A stretch of 64,000 bases of DNA, taken from NCBI GenBank assembly GCA_950097015.1, contig CATNEN010000038.1, positions 6,944,001 through 7,008,000 on the forward strand, read 5' to 3'. Source of the DNA: Macrostomum hystrix. Taxonomy: Eukaryota > Animalia > Platyhelminthes. The first letter of the stretch is position 1; every line of letters begins with the position of its first letter. The notes below the pieces were generated by a model. It searched no databases and was not told the DNA's origin. It worked only from the letters and a program-made list of their open reading frames with translations. Positions 1-64,000 of this stretch are shown here, piece after piece. Position numbers and translations under genes: made by a program.

Positions 1-55
1 CGACAACTAGGGTGCTATGAATGAGTCACTGTGACTCACTTTTGGAGTCACATAC

Positions 56-1045
56 ATTGTTCTGATTCCAGAATGCCATTCTCAAGGTCACAGTGAGTGA
101 CTGATGGGACTGGGTTCTGATTCCAGAATGCCGTTCTCAAGGTCACGGTGAGTGACTGATGGGACTGGGTTCTGATTCCAGAATGCCGTTCTCAAGGTCA
201 CGGTGGGTGACTGATGGGACTGGGTTCTGATTCCAGCATGCCGTTCTCAAGGTCACGGTGAGTCACTGATGGGACTGGGTTCTGATTCCAGAATTCCATT
301 CTCAAGGTCACGGTGAGTGACTGATGGGACTGGGTTCTGATTCCAGAATGCCGTTCTCAAGGTCACGGTGAGTGACTGATGGGACTGGGTTCTGATTCCA
401 GAATGCCGTTCTCAAGGTCACGGTGGGTGACTGATGGGACTGGGTTCTGATTCCAGCATGCCGTTCTCAAGGTCACGGTGAGTCACTGATGGGACTGGGT
501 TCTGATTCCAGCATGCCATTCTCAAGGTCACGGTGAGTCACAGATGGGACTGGGTTCTGATTCCAGAATGTCATTCTCAAGGTCACGGTGAGTCACTGAT
601 GGGACCGGGTTCTGATTCCAGAATTCCATTCTCAAGGTCACGGTGAGTCACTGATGGGACTGGGTTCTGGTTCCAGAATGCCATTCTCAAGGTCACGGTG
701 AGTCACTGATGGGACTGGGTTCTGGTTCCAGAATGCCATTCTCAAGGTCACGGTGAGTCACTGATGGGACTGGGTTCTGATTCCAGAATGCCATTCTCAA
801 GGTCACGGTGAGTCACTGATGGGACTGGGTACTGATTCCAGCATGCCATTCTCAAGGTCACGGTGAGTCACTGACGGGACTGGGTTCTGATTCCAGAATT
901 CCATTCTCAAGGTCACGGTGAGTCACTGACGGGACTGGGTTCTGATTCCAGAATGCCATTCTCAAGGTCACGGTGAGTCACTGACGGGACTGGGTGTGAT
1001 TCCAGAATGCCATTCTCAAGGTCACGGTGAGTCACTGATGGGACT
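56..1045. repeat. Minisatellite, 55-bp unit, about 18 copies
   Basis: Unit GGGTTCTGATTCCAGAATGCCATTCTCAAGGTCACGGTGAGTCACTGATGGGACT recurs at 112, 167, 222 and onward; no spacers. Confidence 0.97.
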
Positions 1046-1535
1046 CAGACAAGAGTTGTCTTTCGATTTTCAGATTTTAAACTTGAAATTAACCGGAACT
1101 CATTAGGTTATTTTCACAAAGAATTCGTATTGTTGCCGTGTAAAACAAAAACTCAATTAAGAGCAAAAAATACAAGCAAATCAAAAAGAATTACCGACAA
1201 AAACTGCCTGAAAAATTGAAGTGCGCTGATTAACAGAGTTTTGACGAGCTAGAATAAAAGAAATTATTGCAAGGAAGAATGACTCAATGTGGAAGACGGT
1301 ACAGTTAAACGCAATTAACACATTTAGAATTAAAGGGATCAGGACTCCAATAAGGCGGACTGAAATTTCCCCCGCGAAGATAAGGATTACAGAAATAATC
1401 CTTTAGGCGTTAATCCCACCTTTGATCCCACTAATCCGGCATGCGAATTTACGAATATTAGCGAAAAGCCGAGAAGCGAATGCTTCAATAAAGACATAAA
1501 AGGAAGAGATAAATTTATAAATAACACCTGACTAT

Positions 1536-1690
1536 GCCCTACATCCACCAGTCAAACTTCTACCCCACCTCATGCTGGTGTCAATTTTACTGCTTGTTTG
1601 AACTGAAGCACCAGGGAATTGAGTGTCTTGCACAAAGACACATTTTCCTTATGCTCTAGGCTAAGATTCGAACTCAAAACCTCTCCCGAG
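1536..1690 (-). mobile_element. Diverged CORE-type tRNA SINE fragment
   Basis: Minus strand reads GAGTTCGAATC (B box), then GTGTCTTTGTGCAAGACACTCAA...TGCTTCAGTTCA...GTAAAAT, matching the CORE segment of the 62211 copy. Confidence 0.6.
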
Positions 1691-1707
1691 CTACGGGAAT
1701 TTCTCTT

Positions 1708-2079
1708 ACCCTGCAAAAAGCGTGCAAAAACACCTGTGAAAAATCTAGCAGGACTGCTTGATTTCCCTGTAAAAAATTCGGCTGCTTCTTCGGCGGGTTT
1801 TTGTGCAAAATAGGAGTGGAATCTACCAAAATCCCCCCTATCTCGTAAGAGTTAAAGAAACCACCCAGGAAGCAGCCGATGTAACCGTAAATTGTGCGGA
1901 AACCGCCGAAGAATCACCCGAACCAGTGGCCCATGGGACAACCAGAGAATTATTTACGGGCGATTCCTCGGCAGTTTCTGAGCATGGAATCTTCTGAACT
2001 GGAGGATGTTTCTTTTTCTGGAAACACCGCAGATTCCAACTGGAATCACCCAAAGAAACATCCCTATTTTTTAGCGGGT
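1708..2079. mobile_element. Possible non-autonomous DNA element (MITE-like)
   Basis: Imperfect termini ACCCTGCAAAAA / TTTTTAGCGGGT; internal inverted segments CGGCTGCTTC / GAAGCAGCCG; no clear TSD. Confidence 0.35.
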
Positions 2080-2882
2080 TGATTTTCTGACAACTCGATG
2101 TATTTAAAAAGTAGAATAATTTAACGTTTACATCAGCGACTGTTTTGACAAACATGTTGAATACTAGCCTTGGTGTATTGACGTAGCCATTAAATACTTC
2201 ATAAATGATTGCACACTGTAGAAACAGACAAAAACTGATTCTGGGTTAACTTTCACTGATGCAGAAAACAAACACTTTAACAGTAGGACTACCAAGTCAT
2301 TTTGCCGCCCGTTTATATACCAAGGCGGATTGCCCCCTGAAAAGTTTTTGCCAGCGCCTGAATGCTAACAGCGTTGGGTGGTGACTGATTGGTTGTCAGA
2401 CTAGGCGATGGTGTCCTGTGGTTGAGCTGCGCCTAATATTTAGGCTTGATCAGTGAAATTTGAAATATTCGCGTTAGGGTGTCCATAGTGGCCCATTTCC
2501 ACGTTTTGTAGCCCTTGAAGGTCCAGCAGTCCGTCTAGTCTAGATAAAGGTAGGTGACCACAGTAGACGGAGATGATGCAGGCACATTCGGGTGACATGC
2601 TGATCAATTTTGAAGGCCTGGTAAGGCAGCACTGAGGCGCAGTGCTAATTCGTGAAGAGTGTATGAAGGACACTAGCTCTTCTGCGAAAAAATCTGACCT
2701 TCGGCAAGAAACATTGAATATCTCGACGGTCTGAAGAGCTGGCGACTTAATTGTTTCGCAAGATACGCAACAAAAGTTGGTCTGTGTTCTTGAGTTTTGT
2801 ATGCTTGCGTTGCTCCATTGGGTGCAGCAGAAAATTTTCAGGGGAGGAAATTCACCCCCCCTTTGTAGTTCTACTGTTAACA

Positions 2883-3290
2883 GCTATGAGAGTGTGAGAC
2901 ACAAATCTCAAACTGCTATGAGATTCTCAGACACAAATCTCAAACTGCTATGAGATTCCCAGACACAAATCTCAACTGCTATGAGATTCCCAGACACAAA
3001 TCTCAACTGCTATGAGATTCTCAGACACAAATCTCAACTGCTATGAGATTCCCAGACACAAATCTCAACTGCTATGAGATTCCCAGACACAAATCTCAAC
3101 TGCTATGAGATTCCCAGACACAAATCTCAAACTGCTATGAGATTCCCAGACACAAATCTCAACTGCTATGAGATTCCCAGACACAAATCTCAACTACTAT
3201 GAGATTCCCAGACACAAATCTCAACTGCTATGAGATTCCCAGGCACAAATCTCAACTGCTATGAGAGTGTGAGACACAAATGTGCTATGC
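2883..3290. repeat. Minisatellite, 31-32-bp unit, about 13 copies
   Basis: Unit CTGCTATGAGATTCCCAGACACAAATCTCAA; lies about 80 nt past the stop of the 3370 gene. Confidence 0.96.
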
Positions 3291-3369
3291 TATTTAAAAG
3301 CTAGTATTTCTCTGAACTGAAAACCAGTCAAAACCGATTAGCAATGAGAACGCTGAGTCCGCATGCAGC

Positions 3370-4002
3370 TTAGAGAGGCGGCGGTTGGTTGCCAAAGCGC
3401 AGGCGGTCAAAGCTGGCCTGTCCACCGCCGGCAAAACAATTTTCGTCGCCATCATCACAGTCGCCGACTTCGTTGTTTCGCTCGTCGTCATCTTCGTAAA
3501 AGTCTGGCATTTCAGCCGGCGGTCGTTCAACTGGCAGCACCATCGGGCGCGATGTGCCCAGCGTCATCGCTTCGGCTTCGAAAGCAGCTTCGAGCTCCTC
3601 GGCGAAGATCACCGGCACGTGCTTCTTACCGACGAGTGAGTCGTGCCAGAAGACGCCACCGCCACCAGAAGAGTCGTCGTCAAGTTCGCCATTGTGGCGG
3701 CGCCTTTGCCGGCTTCTTCGTCTGGAGCGCCGGAAGCAGGGGCAATAGCGGCGACAGCAGATGACTAGCAGGGCCATAGACAGCAAGACAACGGCCACGG
3801 CCAAGCCGAGTGTTAGCAGCGGCAGGAGGTCGGCAGCGTGAAGTCGGCTGTCAGAGTCGGCGGCGGTGGCATTCGAATTGGCGGTGGAGTTGGTCCGCGC
3901 AGCCGGCGCTGAAGAATACAGCTGGGAGCTGGATAATTCAAAGGCTGCCTCGCTGACGGAAACAGCAGCAGCAGCAGCAGGTCTAGCTGTAACGTTGTCT
4001 TC
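3370..4002 (-). CDS. Single-pass membrane protein of unknown function (terminal or only coding exon)
   Basis: Acceptor TTGCAG|GAA at 4002, phase 0. Ser/Ala/Thr-rich N-terminus with NVT/NST/NAT sequons, hydrophobic helix LLPLLTLGLAVAVVLLSMALLVI, Cys/Arg-rich stop-transfer CCRRYCPCFRRSRRR, acidic tail; GC-rich codon usage like the other exons. Confidence 0.75.
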   Translation of the reverse strand, partial: EDNVTARPAAAAAVSVSEAAFELSSSQLYSSAPAARTNSTANSNATAADSDSRLHAADLLPLLTLGLAVAVVLLSMALLVICCRRYCPCFRRSRRRSRQRRRHNGELDDDSSGGGGVFWHDSLVGKKHVPVIFAEELEAAFEAEAMTLGTSRPMVLPVERPPAEMPDFYEDDDERNNEVGDCDDGDENCFAGGGQASFDRLRFGNQPPPL

Positions 4003-4983
4003 CTGCAATGTTCGTAACCATATGAAATGTAGCAAAAAATCAGGTCATATTCCACTCAGACTGAGGAAAACCACTGAGAAAGCACACTCACTACACTAAG
4101 CAGACTGAAGCAAAGCGCTGACAAAAACAGAGCCAGCCTATTGGGCATAGCTTGGGCTGGCTCTTGCGGGCTGTGGGAGATGGAATTAGACTCAGTGAGA
4201 TGCAACGGAGGCGGTCAGGGGTTATCGGACTATAGATAAAGGCTGGGTAGCGATACCTTCCTTCCTGACTCTCTGTCCCTTAGCTGACTCTGAGCTCGAT
4301 TCGCTCTGTCTGCAACCAATCCGATTAATAATAACCTGGCTAGGGAGAGCACAAGGCGATGGGCAGGCGGGCAGTGAGTGGGGAGTGCCAAAATGCGGAC
4401 ACAAACAGTCAGGCGGATCTACAATTTCTGAGAGAATATTTTTCCTCTCAGAGCAAACACAGACGATGCGGACAGGTGGTTATTGAACTAGAATTACTTA
4501 AGAAAATAGAACACAACTAACTCAAACCAATGAGTAATTAAAGAGGCAGGTACAGGAAGGCAAGGGATGTTAATTAAAGACTAGGCTAGCTTGCCTCGAG
4601 CTCTAGATATTCGATGCGTTGAGCCCTACATAATTGGCCGTCACAGGATCAGGCGGTGGCTGAGTTTGAGCATTCTTGTTCGTTTAATATCGAATCATTC
4701 GCTTCACGGCGCGGCGCGTCTGTCTGTGCCTTATTGGCTTCGTTAAAAATATAAGGGGAACAGAGCAAGATAGCAAAAAAACGCGAAAAAGCGAGGAAAT
4801 CTTTCCTTCCCAGCTCACGCCTTAATTTCTTATCGCTCAGCCTTGGGCCCGGAGTTTGTCCGCTTCACTGAGCCCCGCCGCTGACTAGACGTCTCCATTC
4901 AAGCTTTGACCAGCTGGCGTTAGAAATACGCAATAGTGCAAAACAGTGGCACTGCAGACTCTAGCCTACACAAGTGGCAGCCG

Positions 4984-5240
4984 CTGATTGGCTGACAGGA
5001 ATACACAACCACCTCACGTTTTCTCAATCGCACTCACGCAGGAGCCTCTGATTGGATAGTAGCAACGAGCAAATACCCCGTATTTTCTGTCACTTAGCAT
5101 TCATTTATTTTATCCACCTCAACCGTAGCCACTGATTTTCTAAACGAAAAAAAACAACCACCACCCCACTCCACGCTTCACTTTAAAATCATATACTCTC
5201 GTATTTGCACCCACCTCACACCGGAGCTTCTGATTGGCTG
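4984..5240 (-). promoter_or_regulatory. Cluster of CCAAT boxes (CCAATCAG on - strand), candidate promoter of the 3370 gene
   Basis: CTGATTGG at about 4984, 5048 and 5231, next to a CpG-richer segment; position only, no expression data. Confidence 0.35.
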
Positions 5241-5974
5241 ATAGAATTCGCAAATCACTCTCCATATGCACTATTCATATTTTATCTAGTCTAAACAATT
5301 TTTTCAATTTGAGAAAACGTCTCGTTTCTTTTAAGTCAGACAAAACTACCTTTAAATCTGGAATGCTCTCAATTTAAAGAAATTCATCGCGAGAAACTTC
5401 TCTCTTTTGTGTAAAATGAAAGATTTAGTTCGGATTTTGAAAGCTCTCCTCGCTAACTATTTGGCTGCCCACTTAAAAGTGCTCAACTCCTGCTCAAAGA
5501 GCGAGTGAAGCCATGCGTCTCAAAAACTACTCATTTTCCCACACGAGGCTAAGCTATATTAAACATATCGGCGACGTCCCGCGTCACACAAGAGCTCTAA
5601 GAGCAGTTTCTTACTTCTCTTTCCCCCAATCGCGTGCTCCTTTAAGTATGCTGCTCTAAAAAGTGGAAACAGAAATTATTTCTTCAACTTTTGAGACTGA
5701 TGTATCGCATTGAGTGATCTGAGTTGTTACACTGCTCCAAGAAGTTAACCTACAATTAGTTCCAGGGCTTAGAGTGTAAGTAATTTTTTAAACTATCCTG
5801 TGTTTCAAAATGCTACTGAAAGTAGTAAATAAGAGTTGCCAAACATATTTCAGAAACAAAAACTTGCTGTAGAAGTTCACCATATATTTCTGATGTAACT
5901 GACTTGACTTTAAATATGCATGATGTGTGATAACAAAAAATTTAAACAAATAGATGACTTATCTATTAGGATAT

Positions 5975-6160
5975 TAGAACAGGTATGGAGAACGGGACAT
6001 TAGAACAGGTATGGAGAACAGGAGATTGGAACAGGTATGGAGAACAGGAGATTGGAACAGGTATGGAGAATAGGAGATTGGAACAGGTATGGAGAACAGG
6101 AGATTGGAACAGGTATGGAGAACAGGAGATTGGAACAGGTATGGAGAACAGGAAAGCAGA
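5975..6160. repeat. Minisatellite, 26-bp unit, about 7 copies
   Basis: Unit GGAGAACAGGAGATTGGAACAGGTAT, about 115 nt past the FARS2 stop. Confidence 0.93.
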
Positions 6161-6275
6161 AGACTGGAAATATTGACAGGACAAAAAGTATCGGAGCAAA
6201 AAATACAAGACAGAAAAGCATAGAAAGACAGATCCTTTATTATTTAAAAGTGCACAATAAAGCCAACAGGAAGTC

Positions 6276-8924
6276 TTATCGAATCTGGACGCCAAAGTTG
6301 TCCCGCACGGTGGCGGCAATCTTGGCGTGCAATTGTCTGGTCTCCTCAACTGTGAGGGTGCGTTCGTGAGATCGGTAAGTGATGCGGTAGCAGTGGCTGA
6401 TCCTAGAGTCTGTAGGATGCTGGAACTTGTCAATCAGTGACACCTGCTCAACCAGGTCGCCTGCTATAGACCGAACTACATCGTAGAACTCGTTGTCATG
6501 GAAACTGGTCGGGCCAGACTGGCCGGCTGGCAGCCAGAAGCTCAAATCCAGCGGGCAGGGCGGGTAGGCGCTGATTGGCTTGTAGACAATCGGCCGCCAA
6601 ATATCGGCGCTGCCATCGGCGAACTGGGCAAGGAAGGCTGGGTCGCGGCACCAGAACAGGCGAATGTCAGGCACTCTGAATAGCCGCATAGCCCAGCGCT
6701 CGAGGCCGAGCCCGAAGGCCCAGCCGGTGCGGTTCGGGAGGCCGCAGGCGTCCAGCAGGCGCTGTTCCACGATGCCGCAGCCCAGCATCTCCATCCAGCC
6801 CTCGGACCCTTCGGCAGCAGCCGACTGCGGACGGACCTCCAGTTCCCAGGACGGATGCGTGAACGGAAAATAGGCCGGCACCCAGCGGTAGGCCACGCCC
6901 GGGCCAAACAGACGGCGGGCCAGACCTTCAAGGCAGGACTTCAGCTCGTGCTCCAGCAGCTTGCTGGTCTCAACGCTGTGGCCGGCCTGCGGGAGGCACG
7001 TGCACTTTTAAATTTAACTAGCTGCCTTTGAAATCCGAGTTGATGTCAGTCGAATCTATATTAAGCTCTTTGTCGGTATAGTAACCGCCTAAAGCACTAC
7101 TAGTCACCATATATGTGACTAGTCACCATATAGTCAACATATAGTCACCAACTAGCCCCTGTCAAATCCCAACTAGTAACCTGTCAAATCCCAACTAGCC
7201 CCCTGTCAAATCCCAACTAGCCCCTGTCAAATCCCAACTAGCCCCTGTCAAATCCCAACTAGCCCCTGTCAAATCCCAACTAGCCCCTGTCAAATCCCAA
7301 CTAGCCCCTGTCAAATCCCAACTAGCCCCTGTCAAATCCCAACTAGCCCCTGTCAAATCCCAACTAGCCCCTGTCAAATCCCAACTAGCAACCTGTCAAA
7401 TCCCAACTAGCAACCTGTCAAATCCCAACTAGCAACCTGTCAAATCCCAAATTGCTACCTGTCGAATCTCAAATCGCTACCTGTCAAATACCTAACAGTC
7501 ACCAATCAAAGCAAGTGTCAGTTCAATAACTGGACTTCACCTGCTGGTCCTCCGAGCGTCCCCGGGTCGGATCGAACATCCGCAGGGTGTCAGCCGAATC
7601 CCTGGAGCTGGCAAACAGCTGCTCCTGCGAGTAGATCCGCACTCCCTCCATCTGGTGGAACACAGGAAAATGGCACCGGTCGATCTCGTCTCGTCGATAA
7701 ACATCGCCTACAACTAGGAAGGCGTCCAGGCCCTGACGCAGCAGGTCGCATTGGTGGGCGCTGGTGTGACCGCGCAGCAGGTGCGAGCGGTTCAGGTAGT
7801 AAACATCAGAGGGCCGCCTGCTCGGGTGCTCAGCCGGGATGAGAAGGCTGTCAAAGTTCTGAGCAGGTGTGACTACTGGGCTGAGGTTGTCCACCACGGT
7901 GAATAGCGGGCGCGACCGCGACCTGGTAGAAAGAGTTGTAAATTGAATGCAGGGAACGGACAGCAGGTGGGAGTAGGGAACGGACAGCAGGTGGGAGTAG
8001 GGAACGGACTGCAGGTGGGTGCAGGTAACGGACAGCAGGTAGGAGTAGGAAAAGGACAGCAGGTGGGAGTAGGGAAAGGACAGGTGGGAGTAGGGAAAGG
8101 ACAGAAGGTGGGAGTAGGGAAAGGACAGAAGGTGGGAGTAGGGAAAGGACAGAAGGTGGGAGTAGGGAACGGACTGCAGGTGGGAATAGGGAACGGACTG
8201 CAGGTGGGTGCAGGTAACGGACAGCAGGTGGGAGTAGGGAAAGGACAGCAGGTGGGAGTAGGGAAAGGACAGAAGGTGGGAGTAGGGAAAGGACAGCAGG
8301 TGGGAGTAGGGAAAGGACAGCAGGTGGGAGTAGGGAAAGGACAGAAGGTGGGAGTAGGGAAAGGACAGCAGGTGGGAGTAGGGAAAGGACAGGTGGGAGT
8401 AGGGAAAGGACAGCAGGTGGGAGTAGGGAAAGGACAGGTGGGAGCAGGGAACGGACAGCAGGTGGGAGTAGGGAACGGACAGCAGGTGGGTGCAAGCAAC
8501 GGACAGAAGGTGGGTGCAGGGAACGGACAGGTGGGAAGCGGCATGATGGTAGGGTCGCATAGCAACAGTGATGTTAAGTATGACAATCGCAGTCTCATGC
8601 ATCAGACCTAGTATAAGTGGCATTAAAATGCGCCACAATGCGATTAGTCAGCAGCCAAAGAGGGTGTCCCCGCTGTCGATGAAGTCCACGATCGATCCGC
8701 TCAAGAATGCGATCTGTCACATTCGTGTAATCGTCGCGCTCGAACTCCTGACCGCAGAGGCTCAAAGGCGACTGTTGACTTTGCCGTCTTTGCGAAGCAG
8801 CACTAGTGCTAGAATGATCAGCGGCGCCGCTGTTTGTTGAACTGCTGGCGAGTCGAAACAGAGCAAGTGGCAGCCGGCGTTGCGGCGTCTTGAACTGCGC
8901 CACAGCCCGCAGAATGAAACAATC
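6276..8924 (-). CDS. FARS2: Mitochondrial phenylalanyl-tRNA synthetase; exons 8924-8608, 7922-7541, 6986-6276; no genomic ATG found
   Basis: Motifs [68 protein letters not shown] and a C-terminal FDX-ACB domain (DLSFW...[10 protein letters not shown]). All junctions GT-AG and in frame; 1410 nt including stop. Confidence 0.96.
7150..7490. repeat. Intronic minisatellite, 21-bp unit (FARS2 intron 2)
   Basis: Unit AACTAGCCCCTGTCAAATCCC. Confidence 0.95.
7950..8535. repeat. Intronic minisatellite, 24-bp unit with 21-bp variants (FARS2 intron 1)
   Basis: Unit GTGGGAGTAGGGAAAGGACAGCAG; source of several spurious ORFs. Confidence 0.95.
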
Positions 8925-9635
8925 CTGAAAGAAACAAACCCAATAAAATTGTGTCCATATTCATGTCAACTTTATTGGGACTTTATATATACTGCTAGGA
9001 TTTAGGGGCATGACAGCAATGATTGATCGATTATATATATACTATAGTATCTATATTTTGAGCTTTGCTCCATTGCAGTTGCTTTGCAGTCTGTTGCAGT
9101 CCATTTCAGTGCTTACACAGACCAAACCCTACATTGCTAGTCATAGCAGCTTCTATAAATCACACTCAAATGATTTTCTTTGTTTTCATAAATGTGTTTC
9201 ACTCCAAACTTTTGTTTGAACAGAAGAATTTATGACAGATAATAAAAGCATCATGTAAGTAGTTTTGAAATCTATCAAAAGTAAGTTGCCCTGGACAGGT
9301 GAAATTTTGACATTGGACATGTATGATACAGAATATCTAAGGGGCATGATTAGCCATGCTGTGCCTATAATGCTAGGATTTAGGGGCATGGCAGCAATGT
9401 TTGATTGATTATATATGTACAATAGGCCTAGTTTAGATAGATTAGAAGTTAAAACCAAAACCCTAGTGTTATACCAAAACACCATGGTCTACCTAAATGG
9501 TATAAAAATATAATACTGAATGATATCAACCATAGGCTCTTGCCCTAGCTAGACATAAGCTGTCTATCAACAAGACAATGACCCAATAATATGTATGAGA
9601 TAGCTAAATGTGACAACCCAGATAATGTAAAACTT

Positions 9636-10292
9636 TGTGATGTAGACCGAAAACTAGTATATTTGAAAACCCGCGACTTTTCCCTTTTTGTTTAAATTGT
9701 GGTAAATTTGTTTTAACGTGAAATTAGTTTGTTTGAATATGCTCTAATTTTTGTTTGAAATGATACAAAAATTAGTACAAATACAGGAGCGAAAGCAAGA
9801 GAGAAATAACCTTGTTCAATACAATACTCAGAATTGTGTTCTTTCATTCTTTATAAAACATATGGAGACGAATACTAAGAAAGGTTTAAGAGAGAGAAAT
9901 AGAAAGTATTGCTGTACACTTGAGATCATTGGTAACACTCTTCGGAAAGCCTATAGCCTACTCAGAAATACATACATGCAATAAAGTAATCGGCCAGAAT
10001 AACTAAATATGCTACCTAGACTAACTAAATGCAATACTCAGAATAACTAAATACGCTACCAAGAAATTCTTTTAAATATATAAAATACATTCTCAGAAAT
10101 TAATTCTAAGAAAATATTGAAATTACTTTCAATATTATATTCAAATTCAAATATCCTACCTCTATAAAAATGACTTTTATAGAACATTAAACAATAAGAA
10201 ATACAACAACATTGTGAAAGTAAAAAGTTAGAAAGTAGTAGAAAGTAAATAATAATTATCCCTAGCACAACTTTGGTGGCATTCAGTGGGAT
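9636..10292 (+). mobile_element. Old LTR remnant followed by a degenerate tRNA-Leu-like PBS
   Basis: TGTG...CACA ends (9636, 10269), then ACTT-TGGTGGCATTCAGTGGGAT; internal similarity to the 26300-27541 element (TTAGTA.AAATACA...GCG/AAGAGAGAAA). Confidence 0.5.
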
Positions 10293-11149
10293 ATTAAATA
10301 TTATAAAATAAGCCCTAGTACATATGCCCTAAAATGTATGTGCATTGTTGTTGCCTACTAAATTTGAAATGCACAGTTGGCATGTCCCATGCACTTTCCT
10401 CACATTTATTCTTGGCATGCAAATTTGGTGCAAAGGGTTGGTAAAATACATTGAGTAGACCTGACACTAATGACTAGCCTAGCCTAATAGGGGCCTAGTA
10501 ACCAGAAAACTTGTTAACAAAATAATATTGTCCACTAGGCCTACCTATGTATCTATTTTTTTCGCATCTTCTAACTTTAGGCCTAAAGCATGTAAAATAA
10601 ACAATTTCAACATGCACTCTGGTATAAAAAATATTTGTGTAGGCCTGCCTATCTTTTTATTGATTAGGCCTAGAATAATTAGTATTCTGGTGGATAGGCC
10701 TAGTGTCCAGGGCACTTATGCTTGTTTAATGGTGCATGGAATGCAACATTGCCAGGTATGGCATGCCATAAGGCACTCACTGGAGCATAGATCAGGATTC
10801 AAGAACTTGAATAATAGCTCACTAGGCCTAAATAGTGGTCAATGCAATCCCAAGCAAGGATACATAGGCCTAGCATGTAACTGTAGGAAACCACAAAATG
10901 GATGGTTTTTTTAATTCAGCATAGCAAAAAAACTAGGCCTAGGCTTAAATAGTCACAGATTTATGAACCGACTAAAACTTGAACTATTTATTGGATTAAA
11001 GTTCAAGAAGCCCCATTTTGGTGCCTATGCTTTTTGTCACCAGGCATTTTGGTGCCCCATCTTGTTTTTCATTTTCAGTCCAAGAAATTGATATCTAGAT
11101 TCTAGACTAGAGACCTAGAATATCTAGCTCAAAAGCCAAATTATTAGGG

Positions 11150-11568
11150 CCGGATCCTAGACACTTCGTCATCTTACAACTTTGTCATCCAGCCAATTGG
11201 CATGCTTTAAGTTTGGTCAGTTCGTCATCTACTGATAACAAGCAATCAAGTTTGTCATCAATAAAGTGAGAGTGGGGTGGTGGGGCAGAGGTGTGAACAC
11301 ACTTCACACTCTAAATTGTCAAAAATGTGTGTGTCAAAACTGTATAAGAGTTGAAAGATAGGTGCCAACACGATGTGAGGAGGTGGCCAGTGGGGAGGGG
11401 TAGGCCTAGCCGCCTAGTTCTGTTTTAACTTTGAAAACTTTTGTTTTATATATGACGAAGTGTCCACAAGTCTAAGTCTCTTCGTCATCCACCCTCTGAG
11501 ATATTGGACAGATCGTCATCTGGATGACGAAGTTGTAAGATGACGAACACCAAGTGTCCATGGGTAGG
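11150..11568. mobile_element. Non-autonomous DNA element with inverted subterminal repeats
   Basis: Left GACACTTCGTCATCTTACAACTTTGTCATCCA versus right TGGATGACGAAGTTGTAAGATGACGAA...AAGTGTC (reverse complement). Confidence 0.65.
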
Positions 11569-13137
11569 CCTACTATTAGGGCAGGGCCTAGGCCTAGAAT
11601 TCCGAGCACTCTTCTTATTAGGGCCTATAGGCCTGTCCCTGATTAAGCAGCACAACGCCAGATCGACAAATTAAGGTCCTGATTTGATTAACATAACCTT
11701 TTGTCGACATATACAAAAAATGTTTGCATACATACTTCTCAAACGAGACTTGTGTGACATGAGTCTTGCCTTGAATGCTTGATTTTGAATAATCGCCAGA
11801 GGGCCTTGAAAAAGCCGCACAGCATGCGCGATAAAAAAGTAAAAAAAAGAGGAAGGCAAGGCATTACTTAAAAGAATAGAAGCTTACGGCAAGTAAACAA
11901 GCGCAAAAGCTTTTTTAAAGCTCTGCGTTGGCGTATGAAATATTTACAATTATTATATATATGTAGCAATAGATATATATTAAATCAGCGATAAATTTAC
12001 GGCTTTTAAATGGATGCGTTCATGTTTCACTCGTGTAGCTCCGGTTGTTAAAAAAATGACAGGTAGGTTGCGAATAGGTTCGATGGCGGCCTAGCCTAGC
12101 TTGTATATTTGGCAAATTATATCAATAGGCCCTAGGCCTAACGCAACTTAATTGTGTTAGTGCTAATTCATTATAGGTAACAAACATTAGTCAGTCATAT
12201 CTTAGTTCTGTTCTTCATCCTATGATTGTCATTTTAAAGTTCGCTACAGTTAATAGTAGGCCTAGGCTTATTCATTTTATTATTATGCCTATATGGGGAA
12301 TGGGCAGGTCATGCCTGTGGCTATGGCTAACTATTAGTCTAGTATTAGACCTACACTTTTTTGTTCAATGATTCTAAAAAGCAGTAGCTAGGCCTACTCT
12401 GTATTGTAGCTAGTTGCTACAATACAGATATAAAATATCTGATTGCTATAAAATTTGCTTAGGCCTACTGAAGTAATGAAGTTTACCTGCAGAAAGTTTG
12501 CTTGCTAGATTGTGTGCACCTTGTAGTTGCTTGCCTTGTCTAAGCCTAGAGTTGTGTATCTTTGCTTGTTTGCCTATGGCTGTATAGGCCTATATATCAG
12601 TATTCAGTAGGGCCTATGTGACTGTATGTCTGACTCTGCCTATATATAGGACTATAGGCCTAGCCTATTATTGGCCTGCTGCCTGCAAAGTAGGCCACTT
12701 TGTCATTATTTTGGATGCTTACAATAGGATTCTGTTTTTCATAGGCCTAGTGGATTGCAAAATTTCAAGTACAAGATTAAATCAGAAAAATTTCAAACTA
12801 AGGCCCTATATAGGCCTATCTGTTCATTGTTAGATTGTTAATTAAAATTAGGCCATATGCCTCAAAAGTTACATGTCCATGTGGATTAATGGCCCAGATT
12901 AGTGATTGTAGCTTGTTATTTTAGCATGATATGGTGATAAATCTTTTGAACAATTGAAACTTGTTTGTATTGACAAATATCAACTTAGATGACAATGGTA
13001 TATAATTTATGCAGCTTATTCATGGAATTATGAGGTAAATTAAATATATGGTTACTATATGCTTAGCCTCATACATGCCCAACTTCAAAATTTCACCTGT
13101 CTGGTGTGACTTACTATTTGTCCAGATTTGCCACTGG

Positions 13138-13245
13138 CACTTAGTTCCTCTTGATTGCAACTTAGTTCCTCCTGATTATGACTTATTCCCCTGATTGCAA
13201 CTTAGTTCCTCTTGATTACAACTTAGTTCCTCCCAATTGCAACCT
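13138..13245. repeat. Short degenerate tandem repeat, about 21-bp unit x5
   Basis: GCAACTTAGTTCCTCTTGATT variants. Confidence 0.8.
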
Positions 13246-13476
13246 AATTTTCAATTTGTAAATGACTTTTCTTGCCCTTTTCTCTTTTTCTCTCTCTCCT
13301 CTTTCCCTCTCTCTCTTTTTTCCCTCCTTTCTTTTCTATTTCTCTTCCTCTTCTTTCTTTCTTCCCCCAATTTTTGCTTTTTGCATTTTTGATTTTGCTA
13401 CTTACCTTGGCAAGTGGCCATTTCACCCGTCAGGTTTGGACAGGTCAGACAGGTATTGGGTATGTATGATTTGCCG

Positions 13477-14118
13477 TAGGGTAATGTATAATCAACCGAA
13501 CAAGAATATGCCTTTTTTTAACTTTAAACCTAAGCTACAGATTTTCTATTTAAGATATCATGATAAATCAAAAGCCAAGTTATAGAAAACAGTTTTGTCT
13601 TTCTAAATAGTATCTGCTTTTGCAATTTTGTCAAATAGAAAAAAGTTATTCATGTTTTTCATCTAAAACCAAACAATGATTTTCATGTATCTTCAAACCA
13701 AACAGAGAATTTGATGTTTGGTTTTAAAATTTGAGTGAGTGGTTTACTCTTATTTTAAGGAGTGAACTATCATGAATTATGTCATTTCAAAGCATTTTTC
13801 ATGCTCTATAACTACATTTATGGTAATTTAATTGGAAAGCAACCACATACAATATTAGTCTAAAGTATGTGCTGAAAAAATGCTGTTAAAAAGTATGCTT
13901 TTGTGATAAAAATTTCTACTGAAACAACCATATCTTTCTTTCCTTTTAATGCTTCATTGCATGTCATGCCTTAGCTTGTAAATAATTTCATTGACATTCA
14001 AAATAGTTGTTCTGTGAAATACAATAGCTTGTTTCTGTCTTGCACAAGACCAAGGAAGGAGTCAAAATTCTTGTTCAGTTTTGAAGATACACTGTTCGGT
14101 TGATGATACATTACCCTA
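13477..14118. mobile_element. MITE of about 640 bp, TA-flanked, copy 1
   Basis: TIR TA|GGGTAATGTATAATCAACCGAACA ... TGTTCGGTTGATGATACATTACCC|TA; closely similar full-length copy at 26795-27440. Confidence 0.9.
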
Positions 14119-14682
14119 TATCAGCTGTTTGACTTCAGGCAAAATTCTACAATACAGCAAAAGTCCAGCAAAGTTTGGTTAGACCCTAGCTTAGATTCAT
14201 TAAACTCAACAAGTAGCTTTAGAATATATATTCAGTCATTTGCGTAGCCAAATTTTTGTCTAGGAGAGTTATAGTCATCATTGTCTACCCTATTGCTAGT
14301 ATCTGTTTCTATTTCAATTTTTTGGCATAAATGAAGGCACTTCAATAATTCAGTTAAATCAGTTTATTAATATTCTTTTTTTTGTTCAAATATAGCTCAT
14401 GATAAATTGGCAAGTGTGGCAGCTGAATAAATCTAAATCATTCTGATTGGATATCTGCTCCATTGGTTTTTCCCAGAGTCTTATTAAAAATGTTTTGTAC
14501 CTTATACTTAATAATAATAAAAAATTCTACTTTACAAAAACATGGCTTTTTTAATTTATGCCTATGAACATATTACATTCTAATTCTACTACAATTATTA
14601 CAGCTTTTCCCAGCTATTACCTGAGGTTACAAAAGGTGCCATATCCTAGCATTCACTTACCTATATACACCACCTGACAAAA

Positions 14683-16864
14683 ATGGCTGCAAAGAAGCGC
14701 TGGTTGTCTATGGCTGGGGTTGATGACCTTGACGAAGCCACACCTCAGCAGCAGCAGCAGCAGCAGCAGCAGACGATTGAGACGGAGGGTGCCATGCCAC
14801 TGAAGAAGCGCCTCATGCTCCAACTGAAGCACCAGGAGTCTCAGAAGAAGCGCGTCTCCCTTAGTGAGTATTATCGCAAGAAAACTACAAGCGGTTCCAC
14901 TGCGAATGCTGCCGAAACCTCTACCGCTACAATATCCGAAGCTGCGGCCTCGGATGATCGAGATCCCAGCGCTGACGCTGGCGCCGATGATGACATGGAT
15001 ATCGCGTCCAATTGCGACGTTGATGTAGATGTCAGCACGGGCGGCTCCTACGACAAATTCGACATGCTGCCAGCAACGCCTAATAATGATCTCGATGCGT
15101 CTGCCGATGGGGACGTCCCTGGTCTGGACGATGACATTGTCGCTGACGAACCTGTCAGGGGTGACGAACTAGAGCACTCTTCGTCAATGCCCAAAACAGC
15201 AACGTCGGCAACTGCTGGCCAGCTGCAGATAGACGAACTGGGTGAGGCAACCGACGCTCGCGAGTATGTACTGCAACAGCAAAGCCGAAGGCAGAGTCAC
15301 CGTGATCAGCAGCAGCAGCACCATAGCGGTCGTCACGGGGATCGGCATCATCAACGACACGAGAGGCACAAGTCCCACCGACATCATCAGCCCAGTCACG
15401 ATCGGCACGAGCGACGCGCAGGCGATAAGGAAAGTCGCCGTCACCGGCATCGTAAGCACGGTGAGCATCGGCATCGACATCGCGGCGAGAGCGCATGCGG
15501 CAGCGATGAGTCCAGACGCGCGGCCAACGCTTTTGACGCTTTTGTTGAACGTCAGATGCGTAGCATGCGACAGAGGCAGGCCGATAAGGCGCGCGACAGA
15601 AAACAGAACGCCTCCAAGGCCGCTGCCGGCCCCACGCCTGCCGAACTGCTCCGACTGCAGCTGGAGTTGCGAGAAGGAGAAAAGGTGCGGTAGTCTCCTG
15701 CGTTTGTCAAATATATGTCACAAGGTGGGTCAAGGTTAGTTTATTCCCTCGACACAGAGTAGGTCAAGGTCAGTGTCTTGGGTTGCTCACTGTCCTTGTG
15801 GGTCCAGATAAGGCATGTTTAGACTCGTCATCTTGTGTCCAATCACCAGGTGCAATGATGGGTCAGGATACATGTAAGTCATTTAGTAATTATTTTTATG
15901 AACTTCACATAAGATTTAATGAACCTGCAGGTTCAACGTGCCGAAAGCTTTATCTACGGAGATCCGGCAGACGCCGCCGCCCAGCCCATTGTGCCAGTCA
16001 GCAGCTCTTTCATCGATCGAGTTGTTGCCAGCACCAGCGGGGGTGGCCAATCTCACACCACTGGCACCGCCAGTCAGCAACCGCCCCAGCAACGCCAGGT
16101 TGGACTTTTAATTGCCATGCTGGCAGTAGGGGAACATTTGCTAACGTCGAAAATAGTTTTTTTCGCAGTAAATTAGTCACGAGCCTCGGCTAGAATTTTA
16201 GAAGGATCACACACATCTAGAATCGTACCTAAAGCAATAGCTAGAGGTCTCTAATAGAACCAGGAACCGCAACTAGAATCGTTACTTTATCAAGCAGCTA
16301 GAATCATAGCAGGAACCGCAGTTAAAATCCTAACAGGATCCGCAGCTAGAATCGTAGCAGGAACCGCAGTTAAAATCCTAACAGGATCCGCAGCTAGAAT
16401 CGTAGCAGGAACCGCAGCTAGAATCGTAGCAGGAACCGCTGCTAGAATCGTAGCAGGAACCGCAGCTAGAATCGTAGCAGGAACCGCAGTTAGAATCGTA
16501 GCAGGAATAGCAGCTAGAACCACAGCATTAGCGGCTATCATTTCAGGTGGCCGTGGTGAAGCCCCAAATCAGCTCTCTATTAGGTGGCATTGTTCGCCTT
16601 GTGGCAAGCAGTCTGGGCGATGTGCAACGAAATCTGCAGCGCCAGATGTTGCAGCAGCAGCAGCAGCCACTCCCGCCTCCACCGCAGCGGCAAGTTAAGC
16701 CATCGATATCCTCAACAGCCAAGGCGGGAGTTAACAGCGACGGCTCGAGCGGAGACAGCGGGGGCGCGGACGCCAGCGACTTTCTGGGCGTCGCCGGCTA
16801 TGGCAACAACAGCAGTGCCGGTCCAGCCAGGACCTCGAAGTCGTCAAAATCGCGACGGTCTTGA
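14683..16864 (+). CDS. Unknown low-complexity, probably nuclear protein (495 aa); exons 14683-15684, 15931-16098, 16547-16864
   Basis: ATG start, phase-0 GT-AG junctions (AAG|gtgcgg, cag|GTT, CAG|gttgga, tttcag|GTG), AATAAA next to the stop; poly-Q, acidic and His/Arg-rich tracts; motifs KKRWL, PLKKR, KKRVSLSEY. Confidence 0.8.
16190..16520. repeat. Intronic minisatellite, 24-bp unit
   Basis: Unit GCAGCTAGAATCGTAGCAGGAACC. Confidence 0.9.
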
Positions 16865-17050
16865 ATAAACGGATTAAAATGATTGTTAATATTGAAGTGT
16901 TAGTTTTATATGATTCCGCATTTCCCTATATTGTAATAAATTAGTTACTCCCGACGTTAAGCCGATGCTTGCAATTTCTCTTCTTTTAACTAAAATGTTT
17001 CTATTAACAATGATTCCCCTTTAACATAAGAAATTGCACGCTGTTCGCCA

Positions 17051-17591
17051 TAGGGAAAGACCACGTGGTATTTCAAATACCCACTGCCTACACCCCGTTT
17101 GCTCCTAAACTAAATTCCCGCTTCGCCGAAATTCCTGACTCGCCGAATTCCCGATTCACCGAATCCTGATTCAATACATCTTACTTTATCATAAATTTAA
17201 ATTAAACCGCATAACCATTGCCCTCTTTGAGTGTTGGTCAAATATTGGAATTCTTTTTCTGTTGTATTGAAATTAATTAAAAAACTTACTTGAATGAAAT
17301 GCACTTTCTTCATTCATTAACTTGTAAACTTGCTTCTAAACTTTATTAACTTTCTGGAACGTACGAGCGCGTAGATTGAGTGAGCAAAGAAGAACATCAC
17401 AGGTACTTCGGAAAAAGCAAAACTTGCTGGACATCCTTGTATAGCCGAAAATAAAATTGTAATGAGGTACGGTAGCTTAGCAAAAAATGTTCTTAGCAAT
17501 TTTTTCGGCAAAGAGGGAATTCGGCGAATTGGGAATTTTGGCGAATCGGGAGTAAACCGGGTATTTGAAATACTCCCGTGTGGTCTTCCTA
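17051..17591. mobile_element. Composite or nested MITE-like element
   Basis: Outer inverted ends TAGGGAAAGACCAC..GTATTTCAAATACCC / GGGTATTTGAAATAC..GTGGTCTTCCTA; inner inverted subterminal repeats TTCCCGATTCGCCGAA-like at 17095-17165 and 17515-17560. Confidence 0.6.
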
Positions 17592-18485
17592 CTGTAAAAA
17601 TTGTTACGGTCTACCAAATGCCTCCTAATTATCGTTAGCTTGTTCATTGTATTATTGCTAGCTGTCTATTATAGTTGACAAACTATTGCAATCGGATTGT
17701 GTGTGCTAAACTGCGCCAGATAATAAACTAACTTTTGTTATTTTTCTTTCGTATAAATTTGACTCTACAATGTGTTCAATTAATTTGTAGTCCTGCGTTC
17801 TGTATAGAAAGAGAAATAGGACTTGTGACTTGTGTCTCAATTTGTTCAAACTTTAGTGTCAAATAATTAATTTATTAACCCGCTCGTGTTTTGTTTTGCT
17901 TTTCTTCAAAAAGCATGTAAGCCACTATTGTAGGAGTCACTAAATATTACTTCATTTCGTCTGTTTAACCACAATTTACTGATTGGTTGGCTGTTTGGGG
18001 GTGGGTGTCCGATATTATGTACATTATAACAACCATCCCACTCAAATAGCCAGCCAATCAGGTATTTCTGGTTGATAAAACTGCTTTACGTTTTCTGTTA
18101 TTAAATTTCAATTATTGTATGATCAGCCCAATTGTAAAATTTCTAATACGATTCTATCTACCCTTATCTGCTCTTCTATTTATAATTTCATGTTTTGCAT
18201 CAGTGACTATGCTTGCTTGTTTATCTCATATTATTTACATTTTCATTTCTGCTAACAAAAACAGCATGGTCATTGCATTACCATCGGCTATTTTTGCTGA
18301 CTTGTTTCATAACAGTGTTGCTTGCCAATTAGTTAGACTTGTTAATAAACAAAATGTTATCACTTAATTTTTGAAGGCCTTATTTTTTTATTAACTGGTT
18401 TTCCTCGGGGCGTCAAAAGTATATATTTTAGACAGCCACTAGTATAAATCAACTAGTATAATCAACTCCTCAACACCCACTGGTT

Positions 18486-19165
18486 CACTCCCCAGCCCTT
18501 CACTACTCAACCCTTCACTCCCCAACCCTTCACTCCCCAAGTCTTTACTCCCCAACCCTTCACTACTCAACCCTTCACTACTCAACCCTTCACTCCCCAA
18601 GTCTTTACTCCCCAACCCTTCACTCCCCAAGTCTTTACTCCCCAACCCTTCACTACTCAACCCTTCACTCCCCAACCCTTCACTCCCCAAGTCTTTACTC
18701 CCCAACCCTTCACTCCCCAAGTCTTTACTCCTCAACCCTTCACTCCCCAACCCTTCACTACTCAACCCTTCACTCCCCAACCCTTCACTACTCAACCCTT
18801 CACTCCCCAATTCTTCACTACTCAACCCTTCACTCCCCAACCCTTCACTACTCAACCCTTCACTCCCCAACCCTTCACTACTCAACCCTTCACTCCCCAA
18901 CCCTTCACTACTCAACCCTTCACTACTCAACCCTTCACTCCCCAACCCTTCACTACTCAACCCTTCACTCCCCAACCCTTCACTACTCAACCCTTCACTC
19001 CCCAATTCTTCACTACTCAACCCTTCACTCCCCAACCCTTCACTACTCAACCCTTCACTCCCCAACCCTTCACTACTCAACCCTTCACTCCCCAACCCTT
19101 CACTACTCAACCCTTCACTCCCCAATCCTTCACTCCTCAACTCTTTACTCCTCAACCCGTCACTC
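18486..19165. repeat. Minisatellite, 15-bp unit with 30-bp higher order
   Basis: CTTCACTCCCCAACC / CTTCACTACTCAACC; ends about 165 nt before the DAP3 first acceptor. Confidence 0.96.
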
Positions 19166-19331
19166 TTCAGTTCGCCACTATTTTTGCCACCAAATTCTAC
19201 CAGCTTAAACTCACACAAACTCAAAATATTCGTTACCACATGCATTCACTTTCAAAATCTTAGAGCTTTTAGTGTTAAAATCCGCCAAAAAAATATAATT
19301 GTATTGTATTATTGTCGTTTCTTATCCGCAG

Positions 19332-21852
19332 CTCACCCGCGCCTGTACTTGGCTGCTGAGGCAGCAGCGACTCCTCGGCTGTCAGCAGCAGCGCTGCGGA
19401 GCCGCCACAGCCGCCCTCCTGACAGACGAATCCGCGCCCGAGCGGCACTCGCTGCAGCGGCACGTTGGCCTGCTGTACAGACCGGATGAGGCCGACTGGA
19501 ACCTGGTCACGAAGCATTTCTGCCGGCCCGAACTGCGCAGGTGAAAATGATTTCACTAATCCCTGGTTTGCTTATTTGAATGTACTTTTACTTGGCCATT
19601 TCCCAATCCGCTCTCGGTCCTCTCGCGCTGCAGGCTGTTCGACACCCTCGGCCAGCGGGCCATCATGGTGCGCCGGCCGGCGCTGGAGATCAACGAGCGG
19701 CTGCGAGGCCACACCGGAGCTGGCCGCCCCTGCCTGCGGTTCGTGCTCTACGGCCAGCGGGGCAGTGGCAAGTCCTTGCAGGTGCGAGCCTTCGACAGGC
19801 ACTGTACCAGATCCGCCAGTATTTCAGTCCCAATTGCCAGTATTTCATTACCAAATCCGTTAGTATTTCAGTCCCAATTGCCAGTATTTCATTACCAAAT
19901 CCGTTAGTATTTCAGTCCCAATTGCCAGTATTTCAGTCCCAAATTCCGCCAGTTTCTCAACCCGCCTCTCCCACAGATGGGTCACGTGGCCGCCGCGTGC
20001 CACCGCCAGGGCTGGCTGGTGCTGAGCGTGCACAGTCCGCACCTGTGGATGCGCAACAGCCGGGAGCTGCACGAGAGCGCCCACCGGCCTGGCATGTTCG
20101 ACACAGCCGGCTACGGCTGCAGCTGGCTGCGCCACTTCTACGCCATGAATGAGGCCGCCTTCGCCAGCCTGCGCGTCACCAAGGAGCTGCGCTGGAACGC
20201 CAAGGAGTCAACGCCAGAAGGCGCCAGCTGGAAGGAGGTGCTTGACTACGCCCTGGCTAGGCCCAGGTACAGTTGCGCCGCTGTACAGTTCCTGGTGGAC
20301 GAGATCAAGCTGGGCACTGTGCCGATGCCCACACTAGTCTGCTTCGAGGTGGTCAACTGTCTCTGGTGGCACCGGTCTGGTATCAAGAATGAGGTCATTC
20401 AAAGGACGCCTGCGTAAGTTTCTCGGGTGTTTCTCGGCAGTCTCACACCTCGGTGGGGTTGGATTTTCAGGAGCTGCGAATTCTCACACCTCGGTGGGGT
20501 TGGATTTTCAGGAGCTGCGAATTCTCACGCCTCGGTGGGGTTGGATTTTCAGGAGCTGCGAATTCTCACACCTCGGTGGGGTTGGATTTTCAGGAGCTGC
20601 GAATTCTCACGCCTCGGTGGGATTGGATTTTCAGGAGCTGCGAATTCTCACACCTCGGTGTGGTTGGAATTTCAGGAGCTGCGAATTCTCACGCCTCGGT
20701 GGGATTGGAATTTCAGGAGCTGCGAATTCTCACACCTCGGTGGGGTTGGAATTTCAGGAGCTGCGAATTCTCACGCCTCGGTGGGATTGGATTTTCAGGA
20801 GCTGCGAATTCTCACACCTCGGTGGGGTTGAATTTTCATGAGCTGCGAATTCTGACACCTCGGTGGGGTTGAATTTTCAGGAGCTGCGAATACTCACACC
20901 TCGGTGTGGTTGGAATTTCAGGAGCTGCGAATTCTCACACCTCGGTGGGGTTGGATTTTCAGGAGCTGCGAATTCTCACACCTCGGTGGGGTTGGATTTT
21001 CAGGAGCTGCGAATTCTCACACCTCGGTGTGGTTGGAATTTCAGGAGCTGCGAATTCTCACACCTCGGTGGGGTTGGATTTTCAGGAGCTGCGAATTCTC
21101 ACACCTCGGTGGGGTTGAATTTTCAGGAGCTGCGAATTCTCACACCTCGGTGGGGTTGAATTTTCAGGAGCTGCGAATTCTCACACCTCGGTGTGGTTGG
21201 AATTTCAGGAGCTGCGAATTCTCACACCTCGGTGGGATTGGATTTTCAGGAGCTGCGAATTCTCACACCTCGGTGGGGTTGGATTTTCAGGAGCTGCGAA
21301 TTCTCACACCTCGGTGGGATTGGATTTTCAGGAGCTGCGAATTCTCACACCTCGGTGGGGTTGGAATTTCAGGAGCTGCGAATTCTCACACCTCGGTGGG
21401 GTTCGATTTTCACACCTCAGGTGTAACTTTCAAGCTGATCTCATCCACTATTCAAACCTCCGTACAGCAAGGCCGAAGATCCGGTGTGGCGTGCTGACAT
21501 CACGGCCAAGCAGCTGACCCTGCTAGACGCCTTCAAGCAGCTGCTGGACACGGACTGGCAGAACGGAGCGGCTGTCATGTCCGTTTCGCCGCAGGGTGCA
21601 ATCTTAGATCGTCGCCGGGACTGGATGCCGCGCCAGTTGCTAGGCGACGAAGGCTTCGCCTACCTGGACCCATTCCTGCCCGTGTACGTTGAGCCGTACG
21701 GCCCAGCTGAGATGAGCAATATGCTCAACTGGTACAGCGAAGCCGGCTGGCTCACTAGCGAGGCTTCGGCAACCGACGCTGGCCGAGCCGAGATGGCCTT
21801 CCTGTCTGACGGTAACGCTGGCGAACTGATGCGAATCAGCGGCGAGTGGTGA
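19332..21852 (+). CDS. DAP3: Mitochondrial small-subunit ribosomal protein mS29 / DAP3; exons 19332-19540, 19634-19781, 19977-20413, 21468-21852; no genomic ATG found
   Basis: IMVRRPALE, P-loop LYGQRGSGKS, HVAAACHRQGWLVLSV...HLWMRN, DWQNGAAV, PRQLLGDEGFAYLDPFLPVYVEPY, FLSDGN; junctions in frame, 1179 nt including stop. Confidence 0.94.
19812..19950. repeat. Intronic tandem repeat, 44-bp unit x about 3 (DAP3 intron 2)
   Basis: CCGTTAGTATTTCAGTCCCAATTGCCAGTATTTCATTACCAAAT. Confidence 0.88.
20441..21420. repeat. Intronic minisatellite, 41-bp unit, about 24 copies (DAP3 intron 3)
   Basis: Unit CTCACACCTCGGTGGGGTTGGATTTTCAGGAGCTGCGAATT. Confidence 0.97.
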
Positions 21853-22029
21853 CAGAGTCATCACTCGTGTGAACTGCTAGAATTAAGCATAATGGAAATA
21901 AAATTGTTTGAAACGGTCGTTAATTACGCTGTAGCATTTTTTATCGCCTGGAAATTATTTCCATGCTGAATCAAAACGACTCAAATTTGCTGGACCTTGA
22001 AAGAGTTTGTCACTTTGGGCAGTATCAGA

Positions 22030-22148
22030 AACAAGCTAGACTTCTGACTTAGTAGGTCGGGAGTTCAATTCTTATGTCGAATAAAAACTAATTATTGTCC
22101 TTGAACAAGAAAACTAACTAATTACTTTAGTTCAATAAGCTGTAAAAT
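22030..22148 (+). mobile_element. Highly diverged CORE-SINE fragment
   Basis: GGTCGGGAGTTCAATTC (B-box-like), then TGTCCTTGAACAAGAAAACTAAC...AGTTCA...GCTGTAAAAT. Confidence 0.45.
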
Positions 22149-22477
22149 ATTTCATTTGCGATCTGATTAGCTGGATGATTTTGCATTCCAGCTAAAGATA
22201 CAACACGTCACATCGAATATGAACATTTGTAAAAACATTAGCTCGTAATTAAGAATATAAGAAGTGATTACGAGTATTTGCTTCGGCAATGACAAGACTA
22301 GTTCAATAAATGTGCGACGCATGTATTGCTCATTCGGTTAAAACCTCCGATATAAAATAAAGTTAATTAATCAACTCTAATACGTCAATAACACAAAGTT
22401 AGTTCAATAAAGTACAATACATGTAGATTTAACAAAGAAAAATGTTAACTCCGCAGTATAAGCACTTCTGCATATAA

Positions 22478-22790
22478 ACCCTCCGTTTGTGTCTTCTGTC
22501 TGCTCACCCTCCGTTTGTGTCTTCTGTCTACTCACCCTCCGTTTGTGTCTTCTGTCTGCTCACCCTCCGTTTGTGTCTTCTGTCTGCTCACCCTCCGTTT
22601 GTGTCTTCTGTCTGCTCACCCTCCGTTTGTGTCTTCTGTCTACTCACCCTCCGTTTGTGTATTCTGTCTACTCACCCTCCGTTTGTGTATTCTGTCTACT
22701 CACCCTCCGTTTGTGTATTCTGTCTACTCACCCTCCGTTTGTGTCTTCTGTCTGCTCACCCTCCGTTTGTGTCTTCTGTCTACTGTCTTC
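22478..22790. repeat. Minisatellite, 28-bp unit, about 11 copies
   Basis: Unit CACCCTCCGTTTGTGTCTTCTGTCTGCT between the convergent DAP3 and SLC17A9 genes. Confidence 0.95.
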
Positions 22791-23587
22791 TTTGCAGTGC
22801 TTCAATTTTGTTTATGCAACTGTATTCTTTTACGCTCTTAGCTACGGAAAGTTAATGCGTGCAACAACGATTTAGTCTGATGTCTATGGCCTAAGTAATA
22901 GCCAGCTTAGCAGGACAAATATACTCTTAGCAAGCAGTGTCCATAGATAGTCAAGGGGTGCAGCAATCGGCCCCCATTGGTAGACCCTAAAAACCTCTAA
23001 AATAATACAATGTCACTTCATGTTAGGTTTTAATTGTTGCAATATTGAAATATCACATATTTGCTCGAATAATCATTTTTGTTTATTTATAGTTATGAGC
23101 TTCATTAAGAATTCTCTGCCCTGCCACTGATCACAAAGATAAAGTGAGCAATCACAAAGCCATTGAGTATAATGACAAATATATAAACGCGTTTCACCCG
23201 ACATGTTAGAGAAGTAAGCGCAACACGATTGAATGTACTTTGAATGCAACGATAAATTCGGAACAGTCACGTGTTTAGGCAAGAAACTTAAATCCTTTAG
23301 TTTATAAAAGCACTTCAGAATGAATTGTTGGTGTTTTTTGCTCTAAATTTGCTCTAAATTAAACGTTAAAAAAGAAGAAAAAATAAGCATTTACCAGTCA
23401 CCAGTTTACTATGCGAAAGAAGCTTTGAGGAGGTCGCAAACCAGGATGCGGTCAAAGGCTTTGTTTAAATATGTCACGAGAGGGATCTGAAAATCATTGT
23501 CTAATAATATCCAAAATTGAAAGAGAAGAAAATCAAGAAAGAGAACTGTTCTATGCACACAGAAACGAAGGCGGGGAGCGGCCGGTA

Positions 23588-25938
23588 CTACCTGACCCTG
23601 AGCCTCTTGCCGGAGCCAAACACCAGGTACACCACAGCGCCAACCACACAGATAGCGGCGGTGTTAAGAAACACTGCAGGCCAGCTCTTTGTGGTCTCCA
23701 GGATGTGACCGACCATGTAGACGCCGACAAAGCCCGGAACAGCGCCGAAGATGTTCATGACGCCGAATAGGGCGCCGCCGTGCTCAGGCAGCAGATCGTG
23801 CGGGTTGACCAGGATGCCGGAGTTGTGAAAGCCGCATGCGCAGATGGCTAGGGCCATGCAGGCCAGAGATTGCGCGTAGCTGTGCGCGTGGCACAACAGG
23901 TACAGAAACAGCGCCGTCAGCAGCAAACTGGCGCCCTCTAGCAGCTTTCTGACTGCGGTGACGCTCATCCGTTGCCTTAGCAACCAGTCGGCCAGCAGGC
24001 CGGAGCCCAGCGACGCCGGGATGGTCACCATCCAGGGCACCACGTTGAACACCCAGGCTCTTGCGTCGGGGAAATTGTCGTGAAAATAGGTCGGTATCCA
24101 GCTGAGCAGGATGAAGAAGGAATTGGCGTGGGCGAAGTGGCCGACAATCATGGCCCTGGATGGATGTGTCGGAAGAGGGCAAACAACTTATTACTAAAGT
24201 GTGCTCAGCTTGAAGTAAAAGACAAAGAAGAGCACTCTACTCACCAGAATGCAGGCGATTTCACAACAGCAGCCCAAGGCACGCCTTCTTTCTCACTGTA
24301 AGCAGCAGCCGTCCTCCGCGCCTCCTTATCCAGTTCAGACCGGTCGGCTAGGCTGGCCATGTGGGCCCCGCTGAAAGACATCTGCAGTCCAGATGGCGCC
24401 GATGGATTGTCTAAGGCCGCGACGGTTGAAGCACCCGACGGCGGAGGTACCGGTGACGGCTTCGATGCAGAGCTAGCAGCAACTTCTATGGCTTCTAATG
24501 CGTCCAAAGCGACGGCATAGTCGATGACTCGCTGGCGCCGGCGCAGCAGGGTGGATCGAACCACGGACGCCCAGGCAAGGCCGCACAAACCGATGATGAT
24601 GAAAGCGGAGCGCCAACCGTAGCTTTCAACGATGAGGGAGCCGATGCTGCCGCACAGCAGAGTGCTATAGATGTTAAATATACAGGATGCGGGATTAGAT
24701 TTCCAATTTGTCTAGGACAATAATTGACACAGAGGATAGAGTAGCATGGAGTGTAACCCTACAATCTAGACCTGCTATGCTACAATAATAATAATAATAA
24801 TAATAATAGTTAACACCAGCCCCGATCGGGCCAGATCTGCAGCCCACAGCATAGCAGCAGCTATTGCGCTACGTACGACCGTTTAGTCCATGAACTGGGA
24901 GGGCGCCACACCCACCCTCAATTACCCCAGCTGATGCTGCTTCCCATTTAACAGCTGGGTGAGCTGAAGTAATGCAGAGTTGTGTTGCTTAATGACGTAG
25001 ATTGTTTTACTGGAGTTCGGAATCGAACCCCGACCTTTAGGTATTGAGCGGGACACTATAACTAGGCTACAACCCCTGCTGCAATGCAGTTATAAATATA
25101 TACCATAGATATTCTATTATGGGGACTTCAACATCAAATACTTATTGTGTCTATGACCCTCGGCAGCCAATAGAATGGAGTCGGGGGAGGGGGGGAAATA
25201 TCTCTATCGGATGAGTTTCCCTAATGAAGGATTGGATTATAGCCCAACTTACAACATCACTATTCTTATTTTGGGACACCAATCATTCTGCTGTTAACGA
25301 AGTCAAAGACAAACCCGATGTGAGCACCGCAGCTGCCGAAGCTCCAGGTGTAAGCTCGCTCCTTTAGCTGCACCCGGTGGGCCATGAGGCTGCTCATGCC
25401 AGGATAGTGAAAGCCCTGGAAAGCGCCTGCCAGTACGCGGCATACAAGGAATGCAGTCAGGACTAGCCCGCCATCGTCTGACAGCCAGGGCAGCAGGGGG
25501 AAGACCATGGTTACAGCGGCCCAGCCAAACGCAGCCATAGTGACAACGAACTCTCCGCCAATCTTATCGGCTAGGTAGCCGCCTAGGAACTGAGTGCAGG
25601 TGTAGCCCCAAAAAAATGCCCCCAGAACCATGCCAGAGGTGCTCTTGCTCCAGTTGAGCTCAGTGCTAATAGGCACATTGCATAGAGGCATTATGGTGCG
25701 ACTCAAGTACAGACAGGCTGAGCCAACTAGAAGCGAAGACATCCACTGCTTGCGTTCGAGTCTGCCAGAAAGTTTGAGTAAGACCAAAATTAGTAGCGAG
25801 CCAGATAGGGTCATGTACAGTGTCATGTACCAGCTTCTTTATACAAGAAAAAAAGGGTTTAATAATGACTCACCTGCTCCATAACCCAGCTTTGCACTTA
25901 GTGATCAAGGGGCCACCCTTATCTTGAGTATCAGACAT
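23588..25938 (-). CDS. SLC17A9: Vesicular nucleotide transporter-like MFS/ACS transporter (499 aa); exons 25938-25874, 25761-25315, 24664-24245, 24155-23588
   Basis: LWSR|LERKQW, YLSRTIMPLC, GMVLGAFFWGY.TQFLGGYLADKIGGE, QGFHYP, FFILLSWIPTYFHDNFPDARAWVFNVVPW, FHNSGILVNPHDL...GALFGVMN; junctions in frame, 1500 nt. Confidence 0.92.
24784..25076 (-). mobile_element. CORE-type tRNA SINE with (TTA)n tail, in SLC17A9 intron 2
   Basis: Reverse complement of GGGGTTGTAGCCTAGT...GGTCGGGGTTCGATTCC...CACCCAGCTGTTAAATGGG; same family as 62211. Confidence 0.88.
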
Positions 25939-26302
25939 GGTAGTCAGTTATATGTTTATAGTCCTCTATGTGCCACCTTGAAGAACCATTCACTCATCTG
26001 GTCTGCAATGTTTCAATCAATAGTGCCAACTTTTTGTCAATATTTTAGTCACATTTCAGTCTATGACTTTTCAAATTAGTGATAAGCTAAAATGTAAATA
26101 TACTATAGTATATTATTTGAGGAGGGCTCTGTTTAAATGCATTACTCTTGAGGACTTGGAAGATTAAAACAAAACTATACATCTTAACAAAGTAACAATA
26201 ACATACATGTGACACAATGAGGTAGAAGGGAATTCAGGCCAATTTTAGAAACTGAGCAACAAGTGAGATAGGGTTTCCGATTGTTTTATTTTTCCTAGAA
26301 AT

Positions 26303-27604
26303 TGTTCCCGTGAAATTAAATATGTTTTGTTTTAATGTTGCGTAAATTTTGTTTTAGTGCACCATTTGTTTGTCTGCACCGAAAATTATAATAGTTATAC
26401 TGAAGTCGCGGAGATGAAGGGAATTTTAGTATAAATACACCCGAAGCGAAGAGAGAAAAACCAACTCGTACCACCTCGGTTGGGAAAAGAGTTCAAAGTA
26501 AAGAAAGCTTGAATCTTGAAGTGTTCATATTGAAGTTATTTGAGAAAGAGACATTGCGAAAGAGAAGTGAAGGAAAGCTGTAACTCTAGATCCACTGGTA
26601 AAGCCCAGAAGACGGACTCAAGATTAAATTGAAGGTTAACTGAATAATAATTAAAAACAGATAAAGACTGATAAAGACGGATAAAGACTGATAAAGACGG
26701 ATAAAGATTGATACAAAGTACTTATAGAAATAATACAGTTATAAGTAGAAGGGAATATAGAGGAAAGATACTGGCCATATTGAAAGTATAACGCTAGGGT
26801 AATGTATCATCAACCAAACAAGAATGTGTATTTTTTTAACTTCAAACCTAAGCTACAGATTTTCTTTTTAAGATATGATGATAAATCAAAAGCCAAGTTA
26901 TAGAAAACAGTTACATCTTTCTAAAAAGTATCTGCTTTTGCTATTTTATCAAATAGAAAAAAGTTATTCCTGCTTTTTTTATAAAACTGAACAATGATTT
27001 TCATGTATCTTCAAACCAAACAGAGAATTTAATGTTTGGTTTTAAAATTTGAGTGAATGGTTTAATCTTATTTTAAGGAGTTAACTATCATGAATTATGT
27101 AATTTGAAGGCATTTTTCATGCTCTATAAATAACTACATTTATGGTCATTTAACTGGCAAGCAACCACATACAATCTTCATCTAAAGTACATACTGAAAA
27201 AATGTTGTTAAAAAGTATGCTTTTGCAATAAAAATTTCTGCTGAAACATCAATATCTTTCTTTCCTCTTAATGCTTCATTGCACATCATGCCTCAGCTTG
27301 TAGATAATTTCTTCAACTTTCAAATTAGTTGTTCTGTGAAACACAATAGCTTGTTTCTGTCTTGCACAAGACCAAGGAAGAAGTCAAAATTCTTGTTCGG
27401 TTTTGAAGATACACTGTTCGGTTGATGATACATTACCCTACCATATTTGAATACATAAATGCTACCAATTGAAATTTAAATAAAGCGAATAAAGTAAAGA
27501 CAATAATAAAGATTGTACTTGAATAAAAGAAGCCTAGAACAACTTTGGTGACAGCAGTAGAATTAATTTAGCCCTACAACAACTTTGGTAACAGCGGTGG
27601 GATT
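26303..27604 (+). mobile_element. LTR remnant interrupted by a MITE, ending in a duplicated LTR-end + tRNA-Leu-like PBS
   Basis: Ends CCTAGAACA-ACTT-TGGTGACAGCAGTAG and CCTACAACA-ACTT-TGGTAACAGCGGTGGGATT; similar to 9636-10292; left boundary approximate. Confidence 0.55.
26795..27440. mobile_element. MITE of about 645 bp, TA-flanked, copy 2
   Basis: Same TIRs and body as 13477-14118. Confidence 0.9.
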
Positions 27605-28758
27605 CGCATTATTGGAAATAGAGTTTAGTAAGAATATAGACAGAGGCCTGTAACACAAGTTGCATTCATTAGAGAATTCTTACTGTGCTATAGTCCAAGG
27701 CAAAAGCTTAACATAGGCCTACTGAGCTATTGGGCTACATGCCATAGTCTAGATCATGTTGGCTGCACATCAAGGATGCAGAGTTTTTTCAAATTGCATA
27801 CTAGTGCATACCAGTGAAAATTGCTAGGAAAATTATAGCCAATTAAATATGTTTATGATATATTACTATATAGGCCCCTATTGACCTTTTGTTCATAAAA
27901 AGTTATTTATTATAACTGCAAAGCCAAAAGAGGCCAATATTATCATTTTTATGTGGCATTAAGGTATGGGTAGATGCAAGTGATTATAAAATGTACATTT
28001 TAAAAATATTTCAAGGCCACAAACTAGGTTGGTCTAGCTGCTAGCAGATTACAAGACAAATATTTAAGAACTTATGAATAATTATGTTACTTATTATTCT
28101 CTCAGACATAATCTAATCTCTAGGGAGTTTAGCTAGGTGTAGTAAAACGAAATGCAAAATGCAAAAATATGAAGCTTTTTACTCTGCTAGTCTTACTATT
28201 TCTTTACAACTGGTCTGATCAAGCATTCTGATTCTGAGTATAAATGACTAAGTAGACCTACTATAACTAAGTATGCCTGAACGGTTGCCGCGCATTTTGG
28301 TGCCTGTGCTTTTCGGTGTCGAGCGTTTCGGTGCCCGGTCTTGCTTTTCGGTCCCCATCCAATTTTGCATTGTCAGTCAGTAAAGCGCTTTAATACTGAT
28401 GATATTAAATGCCCTACCCTATTCGCATGGAACCATGCCAATAAGCACTGCCTTCTGAGTGCTTATTGTGCTTAAGATATGTCGAAATTAATGTGAAAAG
28501 CAATATAATATTTTAACCAATGTACAATTTAATAGGCCTACGCTTTCTGAAATAAATTATCTTTAAATAAAATGACATTACTTTGGTGCTTTAAATAACT
28601 ACCTCAGCATTATCATACCTCGTTATAAACACTCCGGAAAAAATTATTTAAGGCGGAGAGCGCTAAAGTCGGACTGAAGATCAAACGCCTCAAAGAACAA
28701 GGTGCTGCACCTTGGAATCGTAAAAAGGACCGACCTTTAACGGCCTGACAGCGCGCTT

Positions 28759-29320
28759 GTGGACGCCTGTTATGATTTCTGCTACCTGGGCGTTTCGGTA
28801 ACGAGCGCTGACGTGATGGTGGAGACACAAAATTGTGTATGGCCTGGCGCGCTACGCACCTTCTGCGCTCGATCTTCAAATCCGAGGCCGCCGACCAGCT
28901 CAAGCTGTCCTTATTCCAAGCAGCAGTTGAATCTGTGCCTATGGCTTGGAAGCAGTTCCCTCAACGCCGACGCGTGATTCGACGCTGCTCACCGGCAGCT
29001 GATGCGATCGTAGCTCTGGGCATCAGCATGTAACGATATCATCAGCAATGGGACCTCTACGCTCGGAGCGGCAAGAAGCCGTTGTCTGCCACGCTGCACC
29101 AGCGCCACCTGATGCTGCTAGGCCACTGCCTCCGCGACCACCACCGCAACTGCGGTCAGTCCCTGGCTGACATCCAGCAAGGGGCACCGCTGCGCAGAGA
29201 ATCTTACATAACTGTACCTTACTTGATACTTTCTATGATGACATGACGTTGATTGGCCTGATGCCTGTGACTGCTTCTCGCTTTGACTCGAAGGCCTACA
29301 AGCTGCTTGCGCTCGCTGCC
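28759..29320 (+). pseudogene. 5'-truncated, frameshifted non-LTR retrotransposon (RTE-like) RT C-terminal fragment
   Basis: DFCYLG (FxYLG thumb motif), AWRA..LLRSIFKS....LKLSLFQAAVESV, LSATLHQRHLMLLGHCLR spread over shifting frames. Confidence 0.7.
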
Positions 29321-30619
29321 TAACAGCGTCTGTTATTATTAATACGCTGTGTAAAACACGCTGTGTTGGCTCTAGCTATCTGCTTTAATCAAATTATATC
29401 CCCAGAAATATCAGATGAAAAAAAGTTAAATCACTGATAATAAAAACAATAAATATTAATAATAACAATACATCAGGCCAATCGACGTCATGGCAATCTT
29501 ATCTCGATCTCGTTTGTCCGAAAAAATTGCCTCGCTTCGCTCCTCGTTGGCAATTTTTCCGGACTGCACTTCGACCTAACTAGGTACTTTTCCTGAGCTC
29601 TTCCGAGCTCCCTAAACCCCGCTATTGCAGTTCTAAATCATGTGTGAATATTGTACATCTCGTATAATTATATATTACGTTTGAGGTGGTCATTGTGATT
29701 CAAAAGAAAACGATCAGATTGCACCAAGCTAATAGACGCATTGATCACGGCACAATGTAATGAGTGCTGCAAGCAAGGTGACTTGTGCATGGCCTGGAAA
29801 TTTTCTCGTACCTAAGTACTCGAGTTCGCCGCAAGTTGTTGTACCTAGCTACAATTTAACAGGTGCTTGTACTAGCTACTTGCTGAATGACAGGTTGAAG
29901 AAACAATAGAAATGACAGAAGAAATTTACATTTCTACAAGACACATGGCAGCAAGGACAATTAACTTTCAATCGGATGTCTATTCCGTTAAATCTTAGCC
30001 TCTGACTGCACTTAAAACTGCGGAGAGCTCTCTTGTCTGACAACGGTCTGGCAAAAAACTGACAGCTGAATGCGCGGATGGAATCTATGTGGAAATGAGT
30101 GGCTTAGACGTCTTAGTATGAAAGTAACGCGCATGTATCCTCGTGACAATTTGCCTCGAAAAATTAATTTTCTTTGGACTAATGCTTAGCTTAAGAAGAA
30201 ATATGACGTTGTACCCTTTCGTTATAGAATCTGTCAATTATCAGGACGAAGAATAAATATGCCGACAATCATCATAGGCAGGTAACTCGTAAATGATTGT
30301 GCAAAGCTGCCTGGATACAAAAGTATCAGCAAACTTGATCGTACGTATAAACTTCAGGTACTGCATCGATCTCATCGATTAACTGCAGCAAAGACTAATT
30401 TAAGACTAAAGCATTATATAGAGATGCATATCCCAGCAGTTGTGGCTCTCCTGCTCTCGCATAATTCAAAACCATATGCAAAATTCTATTATTAGATAAA
30501 CAATATTTATTCTCGTGCCAAAGCGAGAGTCACAAAATCTGCGGAAATGCTGAATTTAGTGTTAAAAAACCAACAATCCTTTCTACTTTGGCCTATCTAG
30601 ATGTCGTGCAAATATCCAA

Positions 30620-31895
30620 TCCTCAATGCTTAGTACCGCAGTCCTTAATGCTTAGTACCGCAGTCCTCAATGCTTAGTACAGCAGTCCTCAATGCTTAGT
30701 ACAGCAGTCCTCAATGCTTAGTACAGCAGTCCTCAATGCTTAGTACCGCAGTCCTCAATGCTTAGTACCGCAGTCCTTAATGCTTAGTACCGCAGTCCTC
30801 AATGCTTAGTACCGCAGTCCTCAATGCTTAGTACCGCAGTCCTCAATGCTTAGTACCGCAGTCCTCAATGCTTAGTACCGCAGTCCTTAATGCTTAGTAC
30901 CGCAGTCCTCAATGCTTAGTACCGCAGTCCTCAATGCTTAGTACCGCAGTCCTTAATGCTTAGTACCGCAGTCCTCAATACTTAGTACCGCAGTCCTCAA
31001 TGCTTAGTACCGCAGTCCTCAATGCTTAGTACAGCAGTCCTTAATGCTTAGTACAGCAGTCCTCAATGCTTAGTACAGCAGTCCTTAATGCTTAGTACCG
31101 CAGTCCTCAATGCTTAGTACCGCAGTCCTTAATGCTTAGTACCGCAGTCCTTAATGCTTAGTACAGCAGTCCTTAATGCTTAGTACAGCAGTCCTTAATG
31201 CTTAGTACCGCAGTCCTCAATGCTTAGTACAGCAGTCCTTAATGCTTAGTGCCGCAGTCCTTAATGCTTAGTACAGCAGTCCTTAATGCTTAGTGCCGCA
31301 GTCCTTAATGCTTAGTGCCGCAGTCCTCAATGCTTAGTACCGCAGTCCTCAATGCTTAGTGCCGCAGTCCTTAATGCTTAGTACAGCAGTCCTCAATGCT
31401 TAGTACCGCAGTCCTCAATGCTTAGTACCGCAGTCCTCAATGCTTAGTACCGCAGTCCTCAATGCTTAGTACCGCAGTCCTCAATGCTTAGTACCGCAGT
31501 CCTCAATGCTTAGTACCGCAGTCCTTAATGCTTAGTACCGCAGTCCTTAATGCTTAGTACCGCAGTCCTTAATGCTTAGTGCCGCAGTCCTTAATGCTTA
31601 GTACCGCAGTCCTCAATGCTTAGTACCGCAGTCCTCAATGCTTAGTACCGCAGTCCTCAATGCTTAGTACCGCAGTCCTCAATGCTTAGTACCGCAGTCC
31701 TTAATGCTTAGTACCGCAGTCCTTAATGCTTAGTACCGCAGTCCTTAATGCTTAGTGCCGCAGTCCTTAATGCTTAGTACCGCAGTCCTCAATGCTTAGT
31801 ACCGCAGTCCTCAATGCTTAGTACCGCAGTCCTTAATGCTTAGTACCGCAGTCCTTAATGCTTAGTACCGCAGTCCTTAATGCTTAGTACCGCAG
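30620..31895. repeat. Minisatellite, 22-bp unit, about 58 copies
   Basis: Unit GTCCTCAATGCTTAGTACCGCA. Confidence 0.98.
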
Positions 31896-32711
31896 TGAAG
31901 ACTAAAGTCAAGTCAAAGTTGCATATACTATCTTACCCTGAGAACAATTGAAAGTGAAAATAAATGACACATTATTAATTGTTTAAGCACCAATAGATGG
32001 CTTCAAAATATGGTCACAAAAGTAATGTTTGTATTTATAAAGTGTTTATAAATATCACACTCTTGTAAAAAATGGATCACATAAGGCATGCAGCCTTTTC
32101 AATAAAGTTAGAAGCTTCGTACAAGCTTTGAGTAATAATGTGACCAGTCAGGAATGGAATTGTAAAACTAACTCAGCACCAATTAGAAAAAGAACTGCAA
32201 AGTTATCTTGGCAGTGAAGTGGCATAAAAAACTTTGGAATCTGGACAAAGGCTTGAATATCAATGGGACTGGAAGCACAATGGGCATGATGACCATAGAG
32301 AATCACAATGGGCATTGTGGTGATTCTCTATGGTCCGATCTGAATGTCAAGTCTGATAGATAGAGAATTTAGCTGACGGCGATGTCAAATATGGAATGAT
32401 CGGGCGCAAGCATGAGCCTTCAGCGAACCTACCAAAGTACATATATTTTAGTAAAAAAAGCCATGATATAAAAATACAAAAAAATTGGGCTATTTGAGAA
32501 AACAATAAGAGAAGCAAGCAATCATACAGACACAATGTATGCTCCAAAGGGCCACTGGGAGTAGGAGGACGTGATTAATTTGTGCAGAAAATGTGAAACT
32601 TTCGTATCTCCTTTTCTAAGAAACGTAGTCCTTCGACTCTTGTAGTGGTCTTTGAATCCCCATTTCTAAATCAAACTATGCCAAAACACGTTTATAGATT
32701 AGGCCTAATCC

Positions 32712-35700
32712 CTAGCCAATGGCCAGAGACAGTTTCGGATTGACGGCCCAAATTCTGAGTAGCTGGGCATCCGCTGCCAGCCGGCGTCGTTTAATGTTGC
32801 CGCCCAGCTCAAACAGGCGAAGGCCCGGCTGGCCGGGCACGAATTTGTTTAGTACGCCCGACGCGCTGATGCCCGACGCCAGGTTGATAGTCAGCTGCTT
32901 TCCATCGGGCAAAGTCAAGTCAACAGATGCCTGCGGTGGTTGGGTTGATGGACATTGTTCCTGAGTACACAAACTCACTCACACGAGTATTACATCATTG
33001 ATAGGGGCTTTAATGAAATCAATGAAAATATGAATAGCAATAGCAATATTAATTATATTAATTGCAGAAGGGCTGCAAGCAATGACACATCATATGGTGG
33101 CACTAGACCTGCAGCCAACGAGGAGGCAATTCTGCCCATTTCGCTGACTCTTGAGCACACACGCATGCACACGCATGTGTATATCTGCACCTTGACTTTA
33201 TCATCGTCGGCCCTCAGGGGCGTGAATTGCACGACAAGCCCCCAAGCCTTCCCTAAATGAATGTTGCGTCGCCGCGGAATCGAACTCATGGAACTCGGTG
33301 CGAGAGGCGTCTACCGCTCTGCGGCTCACCCCCGCCCTAGAGCTTTCGTTAGAGCTCTGTCTGGACTCCTACTCGAGAGGTCACGAGTTTGAATCTCAGC
33401 CTAAAGCAGTTAAAGCCATTGAACAAGACAACGAATTCCCAAAGCCCCAAATTTGAATGGTTGTGGTCGCTCTTAGGAACAAGTGAAGTGAAGTCACCTG
33501 TTTTGCAGACTCCTCCGCTCTGACCGCCTCATCCGCACCATTTGCAACCTCGAAATCGTTCAGCCTTGACAGGCCGCAGAAGAAGAAGCCGCAGGTTCGC
33601 AGGTTCCGCACCAGAGTTGTGGGCACTCGCCACAGTAGGTGCTTGTAGGCTATCAGTAGTTCCACAATGACCACGGACCGTTCGCTGTCACCCAGAGTGG
33701 AGGTGAGCTCTTCGGGCAGCAGGCTGGGCGTCATGACGGTTGCTAGGGCCCGAATGGACATCCGGTTGGTCTCTTTGTGGTCCAGAACTCTGGCGGAGTT
33801 AATGGTATTCGAATAGTAGTGAATCATGCTAGTTGTACTTAAGTTTTTTGTACGAGTATTTTCTAGGCTGTTGTGTTAGGCCGGTTCGCTTGGCTCGCTC
33901 TCTCTTACCCTCCGCCCCCGTCCCTGCTCGGTGTGCCCGGAGCCGTCACCTGATTGGCTGGGCGCGGGCGTTGTCTCTCAGCTCTGCGCAGCTATGAACG
34001 TCCACTGGGCCAGCGAGCAAAATCCTACCCCTCCTTAGCACTGGCGTCTTGACCTCGTGTTTTGTGCATCGGTTTTCCTGTCTGCTCCGCACCCACCCAA
34101 GTAGCTGCCTTTTTTGTAGTACTATTTTTGCAGCGTGCGCTCGTGCGTTTGATCGCGTTCTGCTTCAGAACGTAACTGCGTAACGTAAACGTAAACGTAA
34201 CGTAACTGACTTGCTCCGTAACTGCGAATTATCAATTTAGTGCGTAATAAACAAAACATTTCTGAGTCGCTTAGAGCAGCCAGACCGCTGACACCAGCCA
34301 GGGGTAAGTAGTTTCTCTTCGTTCTTTCATCACTTGGGGTCCAGCATCGCGACACTAGACGCCAGGGCCTGCGCGTTCATGCGACCCCGGTTGTGAGTGA
34401 TTGCCAGCACGTTCAATCCAACAGTTGCTAGCGAGTAGGCCTGGAGTGTCGAGTCTTAATGCTCAGTGAAGAGCTGGTCCGTCTCGGGACACAATAGCTT
34501 TTTTAATAATAACAGAAATAGAATTGGGAGTTGGGACATTGTGTTTAAAAGGACAGTGGTAATCGAAGTTAGGAAGGCTCACTTTCTAAACAGTTCAACG
34601 ACAGCTCGCAGCGTCTGACAGGCGGCTGGTGGCAGCAGGATGACGAGCAGATTCAAGCCGATGAGGCGATGGCGCATGTCGGGCAGTTGGTCCAGGCTCC
34701 GGTAGTACTCCACATAGGGACCGCTGAGCAGCGGCCGCGGCAGGTCTCTTAGGAAGGCCTTCAGCAGGCCGGCGACGTCGTGCGGGTCGGCAGCGGCGAG
34801 TTCCTGCGCGTTTGGGCCGGAGGCTTCGATGCGAGCGCGCAGATTGCGGACGGCTGCCACCGAACCGCTGATGCGAAGGATGCCCTCCTCCTTGAGGCCG
34901 CCACTCTGCAGCCGGTCGATCATAGCAGTCACCAGTTGGGGCACCTGATTAATTGGTGCAGAAAATGTGAAACTTTCCTATCTCGTGAACTTTCTCAGGA
35001 GACAATGGGAGGGCTTTTATAGTTAAGTAAGAGTCCAATGCTCGGCTTGTGACCAACAGTTTTCTAGTTATACTGTTGACAGTAGAGTACAAAAATCATT
35101 ATTAAAACTCATTTTGGACTATGAGTCGGATAAAATAATGTAAACACTGAAATTCTAGACTTAAGTTGCTAGGGCATAACTTGGGGGTTGTAGCCTAGTA
35201 GTTTGAGCATCGGACGCACGACTTGAAGGTCGGTAGCTCGATTCCAGACTCCACTGGAACAATTTTTGTCCGTTAGCAAGGCTCTCAACTCTGCATTAAT
35301 TCAGTTCACCCAGCCTTAATGGGTGCCAGCATTAGCTGAGGTAATTATGGGTGGGTGTCCATGGACTGAACAACTGTACGCAGCCTTCAGATGCGCCGCG
35401 CAATAGCTGCGGCCTTGCTGCGTGCTGCACACCTGGCCGAATTGAGGTAGGTGCAATAGAAAAAAAACAGCAGATAATACTAGTATATTTGCCACTTCGA
35501 GTTTATCGTGACCACAACATGTTGACGATTGCTCAAAATGTGACTGATTCGCAAATTATGAAAGAAAGAAATTTATTATGTGGCTTTAATTGCAGTCCCA
35601 GCCTTATTAAATAATATTAAAGTGAGCTGGTGTACAATTTATTGAAATGCCTCTGTTACTTTAGTTTCAACAGCTAAAAATGGGCACCAGCGTTAGATTT

Positions 35701-36556
35701 TGGTGGATCCAAATCCTGTGTCCCAGATGTAATTTTAATTGGGATTTATTTATAATAAAGCGAATACCTGCGACTGAACCATGCCCTGTCTCTGCTCCTT
35801 CTGTGCCAGCTTCTCCTCCGTGGCCAGAACGGACTCCAAGGGCACGCCAAACCAGCCGCTGCCGCTGCCGCTGCCGCCCGACCTGCTAGACGAGGACGAC
35901 TTGCTCCGCCGGCCGAACAGACCGCCGCCGGAGTTCGGCGAGGGTGGCGGCAGCGGCGAAGCTGGGGCAGCGGCGACGGTGGAGCGAAACACCGGACTGT
36001 GACCGGCCTTCTCAAACTGGACAGCTAGCTCAAGGTGCGCCAGGGCTCGCAACTTATCCATGTCCTCCACTGAGAAGTCGTCAACATACGCGTGGCCAAG
36101 TGGGTCGTCTGCCAACTTGTAGATTTCGAAGCCGTCTTCCGAGTAACTTCGAGTTTCTTCCGGTTCAGCATTGGCCGACGCGCCAACTGCACTATCCTGC
36201 AGTTCTTGGCTAATCTGGCGCCCAGCTGTTTGACTGTTTTCAGGGATTCTTAGAGTCAGCGGCATCTCCACCGTGCTCTGTTCTGAGCCGTCGAAACCGG
36301 TCGCCATGTCGATGTGCCGTTTAACCACCGCCCAGTGCAGTGGCGACGGCATTCTGAGCTGGATGGCCCGGCTGTCAAAGCTCTCGTGTTTCTGCAGACA
36401 CTCCGCGATCTCAAACAGAAGCGCCGACTCGCTCTTGGCCAGCCAGTCGATTCCAGCCTGAGAGTTCGAGTCCTCAGCCACCTCCAGCAGCAGCTTTGGA
36501 GCCGACAGGCACCCGCCGTCCTGCTGGTCCTTGGTCCTCGATGTGGACTTGCGCAT
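32712..36556 (-). CDS. Rho GTPase-activating protein, ARHGAP18/28/40 (Conundrum) family, about 563 aa; exons 36556-35768, 34944-34583, 33789-33498, 32960-32712
   Basis: DDFSVEDMDKLRALAHLEL, FGVPLE, GLKEEGILRISGS (arginine finger), HDVAGLLKAFLRDLPRPLL, NRMSIRALATVMTPSL, C-terminal LFELGGNIKRRRL...NP; junctions in frame; additional upstream exons cannot be excluded. Confidence 0.88.
33240..33430. mobile_element. Two back-to-back degenerate tRNA-derived SINE heads in RhoGAP intron 3
   Basis: Minus strand: AGCCGCAGAGCGGTAGAC...GAGTTCGATTCC (33240-33332). Plus strand: GAGAGGTCACGAGTTTGAATCTCAGCC...TTGAACAAGACA (33360-33430). Confidence 0.4.
33869..34423 (+). mobile_element. Probable solo LTR (555 bp) in RhoGAP intron 2
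   Basis: TGTTG...CAACA ends, GC-rich island in an AT-rich intron, CTGATTGG + GGGCG and AATAAA inside; no clean TSD. Confidence 0.45.
35183..35467 (+). mobile_element. CORE-type tRNA SINE in RhoGAP intron 1
   Basis: GGGGGTTGTAGCCTAGTAG...; collinear with the 62211 copy including GCAGCCTTCAGATGCGCCGCGCA. Confidence 0.88.
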
Positions 36557-37487
36557 CACTGCTGTTGCTTGATGGCACTTTACTCTGCAAACTGAAAAAA
36601 ACTGACTTGTTTCAGTCAAAAAAACAAAACAGTTAAGCTGTCCGTGATTTTATTCATATAACCTAAAAACTGTCATTAAAATATTATTAAAAAACATTTC
36701 TAACAACTAAAATAATTCTAAAAAGTCAAACAATTTTTTACTAGTTAGCTGTCTAAAATACTTCTAAAGCTGGCTGCAACAGATTTAGAACTGTTATAAA
36801 TTTATAATGAAAATAACCTTAAAAATATTGATCAGACCCGAAAATTGCAATATGACATGATATTATACTAAGAAAATAGCATTCTGGAATTTATTCGCTT
36901 AAATATTATTTCATATTACTTATTTTACGAATTTTACTTAATTTTAACTTAAAACACATACATTACATCTAAATACAATAAACAATGTATTGTCACAAAT
37001 AAACTAGAAAAACTTTTGCTCTCGATGACTAGAGCATACATAGAGATTGAAACTTCAAAATTATAACTGTAACGTCGTAGATAAGACGATAAAGTAAACA
37101 GAGTCAAAGGTTCATGTGTTATCTTACAATTATGGATCAGTATATGTATAATAAATTAGTTTAAATTGCAAGCCACTATTGCTCGAGAGAAAGGAATGCG
37201 TATAGTCCATTATAAAACATTTCTTCACACTTCACACACGGATGCAGAATAAAAAGTGTACTATTAATGCTCCGCCTAAAATTAAATTAGTAACGTTTAA
37301 AACATTTCCATGGACCATACACAAGTTAAAACAAAAGAAAAAATTATTTTTGAAATAAAACAATATTGGAAAAATATCTTGTAAAACTATATATACTACA
37401 GAGAATTTAATAATACATTCAGTTCCTTTTATTAATACTTCATATAATTTATGAGACTACTTGATTTTTAACTTCAAAGATTTTTAA

Positions 37488-37959
37488 TGTAATGAAATTA
37501 TTGGTCGGTGGTCGCCATTTAAAATGAATTGTAAATCGTTTTGAAGGGCTGCAGCTTAATGTAATATAATTAGTAATATAATTAGTGATAGGGCCTACTT
37601 CTGTTATATAAATTACGCCGCTTTGCTGACGCACGCGCTTACAATATAGAGCAAGATTAGTTAAAGGTGGTTATATTAATTATAATCTAATGTTCGAATA
37701 TTCTAATTATCTAAACTTAGTGTCTAATCCTGATGCGCGCGCGCGGGTCAGAAAACCGGTTGCAACTGGTGTCACTTTATATTTAACTTGTCAAGAGTAG
37801 ATTTAACAAATACTAAATACATAATTAATACAAACATCCGTACGAAAATACCGGTTATATGAGAAGATGATTAGCATAAATTTAGTTGTAATAATAACAG
37901 TACACAAGAAATATTTTGATTTTACTAACAATTTAAAATAGACGAATTATTTCATTACA
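37488..37959 (-). repeat. 3' LTR
   Basis: Appears identical by eye to 44642-45113; preceded on the - strand by the purine tract GAGGAGGATGA (37960-37970). Confidence 0.97.
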
Positions 37960-39185
37960 TCATCCTCCTCAACAAAAGTCAATGTCCTCATTGAAAATAA
38001 CAATAAATAACGTACATATGGCATTACAATGACTTCAATACATAGCTTCATATCGCGATTATACTACTAGCAGTACAAATACAAGGTTCGATAATATATA
38101 TTCTACACGAAGCAATAGATATCAAGCGACAACACCGTTCAACAGATACCGAGCAACACAAGACGAACAGCACAAAATGTACGCTTGGGAGCGGGGACTG
38201 CGAAACTGACAAACAAGAACCGACAAGAACTTGGGCGATCGAAAGCTGCACCACGCACCGAAAAGACGGGGTAGCTTCGAATCCCTAAGCCTCAGCGAGC
38301 CTCACAAAACTCTACCGAACCAACCTGCCGGGCGATGACAAGGAGGACATTTCAATGCCTCCTGCATGCCTGGCTGTGGCAGCGGCTAGAAGAAAACCAA
38401 GACAAACTACTAAACATAACAGTAACTATGACAACGCGGATACAGTATAAAATACAAAATTGCAAAGTCTAAAAATACAGTCAATACAGTCTACAGGTTT
38501 CTTACGGTACAAATAGACATTTAATGGATAACGAACATCACGACAAAACTTAAACTCGATCAAACTTCGACTAGTTATTTGGATTCATTCGACATCAACA
38601 ATAACGAGGGAATAGTCAGTGGTAGGTCCATTCACAAACAATAACTCATTGAAATGCGCAAAATTGTGTAAACGCAAGAAAACATATACAAAAACTAAAC
38701 ATTTGAAAAACACGATTTTGACGAGTAACGAGTAACAATTAATCATATTGGGACTTTAAAATGCATTGATCACGAATGGCGGTAAATTTTATTGCAAAGC
38801 AACCGATACACTTAAGGATATTGGAAGTGCAAACAGAAGATAAATAACTTCGAGATACACGCAAACGAAAGAATTTTATTGCAGCGAAAAGCATTCTATT
38901 GACGACATATTGTTTAAATATTAACGCATACGCATGGAAAATTAAAAAGTGCAATCAAACAAAAGTTTACTTGTAGCTTATAGCAACACAGTCGGGCATC
39001 TGAAACAAAATCTGCATTAATTTCGGCCATAGCGACATAATTTTTTTTTATTCAAACCTAAAATAACCTAAAATTCTAGAATAATAGTAAAGCATATCTT
39101 CCCTTAATGTAATAAGTGTCATTATTGTGTCATTTGGAATACTGGATCGGAAAGAGAAACTTCAAGGATTTCGGCAGTGATCGAC

Positions 39186-42100
39186 TTATTCTTCCTCGAT
39201 ATCATCTTGCCAGAGACTCGGCAGCTTCTGCGAAGGTTGGACGACTAGTTTCATCTTTCCCGCATGGACAATCTTCCCCTTACCTTGATCTTTACCTTCA
39301 ACCTGACGGACAACTTCGTAGTTTACTGGAGATGTCTTACGCACTACTCTGAATGGGCCAGTCCATGGAGCATGGTGCTTGTGCGACCAACGAGAATCCC
39401 GCTGTCGCAGAGCTAAAGGAGGGGTAAAAACCCACACCAATGCATTCTCATGGAATCTTTGCTTCTTGATATTTCTATCGTAGTACCTCTTTTGAACTCT
39501 TTGGACAGCTTTGGTGGCTTTCCTGACTGTCTCATAAGCGTTAATTAGTTGCTCTTTAATCGCGTCAGCAAAGGTAGTAGGAGTTAATTTAGGCTCAGGC
39601 TCGCGGTACACAACGTCTACTGGCAGCACCATCTCGCGACCAGTCATTAGATAGTGCGGTGTGAAACCGGTAGTCGCGTGGACTGAACTTCGGTAGGCCA
39701 TGAGACAATGGGGAATTGCATCCTCCCAGTCCTCAGGATCAACATTTTGAAGATAACAACGCAAGATATTATGAAGCGTACGGTGGAACCGTTCCACCAG
39801 TCCATCACACTGAGGATGAAATGCTGTTGTGCGTGTCTTTTGGATGTTAAGTAGTTTACAGAGCTTCCTAATCAGTTTGCCATCTACGCCTTTGCCTCTA
39901 TCAGAGTGCAAGATGTGGGGCGCTCCAAACCGGCTTATCCAGTGCATGAAAAGTGCATTTGCGATGGTTTCTGCGCGTTCGTCCTGCAACGGGACAAGCT
40001 CGACCCATTTGCTAAAGTAATCCATAATTGTAAGTAGACGGTCGTTGCCTTGGCGCGATGTGGCTATTTTCACGACATCAATCGCCACTCGTTGCATCGG
40101 GAAGCCAGATGACATAGGACGGAGCGGAGCTTTAGAGGCGGATGTTGGTTTTGCTCTTTGGCACTGGACGCATTCTTTTGTGTACAGCATGACGTCATCT
40201 ATTAGTTTTGGCCAATAAAATCGTGCTTTAACTGCTTCAGCAGTCTTCTTTATGCCAAAATGACCAAGTTGATGTATTTCTTCAATAATCTCTTGTCTTT
40301 TAATTCTTGGGAGCACTAGTATTGGTTTTGAATCTATAACACGATGCATAACGCCGTTGATAAAGCATAGATCATTAACCTTATTCATTAACATTATGCT
40401 CTCTGGTGCCATAGTTGTCTTGTCTTCCTCAGTCAATTCCGTATTTCCCTGAGCGAGTTTTCTGTAAACTGGTCCAATACCATCATCTCTTAGCTGCAAC
40501 ACTCTCAAAGATGTTTCGTCGATATCTGTGTCAACTGAGTCTTCGTCACTTATATCTTCGACATCCGAGGTTCGCGCAACAAGTTGCTGCTTCCTACGTG
40601 ATGGAACAACTGCATTACAGGTCTCATTGTTGCTAGTTTGACACTCAGCATCTACTCTACGCGGCTTGTCCGGCTGACATGCTTCACAAAACCGCGGACA
40701 TCTGGACAGAGCGTCAGCGTTCATATGCATTTTACCTGGTCGGTGGATAATTTCGAAGTCAAATTCTTGTAATGACTCAAGCCAGCGTGCTAACTGTCCA
40801 GTCGGCTCCTTGAAACTTAGTAAGTGGGTTAGTGCAGCATGGTCAACGCGAATTATAAACTTTTTACCAGCTAGATAAGATCTGAATTTTTTGCACGATT
40901 CGACTACAGCTAATAGTTCCCTCCTAGTCACACAGTAATTTCTTTCTGCAGAATTCAAAGCTCGGCTGCTGTAGGCGATAACCTTCTCTTGTCCTTTTTG
41001 AATCTGCGACAGCACACTACCTACTCCGAAACCGCTAGCATCAGTATCTAAAATAAATTGACTATTAATATCTGAAGTGTCTGGCAAGGCAAGAATCGGC
41101 GCTGAAGTTAACCTGTCTTTCAGCGAACAGAAACTTTGTTCTTGTTCATTAGTCCAGATAAATTGTGTATTTTTTAGTGTTAGTCGGCGCAAAGGCTCTG
41201 CTATTGTGGAGAAACTTTTAATAAATCTTCTATAATAAGAGGCTAAACCTAGGAAACTCTGGACATCCTTAACCGATTGCGGTCGAGGCCAATCATGGAC
41301 TGCTTTGACCTTCTCATCATCAACCGAAATGCCTTGGGGTGTTATTTTATGTCCTAGAATTTTTATTGACTTAGATGCAAAGATACATTTGCTAGGCTTT
41401 AAGCGAAGATTTGCATTTTGGAGGCGCTGGAGGACTTGAGCAAGATTACAATTATGCTCGTCTAATGTTCTGCCCATTACAACAATGTCATCGATATACA
41501 CAAGACAAGCTTCCCACTTCAGACCGCGCAGCACCAGGTCCATCAGCCGTTGAAACGTAGCTGGGGCATTTTTCAGCCCAAATGGCATGACCCTGAATTG
41601 GTACAGACCATGGTGGCACAGGAAAGCTGTCTTCTCACTGTCATGTTCATCAAGTTCGACCTGCCAGTATCCTGACTGCATATCCATGGCTGAAAAATAT
41701 ATGTTGCCAGCTAGAGCATCCAGAGTGTCGTCCACTCTAGGCATTGGATAGGCATCAGACTTTGTAACATTGTTTAATTTTCGATAATCTATGCAAAATC
41801 TAAGGTTACCATCTTTCTTGCGAACTAGCACTACTGCAGCTGCCCATGGAGATGATGATGGAACAATGACGTTATCTTGGATCATGTCGTCAATAATCTT
41901 TTTCTGTTCATTTATAGTGGTCAAGTTGGATCTCCTTAGTGTTTCCTTGGTTGGCAACGCATCTCCTGTATCGATTTTATGTTTCAGCAAATTCGCTCTA
42001 CCTAAATTACTACCTGATGCGAATACATCTTTAAATTGATTTAATACTGCTTCTACATCATTTGCTTCTGATGGTGACAAGTCTTTTGATATGTTAAACT

Positions 42101-42983
42101 TTGTTTGGTTAGACTGTGTACTAGTTTTATTGTCTAGGTTACTCTCTTCACTAATTATGTCTTCATTTTCACTTTGGTTTGGATTTAAGCTTCCAATGAT
42201 GCACACATTTCCTTTTTGATCTAGTGGGATAAACTTAGCAATGACTAGACCGGCTCTTAATAGTAACTCTCTGTTAACATTACTATTGACAACATTAACA
42301 TTCATGCCTTCATTTTTTATTAGATGAATACCTCTGGCAAGCAAGAGACCTGGGACATGGTGATTTGATTCAACAATGCCTGGAGCAAGTGATTGATCAG
42401 GAATTTTTGGCTTAATAGAAATATCAAGAGTCTGGCCTGGTGGCACAGTTGTAGTTTCGGCCACAACAAGGACTTGAAACCTTGGGACTTCCATGGTTTT
42501 CCGAGTTGGAATTGATTTGTTATGAGCATTGAAAGTAATAATACCTTGTGCTGGGTGGATAGAAACATCAAATTGCTTTAAGAAATCTAAACCTATAATT
42601 ACATTGTGCTGGATATTGCTACACACATATACTTCATGTGCTAAATTGAGTTGGCCAAATGAAAAGGTAACTTTTTTCTTTCCTAAAACCTTTAATTCTT
42701 CGCCATTGGCAACTGTTAACTGAACTTCTGCCTTGATAAGATTTAGTCTAGGTTGATTAAGGACATCAGCTGAAATGATTGTGACACTAGAGCCTGTGTC
42801 TATTAGGCAAGGTATTTTTTTAGACGCTACAATTGCATTTACATATATAGCATTATTAAAATCAAGATTTACATTAAGGATTTCCCTAGCTCCTTGCTTC
42901 CGGTGATCAGCTACAGTGGTGGGGCAGTTGGCACTCTTGGCTGGAATCTGCCCCGTGATCCAGCCTGATTGGCGTTTGGGCAA
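39186..42983 (-). CDS. pol: Pol polyprotein (protease, RT, RNase H, integrase), expressed by -1 frameshift
   Basis: CLIDTGSS; RFCIDYRKLN, MPFGLKNAPATFQ, YIDD; FILDTDAS, RELLAV; H..GH...CVQC, D-D-E core, GPF motif; ORF begins at TTG, not ATG. Confidence 0.97.
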   Translation of the reverse strand: MPKRQSGWITGQIPAKSANCPTTVADHRKQGAREILNVNLDFNNAIYVNAIVASKKIPCLIDTGSSVTIISADVLNQPRLNLIKAEVQLTVANGEELKVLGKKKVTFSFGQLNLAHEVYVCSNIQHNVIIGLDFLKQFDVSIHPAQGIITFNAHNKSIPTRKTMEVPRFQVLVVAETTTVPPGQTLDISIKPKIPDQSLAPGIVESNHHVPGLLLARGIHLIKNEGMNVNVVNSNVNRELLLRAGLVIAKFIPLDQKGNVCIIGSLNPNQSENEDIISEESNLDNKTSTQSNQTKFNISKDLSPSEANDVEAVLNQFKDVFASGSNLGRANLLKHKIDTGDALPTKETLRRSNLTTINEQKKIIDDMIQDNVIVPSSSPWAAAVVLVRKKDGNLRFCIDYRKLNNVTKSDAYPMPRVDDTLDALAGNIYFSAMDMQSGYWQVELDEHDSEKTAFLCHHGLYQFRVMPFGLKNAPATFQRLMDLVLRGLKWEACLVYIDDIVVMGRTLDEHNCNLAQVLQRLQNANLRLKPSKCIFASKSIKILGHKITPQGISVDDEKVKAVHDWPRPQSVKDVQSFLGLASYYRRFIKSFSTIAEPLRRLTLKNTQFIWTNEQEQSFCSLKDRLTSAPILALPDTSDINSQFILDTDASGFGVGSVLSQIQKGQEKVIAYSSRALNSAERNYCVTRRELLAVVESCKKFRSYLAGKKFIIRVDHAALTHLLSFKEPTGQLARWLESLQEFDFEIIHRPGKMHMNADALSRCPRFCEACQPDKPRRVDAECQTSNNETCNAVVPSRRKQQLVARTSDVEDISDEDSVDTDIDETSLRVLQLRDDGIGPVYRKLAQGNTELTEEDKTTMAPESIMLMNKVNDLCFINGVMHRVIDSKPILVLPRIKRQEIIEEIHQLGHFGIKKTAEAVKARFYWPKLIDDVMLYTKECVQCQRAKPTSASKAPLRPMSSGFPMQRVAIDVVKIATSRQGNDRLLTIMDYFSKWVELVPLQDERAETIANALFMHWISRFGAPHILHSDRGKGVDGKLIRKLCKLLNIQKTRTTAFHPQCDGLVERFHRTLHNILRCYLQNVDPEDWEDAIPHCLMAYRSSVHATTGFTPHYLMTGREMVLPVDVVYREPEPKLTPTTFADAIKEQLINAYETVRKATKAVQRVQKRYYDRNIKKQRFHENALVWVFTPPLALRQRDSRWSHKHHAPWTGPFRVVRKTSPVNYEVVRQVEGKDQGKGKIVHAGKMKLVVQPSQKLPSLWQDDIEEE

Positions 42984-44233
42984 TTCCTATTTATGTGCCC
43001 ATGTTGACCACATCCATAGCATTTCCCTTGGTTCCTGCTCTGGTGCAGTTGGCGCTGTGGCTGGTTCAGTAGTGCTGGTTGATAAGGCCTTGCATTTACA
43101 GATGTTTTAGTAGTTGCTTGCATGTGGTTGGATTGAGAGTCAATTGAATTGCATTGCTGACTTCCCATATGTGGGTAAATTGGCTTAGTGTTTCTTATTA
43201 TATTGCTTCTTTGTGCACTATGTGTAGATTGACTTTGAAGTAGCAACTGTGTCTCTCGAACTTGTTGCGCCAGCTGTAGGGCTTGTTCTGGTGTCTCAAG
43301 GTGCAATTGGTTAGACAAATACTCTGTTACCTTTAAGTCACCAATACCTGCAATAAATTGGTCAAGCACCATAGTTTGGACTACTTCACTATTGGCATTT
43401 TCTGGATAAGCTTGAATGGCTAGATTTTGTAAGTTTGTCAAGAATTGCTCAAATGTTTCATTAGGCTTCCTAGTTAGGGTCCGAACTTCTCTTCTAAGAA
43501 CAATACTAGTTTTCTCACCTTGTCTACTCTTTAAAAATTGCACACATAAGTCATAGGTAGCATTTGGCAGTTGTTCAAGAGGTGTACCTAGAGGCATACC
43601 TGCTGATGCACATGCATTTGCCAACCAGGCTCTATAAGAACTAAAGACTGGACCTAAGAAAGCAACAAGTGTTTGAATTTTGATAGCATCAGTCAAGCTA
43701 GGGAATCTGCAAAGATAATTATCGATTCTAGCAATGAAATCAGAAAAGTCTTCCTTGCCATTAAATGGTGCTGGCTTAGGCACAGGAGGAATCTGGTAAA
43801 ATGTTGGCATAGGCTCAATGCTAGTGTGCTTTTGTGCTTGAAAAACTTGAGGCACTGGGCCTAAGAAAAGGCTAGGATTGGTAGCATTGGTTGGCTCTGA
43901 ATCGGCAATACATGATGCTTCATCTAAAAATGGATTAGTGCTTCTTGATGGATTGTGGTTTATCCACTCTTGAACTCTCATATTTTCTTGTGCAGATGAT
44001 GATGGAACATATGGTTCTCTATGACCATAATCTATATGGAAAGGATTTGTTTGTATTGTTGGTTCAGTTCTATTGATTTGTTCTGGTGGGTTAAAGAATG
44101 AATAGTCTGCATTTGGGTTTGACTGGAAGTCACCAGATTGGCCTGGCCAAGGGTTGGATTGAATTGGCACAGGTGCTCTCTGAACTGATCGATTTCTTAA
44201 TTCAATTGTGTCCATTAAGTGTTGAGACATCAC
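42911..44233 (-). CDS. gag: Gag with a single CCHC zinc knuckle
   Basis: PAPFNGKEDF, ETFEQFLTNLQNLA.QAYP, VLDQFIAGI, CYGCGQHGHINRNC. Confidence 0.93.
   Translation of the reverse strand: MMSQHLMDTIELRNRSVQRAPVPIQSNPWPGQSGDFQSNPNADYSFFNPPEQINRTEPTIQTNPFHIDYGHREPYVPSSSAQENMRVQEWINHNPSRSTNPFLDEASCIADSEPTNATNPSLFLGPVPQVFQAQKHTSIEPMPTFYQIPPVPKPAPFNGKEDFSDFIARIDNYLCRFPSLTDAIKIQTLVAFLGPVFSSYRAWLANACASAGMPLGTPLEQLPNATYDLCVQFLKSRQGEKTSIVLRREVRTLTRKPNETFEQFLTNLQNLAIQAYPENANSEVVQTMVLDQFIAGIGDLKVTEYLSNQLHLETPEQALQLAQQVRETQLLLQSQSTHSAQRSNIIRNTKPIYPHMGSQQCNSIDSQSNHMQATTKTSVNARPYQPALLNQPQRQLHQSRNQGKCYGCGQHGHINRNCPNANQAGSRGRFQPRVPTAPPL
42921..42980 (-). promoter_or_regulatory. -1 programmed ribosomal frameshift signal (slippery heptamer + H-type pseudoknot)
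   Basis: C_CCA_AAC in gag phase, 8-nt spacer, stem 1 GGCUGGA/UCCAGCC, stem 2 GGGGCAG/CUGCCCC. Confidence 0.85.
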
Positions 44234-44621
44234 AAATGAAATGTTGAGCTAAGATCTTTATTTAACTTAACCTATTAAGACCAATATTTCTAGTTTGAGT
44301 TTGAAATGTAGTTTGAAACAAAATAAATTATTAGGTCAATACCAAAGGAGAAATATGTCATTAATGAGAGCAAGGCCTAGTTAAACCGTAGTTGCAACAT
44401 GCAATAGGGCCAACAATCAAGAGACTAGCTCTAGACTAACTGAGATTTAGTGAGACAATATATAACCAGAAAATACAGATAAAGTGTATGCCTATGTAGA
44501 TATTAACAAATTTCTATATCAGAGAAGAGATTACTCAAAACTATACAAAGTAAATGAATATGAATCCAGATTATATTAAAATAGCTAATAGATTCCAGCA
44601 GAGTCTAACATTTAGAGTATG

Positions 44622-44639
44622 GTCCTGGCGTGGTCGCCA
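44622..44639 (-). promoter_or_regulatory. Primer-binding site, tRNA-Arg-like
   Basis: TGGCGACCACGCCAGGAC, 2 nt after the 5' LTR; complementary to a tRNA 3' end ...GTGGTCGCCA as in metazoan tRNA-Arg(TCG) (assigned from memory). Confidence 0.8.
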
Positions 44640-44641
44640 TT

Positions 44642-45113
44642 TGTAATGAAATTATTGGTCGGTGGTCGCCATTTAAAATGAATTGTAAATCGTTTTGAAG
44701 GGCTGCAGCTTAATGTAATATAATTAGTAATATAATTAGTGATAGGGCCTACTTCTGTTATATAAATTACGCCGCTTTGCTGACGCACGCGCTTACAATA
44801 TAGAGCAAGATTAGTTAAAGGTGGTTATATTAATTATAATCTAATGTTCGAATATTCTAATTATCTAAACTTAGTGTCTAATCCTGATGCGCGCGCGCGG
44901 GTCAGAAAACCGGTTGCAACTGGTGTCACTTTATATTTAACTTGTCAAGAGTAGATTTAACAAATACTAAATACATAATTAATACAAACATCCGTACGAA
45001 AATACCGGTTATATGAGAAGATGATTAGCATAAATTTAGTTGTAATAATAACAGTACACAAGAAATATTTTGATTTTACTAACAATTTAAAATAGACGAA
45101 TTATTTCATTACA
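44642..45113 (-). repeat. 5' LTR
   Basis: 472 bp, TG...CA ends with an 11-bp terminal inverted repeat. Confidence 0.97.
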
Positions 45114-45693
45114 TTAACTTTAACTTTTTAACTTAACTTCAAAACATTTTACAAACAAATACATGCGGTGCACAGAGTCGCAGAATAATCCCTTCAGCAG
45201 CGATAGCAATTCTCTAAGCAGTCCCTATAAATGTGGACGTGGATTTGAATCCTAAGACACGGCATTTTGGATAAAGTTATCATGTTGCTTGATTGTTGAA
45301 ATATTTTTCTTTAAGCCAGCTGTTACATGTGAAAAGAATTCGGTAAGAGAAGGTTTATTATTCATAATTTAGAGACTATTTAAGAATGAATTTTAAATAA
45401 ATTTCTCCAGTTGTTACAACTACCATGCGGGGCGAAATTAAGTAGAATATATAATTTTTTTTAGGTCAGTTATAAAATCCAGTTGAAGCTTAAAACAAGG
45501 ACAAGGCTTAAATATTAACAATAATAGTATCGGTAAATTTATGAGTACTCTGATTATTTTAAAAGGCAAGAACTATTGGATCTAACTAAGATCTACTAGA
45601 CAACAATTATAGTTTAATTTTCCATCTATCTGAATTCAGCAGCTCTAGCCGGCCAAGAAACACTAAAGTTTCGCTTTCATCAGCAGCTGCAGC

Positions 45694-48600
45694 ATGAGCA
45701 GCATGAGTTGCAGCCTATTCGAGCGGCTGTATCAGCGCTGTATTCGCAAGGTGGTGCCGGATACCAGGAAGATCTCGCCTGGCTTTCGTTTCGAGGATTT
45801 GGAGCCCCAGAACAATCCCAACCGGGCCTATGCAAACAATGTTGTGCGCACAACCAAGTACACAATAGTCACATTCCTGCCGCTCAACCTGTGGGAACAG
45901 CTGCACCGCTTCGCCAATCTCTACTTTATATTCATAGTCATCCTCAACTTCATGCCTGACGTGTCAGCCTACGCCAAGGAGCTCGCCCCGTTCCCAGTCG
46001 TGTTCGTGCTGGGCCTCACGGCGGTGAAGGACGCATTCGAGGACTTTCAGCGCTACAAGGCCGACAAGCGCGTTAATAAGAAGAAGTGCATCGTCTATAG
46101 GAGAAATCCTGGCGACTTTGTTGAAGACCAGTGCCAGAACCTGCTGCCTGGCGATATAATTCGATTGAATGAGGACGAAATTATTCCTGCCGACATCCTT
46201 CTGCTGCACAGCTCGGATCCCAGCGGCATCTGCTACATCGAGACCTCGAACCTGGACGGCGAGACCAACCTCAAGCAGAGAAGCGTTGGCATGCCGATCG
46301 ATACTGTGAGTGGCTGAACAGCTAATTGAGATATTTTTCGGCTCACGTGTTCTGAGAACCCGTTAGACTTTTAGAATCTTTAGACACTAAGATCTGTTAG
46401 ACTTGCTAGACTCTCAGAACCTGTTAGACTCTTAAAACCTGTTAGACTCTCAGAACCTGTTAGACTCTCAGAACCTGTTAGACTCTCAGAACCTGTTAGA
46501 CTCTCAGAACCTGTTAGACTCTTAAAACCTGTTAGACTCTCAGAACCTGTTAGACTCTGAAAACCTGTTAGACTCTTAAAACCTGTTAGACTCTCAGAAC
46601 CTGTTAGACTCTGAAAACCTGTTAGACTCTTAAAATCTGTTAGACTCTCAGAACCTGTTAGACTCTTAAAACCTGTTAGACTCTCAGAACCTGTTAGACT
46701 CTTAAAACCTGTTAGACTCTCAGAACCTGTTAGACTCTTAAAACCTGTTAGACTCTCAGAACCTGTTAGACTCTCAGAACCTGTTAGACTCTTAGAACCA
46801 GTTAGACTCTCAGAACCTGTTAGACTCTCAGAACCTGTTAGACTCTCAGAACCTGTTAGACTCTCAGAACCTGTTAGACTCTGAAAACCTGTTAGACTCT
46901 TAAAACCTGTTAGACTCTTAAAACCTGTTAGACTCTCAGAACCTGTTAGACTCTCAGAACCTGTTAGACTCTCAGAACCTGTTAGACTCTTAAAACCTGT
47001 TAGACTCAGAACCTGTTAGACTCTCAGAATCTGTTAGACTCTCAGAATCTGTTAGACTCTCAGAACCTGTCAGACTCTCAGAATCTGTTAGACTCTCAGA
47101 ATCTGTTAGACTCTCAGAACCTGTTAGACTCTCAGAACCTGTTAGACTCTCAGAACCTGTTAGACTCTTAAAACCTGTTAGACTCTCAGAATATGTTAGA
47201 CTCGAGTGTCTCACTCTAGCGCCATGCCATAGGTGATGCCATAAGAATGAGAATGAGCTTATACATCGCTACCTGCAATTCATAACTCAGAATTTGCAGT
47301 GACAAGATGTGTGGGTGAGCAGTGCAAACAAAGCAATAATAGATGCAGATGCACCATAGAAACAGCCACCTCAAGTTGATGCCGCTCGCCAAGCTTTTTA
47401 TAACTGAACTAACAACTCAAGGCTGAGCACTTTAATGCTTTCAAATAAAGTGACACAGACCTGTGCCCATGATAGAATTATCTGCTGTTATAGGCGTAGT
47501 GCAAGTAGCCACAATGGCCGAAGAATTTTCACCAGCAGCCTGTTACTCACGCGCACCCACCCCAAACCGCGCTATTTCTGCTTCCAGAGGGCAGGCAGGC
47601 GAGCTTCAAGAAGACGACGCGGCGCGGAGGACACAGTGAGACAGACCACAAGCTGCTGCGGCTTGAGTGGCTTGGTACTCGCAAATGAATAGCAGAAGAA
47701 ATGAGGCAGAGAGATTGCTAGCTAGAGATAAAACTATGAAAATAGACATTCTAAATGAGACCATATGCTCACAATGAGCCACAGTGAAATTTTGGTCTCC
47801 AAGGACGACAGAATTACGAGTAGGTAGTGTATTGGACCAATTTTAATGTATAGCCCTGCTACTTTTAGTTTAACCGAAAAAGATGCGAAAATTATACTAT
47901 TAACTGGATGGTTATATTGACATACATTGAAGTAAAGGTCTTGTTTTAGCTTTCGGGTGCCTAGCACAAGCAGAAAAAATGTTAAATCAAATCAAATTTT
48001 GCATTGATTTTTCGCTACTACTTTTTATTAGACTTTCGATCCATCAGCCTTCTGCTATGATGTCGAAGTGGAGCAGCCGCACCCTGACATTAACCGGTTT
48101 GAGGGAAAAATGTGAGCACGATGTCTGAGCCGATTTCACTTAACTCCTCACTGTACATTCAGCAGAGTCCACTCCACTTCTCAGTGTACATCGAGCCGAT
48201 TCCACTTCACTTCTCAGTGTACATTCAGCCGATTCCACTTCAATTCTCAGTGTACGAGCGTACATCGAGCCGATTCCACTTTACTTCTCAGTGTACATCG
48301 AGCCGATTCCACTCCACTTCTCAGTGTACATCGAGCCGATTCCACTTCACTTCTCAGTGTACATTCAGCCGATTCCACTTCAATTCTCAGTGTACGAGCG
48401 TACATTCAGCCGATTCCACTCCACTCCTCAGTGTACATTCAGCCGATTCCACTCCACTCCTCAGTGTACATTCAGCTGATTCCACTCCACTCCTCAGTGT
48501 ACATCCCTCCGATTCCACTCCACTCTTCAGTAAAGAACTTTCAATTACTCACTCAACCGTCCACAGCCTTGTTGACGACAACGAAGATCACAACGTCGCG

Positions 48601-49770
48601 ATCCACGCCGAGAACCTGATGCTTCGCGGCTGCAAGCTGAAGAACACGGAGAGCATCGTCGGGTTTGTGATCTACGCCGGCCAGGAGACAAAGGCGTCGC
48701 TGAACAACCAGGGCGCCAGGTTCAAGCGAAGCAAACTGGAGCAGCAGATTAATAAAAGCGTCATTTGGTGCATCCTGCTGTTATTCATCATGTGCATCAT
48801 AGGAGCTGTTGGTGAGCAGATAACAAGTCAAAGTACAAGTTCACAGCTTGTCGATTTCAGACGGAGATAAAAAACATGGCTAACTACGAGTAATTCACTC
48901 TCAACTGCAGCAAATGGAATCTGGACAGCCAGCTTCACCGACACTTCGGCGATCATGTTCTTGGCGCTGGTCAGCGGCAGCACAACATCATCGCCTGCCA
49001 TGCAAGCTTTCATCAACTTCTGGACTTACGTAATCATCTACCAGGTAACCAAATTGGTCTACTAACAGAAGAACCTGGGCTGCACATTCTGAAATGCGAG
49101 AAAAAAGACTATCAAAAAATGCTACCCTTATTGACACCTTCAAACCGTGAAACTCAGGCTATGATACCTTTGGGACTGTACCTGACCATCGAGTTTGTCA
49201 AGATGGGCCAGATCATGTACATTGAGAACGACATGGAACTGTACGATCCGGTGCGCAACACCATGGCAGAGTGCAAGGACTGGAACATCACGGAGGACCT
49301 CGGCCAAATCCAGTATGTGTTCTGCGACAAGACTGGCACCCTGACTGAGAACGAGATGGTTGTGAAGCGCTGCTCAATCAATGGTATCGACTATGCGGAA
49401 GGAAGTGAGTTCGTGTGAATTTAGCGGCTTATCGGTAACGTGCCCGGCTCTTGACAAAGCCACATTTATTTCGGGTTGCCTGGCGATAAGAAGTCAGGGC
49501 AGATCGCTTAAAGAATCACTTGCCTGGCGCTTAAAGAACTCTTTATCTTATCCACGCAGAAGTGACCATGGCTAACGGAAGCCAGACAGTCAGCAATGCC
49601 TCGAACGGTGGTGCCACAGCGACGACGCGCTCGGGTAGAACTCCGCGCGACGTTTCGCCGATCGCCTCGGCAACATCAAGACCCTCAAGGGCCAGCGCTT
49701 CCACAGCGCAGAAGATTCCAATGGAGCGCTTGCAGAGAAAGATTGGCCAAGTGTTTTCCGAAAAGCAACC

Positions 49771-49803
<33 letters not shown>

Positions 49804-52800
49804 CAGCCGTCTAATTGACTACTTTCTCGTCATGTCGCTGTGCAACTCCGTTTTGGTGTCGGTGCGAAAGGCTCAAGCCGCCGCGGCAGCTGCGGCAGCC
49901 ACCATAGCCGAGACCGAGCAAGTGTCGCCAATCCACAGAAATGCAGAATCTGAGGGAACAGCAGTCGGAATTCAGATGTCTGATCTGATTGCTGACGAGA
50001 ACGACGACAACGAGGCCGAGGAGGACAATCCGGAAACGACAGCAGCACTTCGCCGAGAGCGTCGCGAGGCTCGTCGAAGACAGCGCAGAGCAAACTTCAA
50101 CCTGACAGACTCGGAGCTTCAGGCGGCCTACATTTCAGACAGTCCAGACGAGGCCGCCCTGGTGTCAGCAGCCTGTCGACTCGGCGTCAAGCTGCTGCAG
50201 CGGAGCCCGCACAGGTGCGTGGTCTGGTTACCTGGCCGGGGTCCGGTGCGCGTTCGTCTGTTGCACACTCTTCCGTTTGACTCGGAGCGCAAGCGAATGT
50301 CCGTGGTGGTGCGCCACCCGCTGACCAAGGAATTGACACTGCTGACCAAGGGGGCCGACAGCGCCATTCTGAGTTTGCTCGAGTCGCCAAATTCGGATGG
50401 TAATTTCAAAGCAAGATTTGACACCGTGCGATATACCCTCGTATGAGCATATTAAATGGAAATGTGACTATAAATAGGCTTATTGTAAAAAAAACTCATG
50501 AAATCCAAAATCCCACTTTCCAATTAAATGGAATCACGCCTCAGACCCGGAGAGCGATGAGGAGCGTGTGCGCCTGAATACTCAGCTGCACCTGAAGAAC
50601 TATGCCACCCACGGCCTGCGAACTCTCTGCCTAGCCAGCAAGTCTCTGGGCGCCGAGGAGTACGCCGACTGGCTCGCCCAGCACCGTCGCGTCGACCAGT
50701 CGATGTCGGCTAACCGAGTCGCCTCTCTGAAGCGCTTGGCCTGCCTGCTTGAACGTGACCTGCGGCTGCTTGGCGTCACGGGCATCGAAGACCGGCTGCA
50801 GGATGGCGTGCAGGACACGGTGGCCAGCCTACGAGCTGCAGGCATCAGCGTCTGGGTTCTCACCGGGGACAAGCAGGTGAGGAGTCTTGTGTGTATGTGG
50901 TGCACGCGTGCGTCACGATCTTTTGTGCACACATGTCTCACACATCTCTTCCACGACAACTTACAGGAAACCGCGCTTCAGGTGTCTCTCGAAGCAAAGC
51001 TGCGCACTCCGCGCCAGACGCTGCTGTGCCTAAATGCAAGCTCTTCACGAGCAGAATGTCGAAAAAAGCTGCACAGCTTCCTGGAAAAATTGCGCCAGGA
51101 TCCAAGTAATGGACCAGACGCTGCGCATTCTGGCGCCACTGTTGTTCGTCCTGAGCTGGCTCTAGTAGTTGATGGGGACACTTTGAAGCACTGTCTAGCC
51201 AAGCCGAAGCCAGGGGACGCCGCGAGGGGCAATTGTTGTGGCAGTGAGTGGAGCTGAATACAAAGCATCATATCTATAAGCCCAATTTGATGAATTTTGC
51301 ATGAATTTCGAAAGAAATCAAATACTCAAAACTAAAAAGTTTCGTCATTGAATTGTAAATGAAAAAATTGCCCGAAACGCAGGCGAAACTCACGAAAGTG
51401 GCGCCGTAACTGAACGAAGCAGTCGCGGCGCGGAACTCGATGAAGACGTCACGGTGGACGCAGAGGACGACGATCTTCGCTCTGACTTTCTCCGCCTAGC
51501 CGAGCAGTGCGCCTCCGTGATCTGCTGTCGCGCCGCACCGCGCCAGAAGGCCGCCGTCGTGGAGCTGGTAAAAAGCAAAGGCGCCCGCATCTTAGCCATT
51601 GGAGACGGCGCCAACGATGTGAACATGATCCAGACAGCGGACGTAGGTGTAGGCATCTCCGGTCAGGAGGGCATGCAGGCGGTGATGGCGGCGGACTTTG
51701 CGTTGGCGAGATTTCGTTTTCTCAAACGCCTGTTGCTGGTTCACGGGCACTGGTGCTACGATAGACTCGCCCGTTTGGGTGAGCTGACTAAAATGAGCTA
51801 TGCCAATGAATTACAAATCTGAGTTATGCGGTCGCATAGCTTATGAATATTTAGCAGCCTTCAATTCAATGTGATTAATACACCGTACCCCGAATCGGAA
51901 ATTTACAGCCCTCCTTCTGTTCTACAAGAATGCGCTCTACTGCTTTCTGCTGTTCTGGTACCAGGTGTTCAATGGGTTCAGTGGCCAGGTGAATATCGGC
52001 CAACTCTACCAGCTGTTTTTCAACTTAGTAATGACATCGCTTCCGCCACTGGTGATGGGAATTCTAGACAAAAACATCCGCGCCGACATCTTGATGGCGA
52101 ATCCGATTCTGTACACTGACTCCATGAACTCGCGCAGCTTTCTGCCCAGCCACTTCTGGTACAACATCTCCGATGCGGTTTGGCAGTCGCTTGTCATCTT
52201 CATGGTGCCTTACTTTGCCATCGCTGACTCTGACTGGGATGTGTTCAGCTTCGGCGACATTGTGACCGGCGCCGCTGTAATCACATCGGTGCTGCACAAT
52301 GCAATTGAAGTCAAGGGCTGGATGATGCTGCACTGGTTCGCCTTTGTTGGTATATATAATAGAAACCCTAATACATAGAAATTAAGCAATGCACAGATCA
52401 TTCTACCGACACACTGTTCACTCTACAGACACACTGCTCACTCTAAAGACTCACTCTTTACTCTAAGGACACACTGCTCACTCTAAGGACACACTGCTCA
52501 CTCTAAGGACACACTGCTCACTCTAAGGACACACTGCTCACTCTAAGGACACACTGCTCACTCTAAAGACACACTGCTCACTCTAAGGACACACTGCTCA
52601 CTCTAAAGACACACTGCTCACTCTAAGGACACACTGCTCACTCTAAAGACACACTGTTCACTCTACAGACACACTGCTCACTCTACAGACACACTGTTCA
52701 CTCTACAGACACACTGCTCACTCTACAGACACACTGTTCACTCTAAAGACACACTGTTCACTCTAAAGACACACTGCTCACTCTACAGACACACTGTTCA

Positions 52801-55167
52801 CTCTAAAGACACACTGTTCACTCTAAAGACACACTGTTCACTCTAAAGACACACTGCTCACTCTACAGACACACTGTTCACTCTAAAGACACACTGCTCA
52901 CTCTACAGACACGCTGTTCACTCTAAAGACACACTGTTCACTCTAAAGACACACTGTTCATTAAATTTGTCTGTCTACTCAAACAATTTTGCTCCCTAGG
53001 TAGCCCAATAGTTGGCTGGCTGCTCATCGCCATGTGCATGAGCGCAATTTGCACAACCTGTCTGCACCCTGAGGACCCCTACTACCAGATCATCCGGAAT
53101 CTGAGCAATCCTCTGTTCTGGTTGGCTCAGGCAGTTGTTGTACCCTTGGCGCTGGCACCGCGTGTGATTTACAGGGCGTTTTCCAACACACTGAGTAGCA
53201 GCCTCACCGTGCAGGCCATGCGGTTGCAGACGGAAGAGAAGTAAATTTGACTTTCTTTAAAATGAGATTTTTTTAAAGATTAGTAGATTTTTTGGATACA
53301 GGAATATTACACATTCGAGATAGTAGGTTAACAGGTACAGATGATTTGAGGGATTAGTAGGATTACAGGTGTAGTAGATTTGAGGGATTAGTAGGTTTAC
53401 AGGTGTAGTAGATTTGAGGGATTAGTAGGATTACAGGTGTAGTAGATTTGAGGGATTAGTAGGATTACAGGTGTAGTAGATTTGAGGGATTAGTAGGATT
53501 ACAGGTGTAGTAGATTTGAGGGATTAGTAGGATTACAGGTGTAGTAGATTTGAGGGATTAGTAGGATTACAGGTGTAGTAGATTTGAGGGATTAGTAGGA
53601 TTACAGGTGTAGTAGATTTGAGGGATTAGTAGGATTACAGGTGTAGTAGATTTGAGGGATTAGTAGGATTACAGGTGTAGTAGATTTGAGGGATTAGTAG
53701 GTTTACAGGTGTAGTAGATTTGAGGGATTAGTAGGATTACAGGTGTAGTAGATTTGAGGGATAAGTAGGATTACAGGTGTAGTAGATTTGAGGGATTAGT
53801 AGGATTACAGGTGTAGTAGATTTGAGGGATAAGTAGGTTACAGGTGTAGTAGATTTGAGGGATAAGTAGGTTTACAGGTGTAGTAGATTTGAGGGATTAG
53901 TAGGATTACAGGTGTAGTAGATTTGAGGATTAGTAGGATTACAGGTGTAGTAGATTTGAGGGATAAGTAGGTTACAGGTGTAGTAGATTTGAGGGATAAG
54001 TAGGTTACAGGTGTAGTAGATTTGAGGGATAAGTAGGTTTACAGGTGTAGAAGATTTGAGGGATTAGTAGGATTACAGGTGTAGTAGATTTGAGGGATTA
54101 GTAGGATTACAGGTGTAGTAGATTTGAGGGATTAGTAGGATTACAGGTGTAGTAGATTTGAGGATTAGTAGGATTACAGGTGTAGTAGATTTGAGGGATA
54201 AGTAGGTTACAGGTGTAGTAGATTTGAGGGATAAGTAGGTTACAGGTGTAGTAGATTTGAGGGATAAGTAGGTTTACAGGTGTAGTAGATTTGAGGATTA
54301 GTAGGATTACAGGTGTAGTAGATTTGAGGGATTAGTAGGATTACAGGTACAGATGATTTGAGGGATTAGTAGGATTACAGGTGTAGTAGATTTGAGGGAT
54401 TAGTAGGATTACAGGTGTAGTAGATTTGAGGGATAAGTAGGTTTACAGGTGTAGTAGATTTGAGGGATTAGTAGGATTACAGGTGTAGTAGATTTGAGGG
54501 ATAAGTAGGTTACAGGTGTAGTAGATTTGAGGGATTAGTAGGATTACAGGTGTAGTAGATTTGAGGGATTAGTAGGATTACAGGTGTAGTAGATTTGAGG
54601 GATAAGTAGGTTACAGGTGTAGCAGATTTGAGGGATTAGTAGGATTACAGCGGTAGTTAATTAGAAGGATTAGTAGGTTTACAGGTATAGTTAATTAGAA
54701 GGATTAGTAGGTTTACAGGTATAGTTAATTAAAAGGATTAGTAGGTTTACAGGTATAGTTAATTAGAAGGATTAGTAGTTTTACAGGTATAGTAAGGATT
54801 AGTAGAATTTTCTAGCATGCTAATTGAGGACAAGTTCCCCACCAGGTACTGGCACATCTCCGACCTGTCCATGGCGCTGCGTCTGCCTAAGGGGGTCTTC
54901 GGCATCGGCCAGATCGACCTGAACCGGTCCGTACGAATGCGCAGCACCCCCCTGCTGCCCAGGACAAACATCGCCCTTGACTCCTCTGACCAAGATTCGC
55001 AAACAGGCGACAGTCAGAATCAGCAGCAGCAGCAGCAGAAGCAGCAGAGACTGTCGTCCGGTCAACAGCCAACGGGGCAGCAGGCGACAAGACTCAAACA
55101 ACATCGGAGAAGTAGAAGCGAGGTGAACGAAATGACCAATGTGACAGCTTCGGCACTGATTGTTTGA
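45694..55167 (+). CDS. ATP10: P4-ATPase phospholipid flippase, ATP10 class (about 1398 aa); exons 45694-46305, 48032-48111, 48567-48811, 48911-49044, 49158-49404, 49560-50399, 50545-50876, 50967-51243, 51383-51778, 51909-52349, 53000-53240, 54816-55167
   Basis: [125 protein letters not shown]; all junctions GT-AG and in phase (4197 nt). Confidence 0.94.
46360..47202. repeat. Intronic minisatellite, 18-bp unit (ATP10 intron 1)
   Basis: Unit CTGTTAGACTCTCAGAAC. Confidence 0.97.
48140..48530. repeat. Intronic minisatellite, about 33-bp unit (ATP10 intron 2)
   Basis: Unit CTCAGTGTACATTCAGCCGATTCCACTCCACTC and variants. Confidence 0.93.
52408..52960. repeat. Intronic minisatellite, 20-bp unit (ATP10 intron 10)
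   Basis: Unit ACACTGCTCACTCTAAGGAC. Confidence 0.97.
53320..54805. repeat. Intronic minisatellite, 34-bp unit (ATP10 intron 11)
   Basis: Unit GATTACAGGTGTAGTAGATTTGAGGGATTAGTAG; runs up to the acceptor at 54815. Confidence 0.97.
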
Positions 55168-55305
55168 GAACCTTTTTACTCCCTTTTTATCTCCCACTGC
55201 CCGATACTTTCGAGTCCGGGACTCAAAACTTTAAAAGTACATGTGCCATGACAGGTACCAAAGGAACGGCTTGATAGCAAACCCAAACACCTGTGCTTCC
55301 TTCAA

Positions 55306-55957
55306 ATCAAACAAAACACCTGCTACTCCTATCAAACAAAACACCTGCTACTCCTATCAAACAAAACACCTGCTACTCCTATCAAACAAAACACCTGGTA
55401 CTCTTATCAAACAAAACACCTGGTACTCTTATCAAACAAAACACCTGGTACTCTTATCAAACAAAACACCTGCTACTCTTATCAAACAAAACACCTGGTA
55501 CTCTTATCAAACAAAACACCTGGTACTCTTATCAAACAAAACACCTGGTGCTCTTGTCAAACAAAACACCTGGTACTCTTATCAAACAAAACACCTGGTA
55601 CTCCTATCAAACAAAACACCTGGTACTCTTATCAAACAAAACACCTGGTATTCTTATTAAATAAAACACCTGCTACTCCTATCAAACAAAACACGTGGTA
55701 TTCTTATTAAATAAAACACCTGGTGCTCTTATCTAACGAAACACCTGGTACTCCTATCAAACAAAACACGTGGTACTATTATCAAACAAAACACGTGGTA
55801 CTCTTATCAAACAAAACACGTGGTACTCTTATCAAACAAAGCACCTGGTATTCTTATTAAATAAAACACCTGGTACTCTTATCAAACAAAACAGCTGCTA
55901 CTCCTATCAAACAAAACACGTGGTACTATTATCAAACAAAACACCTGGTACTTCTTA
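55306..55957. repeat. Minisatellite, 25-bp unit, about 26 copies
   Basis: Unit ATCAAACAAAACACCTGGTACTCTT, about 140 nt past the ATP10 stop. Confidence 0.96.
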
Positions 55958-56786
55958 TGAAAGCGAAATAAAAAAGCAAACCTTGAATTATCTATTTCCT
56001 GGCTTTCAATCATAGACCCCAGACTGAAATGTGAGAATGTTAAAACACTATTGTGATCTAATAGTTAGCTTACATATTGTTGCTTGTCAAGCATGTTTAC
56101 CAATGCTGGATGCTTCACCAATATCAAGCAATTGCAATTTTTATCGTGCCACCATTCCGTGTTGCTATCCAAGACTGTTATGCTTCCAATATTTTTCTGT
56201 TTTTTACTATTTTGTAATAACACAATTTTTCGTTTGTTAAAGCCAATTCTTTAATTGCTGCTGATTATTAATTAAAATTGCTGAGCTGATAAAAAAATGT
56301 TTCACTTTTCCTACGAAAGATGACAGCGCCAGCTTACGCGCGTAGAATTTGCATGAACCCACTGCAGCAGCGTTTTGATATTATATATTAGTGGCAAATA
56401 CAAGTATACATTAATTATGAGGATAATTGTTTGCGAATGTCATGATGCCATAGAAATATGTCTGACCTTGTTTTCATTTTGTGTTTTGGGCACTGAAAGC
56501 AGTTGTCAGTTGAAACATTCCAATCCAGCCAATCACAGCCTGGTTGGCTGAGATCACGTGATCGTGTCACTTAGCAACGCAATTCAAGGACGACTGCGTA
56601 CAGCTGTGGCTAAAAATATAAACTCACTCACTTTGAAATTCACCATGTGATGTCTACACACTATACAATGTGCATTGGGTAGAAAGGACAAAAATTCACA
56701 TAAATTATGTCATATGGTTTCGGTTGAACTTTCGTCTAGTTAAGAGCTGCAACTGAGAGTGACTACTTGCAGTAGTCAGAAACTCA

Positions 56787-58720
56787 TTCCCTGAGTTTCT
56801 TGATTTCCGTGAGTTTCTTGAGTTCCCTGAGTTTCTTGATTTCCCTGAGTTTCTTGATTTCCCTGAGTTTCTTGAGTTCCCTGAGTTTCTTGATTTCCGT
56901 GAGTTTCTTGATTTCCCTGCGTTTCTTGAGTTCCCTGAGTTTCTTGATTTCCCTGAGTTTCTTGAGTTCCCTGAGTTTCTTGATTTCCCTGAGTTTCTTG
57001 AGTTCCCTGAGTTTCTTGAGTTTCCTGAGTTTCTTGATTTCCCTGAGTTTCTTGAGTTTCCTGAGTTTCTTGATTTCCCTGAGTTTCTTGAGTTTCCTGA
57101 GTTTCTTGAGTTCCCTGAGTTTCTTGAGTTCCCTGAGTTTCTTGAGTTCCCTGAGTTTCTTGAGTTCCCTGAGTTTCTTGAGTTCCCTGAGTTTCTTGAG
57201 TTCCCTGAGTTTCTTGATTTCCCTGAGTTTCTTGATTTCCCTGAGTTTCTTGAGTTTCCTGAGTTTCTTGATTTCCCTGAGTTTCTTGAGTTCCCTGAGT
57301 TTCTTGATTTCCCTGAGTTTCTTGAGTTCCCTGAGTTTCTTGAGTTCCCTGAGTTTCTTGAGTTTCCTGAGTTTCTTGAGTTCCCTGAGTTTCTTGAGTT
57401 TACTGAGTTTCTTGATTTCCCTGAGTTTCTTGAGTTTCCTGAGTTTCTTGATTTCCCTGAGTTTCTTGAGTTCCCTGAGTTTCTTGATTTCCCTGAGTTT
57501 CTTGATTTCCCTGAGTTTCTTGAGTTTCCTGAGTTTCTTGATTTCCCTGAGTTTCTTGAGTTCCCTGAGTTTCTTGATTTCCCTGAGTTTCTTGAGTTCC
57601 CTGAGTTTCTTGAGTTCCCTGAGTTTCTTGAGTTTCCTGAGTTTCTTGAGTTCCCTGAGTTTCTTGAGTTTACTGAGTTTCTTGATTTCCCTGAGTTTCT
57701 TGAGTTTCCTGAGTTTCTTGATTTCCCTGAGTTTCTTGAGTTCCCTGAGTTTCTTGATTTCCCTGAGTTTCTTGAGTTTCCTGAGTTTCTTAAGTTCCCT
57801 GAGTTTCTTGAGTTTCCTGAGTTTCTTGAGTTCCCTGAGTTTCTTGAGTTCCCTGAGTTTCTTGATTTCCCTGAGTTTCTTGAGTTCCCTGAGTTTCTTG
57901 AGTTCCCTGAGTTTCTTGAGTTCCCTGAGTTTCTTGAGTTCCCTGAGTTTCTTGAGTTCCCTGAGTTTCTTGATTTCCCTGAGTTTCTTGAGTTTCCTGA
58001 GTTTCTTGAGTTCCCTGAGTTTCTTGAGTTCCCTGAGTTTCTTGATTTCCCTGAGTTTCTTGAGTTCCCTGAGTTTCTTGATTTCCCTGAGTTTCTTGAG
58101 TTCCCTGAGTTTCTTGAGTTCCCTGAGTTTCTTGAGTTCCCTGAGTTTCTTGATTTCCCTGAGTTTCTTGAGTTCCCTGAGTTTCTTGATTTCCCTGAGT
58201 TTCTTGAGTTTCCTGAGTTTCTTGAGTTCCCTGAGTTTCTTGAGTTCCCTGAGTTTCTTGATTTCCCTGAGTTTCTTGATTTCCCTGAGTTTCTTGAGTT
58301 CCCTGAGTTTCTTGAGTTCCCTGAGTTTCTTGAGTTTCCTGAGTTTCTTGAGTTCCCTGAGTTTCTTGAGTTCCCTGAGTTTCTTGATTTCCCTGAGTTT
58401 CTTGATTTCCCTGAGTTTCTTGAGTTCCCTGAGTTTCTTGAGTTCCCTGAGTTTCTTGAGTTCCCTGAGTTTCTTGATTTCCCTGAGTTTCTTGAGTTTC
58501 CTGAGTTTCTTGAGTTCCCTGAGTTTCTTGAGTTCCCTGAGTTTCTTGATTTCCCTGAGTTTCTTGATTTCCCTGAGTTTCTTGAGTTCCCTGAGTTTCT
58601 TGAGTTTCCTGAGTTTCTTGAGTTCCCTGAGTTTCTTGAGTTCCCTGAGTTTCTTGAGTTCCCTGAGTTTCTTGAGTTCCCTGAGTTTCTTGATTTCCCT
58701 GAGTTTTTCTGAGTTCCCTG
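56787..58720. repeat. Satellite-like array, 9/18-bp unit, about 1.9 kb
   Basis: CCCTGAGTTTCTTGAGTT / CCCTGAGTTTCTTGATTT. Confidence 0.98.
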
Positions 58721-59322
58721 ACCTTGCCTATGCTGCTTGACTTACCTGAAATTCACGAGGTCCCTGGGGTCCTTGAGGTAGGCCACATAAAATTTTCGCG
58801 CAGCAACTATTAACTGGCTTGTCGCTAGTCGGCTGTCGTCAGATTAGATAAGCGAGTGCTTATACCAGGCAAAATGTTACGCTTATCATCAATCAAAATG
58901 AGAATGACACTAACCCTGTTAGCCGCTGAATTTTCAGCCTTAGAAAACAATTTTATTCAATTCAGTTGCACTCGGCACACAAATAAAAGCAAAATTATTG
59001 ATCGAATTTCCTAGTTGAATAGAAATTGTTAATTGTGTAGACAAAACTGTTCGCGTGTTACAATAGTGCTTACTAACGACGCCATTGTGACTGAAGCCTG
59101 TACTGACTTCCTGATTTGTCATAACAGAGAAACAGCTGAACTAGCGATCAAATAATTTGACAATCAGTTACTGGGAACGCATTGTTCTGTACAAAAATGT
59201 TTCTGGGATTACAAGTAGAAATTGAAAAAAAACTGTTAAAAACCTTAGCATTGCCTGTACAGACAGATTTGAGAACTCGGACTCAAAGATGAGTTACAGA
59301 GTTGTGGAGCAAGCTGGCTTTC

Positions 59323-62300
59323 TTAAGCTTTCTCATTGGCCTGAATTGCGTCGAGAATTTGTTGAATGGTTCTCGTCTGCGCGGCCAAAAGGGTCTTCGT
59401 GCTGTCCCGATAGCTGGCCACGCTGATGCTGCGTGACTGCACCTTCGTCAGGATTTGGCGCTGATGGTTCACAATACTCTCCATCATGTCCACCATAGTG
59501 CTGTGGATTTCAATCAGCGCACTGCGGGTTTGGGAGTGAGTGAGTCAGTGAGTGAGTGAGTGAGTGAGTGAGTGAGTGAGTGAGTGAGTGAGTGAGTGAG
59601 TGAGTGAGTGAGTGAGTGATTGAGTGAGTGAGTGAGTGAGTGAGTGAGTGAGTGAGTGAGTGAGTGAGTGAGTGAGTGAGTGAGTGAGTGAGTGAGTGAG
59701 TGAGTGAGTGAGTGAGTGAGTGAGTGATTGAGTGAGTGAGTGAGTGAGTGAGTGAGTGAGTGAGTGAGTGAGTGAGTGAGTGAGTGAGTGAGTGATTGAG
59801 TGAGTGAGTGAGTGAGTGAGTGAGTGAGTGATTGAGTGAGTGAGTGAGTGAGTGAGTGGGAGAGAGGGAGAGAGAGAGCGGGAGAGAGGAGAGAGGACAC
59901 TGCCCATTGAATTTCAAAATCTAATGTTTAAATCGATTCCGATATGTATCGAAAAAATTGAAATCAGGATTCGAACCAAGGCAACTCCAGACGCGTTTCG
60001 CTCTTATTGGAGCTCATCAGTAGAGTCTAGCCTAGCGCTCTAGCCATTAGGCTATAGGCGCTTGTTCAAATCCAGCTTTCAATCTCAACATATCGTAATC
60101 GATTCGTAATCGAGTGAGTGAGTGAGTGAGTGAGTGAGTGAGTGAATGAGTGAGTGAGTGAGTGAGTGAGTGAGTGAGTGCTTACTTATCGCCCAGCTTA
60201 GATTGCTGATGTCTCGAAGGCTGCTGCACCTGCCGATGATGCGAGGACTTCCTGGATGGCGGCGCGCCCTCGTAGGTGAGGATTTCATCGTTGGGGTTGA
60301 AGGAGACGGTCTTGGGCGGGCTGCTGCCGTACAGTGAGGCCTTGCCGCACGGGCTGGGGTCGCGCTGCTGATGCGCCTGCTGGCCGGAGTCCGAGATTTT
60401 GCGGATGGCGCTCGGCTGGCGAATCTTGGGCGCCGTGCGGGACTGGACGGCATCCTGGCCACGGGGTGGGGCGACTTGGGTTAGAGGCTGCAGTGAGAAG
60501 GCCAGGAGAAGAGGTGGAAGCGGAAAGAGGGGGGAAGGTGGGGATAGAAAGGTGAGGGGCAGAGGACAGAGGGGGGGAGAGGACAGAGGGAATGGGAACA
60601 GGAAGAGAGAAGGGGAGGAGGAAGAGAGAAGGGGAAGAGGAAGAGAGAAGGGAAGGAGGAAGAGCGATAGGGAAGAGGACAGAGGGGAAGAGGAAGAGAG
60701 AAGGGGAAGAGGAAGAGAGAAGGGAAGAGTACAGAGAGGGGAAGAGGAAGAGAGAAGGGAAGAGTACAGAGAGGGGAAGAGGAAGAGAGAAGGGGAAGAG
60801 TACAGAGAGGGGAAGAGGAAGAGAGAAGGGGAAGAGTACAGAGAGGGAAGAGTACAGAGAGGGGAAGAGGAAGAGAGAAGGGGAAGAGTACAGAGAGGGG
60901 AGAGTACAGAGAGGGAAGAGGACAGAGAGGGGAAGAGGAAGAGAGAAGGGGAAGAGTACAGAGAGGGAAGAGGAAGAGAGAAGGGGAAGAGGACAGAGAG
61001 GGGAAGAGGAAGAGAGATGGGGAAGAGGATAGAGAGGGAAGAGGACAGAGGGGGGAAGAGGAAGAGAGAAGGGAAGAGTACAGAGAGGGGAAGAGGAAGA
61101 GAGAAGGGGAAGAGTACAGAGAGGGGAAGAGGAAGAGAGAAGGGGAAGAGTACAGAGAGGGAAGAGTACAGAGAGGGGAAGAGGAAGAGAGAAGGGGAAG
61201 AGGAAGAGAGAAGGGGAAGAGTACAGAGAGGGAAGAGGAAGAGAGAAGGGGAAGAGGACAGAGAGGGGAAGAGGAAGAGAGATGGGGAAGAGGATAGAGA
61301 GGGAAGAGGACAGAGGGGGGAAAAGCCGATTTTTTAAGTTCTGAAAATGAGTTTATAATGTTATCTCGTATTGACAGGAAGAGAGACTGGAATGTGGAAT
61401 AGAAGAGGTGTACTATATAGTACTACGAAGTACATGGCTGTACTCCTGAACAATGTCTACAGCTCTATTATAAAGATAATAATGAGTATATGAAAAGCTG
61501 CACACCACAATGTCATTGTCAAGTTATCAAGTGTTAAATGCTCAATAAGCAATGACATTAGGGCGTTCATGATGCTTAATATTGCTTCTAAATAAATTTG
61601 CAATCAACTGTGCTACTGGAATTTAAATAACGAGTTTTCAGGTAAAATTAAATTTCAGCTAGCATTACGATATCACCTTGAGCTGTCGCTCAAACATTTT
61701 CCAGCATTCCCAGGCACGCATGCGAGCATGGGGCCCTGTGGCTTTGTGGTCACTAGTTTGTTAACTAATTAATTAAATGTAAGCTCAGAGTGAGAAATGA
61801 CACCACACACCAGCTAATTATTAGGGCCTATGCTAACCGAATCGCTGACACAAGCTTGAATTGAGAAGCTTGAGTTGATGTGAAACGACTTGCTTATGCT
61901 TCAAGGTGGCCGGTGTGAAACAATCGAGTAGGTTAGCGAGCGAGCGAGGCTGAGCACAGGAGCACACAATGGGGCGCCGAGGGGGGACAGAAGTGGCCTG
62001 TCTTGAGCAGTGAGTCAGAGGGCTGGCTAAATACAGTGCAGTTGAAATATTACAAATGGATTTGGCCACCTGGTTAGTCCTACCCACAACTAACCGACAA
62101 CATTCCCCTATTTTCCGGACCAGATAAGGCTGACTGGCCGAGCCACATTTGCACATTTAGTGTAGTAAAGCTAATTATGATGCACTATACAGATAAGAAT
62201 TCAGAATTCAGAGAGGTTGTAGCCTAGTGGTTAGGGCGTCGGACTCACGACTTGAAGGTCGGGGGTTCGATTCCCGACTCCACTGGAACAATTTGCGTCC

Positions 62301-64000
62301 TTTAGCAAGACACTTAACTCTGCATTGCTTCAGTTCACCCAGCTGTTAAATGGGTACCAGCATCAGCTGGGATAATTGAAGGTGGGTGTGGCGTCCCCCC
62401 AGTCCATGGACTGAACAGCTGTACGCAGCCTTCAGATGCGCCGCGCATTAGCTGGGGCTGTGCTGTCGGCTGCACATCTGACCCAATTGGGGCAGGTGTA
62501 ATCAATATACAATATACAATATCAATATATACAGATAAATACCGTTTTGTATAACATTTTTTTCATTTAACAGCTAAATAAGTTTCCAATACTTTAGTTG
62601 AAGCTTTTGTATGTGTCTATTGATTTGTCATTGATACGAAATCGGACAATGAATATAAAAAATAAGATTCATCTTTCTGAACTTTTTAAAGGTTGCGGGT
62701 TCAGCTAAATTGCTAAATTTATATTTCCAGTATTTCCTTTAACAGTACTCGTAAAATGACATAGGGGAAAAATCGAGAATATCGGGCTAAAATTTTCCGC
62801 TCTGTACCTCAAGAATAATAAAACATCGAGTTGGAGTTTGGTAAAGGCCCATTTTGTTTTAATTTCTCAAACTTCCTTGAGGCATTGCTCACTCAAATAG
62901 AGAAACAAATGAAGTTCATCTAACGTTTAGAATGATAATCCAGCTATTGAGTAAAAACTAAATGAAACAAGAAATAAAATAGCCCAAAAAAGAAAACCAA
63001 ATTCGATGTTTTTCTCGAGACATTGCGTCAGAATTGCATTTATCAGCCGAGTGTTTCTGTGGGCCACAGAACAATGGGGGAACCAAGCAGTGCTGCAGGC
63101 CATAAAAATAAATACTTTTCAACAACAGCAACAGCAACTTGCTTACTGAAACGCACGAACCACGGTGATTCTCACTCAATCCCCGTCTCCCTCCATCTCG
63201 CGGCACAATGTGCTCAAAGGAAGATCGTTGAGCTCGTAAAGCAATAAAAAAGACTCAGTCACTGAGTTTATTCTAACAAATCGTTTCACGTCGAAAGATA
63301 AAAAGCTTGTAAAAGTGAATCAGAAATTAGCCCTTCTCCAGTTAACCTGAATTACTAAACAATTTTTCGGGGTCATTGTGACGTCACAGTATGACACACC
63401 AAAGACAATCAATAAGAGCGTGAAGTACTCTTACTTCTCAACTCTTCAGATGCAATGGGCAGATGGTTGTTGCTAAAGATGTGACTGCTCATAAATGAAA
63501 GAAAGAATCTTCTGGGTCCCTTGTGTTCTCACCTGCAAAAACTCGAGGCTGTTAGACCGGTGGTGGCCCAACACCGCGCCGCTTCCACCGCTGCTGTCGG
63601 GGCCGTGGGCCGTCGGCTCCTCGACGGGCGAGTCCCGACTGCGACAGTCCTCCGGCTCCGAGCTGTCCTCCGAGGGCAGATGCCGCTGCCGACCGCTTGG
63701 CGGCTTGGCCTTGCAGGCGGTCATCGAGGCCGGGGCTTCTTCGATCGCGTCGCCCGTAAATGGCGTCGGCATCACCTGAAGCGGTTGCGACGCTGCCTGG
63801 CTTGGGGGCGGAGGCGCTGGCGCCTTGCGGATGTGGGCCGGTCGGCGAGGCGGACTGCCGTTCGAGGAGTCGGCGCTGTCTTGCGATCGGTCTCGCTTCC
63901 GCTGTACAAGCGAGGTTAGGCTGTTGAGATCGGACGCAGCCGCTGCTGAGCAGCTGCCAACGCCTCCTGGACTGAGGTTCTCGCTGCTGCTGGCCTTGTT
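59323..64000 (-). CDS. 3' part of a gene, probably kinesin-13 family (KIF24/KIF2-like tail); exons >64000-63533, 60487-60186, 59521-59323
   Basis: Three in-phase GT-AG-joined open exons: a disordered Ser/Pro-rich region, then a terminal helix ALIEIHSTMVDMMESIVNHQRQILTKV...VASYRDSTKTLLAAQTRTIQQILDAIQ resembling the kinesin-13 C-terminal coiled coil. The motor domain would lie outside the window. Gene structure is more certain than the family call. Confidence 0.6.
59535..59857. repeat. (GAGT)n microsatellite, intronic
   Basis: About 80 tetramer copies. Confidence 0.98.
60112..60180. repeat. (GAGT)n microsatellite, intronic
   Basis: About 17 tetramer copies beside the splice donor at 60185. 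Confidence 0.95.
60500..61322. repeat. Polypurine GA-rich degenerate repeat, intronic
   Basis: GGGGAAGAGGAAGAGAGAA / GAAGAGTACAGAGA modules. Confidence 0.93.
62211..62527 (+). mobile_element. Well-preserved CORE-type tRNA-derived SINE
   Basis: A box TAGCCTAGTGG, B box GGTTCGATTCC, CORE-like GTCCTTTAGCAAGACACTTAAC...CTTCAGTT...CTGTTAAATGGG, (CAATATA)n tail, TSD TATACAGATAA at 62186-62196 and 62528-62538. Confidence 0.92.

What the first reader, a model, noticed from the sequence alone, without database searches (positions are those of the whole stretch)
19300..19400. DAP3 has no genomic start codon: initiator AUG probably donated by a trans-spliced leader
Seen: the first coding exon begins right after a U-rich acceptor (TTTCTTATCCGCAG|CTC ACC CGC) in phase 0. 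The first in-frame ATG is about 80 codons later, inside the conserved MVRRPALE region. Adding one Met gives MLTRACTWLLRQQRLLG..., an Arg-rich, acid-free mitochondrial presequence and a full-length 393-aa mS29. Established: flatworm spliced leaders end in AUG, and that AUG can act as the initiator. Inference: synthesis and mitochondrial targeting of this protein depend on SL trans-splicing.
Basis: partly seen in the sequence, partly recalled or inferred. Interest (0 to 1): 0.82.

Follow-up and report, generated by a model that had tools for sequence, protein, structure and literature searches.

The report
Flatworm DAP3 gene lacking own start codon
In this Macrostomum flatworm the gene for mitochondrial ribosomal protein mS29 (DAP3) has no start codon of its own and most likely borrows the AUG at the end of the trans-spliced leader, a mechanism already known in flatworms, so this is one more ordinary example.

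Summary
A four-exon mS29/DAP3 gene lies at 19332-21852 (+). Its first exon begins directly after a pyrimidine-rich CAG acceptor. An in-frame TAA lies 11 codons upstream, with no ATG between. The first in-frame genomic ATG (19665) sits inside the conserved MVRRPALE motif.

Exon 1 is coding:
- it has coding-type codon-position GC;
- it is 74% identical to M. lignano mS29;
- it carries the N-terminal mS29 motif found in non-flatworm orthologues.

The genome holds at least 19 spliced-leader RNA genes. Their exon matches the published Macrostomum leader, ending ATG|GTAAG. All five public M. lignano mS29 models also lack a Met, and GenBank marks its three records 'partial'. No credible upstream cis exon supplies an ATG.

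The reading is therefore well supported but indirect (about 0.75).

The mechanism is known (Cheng et al. 2006). This scan already holds 81 notes of the same pattern elsewhere in this genome; one (LTV1) was followed up, and its follow-up reports RNA support. FARS2 in this window shows the same pattern.

Verdict: a new member of a known kind, of low to moderate interest.

The parts
19296..19298 (+). In-frame TAA stop, 11 codons upstream of exon 1. It closes the frame, and no ATG lies between it and the exon.
19312..19331 (+). Pyrimidine-rich tract plus CAG 3' splice acceptor; proposed SL trans-splice acceptor, phase 0.
   Evidence: 76% pyrimidine and 53% T over -18..-2. It is the first AG after the tract and is at least as pyrimidine-rich as the gene's three cis acceptors. 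It matches the published YTNCAG trans-acceptor motif (PMC8629364) at 5 of 6 positions.
19332..19540 (+). DAP3/mS29 exon 1: presequence-like N-terminus plus the conserved N-terminal mS29 motif. It contains no in-frame ATG.
   Evidence: codon-position GC 0.72/0.51/0.81; 46/62 residues identical to M. lignano P0113.
19634..19781 (+). Exon 2: MVRRPALE motif and P-loop GQRGSGKS. It contains the first in-frame genomic ATG, at 19665-19667.
   Evidence: PF10236, E 2.7e-7; 43/49 identical.
19977..20413 (+). Exon 3, DAP3 domain core.
   Evidence: PF10236, E 2.9e-21; 120/145 identical to M. lignano.
21468..21852 (+). Exon 4, ending in TGA at 21850-52. An AATAAA signal follows at 21897-21902.
   Evidence: PF10236, E 1.1e-10; 109/127 identical.
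18484..19165 (.). 30-nt minisatellite (22.7 copies) in the presumed outron, 170 nt upstream of the acceptor.
20441..21412 (.). 41-nt minisatellite (23.7 copies) that fills intron 3.

Best explanation
The DAP3/mS29 pre-mRNA is transcribed with an AT-rich outron. The spliceosome joins the 35-nt Macrostomum spliced leader, which ends in AUG, to the acceptor at 19331|19332. The leader's terminal AUG then lies directly in frame before codon CTC (Leu). It acts as the initiator and gives a 393-aa precursor. The first ~27-32 residues of that precursor (LTRACTWLLRQQRLLGCQQQRCGAATAAL, Arg-rich and free of acidic residues) would serve as the mitochondrial presequence. Shown here: the gene model, the lack of a genomic ATG, the coding nature of exon 1, and AUG-terminated SL RNA genes in this genome. 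Inferred: that the SL is joined at 19332, that translation starts at its AUG, and that the N-terminus targets mitochondria.
For: (1) Gene model. Pfam DAP3 hits exons 2-4. All four exons are collinear with M. lignano mS29 P0113, with single bridging residues at the split codons.
(2) No start codon. TAA lies at 19296-98 and there is no in-frame ATG until 19665. The only ATG in exon 1 is out of frame.
(3) Exon 1 is coding. Its codon-position GC matches the other exons and GC steps from 0.31 to 0.68 at 19332. It is 74% identical to M. lignano. Residues 27-59 align with mollusc mS29 residues 50-81 (BLASTP E 9e-4) and with a non-flatworm mS29 profile (hhalign E 0.0038), including the invariant P, G and Y. 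Translation must therefore begin upstream of codon 27.
(4) SL machinery. The genome has 19 exact copies of the leader's 3' end plus the GTAAG donor. One copy read in full shows the published 35-nt leader ending ATG (PMC8629364). The 109-nt SL RNA folds into hairpins, z = -3.6.
(5) Orthologues. All five M. lignano models start without Met (RSIANW... or LLSRSIANW...). The GenBank records are named 'partial'. That annotation sets 5' ends from SL-containing reads and calls ORFs with TransDecoder (PMC5730564).
(6) No cis alternative. The 2.4 kb upstream has only two GTRAG donors, and neither is preceded by a phase-0 ATG frame. The single ATG|GT (18266) has a non-consensus donor (GTCATT) and is no more than chance expects.
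(7) Prior. 45% of conserved M. lignano genes are trans-spliced. In S. mansoni more than 40 cDNAs need the SL AUG (PMC9851317, citing Cheng 2006).
Against: The M. lignano models do not fix the junction. The GenBank models start two codons inside the position equivalent to 19332, and the UniProt models start one codon before it. If the Ser codon of the UniProt models lies directly before the first Arg codon of the GenBank models, a phase-0 AG cannot sit there. The exact M. lignano acceptor and its phase therefore remain unknown.

The acceptor matches the published YTNCAG motif at only 5 of 6 positions. Phase 0 has a one-in-three chance expectation. A short 5' exon with a non-consensus donor cannot be excluded from DNA alone. 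The presequence call rests on composition only, because no targeting predictor was available.
Confidence: 0.75

Rival explanations
1. A conventional cis-spliced 5' exon, not recognised here, lies upstream. It supplies an in-frame ATG and is spliced to the acceptor at 19331|19332.
For: An acceptor alone does not distinguish cis- from trans-splicing. A bare ATG|GT exists at 18266-18268, and 27 ATG...|GT phase-0 combinations exist in 16865-19331. The UniProt M. lignano models carry three extra residues (LLS) upstream of the GenBank start. Those residues could come from an upstream exon.
Against: None of the 27 candidates has a GT[AG]AG donor. The two consensus donors in the interval (17380, 17917) have no phase-0 ATG frame in front of them. 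One ATGGT in 2.4 kb is at or below chance. The upstream region is AT-rich, with no exon-like GC island apart from a minisatellite. RNA-seq-guided M. lignano models at three loci contain no such exon and remain 5'-partial.
Confidence: 0.12
2. Translation starts without an AUG upstream of the conserved motif (a near-cognate codon in an unspliced 5' region). Alternatively it starts at the internal ATG at 19665 and gives an N-terminally truncated protein, with exon 1 acting as 5' UTR.
For: The in-frame stretch between the TAA and the acceptor begins with TTG (19299). The internal ATG is conserved in all orthologues.
Against: The internal Met lies inside the conserved (C/A)(L/I)MVR(K/R)PALE motif in every orthologue. 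About 80-100 residues precede it in the complete orthologues read (P0004, P0009, P0116). A start there would remove the conserved N-terminal motif and any presequence. An out-of-frame ATG at 19486 would intercept scanning ribosomes first. Exon 1 shows coding-type codon bias and protein-level conservation. The sharp GC step at 19332 argues that the exon starts there.
Confidence: 0.06
3. The SL is used but joined at one of the downstream in-frame CAG acceptors within exon 1 (exon start 19365, 19368, 19386, 19389 or 19392). This is a variant of the main reading and gives a shorter presequence.
For: Five further AGs in 19363-19391 are also in phase 0 because of in-frame CAG runs. The M. lignano GenBank models start a little inside the equivalent exon.
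Against: These sites lie in GC-rich coding sequence with poor pyrimidine/T tracts (T fraction 0.24-0.29, against 0.53 at 19331). The GC step marks 19332 as the exon boundary.
Confidence: 0.05

Closest known systems
[quoted passage not shown]
   Same: The SL exon ends in AUG followed by a GU donor. The recipient gene lacks its own start codon. The acceptor lies in phase 0, so the leader's AUG opens the conserved ORF.
   Different: That work was shown with cDNAs and translation assays in Schistosoma. Here the species is a free-living Macrostomum, the gene is mS29, and no cDNA or translation data could be reached.
M. lignano mS29 models (GenBank PAA49658.1/PAA79137.1 and PAA67428.1, named 'partial'; UniProt A0A1I8FZM8 and A0A1I8G659)
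   Same: They are orthologues with 74-88% identity per exon. They have the same architecture, no initiator Met, and their first Met in the same ALMVRRPALE motif.
   Different: Their N-termini differ by 2-3 residues in where the models begin, and by two small in-frame indels. Their DNA could not be read here, so the acceptor phase in M. lignano is unknown.
Other ATG-less genes noted by this scan in the same genome (81 notes, e.g. LTV1 s1-351214; FARS2 in this window, s1-851560)
   Same: They show the same pattern: a phase-0 acceptor, an upstream in-frame stop and no ATG. I verified FARS2 myself.
   Different: They are different genes. The LTV1 follow-up reports RNA support, which I did not check and could not obtain for DAP3.
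SL-resolved operons of M. lignano (Ustyantsev and Berezikov 2021, PMC8629364)
   Same: A same-strand upstream gene ends at 16864, and DAP3 begins at an SL-type acceptor.
   Different: The distance is about 2.47 kb, or roughly 1.2 kb after subtracting the minisatellite and an inverted-repeat element. That is above the published 1-kb repeat-adjusted rule, so DAP3 is probably a monocistronic trans-spliced gene.

Membership tests
Genes whose initiator AUG is donated by the flatworm spliced leader | The organism has an SL RNA whose leader exon ends in AUG, followed directly by a GU donor. | tested here: met
   The genome has 19 exact copies of the leader's 3' end plus GTAAG. The full published 35-nt leader was read in L002 (PMC8629364). 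The SL RNA fold has z = -3.6.
Genes whose initiator AUG is donated by the flatworm spliced leader | The mature mRNA carries the SL joined to the first exon (SL-exon junction seen in cDNA or RNA-seq). | not testable with these tools
No transcript-derived protein of this species was found. The only indirect support is the 5'-partial M. lignano models.
Genes whose initiator AUG is donated by the flatworm spliced leader | The acceptor is in phase 0 with the conserved ORF. | tested here: met
   AG at 19330-31 puts the exon start at 19332, which is codon position 1 of the frame that continues into the DAP3 domain. This holds only if that acceptor is the one used.
Genes whose initiator AUG is donated by the flatworm spliced leader | There is no genomic in-frame AUG upstream of conserved coding sequence. 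| tested here: met
   TAA at 19296-98; first in-frame ATG at 19665. Conserved residues 27-59 of exon 1 lie upstream of it.
Genes whose initiator AUG is donated by the flatworm spliced leader | Translation initiates at the SL AUG. | not testable with these tools
   This needs ribosome profiling or a reporter assay.
mS29 / DAP3 (Pfam PF10236) | A DAP3 domain above the gathering score, with a P-loop. | tested here: met
   Searched exon by exon: 30.6, 76.4 and 41.7 bits against a cut-off of 23.1. The P-loop GQRGSGKS is in exon 2. The best relative is M. lignano mS29, E 6e-81.
Cleavable mitochondrial presequence | An N-terminal 20-40 residues that are Arg-rich, free of acidic residues and amphipathic. 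| tested here: inconclusive
   4 Arg and 0 Asp/Glu in residues 1-32. The helical hydrophobic moment is 0.66 for the first 11-mer. No dedicated predictor or experiment was available.
Downstream gene of an SL-resolved operon | A repeat-adjusted distance to the upstream same-strand gene below 1 kb (PMC8629364). | tested here: inconclusive
   The raw distance is 2467 nt. It is about 1.2 kb after removing the 682-nt minisatellite and the ~550-nt inverted-repeat element. That is just above the threshold, and the 3' UTR end of the upstream gene is unknown.

The most novel reading that the evidence does not exclude
Loss of the genomic start codon may be systematic for nuclear-encoded mitochondrial proteins in Macrostomum. 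In this one window both mS29 and mitochondrial PheRS (FARS2) lack one, and other scan notes name MPV17L2 and CCDC51. If so, translation of a set of presequence-bearing proteins, and hence mitochondrial biogenesis, would be tied to SL trans-splicing.
Probability: 0.12. Interest if true: 0.55.

Novelty: new member of a known kind. Interest (0 to 1): 0.25.

Why it matters
If true, mS29 cannot be made in this flatworm without trans-splicing. That is a clean example for annotation pipelines, which otherwise mark such genes as partial or truncate them to an internal Met, as the M. lignano records show. The mechanism has been established in flatworms since 2006 and appears common in this genome. The value is practical: correct gene models and a candidate reporter for SL function. 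It is not a conceptual advance.

Tried and rejected
- A word search with the exon 1 peptide found nothing in its 38-120 aa length window.
- A word search with the full-length M. lignano orthologue found no other Macrostomum or transcript-derived protein. I had hoped to see proteins carrying the leader-encoded residues in front of the exon-1 peptide.
- Supplements of PMC8629364, PMC5730564 and PMC5816591 hold no entry for Mlig006505, Mlig014544 or DAP3.
- A PDB sequence search with exon 1 gave no hit.
- The window contains no SL-like sequence, and the genome has no second copy or retrocopy of exon 1.
- I considered extending the exon 3 frame to satisfy the length window of the word search. The frame stops at the donor, so this was dropped.
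- I left the third word search unused. The M. lignano cluster has only UniRef and NCBI members, so fragments from RNA assemblies seemed unlikely.
The joined protein and the joined SL-exon sequence were neither built nor searched.
- The match GCATGTAAGCC at 17913-17923 resembles the SL donor region, but it lacks one G and leaves no ATG before a GT. I treat it as chance.

Full report
**What is there**

The window comes from a Macrostomum flatworm. Earlier scan notes name M. hystrix, which I did not check. What I saw is that the closest database relative is M. lignano. The assembly is 220 Mb in 42 contigs.

On the + strand there is a four-exon gene:
- exon 1, 19332-19540;
- exon 2, 19634-19781;
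- exon 3, 19977-20413;
- exon 4, 21468-21852, ending in TGA, with AATAAA at 21897-21902.

The donors are GTGAAA, GTGCGA and GTAAGT, and every acceptor is CAG.

The joined protein was not built or searched. Exons 2, 3 and 4 each pass the Pfam DAP3 (PF10236) cut-off, with E-values 2.7e-7, 2.9e-21 and 1.1e-10. Exon 2 holds the P-loop GQRGSGKS. Each exon aligns collinearly with M. lignano mS29 P0113:
- exon 1 residues 7-68 to P0113 6-69;
- exon 2 to 72-120;
- exon 3 to 121-265;
- exon 4 to 267-393.

Identity is 74-88%, and single residues bridge the two split codons. That confirms the splice junctions.

**The observation**

Exon 1 starts directly after ttgtcgtttcttatccgcag. Reading the exon's frame upstream gives a TAA at 19296-98 and no ATG. 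The first in-frame genomic ATG is at 19665-67, inside AIMVRRPALE. The only ATG within exon 1 (19486) is out of frame. GC content rises from 0.31 in the 100 nt before 19332 to 0.68 in exon 1. The gene encodes 392 residues, or 393 with one added Met.

**Is exon 1 translated?**

Its GC by codon position (0.72/0.51/0.81) matches exons 2-4, and the other two frames contain stops.

Residues 27-59 (AALLTDESAPERHSLQRHVGLLYRPDEADWNLV) align with residues 50-81 of a mollusc mS29 (BLASTP E 9e-4). They also align with columns 42-73 of a profile built from nine non-flatworm mS29 proteins (hhalign E 0.0038). That alignment includes the invariant Pro, Gly and Tyr of the profile's N-terminal region.

These E-values are modest, but the match is collinear and lies just upstream of the Pfam domain. 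In the complete orthologues I read, the Met of the MVR(K/R)PALE motif is internal, with about 80-100 residues before it. Translation must therefore begin upstream of codon 27 of exon 1, where the genome offers no ATG.

**Is an AUG-ending leader available?**

The published 35-nt M. lignano leader ends in ATG (PMC8629364). Its last 20 nt plus the GTAAG donor occur 19 times without mismatch in this genome. They sit in arrays spaced about 11.6-11.7 kb apart on three contigs, plus one single copy. One copy read in full shows the whole published leader followed by GTAAG. The 109-nt SL RNA folds into hairpins with z = -3.6. The condition 'organism lacks an AUG-terminated SL' is therefore not met. The leader is also open in the frame of its terminal ATG (my own reading of the sequence).

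**Orthologue evidence**

A search of 1.84 billion representatives with exon 3 found one close relative, P0001 (81% identical, 396 aa). Its cluster holds four M. lignano mS29 sequences covering five public records: two UniProt and three GenBank.
- The UniProt sequences begin LLSRSIANWLL...
- The GenBank sequences (PAA49658.1/PAA79137.1 and PAA67428.1) begin RSIANWLL... and are named 'partial'.

None has a Met before ALMVRRPALE.

The GenBank annotation was built from RNA-seq-guided transcripts. Their 5' ends were cut at peaks of SL-containing reads, and ORFs were called by TransDecoder (PMC5730564). An ORF that is open to the very 5' end of such a transcript is what an SL-trimmed mRNA with a leader-borne start codon would look like.

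Caveat: the two sets of models start at different residues, and neither start aligns exactly with 19332. A Ser codon cannot end in AG. If the UniProt LLS is read from the genome directly before the Arg codon, the GenBank start cannot be a phase-0 acceptor. I could not read the M. lignano DNA to settle this.

**Cis alternatives**

The previous same-strand gene stops at 16864. Between it and 19331 there are only two GT[AG]AG donors (17380 and 17917), and neither has a phase-0 ATG frame in front of it. Of the 27 ATG...|GT phase-0 combinations, none has a consensus donor. The single bare ATG|GT (18266) is followed by GTCATT and is no more than chance expects in 2.4 kb.

The interval is AT-rich. 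It contains a 30-nt minisatellite (18484-19165) and an inverted-repeat element (about 17112-17551). After subtracting these, the distance to the upstream gene is about 1.2 kb, just above the published 1-kb operon rule. DAP3 is thus more likely a monocistronic trans-spliced gene than an operon member, but this remains open.

**What could not be done**

The decisive evidence is a transcript that shows the leader joined at 19332, and it was out of reach:
- the word searches found no transcript-derived protein of this or any other Macrostomum species;
- paper supplements held nothing on the orthologous genes.

**How it most likely works**

The pre-mRNA's outron is removed by trans-splicing of the SL at 19331|19332. 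The SL's terminal AUG lies in frame before Leu-Thr-Arg... and starts translation. The first ~30 residues have 4 Arg and no acidic residue, and the first turns have a high helical moment. They would act as a cleavable mitochondrial presequence ahead of the conserved mature N-terminus, which begins near TDESAPERH. Only the initiator codon is donated; the presequence itself is genomic. I put this at about 0.75. The alternatives are an unseen cis 5' exon (0.12), non-AUG or internal initiation (0.06), and SL use at a downstream in-frame CAG (0.05).

**Comparison with what is known, and novelty**

Use of the flatworm SL's 3' AUG as initiator was shown by Cheng et al. 2006. As summarised in PMC9851317, the SL AUG is in frame in 28% of S. 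mansoni trans-spliced transcripts, and more than 40 cDNAs need it. [quoted passage not shown]

This scan already holds 81 notes of the same pattern in this genome. One of them (LTV1) has a follow-up that reports RNA support, which I did not check. In this window FARS2 shows the identical arrangement on the minus strand: the acceptor tttctttcag before 8924, an in-frame stop 12 codons upstream, no ATG, and tRNA-synt_2d plus FDX-ACB domains in a downstream exon.

DAP3 is therefore a new member of a known kind. Interest is low to moderate. The only less ordinary angle is that both ATG-less genes in this window encode mitochondrial proteins, which I did not test for enrichment.

Noticed in passing
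window 8610-8999 (- strand); downstream exon at 6279-6896 (-): Mitochondrial PheRS (FARS2) shows the same arrangement. Its first exon starts at 8924 after tttctttcag, an in-frame stop lies 12 codons upstream, there is no ATG, and the N-terminus is Arg-rich ([25 protein letters not shown]...). A later exon carries tRNA-synt_2d plus FDX-ACB (E 1.8e-22 and 4.4e-16).
   Followed up: partly
G000 contigs C15, C17 and C42 (loci L002-L006); C1:16047928 (L001): SL RNA genes lie in arrays with a spacing of about 11.6-11.7 kb, in both orientations on C17, plus a single copy on C1. One near-copy on C37 has a damaged donor (GGTACA). What the ~11.6-kb repeat unit contains was not examined.
   Followed up: no
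window 39189-44233 (- strand): A long open pol-type ORF (1265 aa) has protease, reverse transcriptase, RNase H and integrase domains of the Ty3/Gypsy kind. A 440-aa ORF with no Pfam hit (possibly gag) precedes it. I describe it only; LTRs were not sought.
   Followed up: no
window 16261-16519, 18484-19165, 19805-19944, 20441-21412, 22478-22784: Minisatellites with periods of 24, 30, 44, 41 and 28 nt fill the introns and flanks of DAP3 and its neighbour. Intron 3 of DAP3 is almost entirely a 41-nt array that is open in all three frames.
   Followed up: partly
window 17112-17551: A pair of 48-nt inverted repeats (81% complementary, 340 nt apart) lies in the DAP3 upstream region, perhaps the ends of a MITE-like insertion. 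Whether it counts as a repeat decides if the repeat-adjusted distance to the upstream gene approaches the 1-kb operon rule.
   Followed up: partly
window 17913-17923: GCATGTAAGCC resembles the SL exon-donor junction (GCATG|GTAAG) with one G missing. It is probably chance, and it leaves no ATG in front of a GT.
   Followed up: partly
M. lignano proteins P0001/P0115 versus P0113/P0114: The UniProt and GenBank models of the same M. lignano mS29 loci differ by three N-terminal residues (LLS). No model has a Met. One UniProt model also has three extra C-terminal residues (VTC).
   Followed up: partly
window 14683-16864 (+); 23588-25826 (-); 48112-52378 (+): Neighbouring genes: a low-complexity Gln/His-rich gene with its own ATG at 14684 and no Pfam hit; an MFS transporter on the minus strand; and a P-type cation ATPase fragment on the plus strand.
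   Followed up: no
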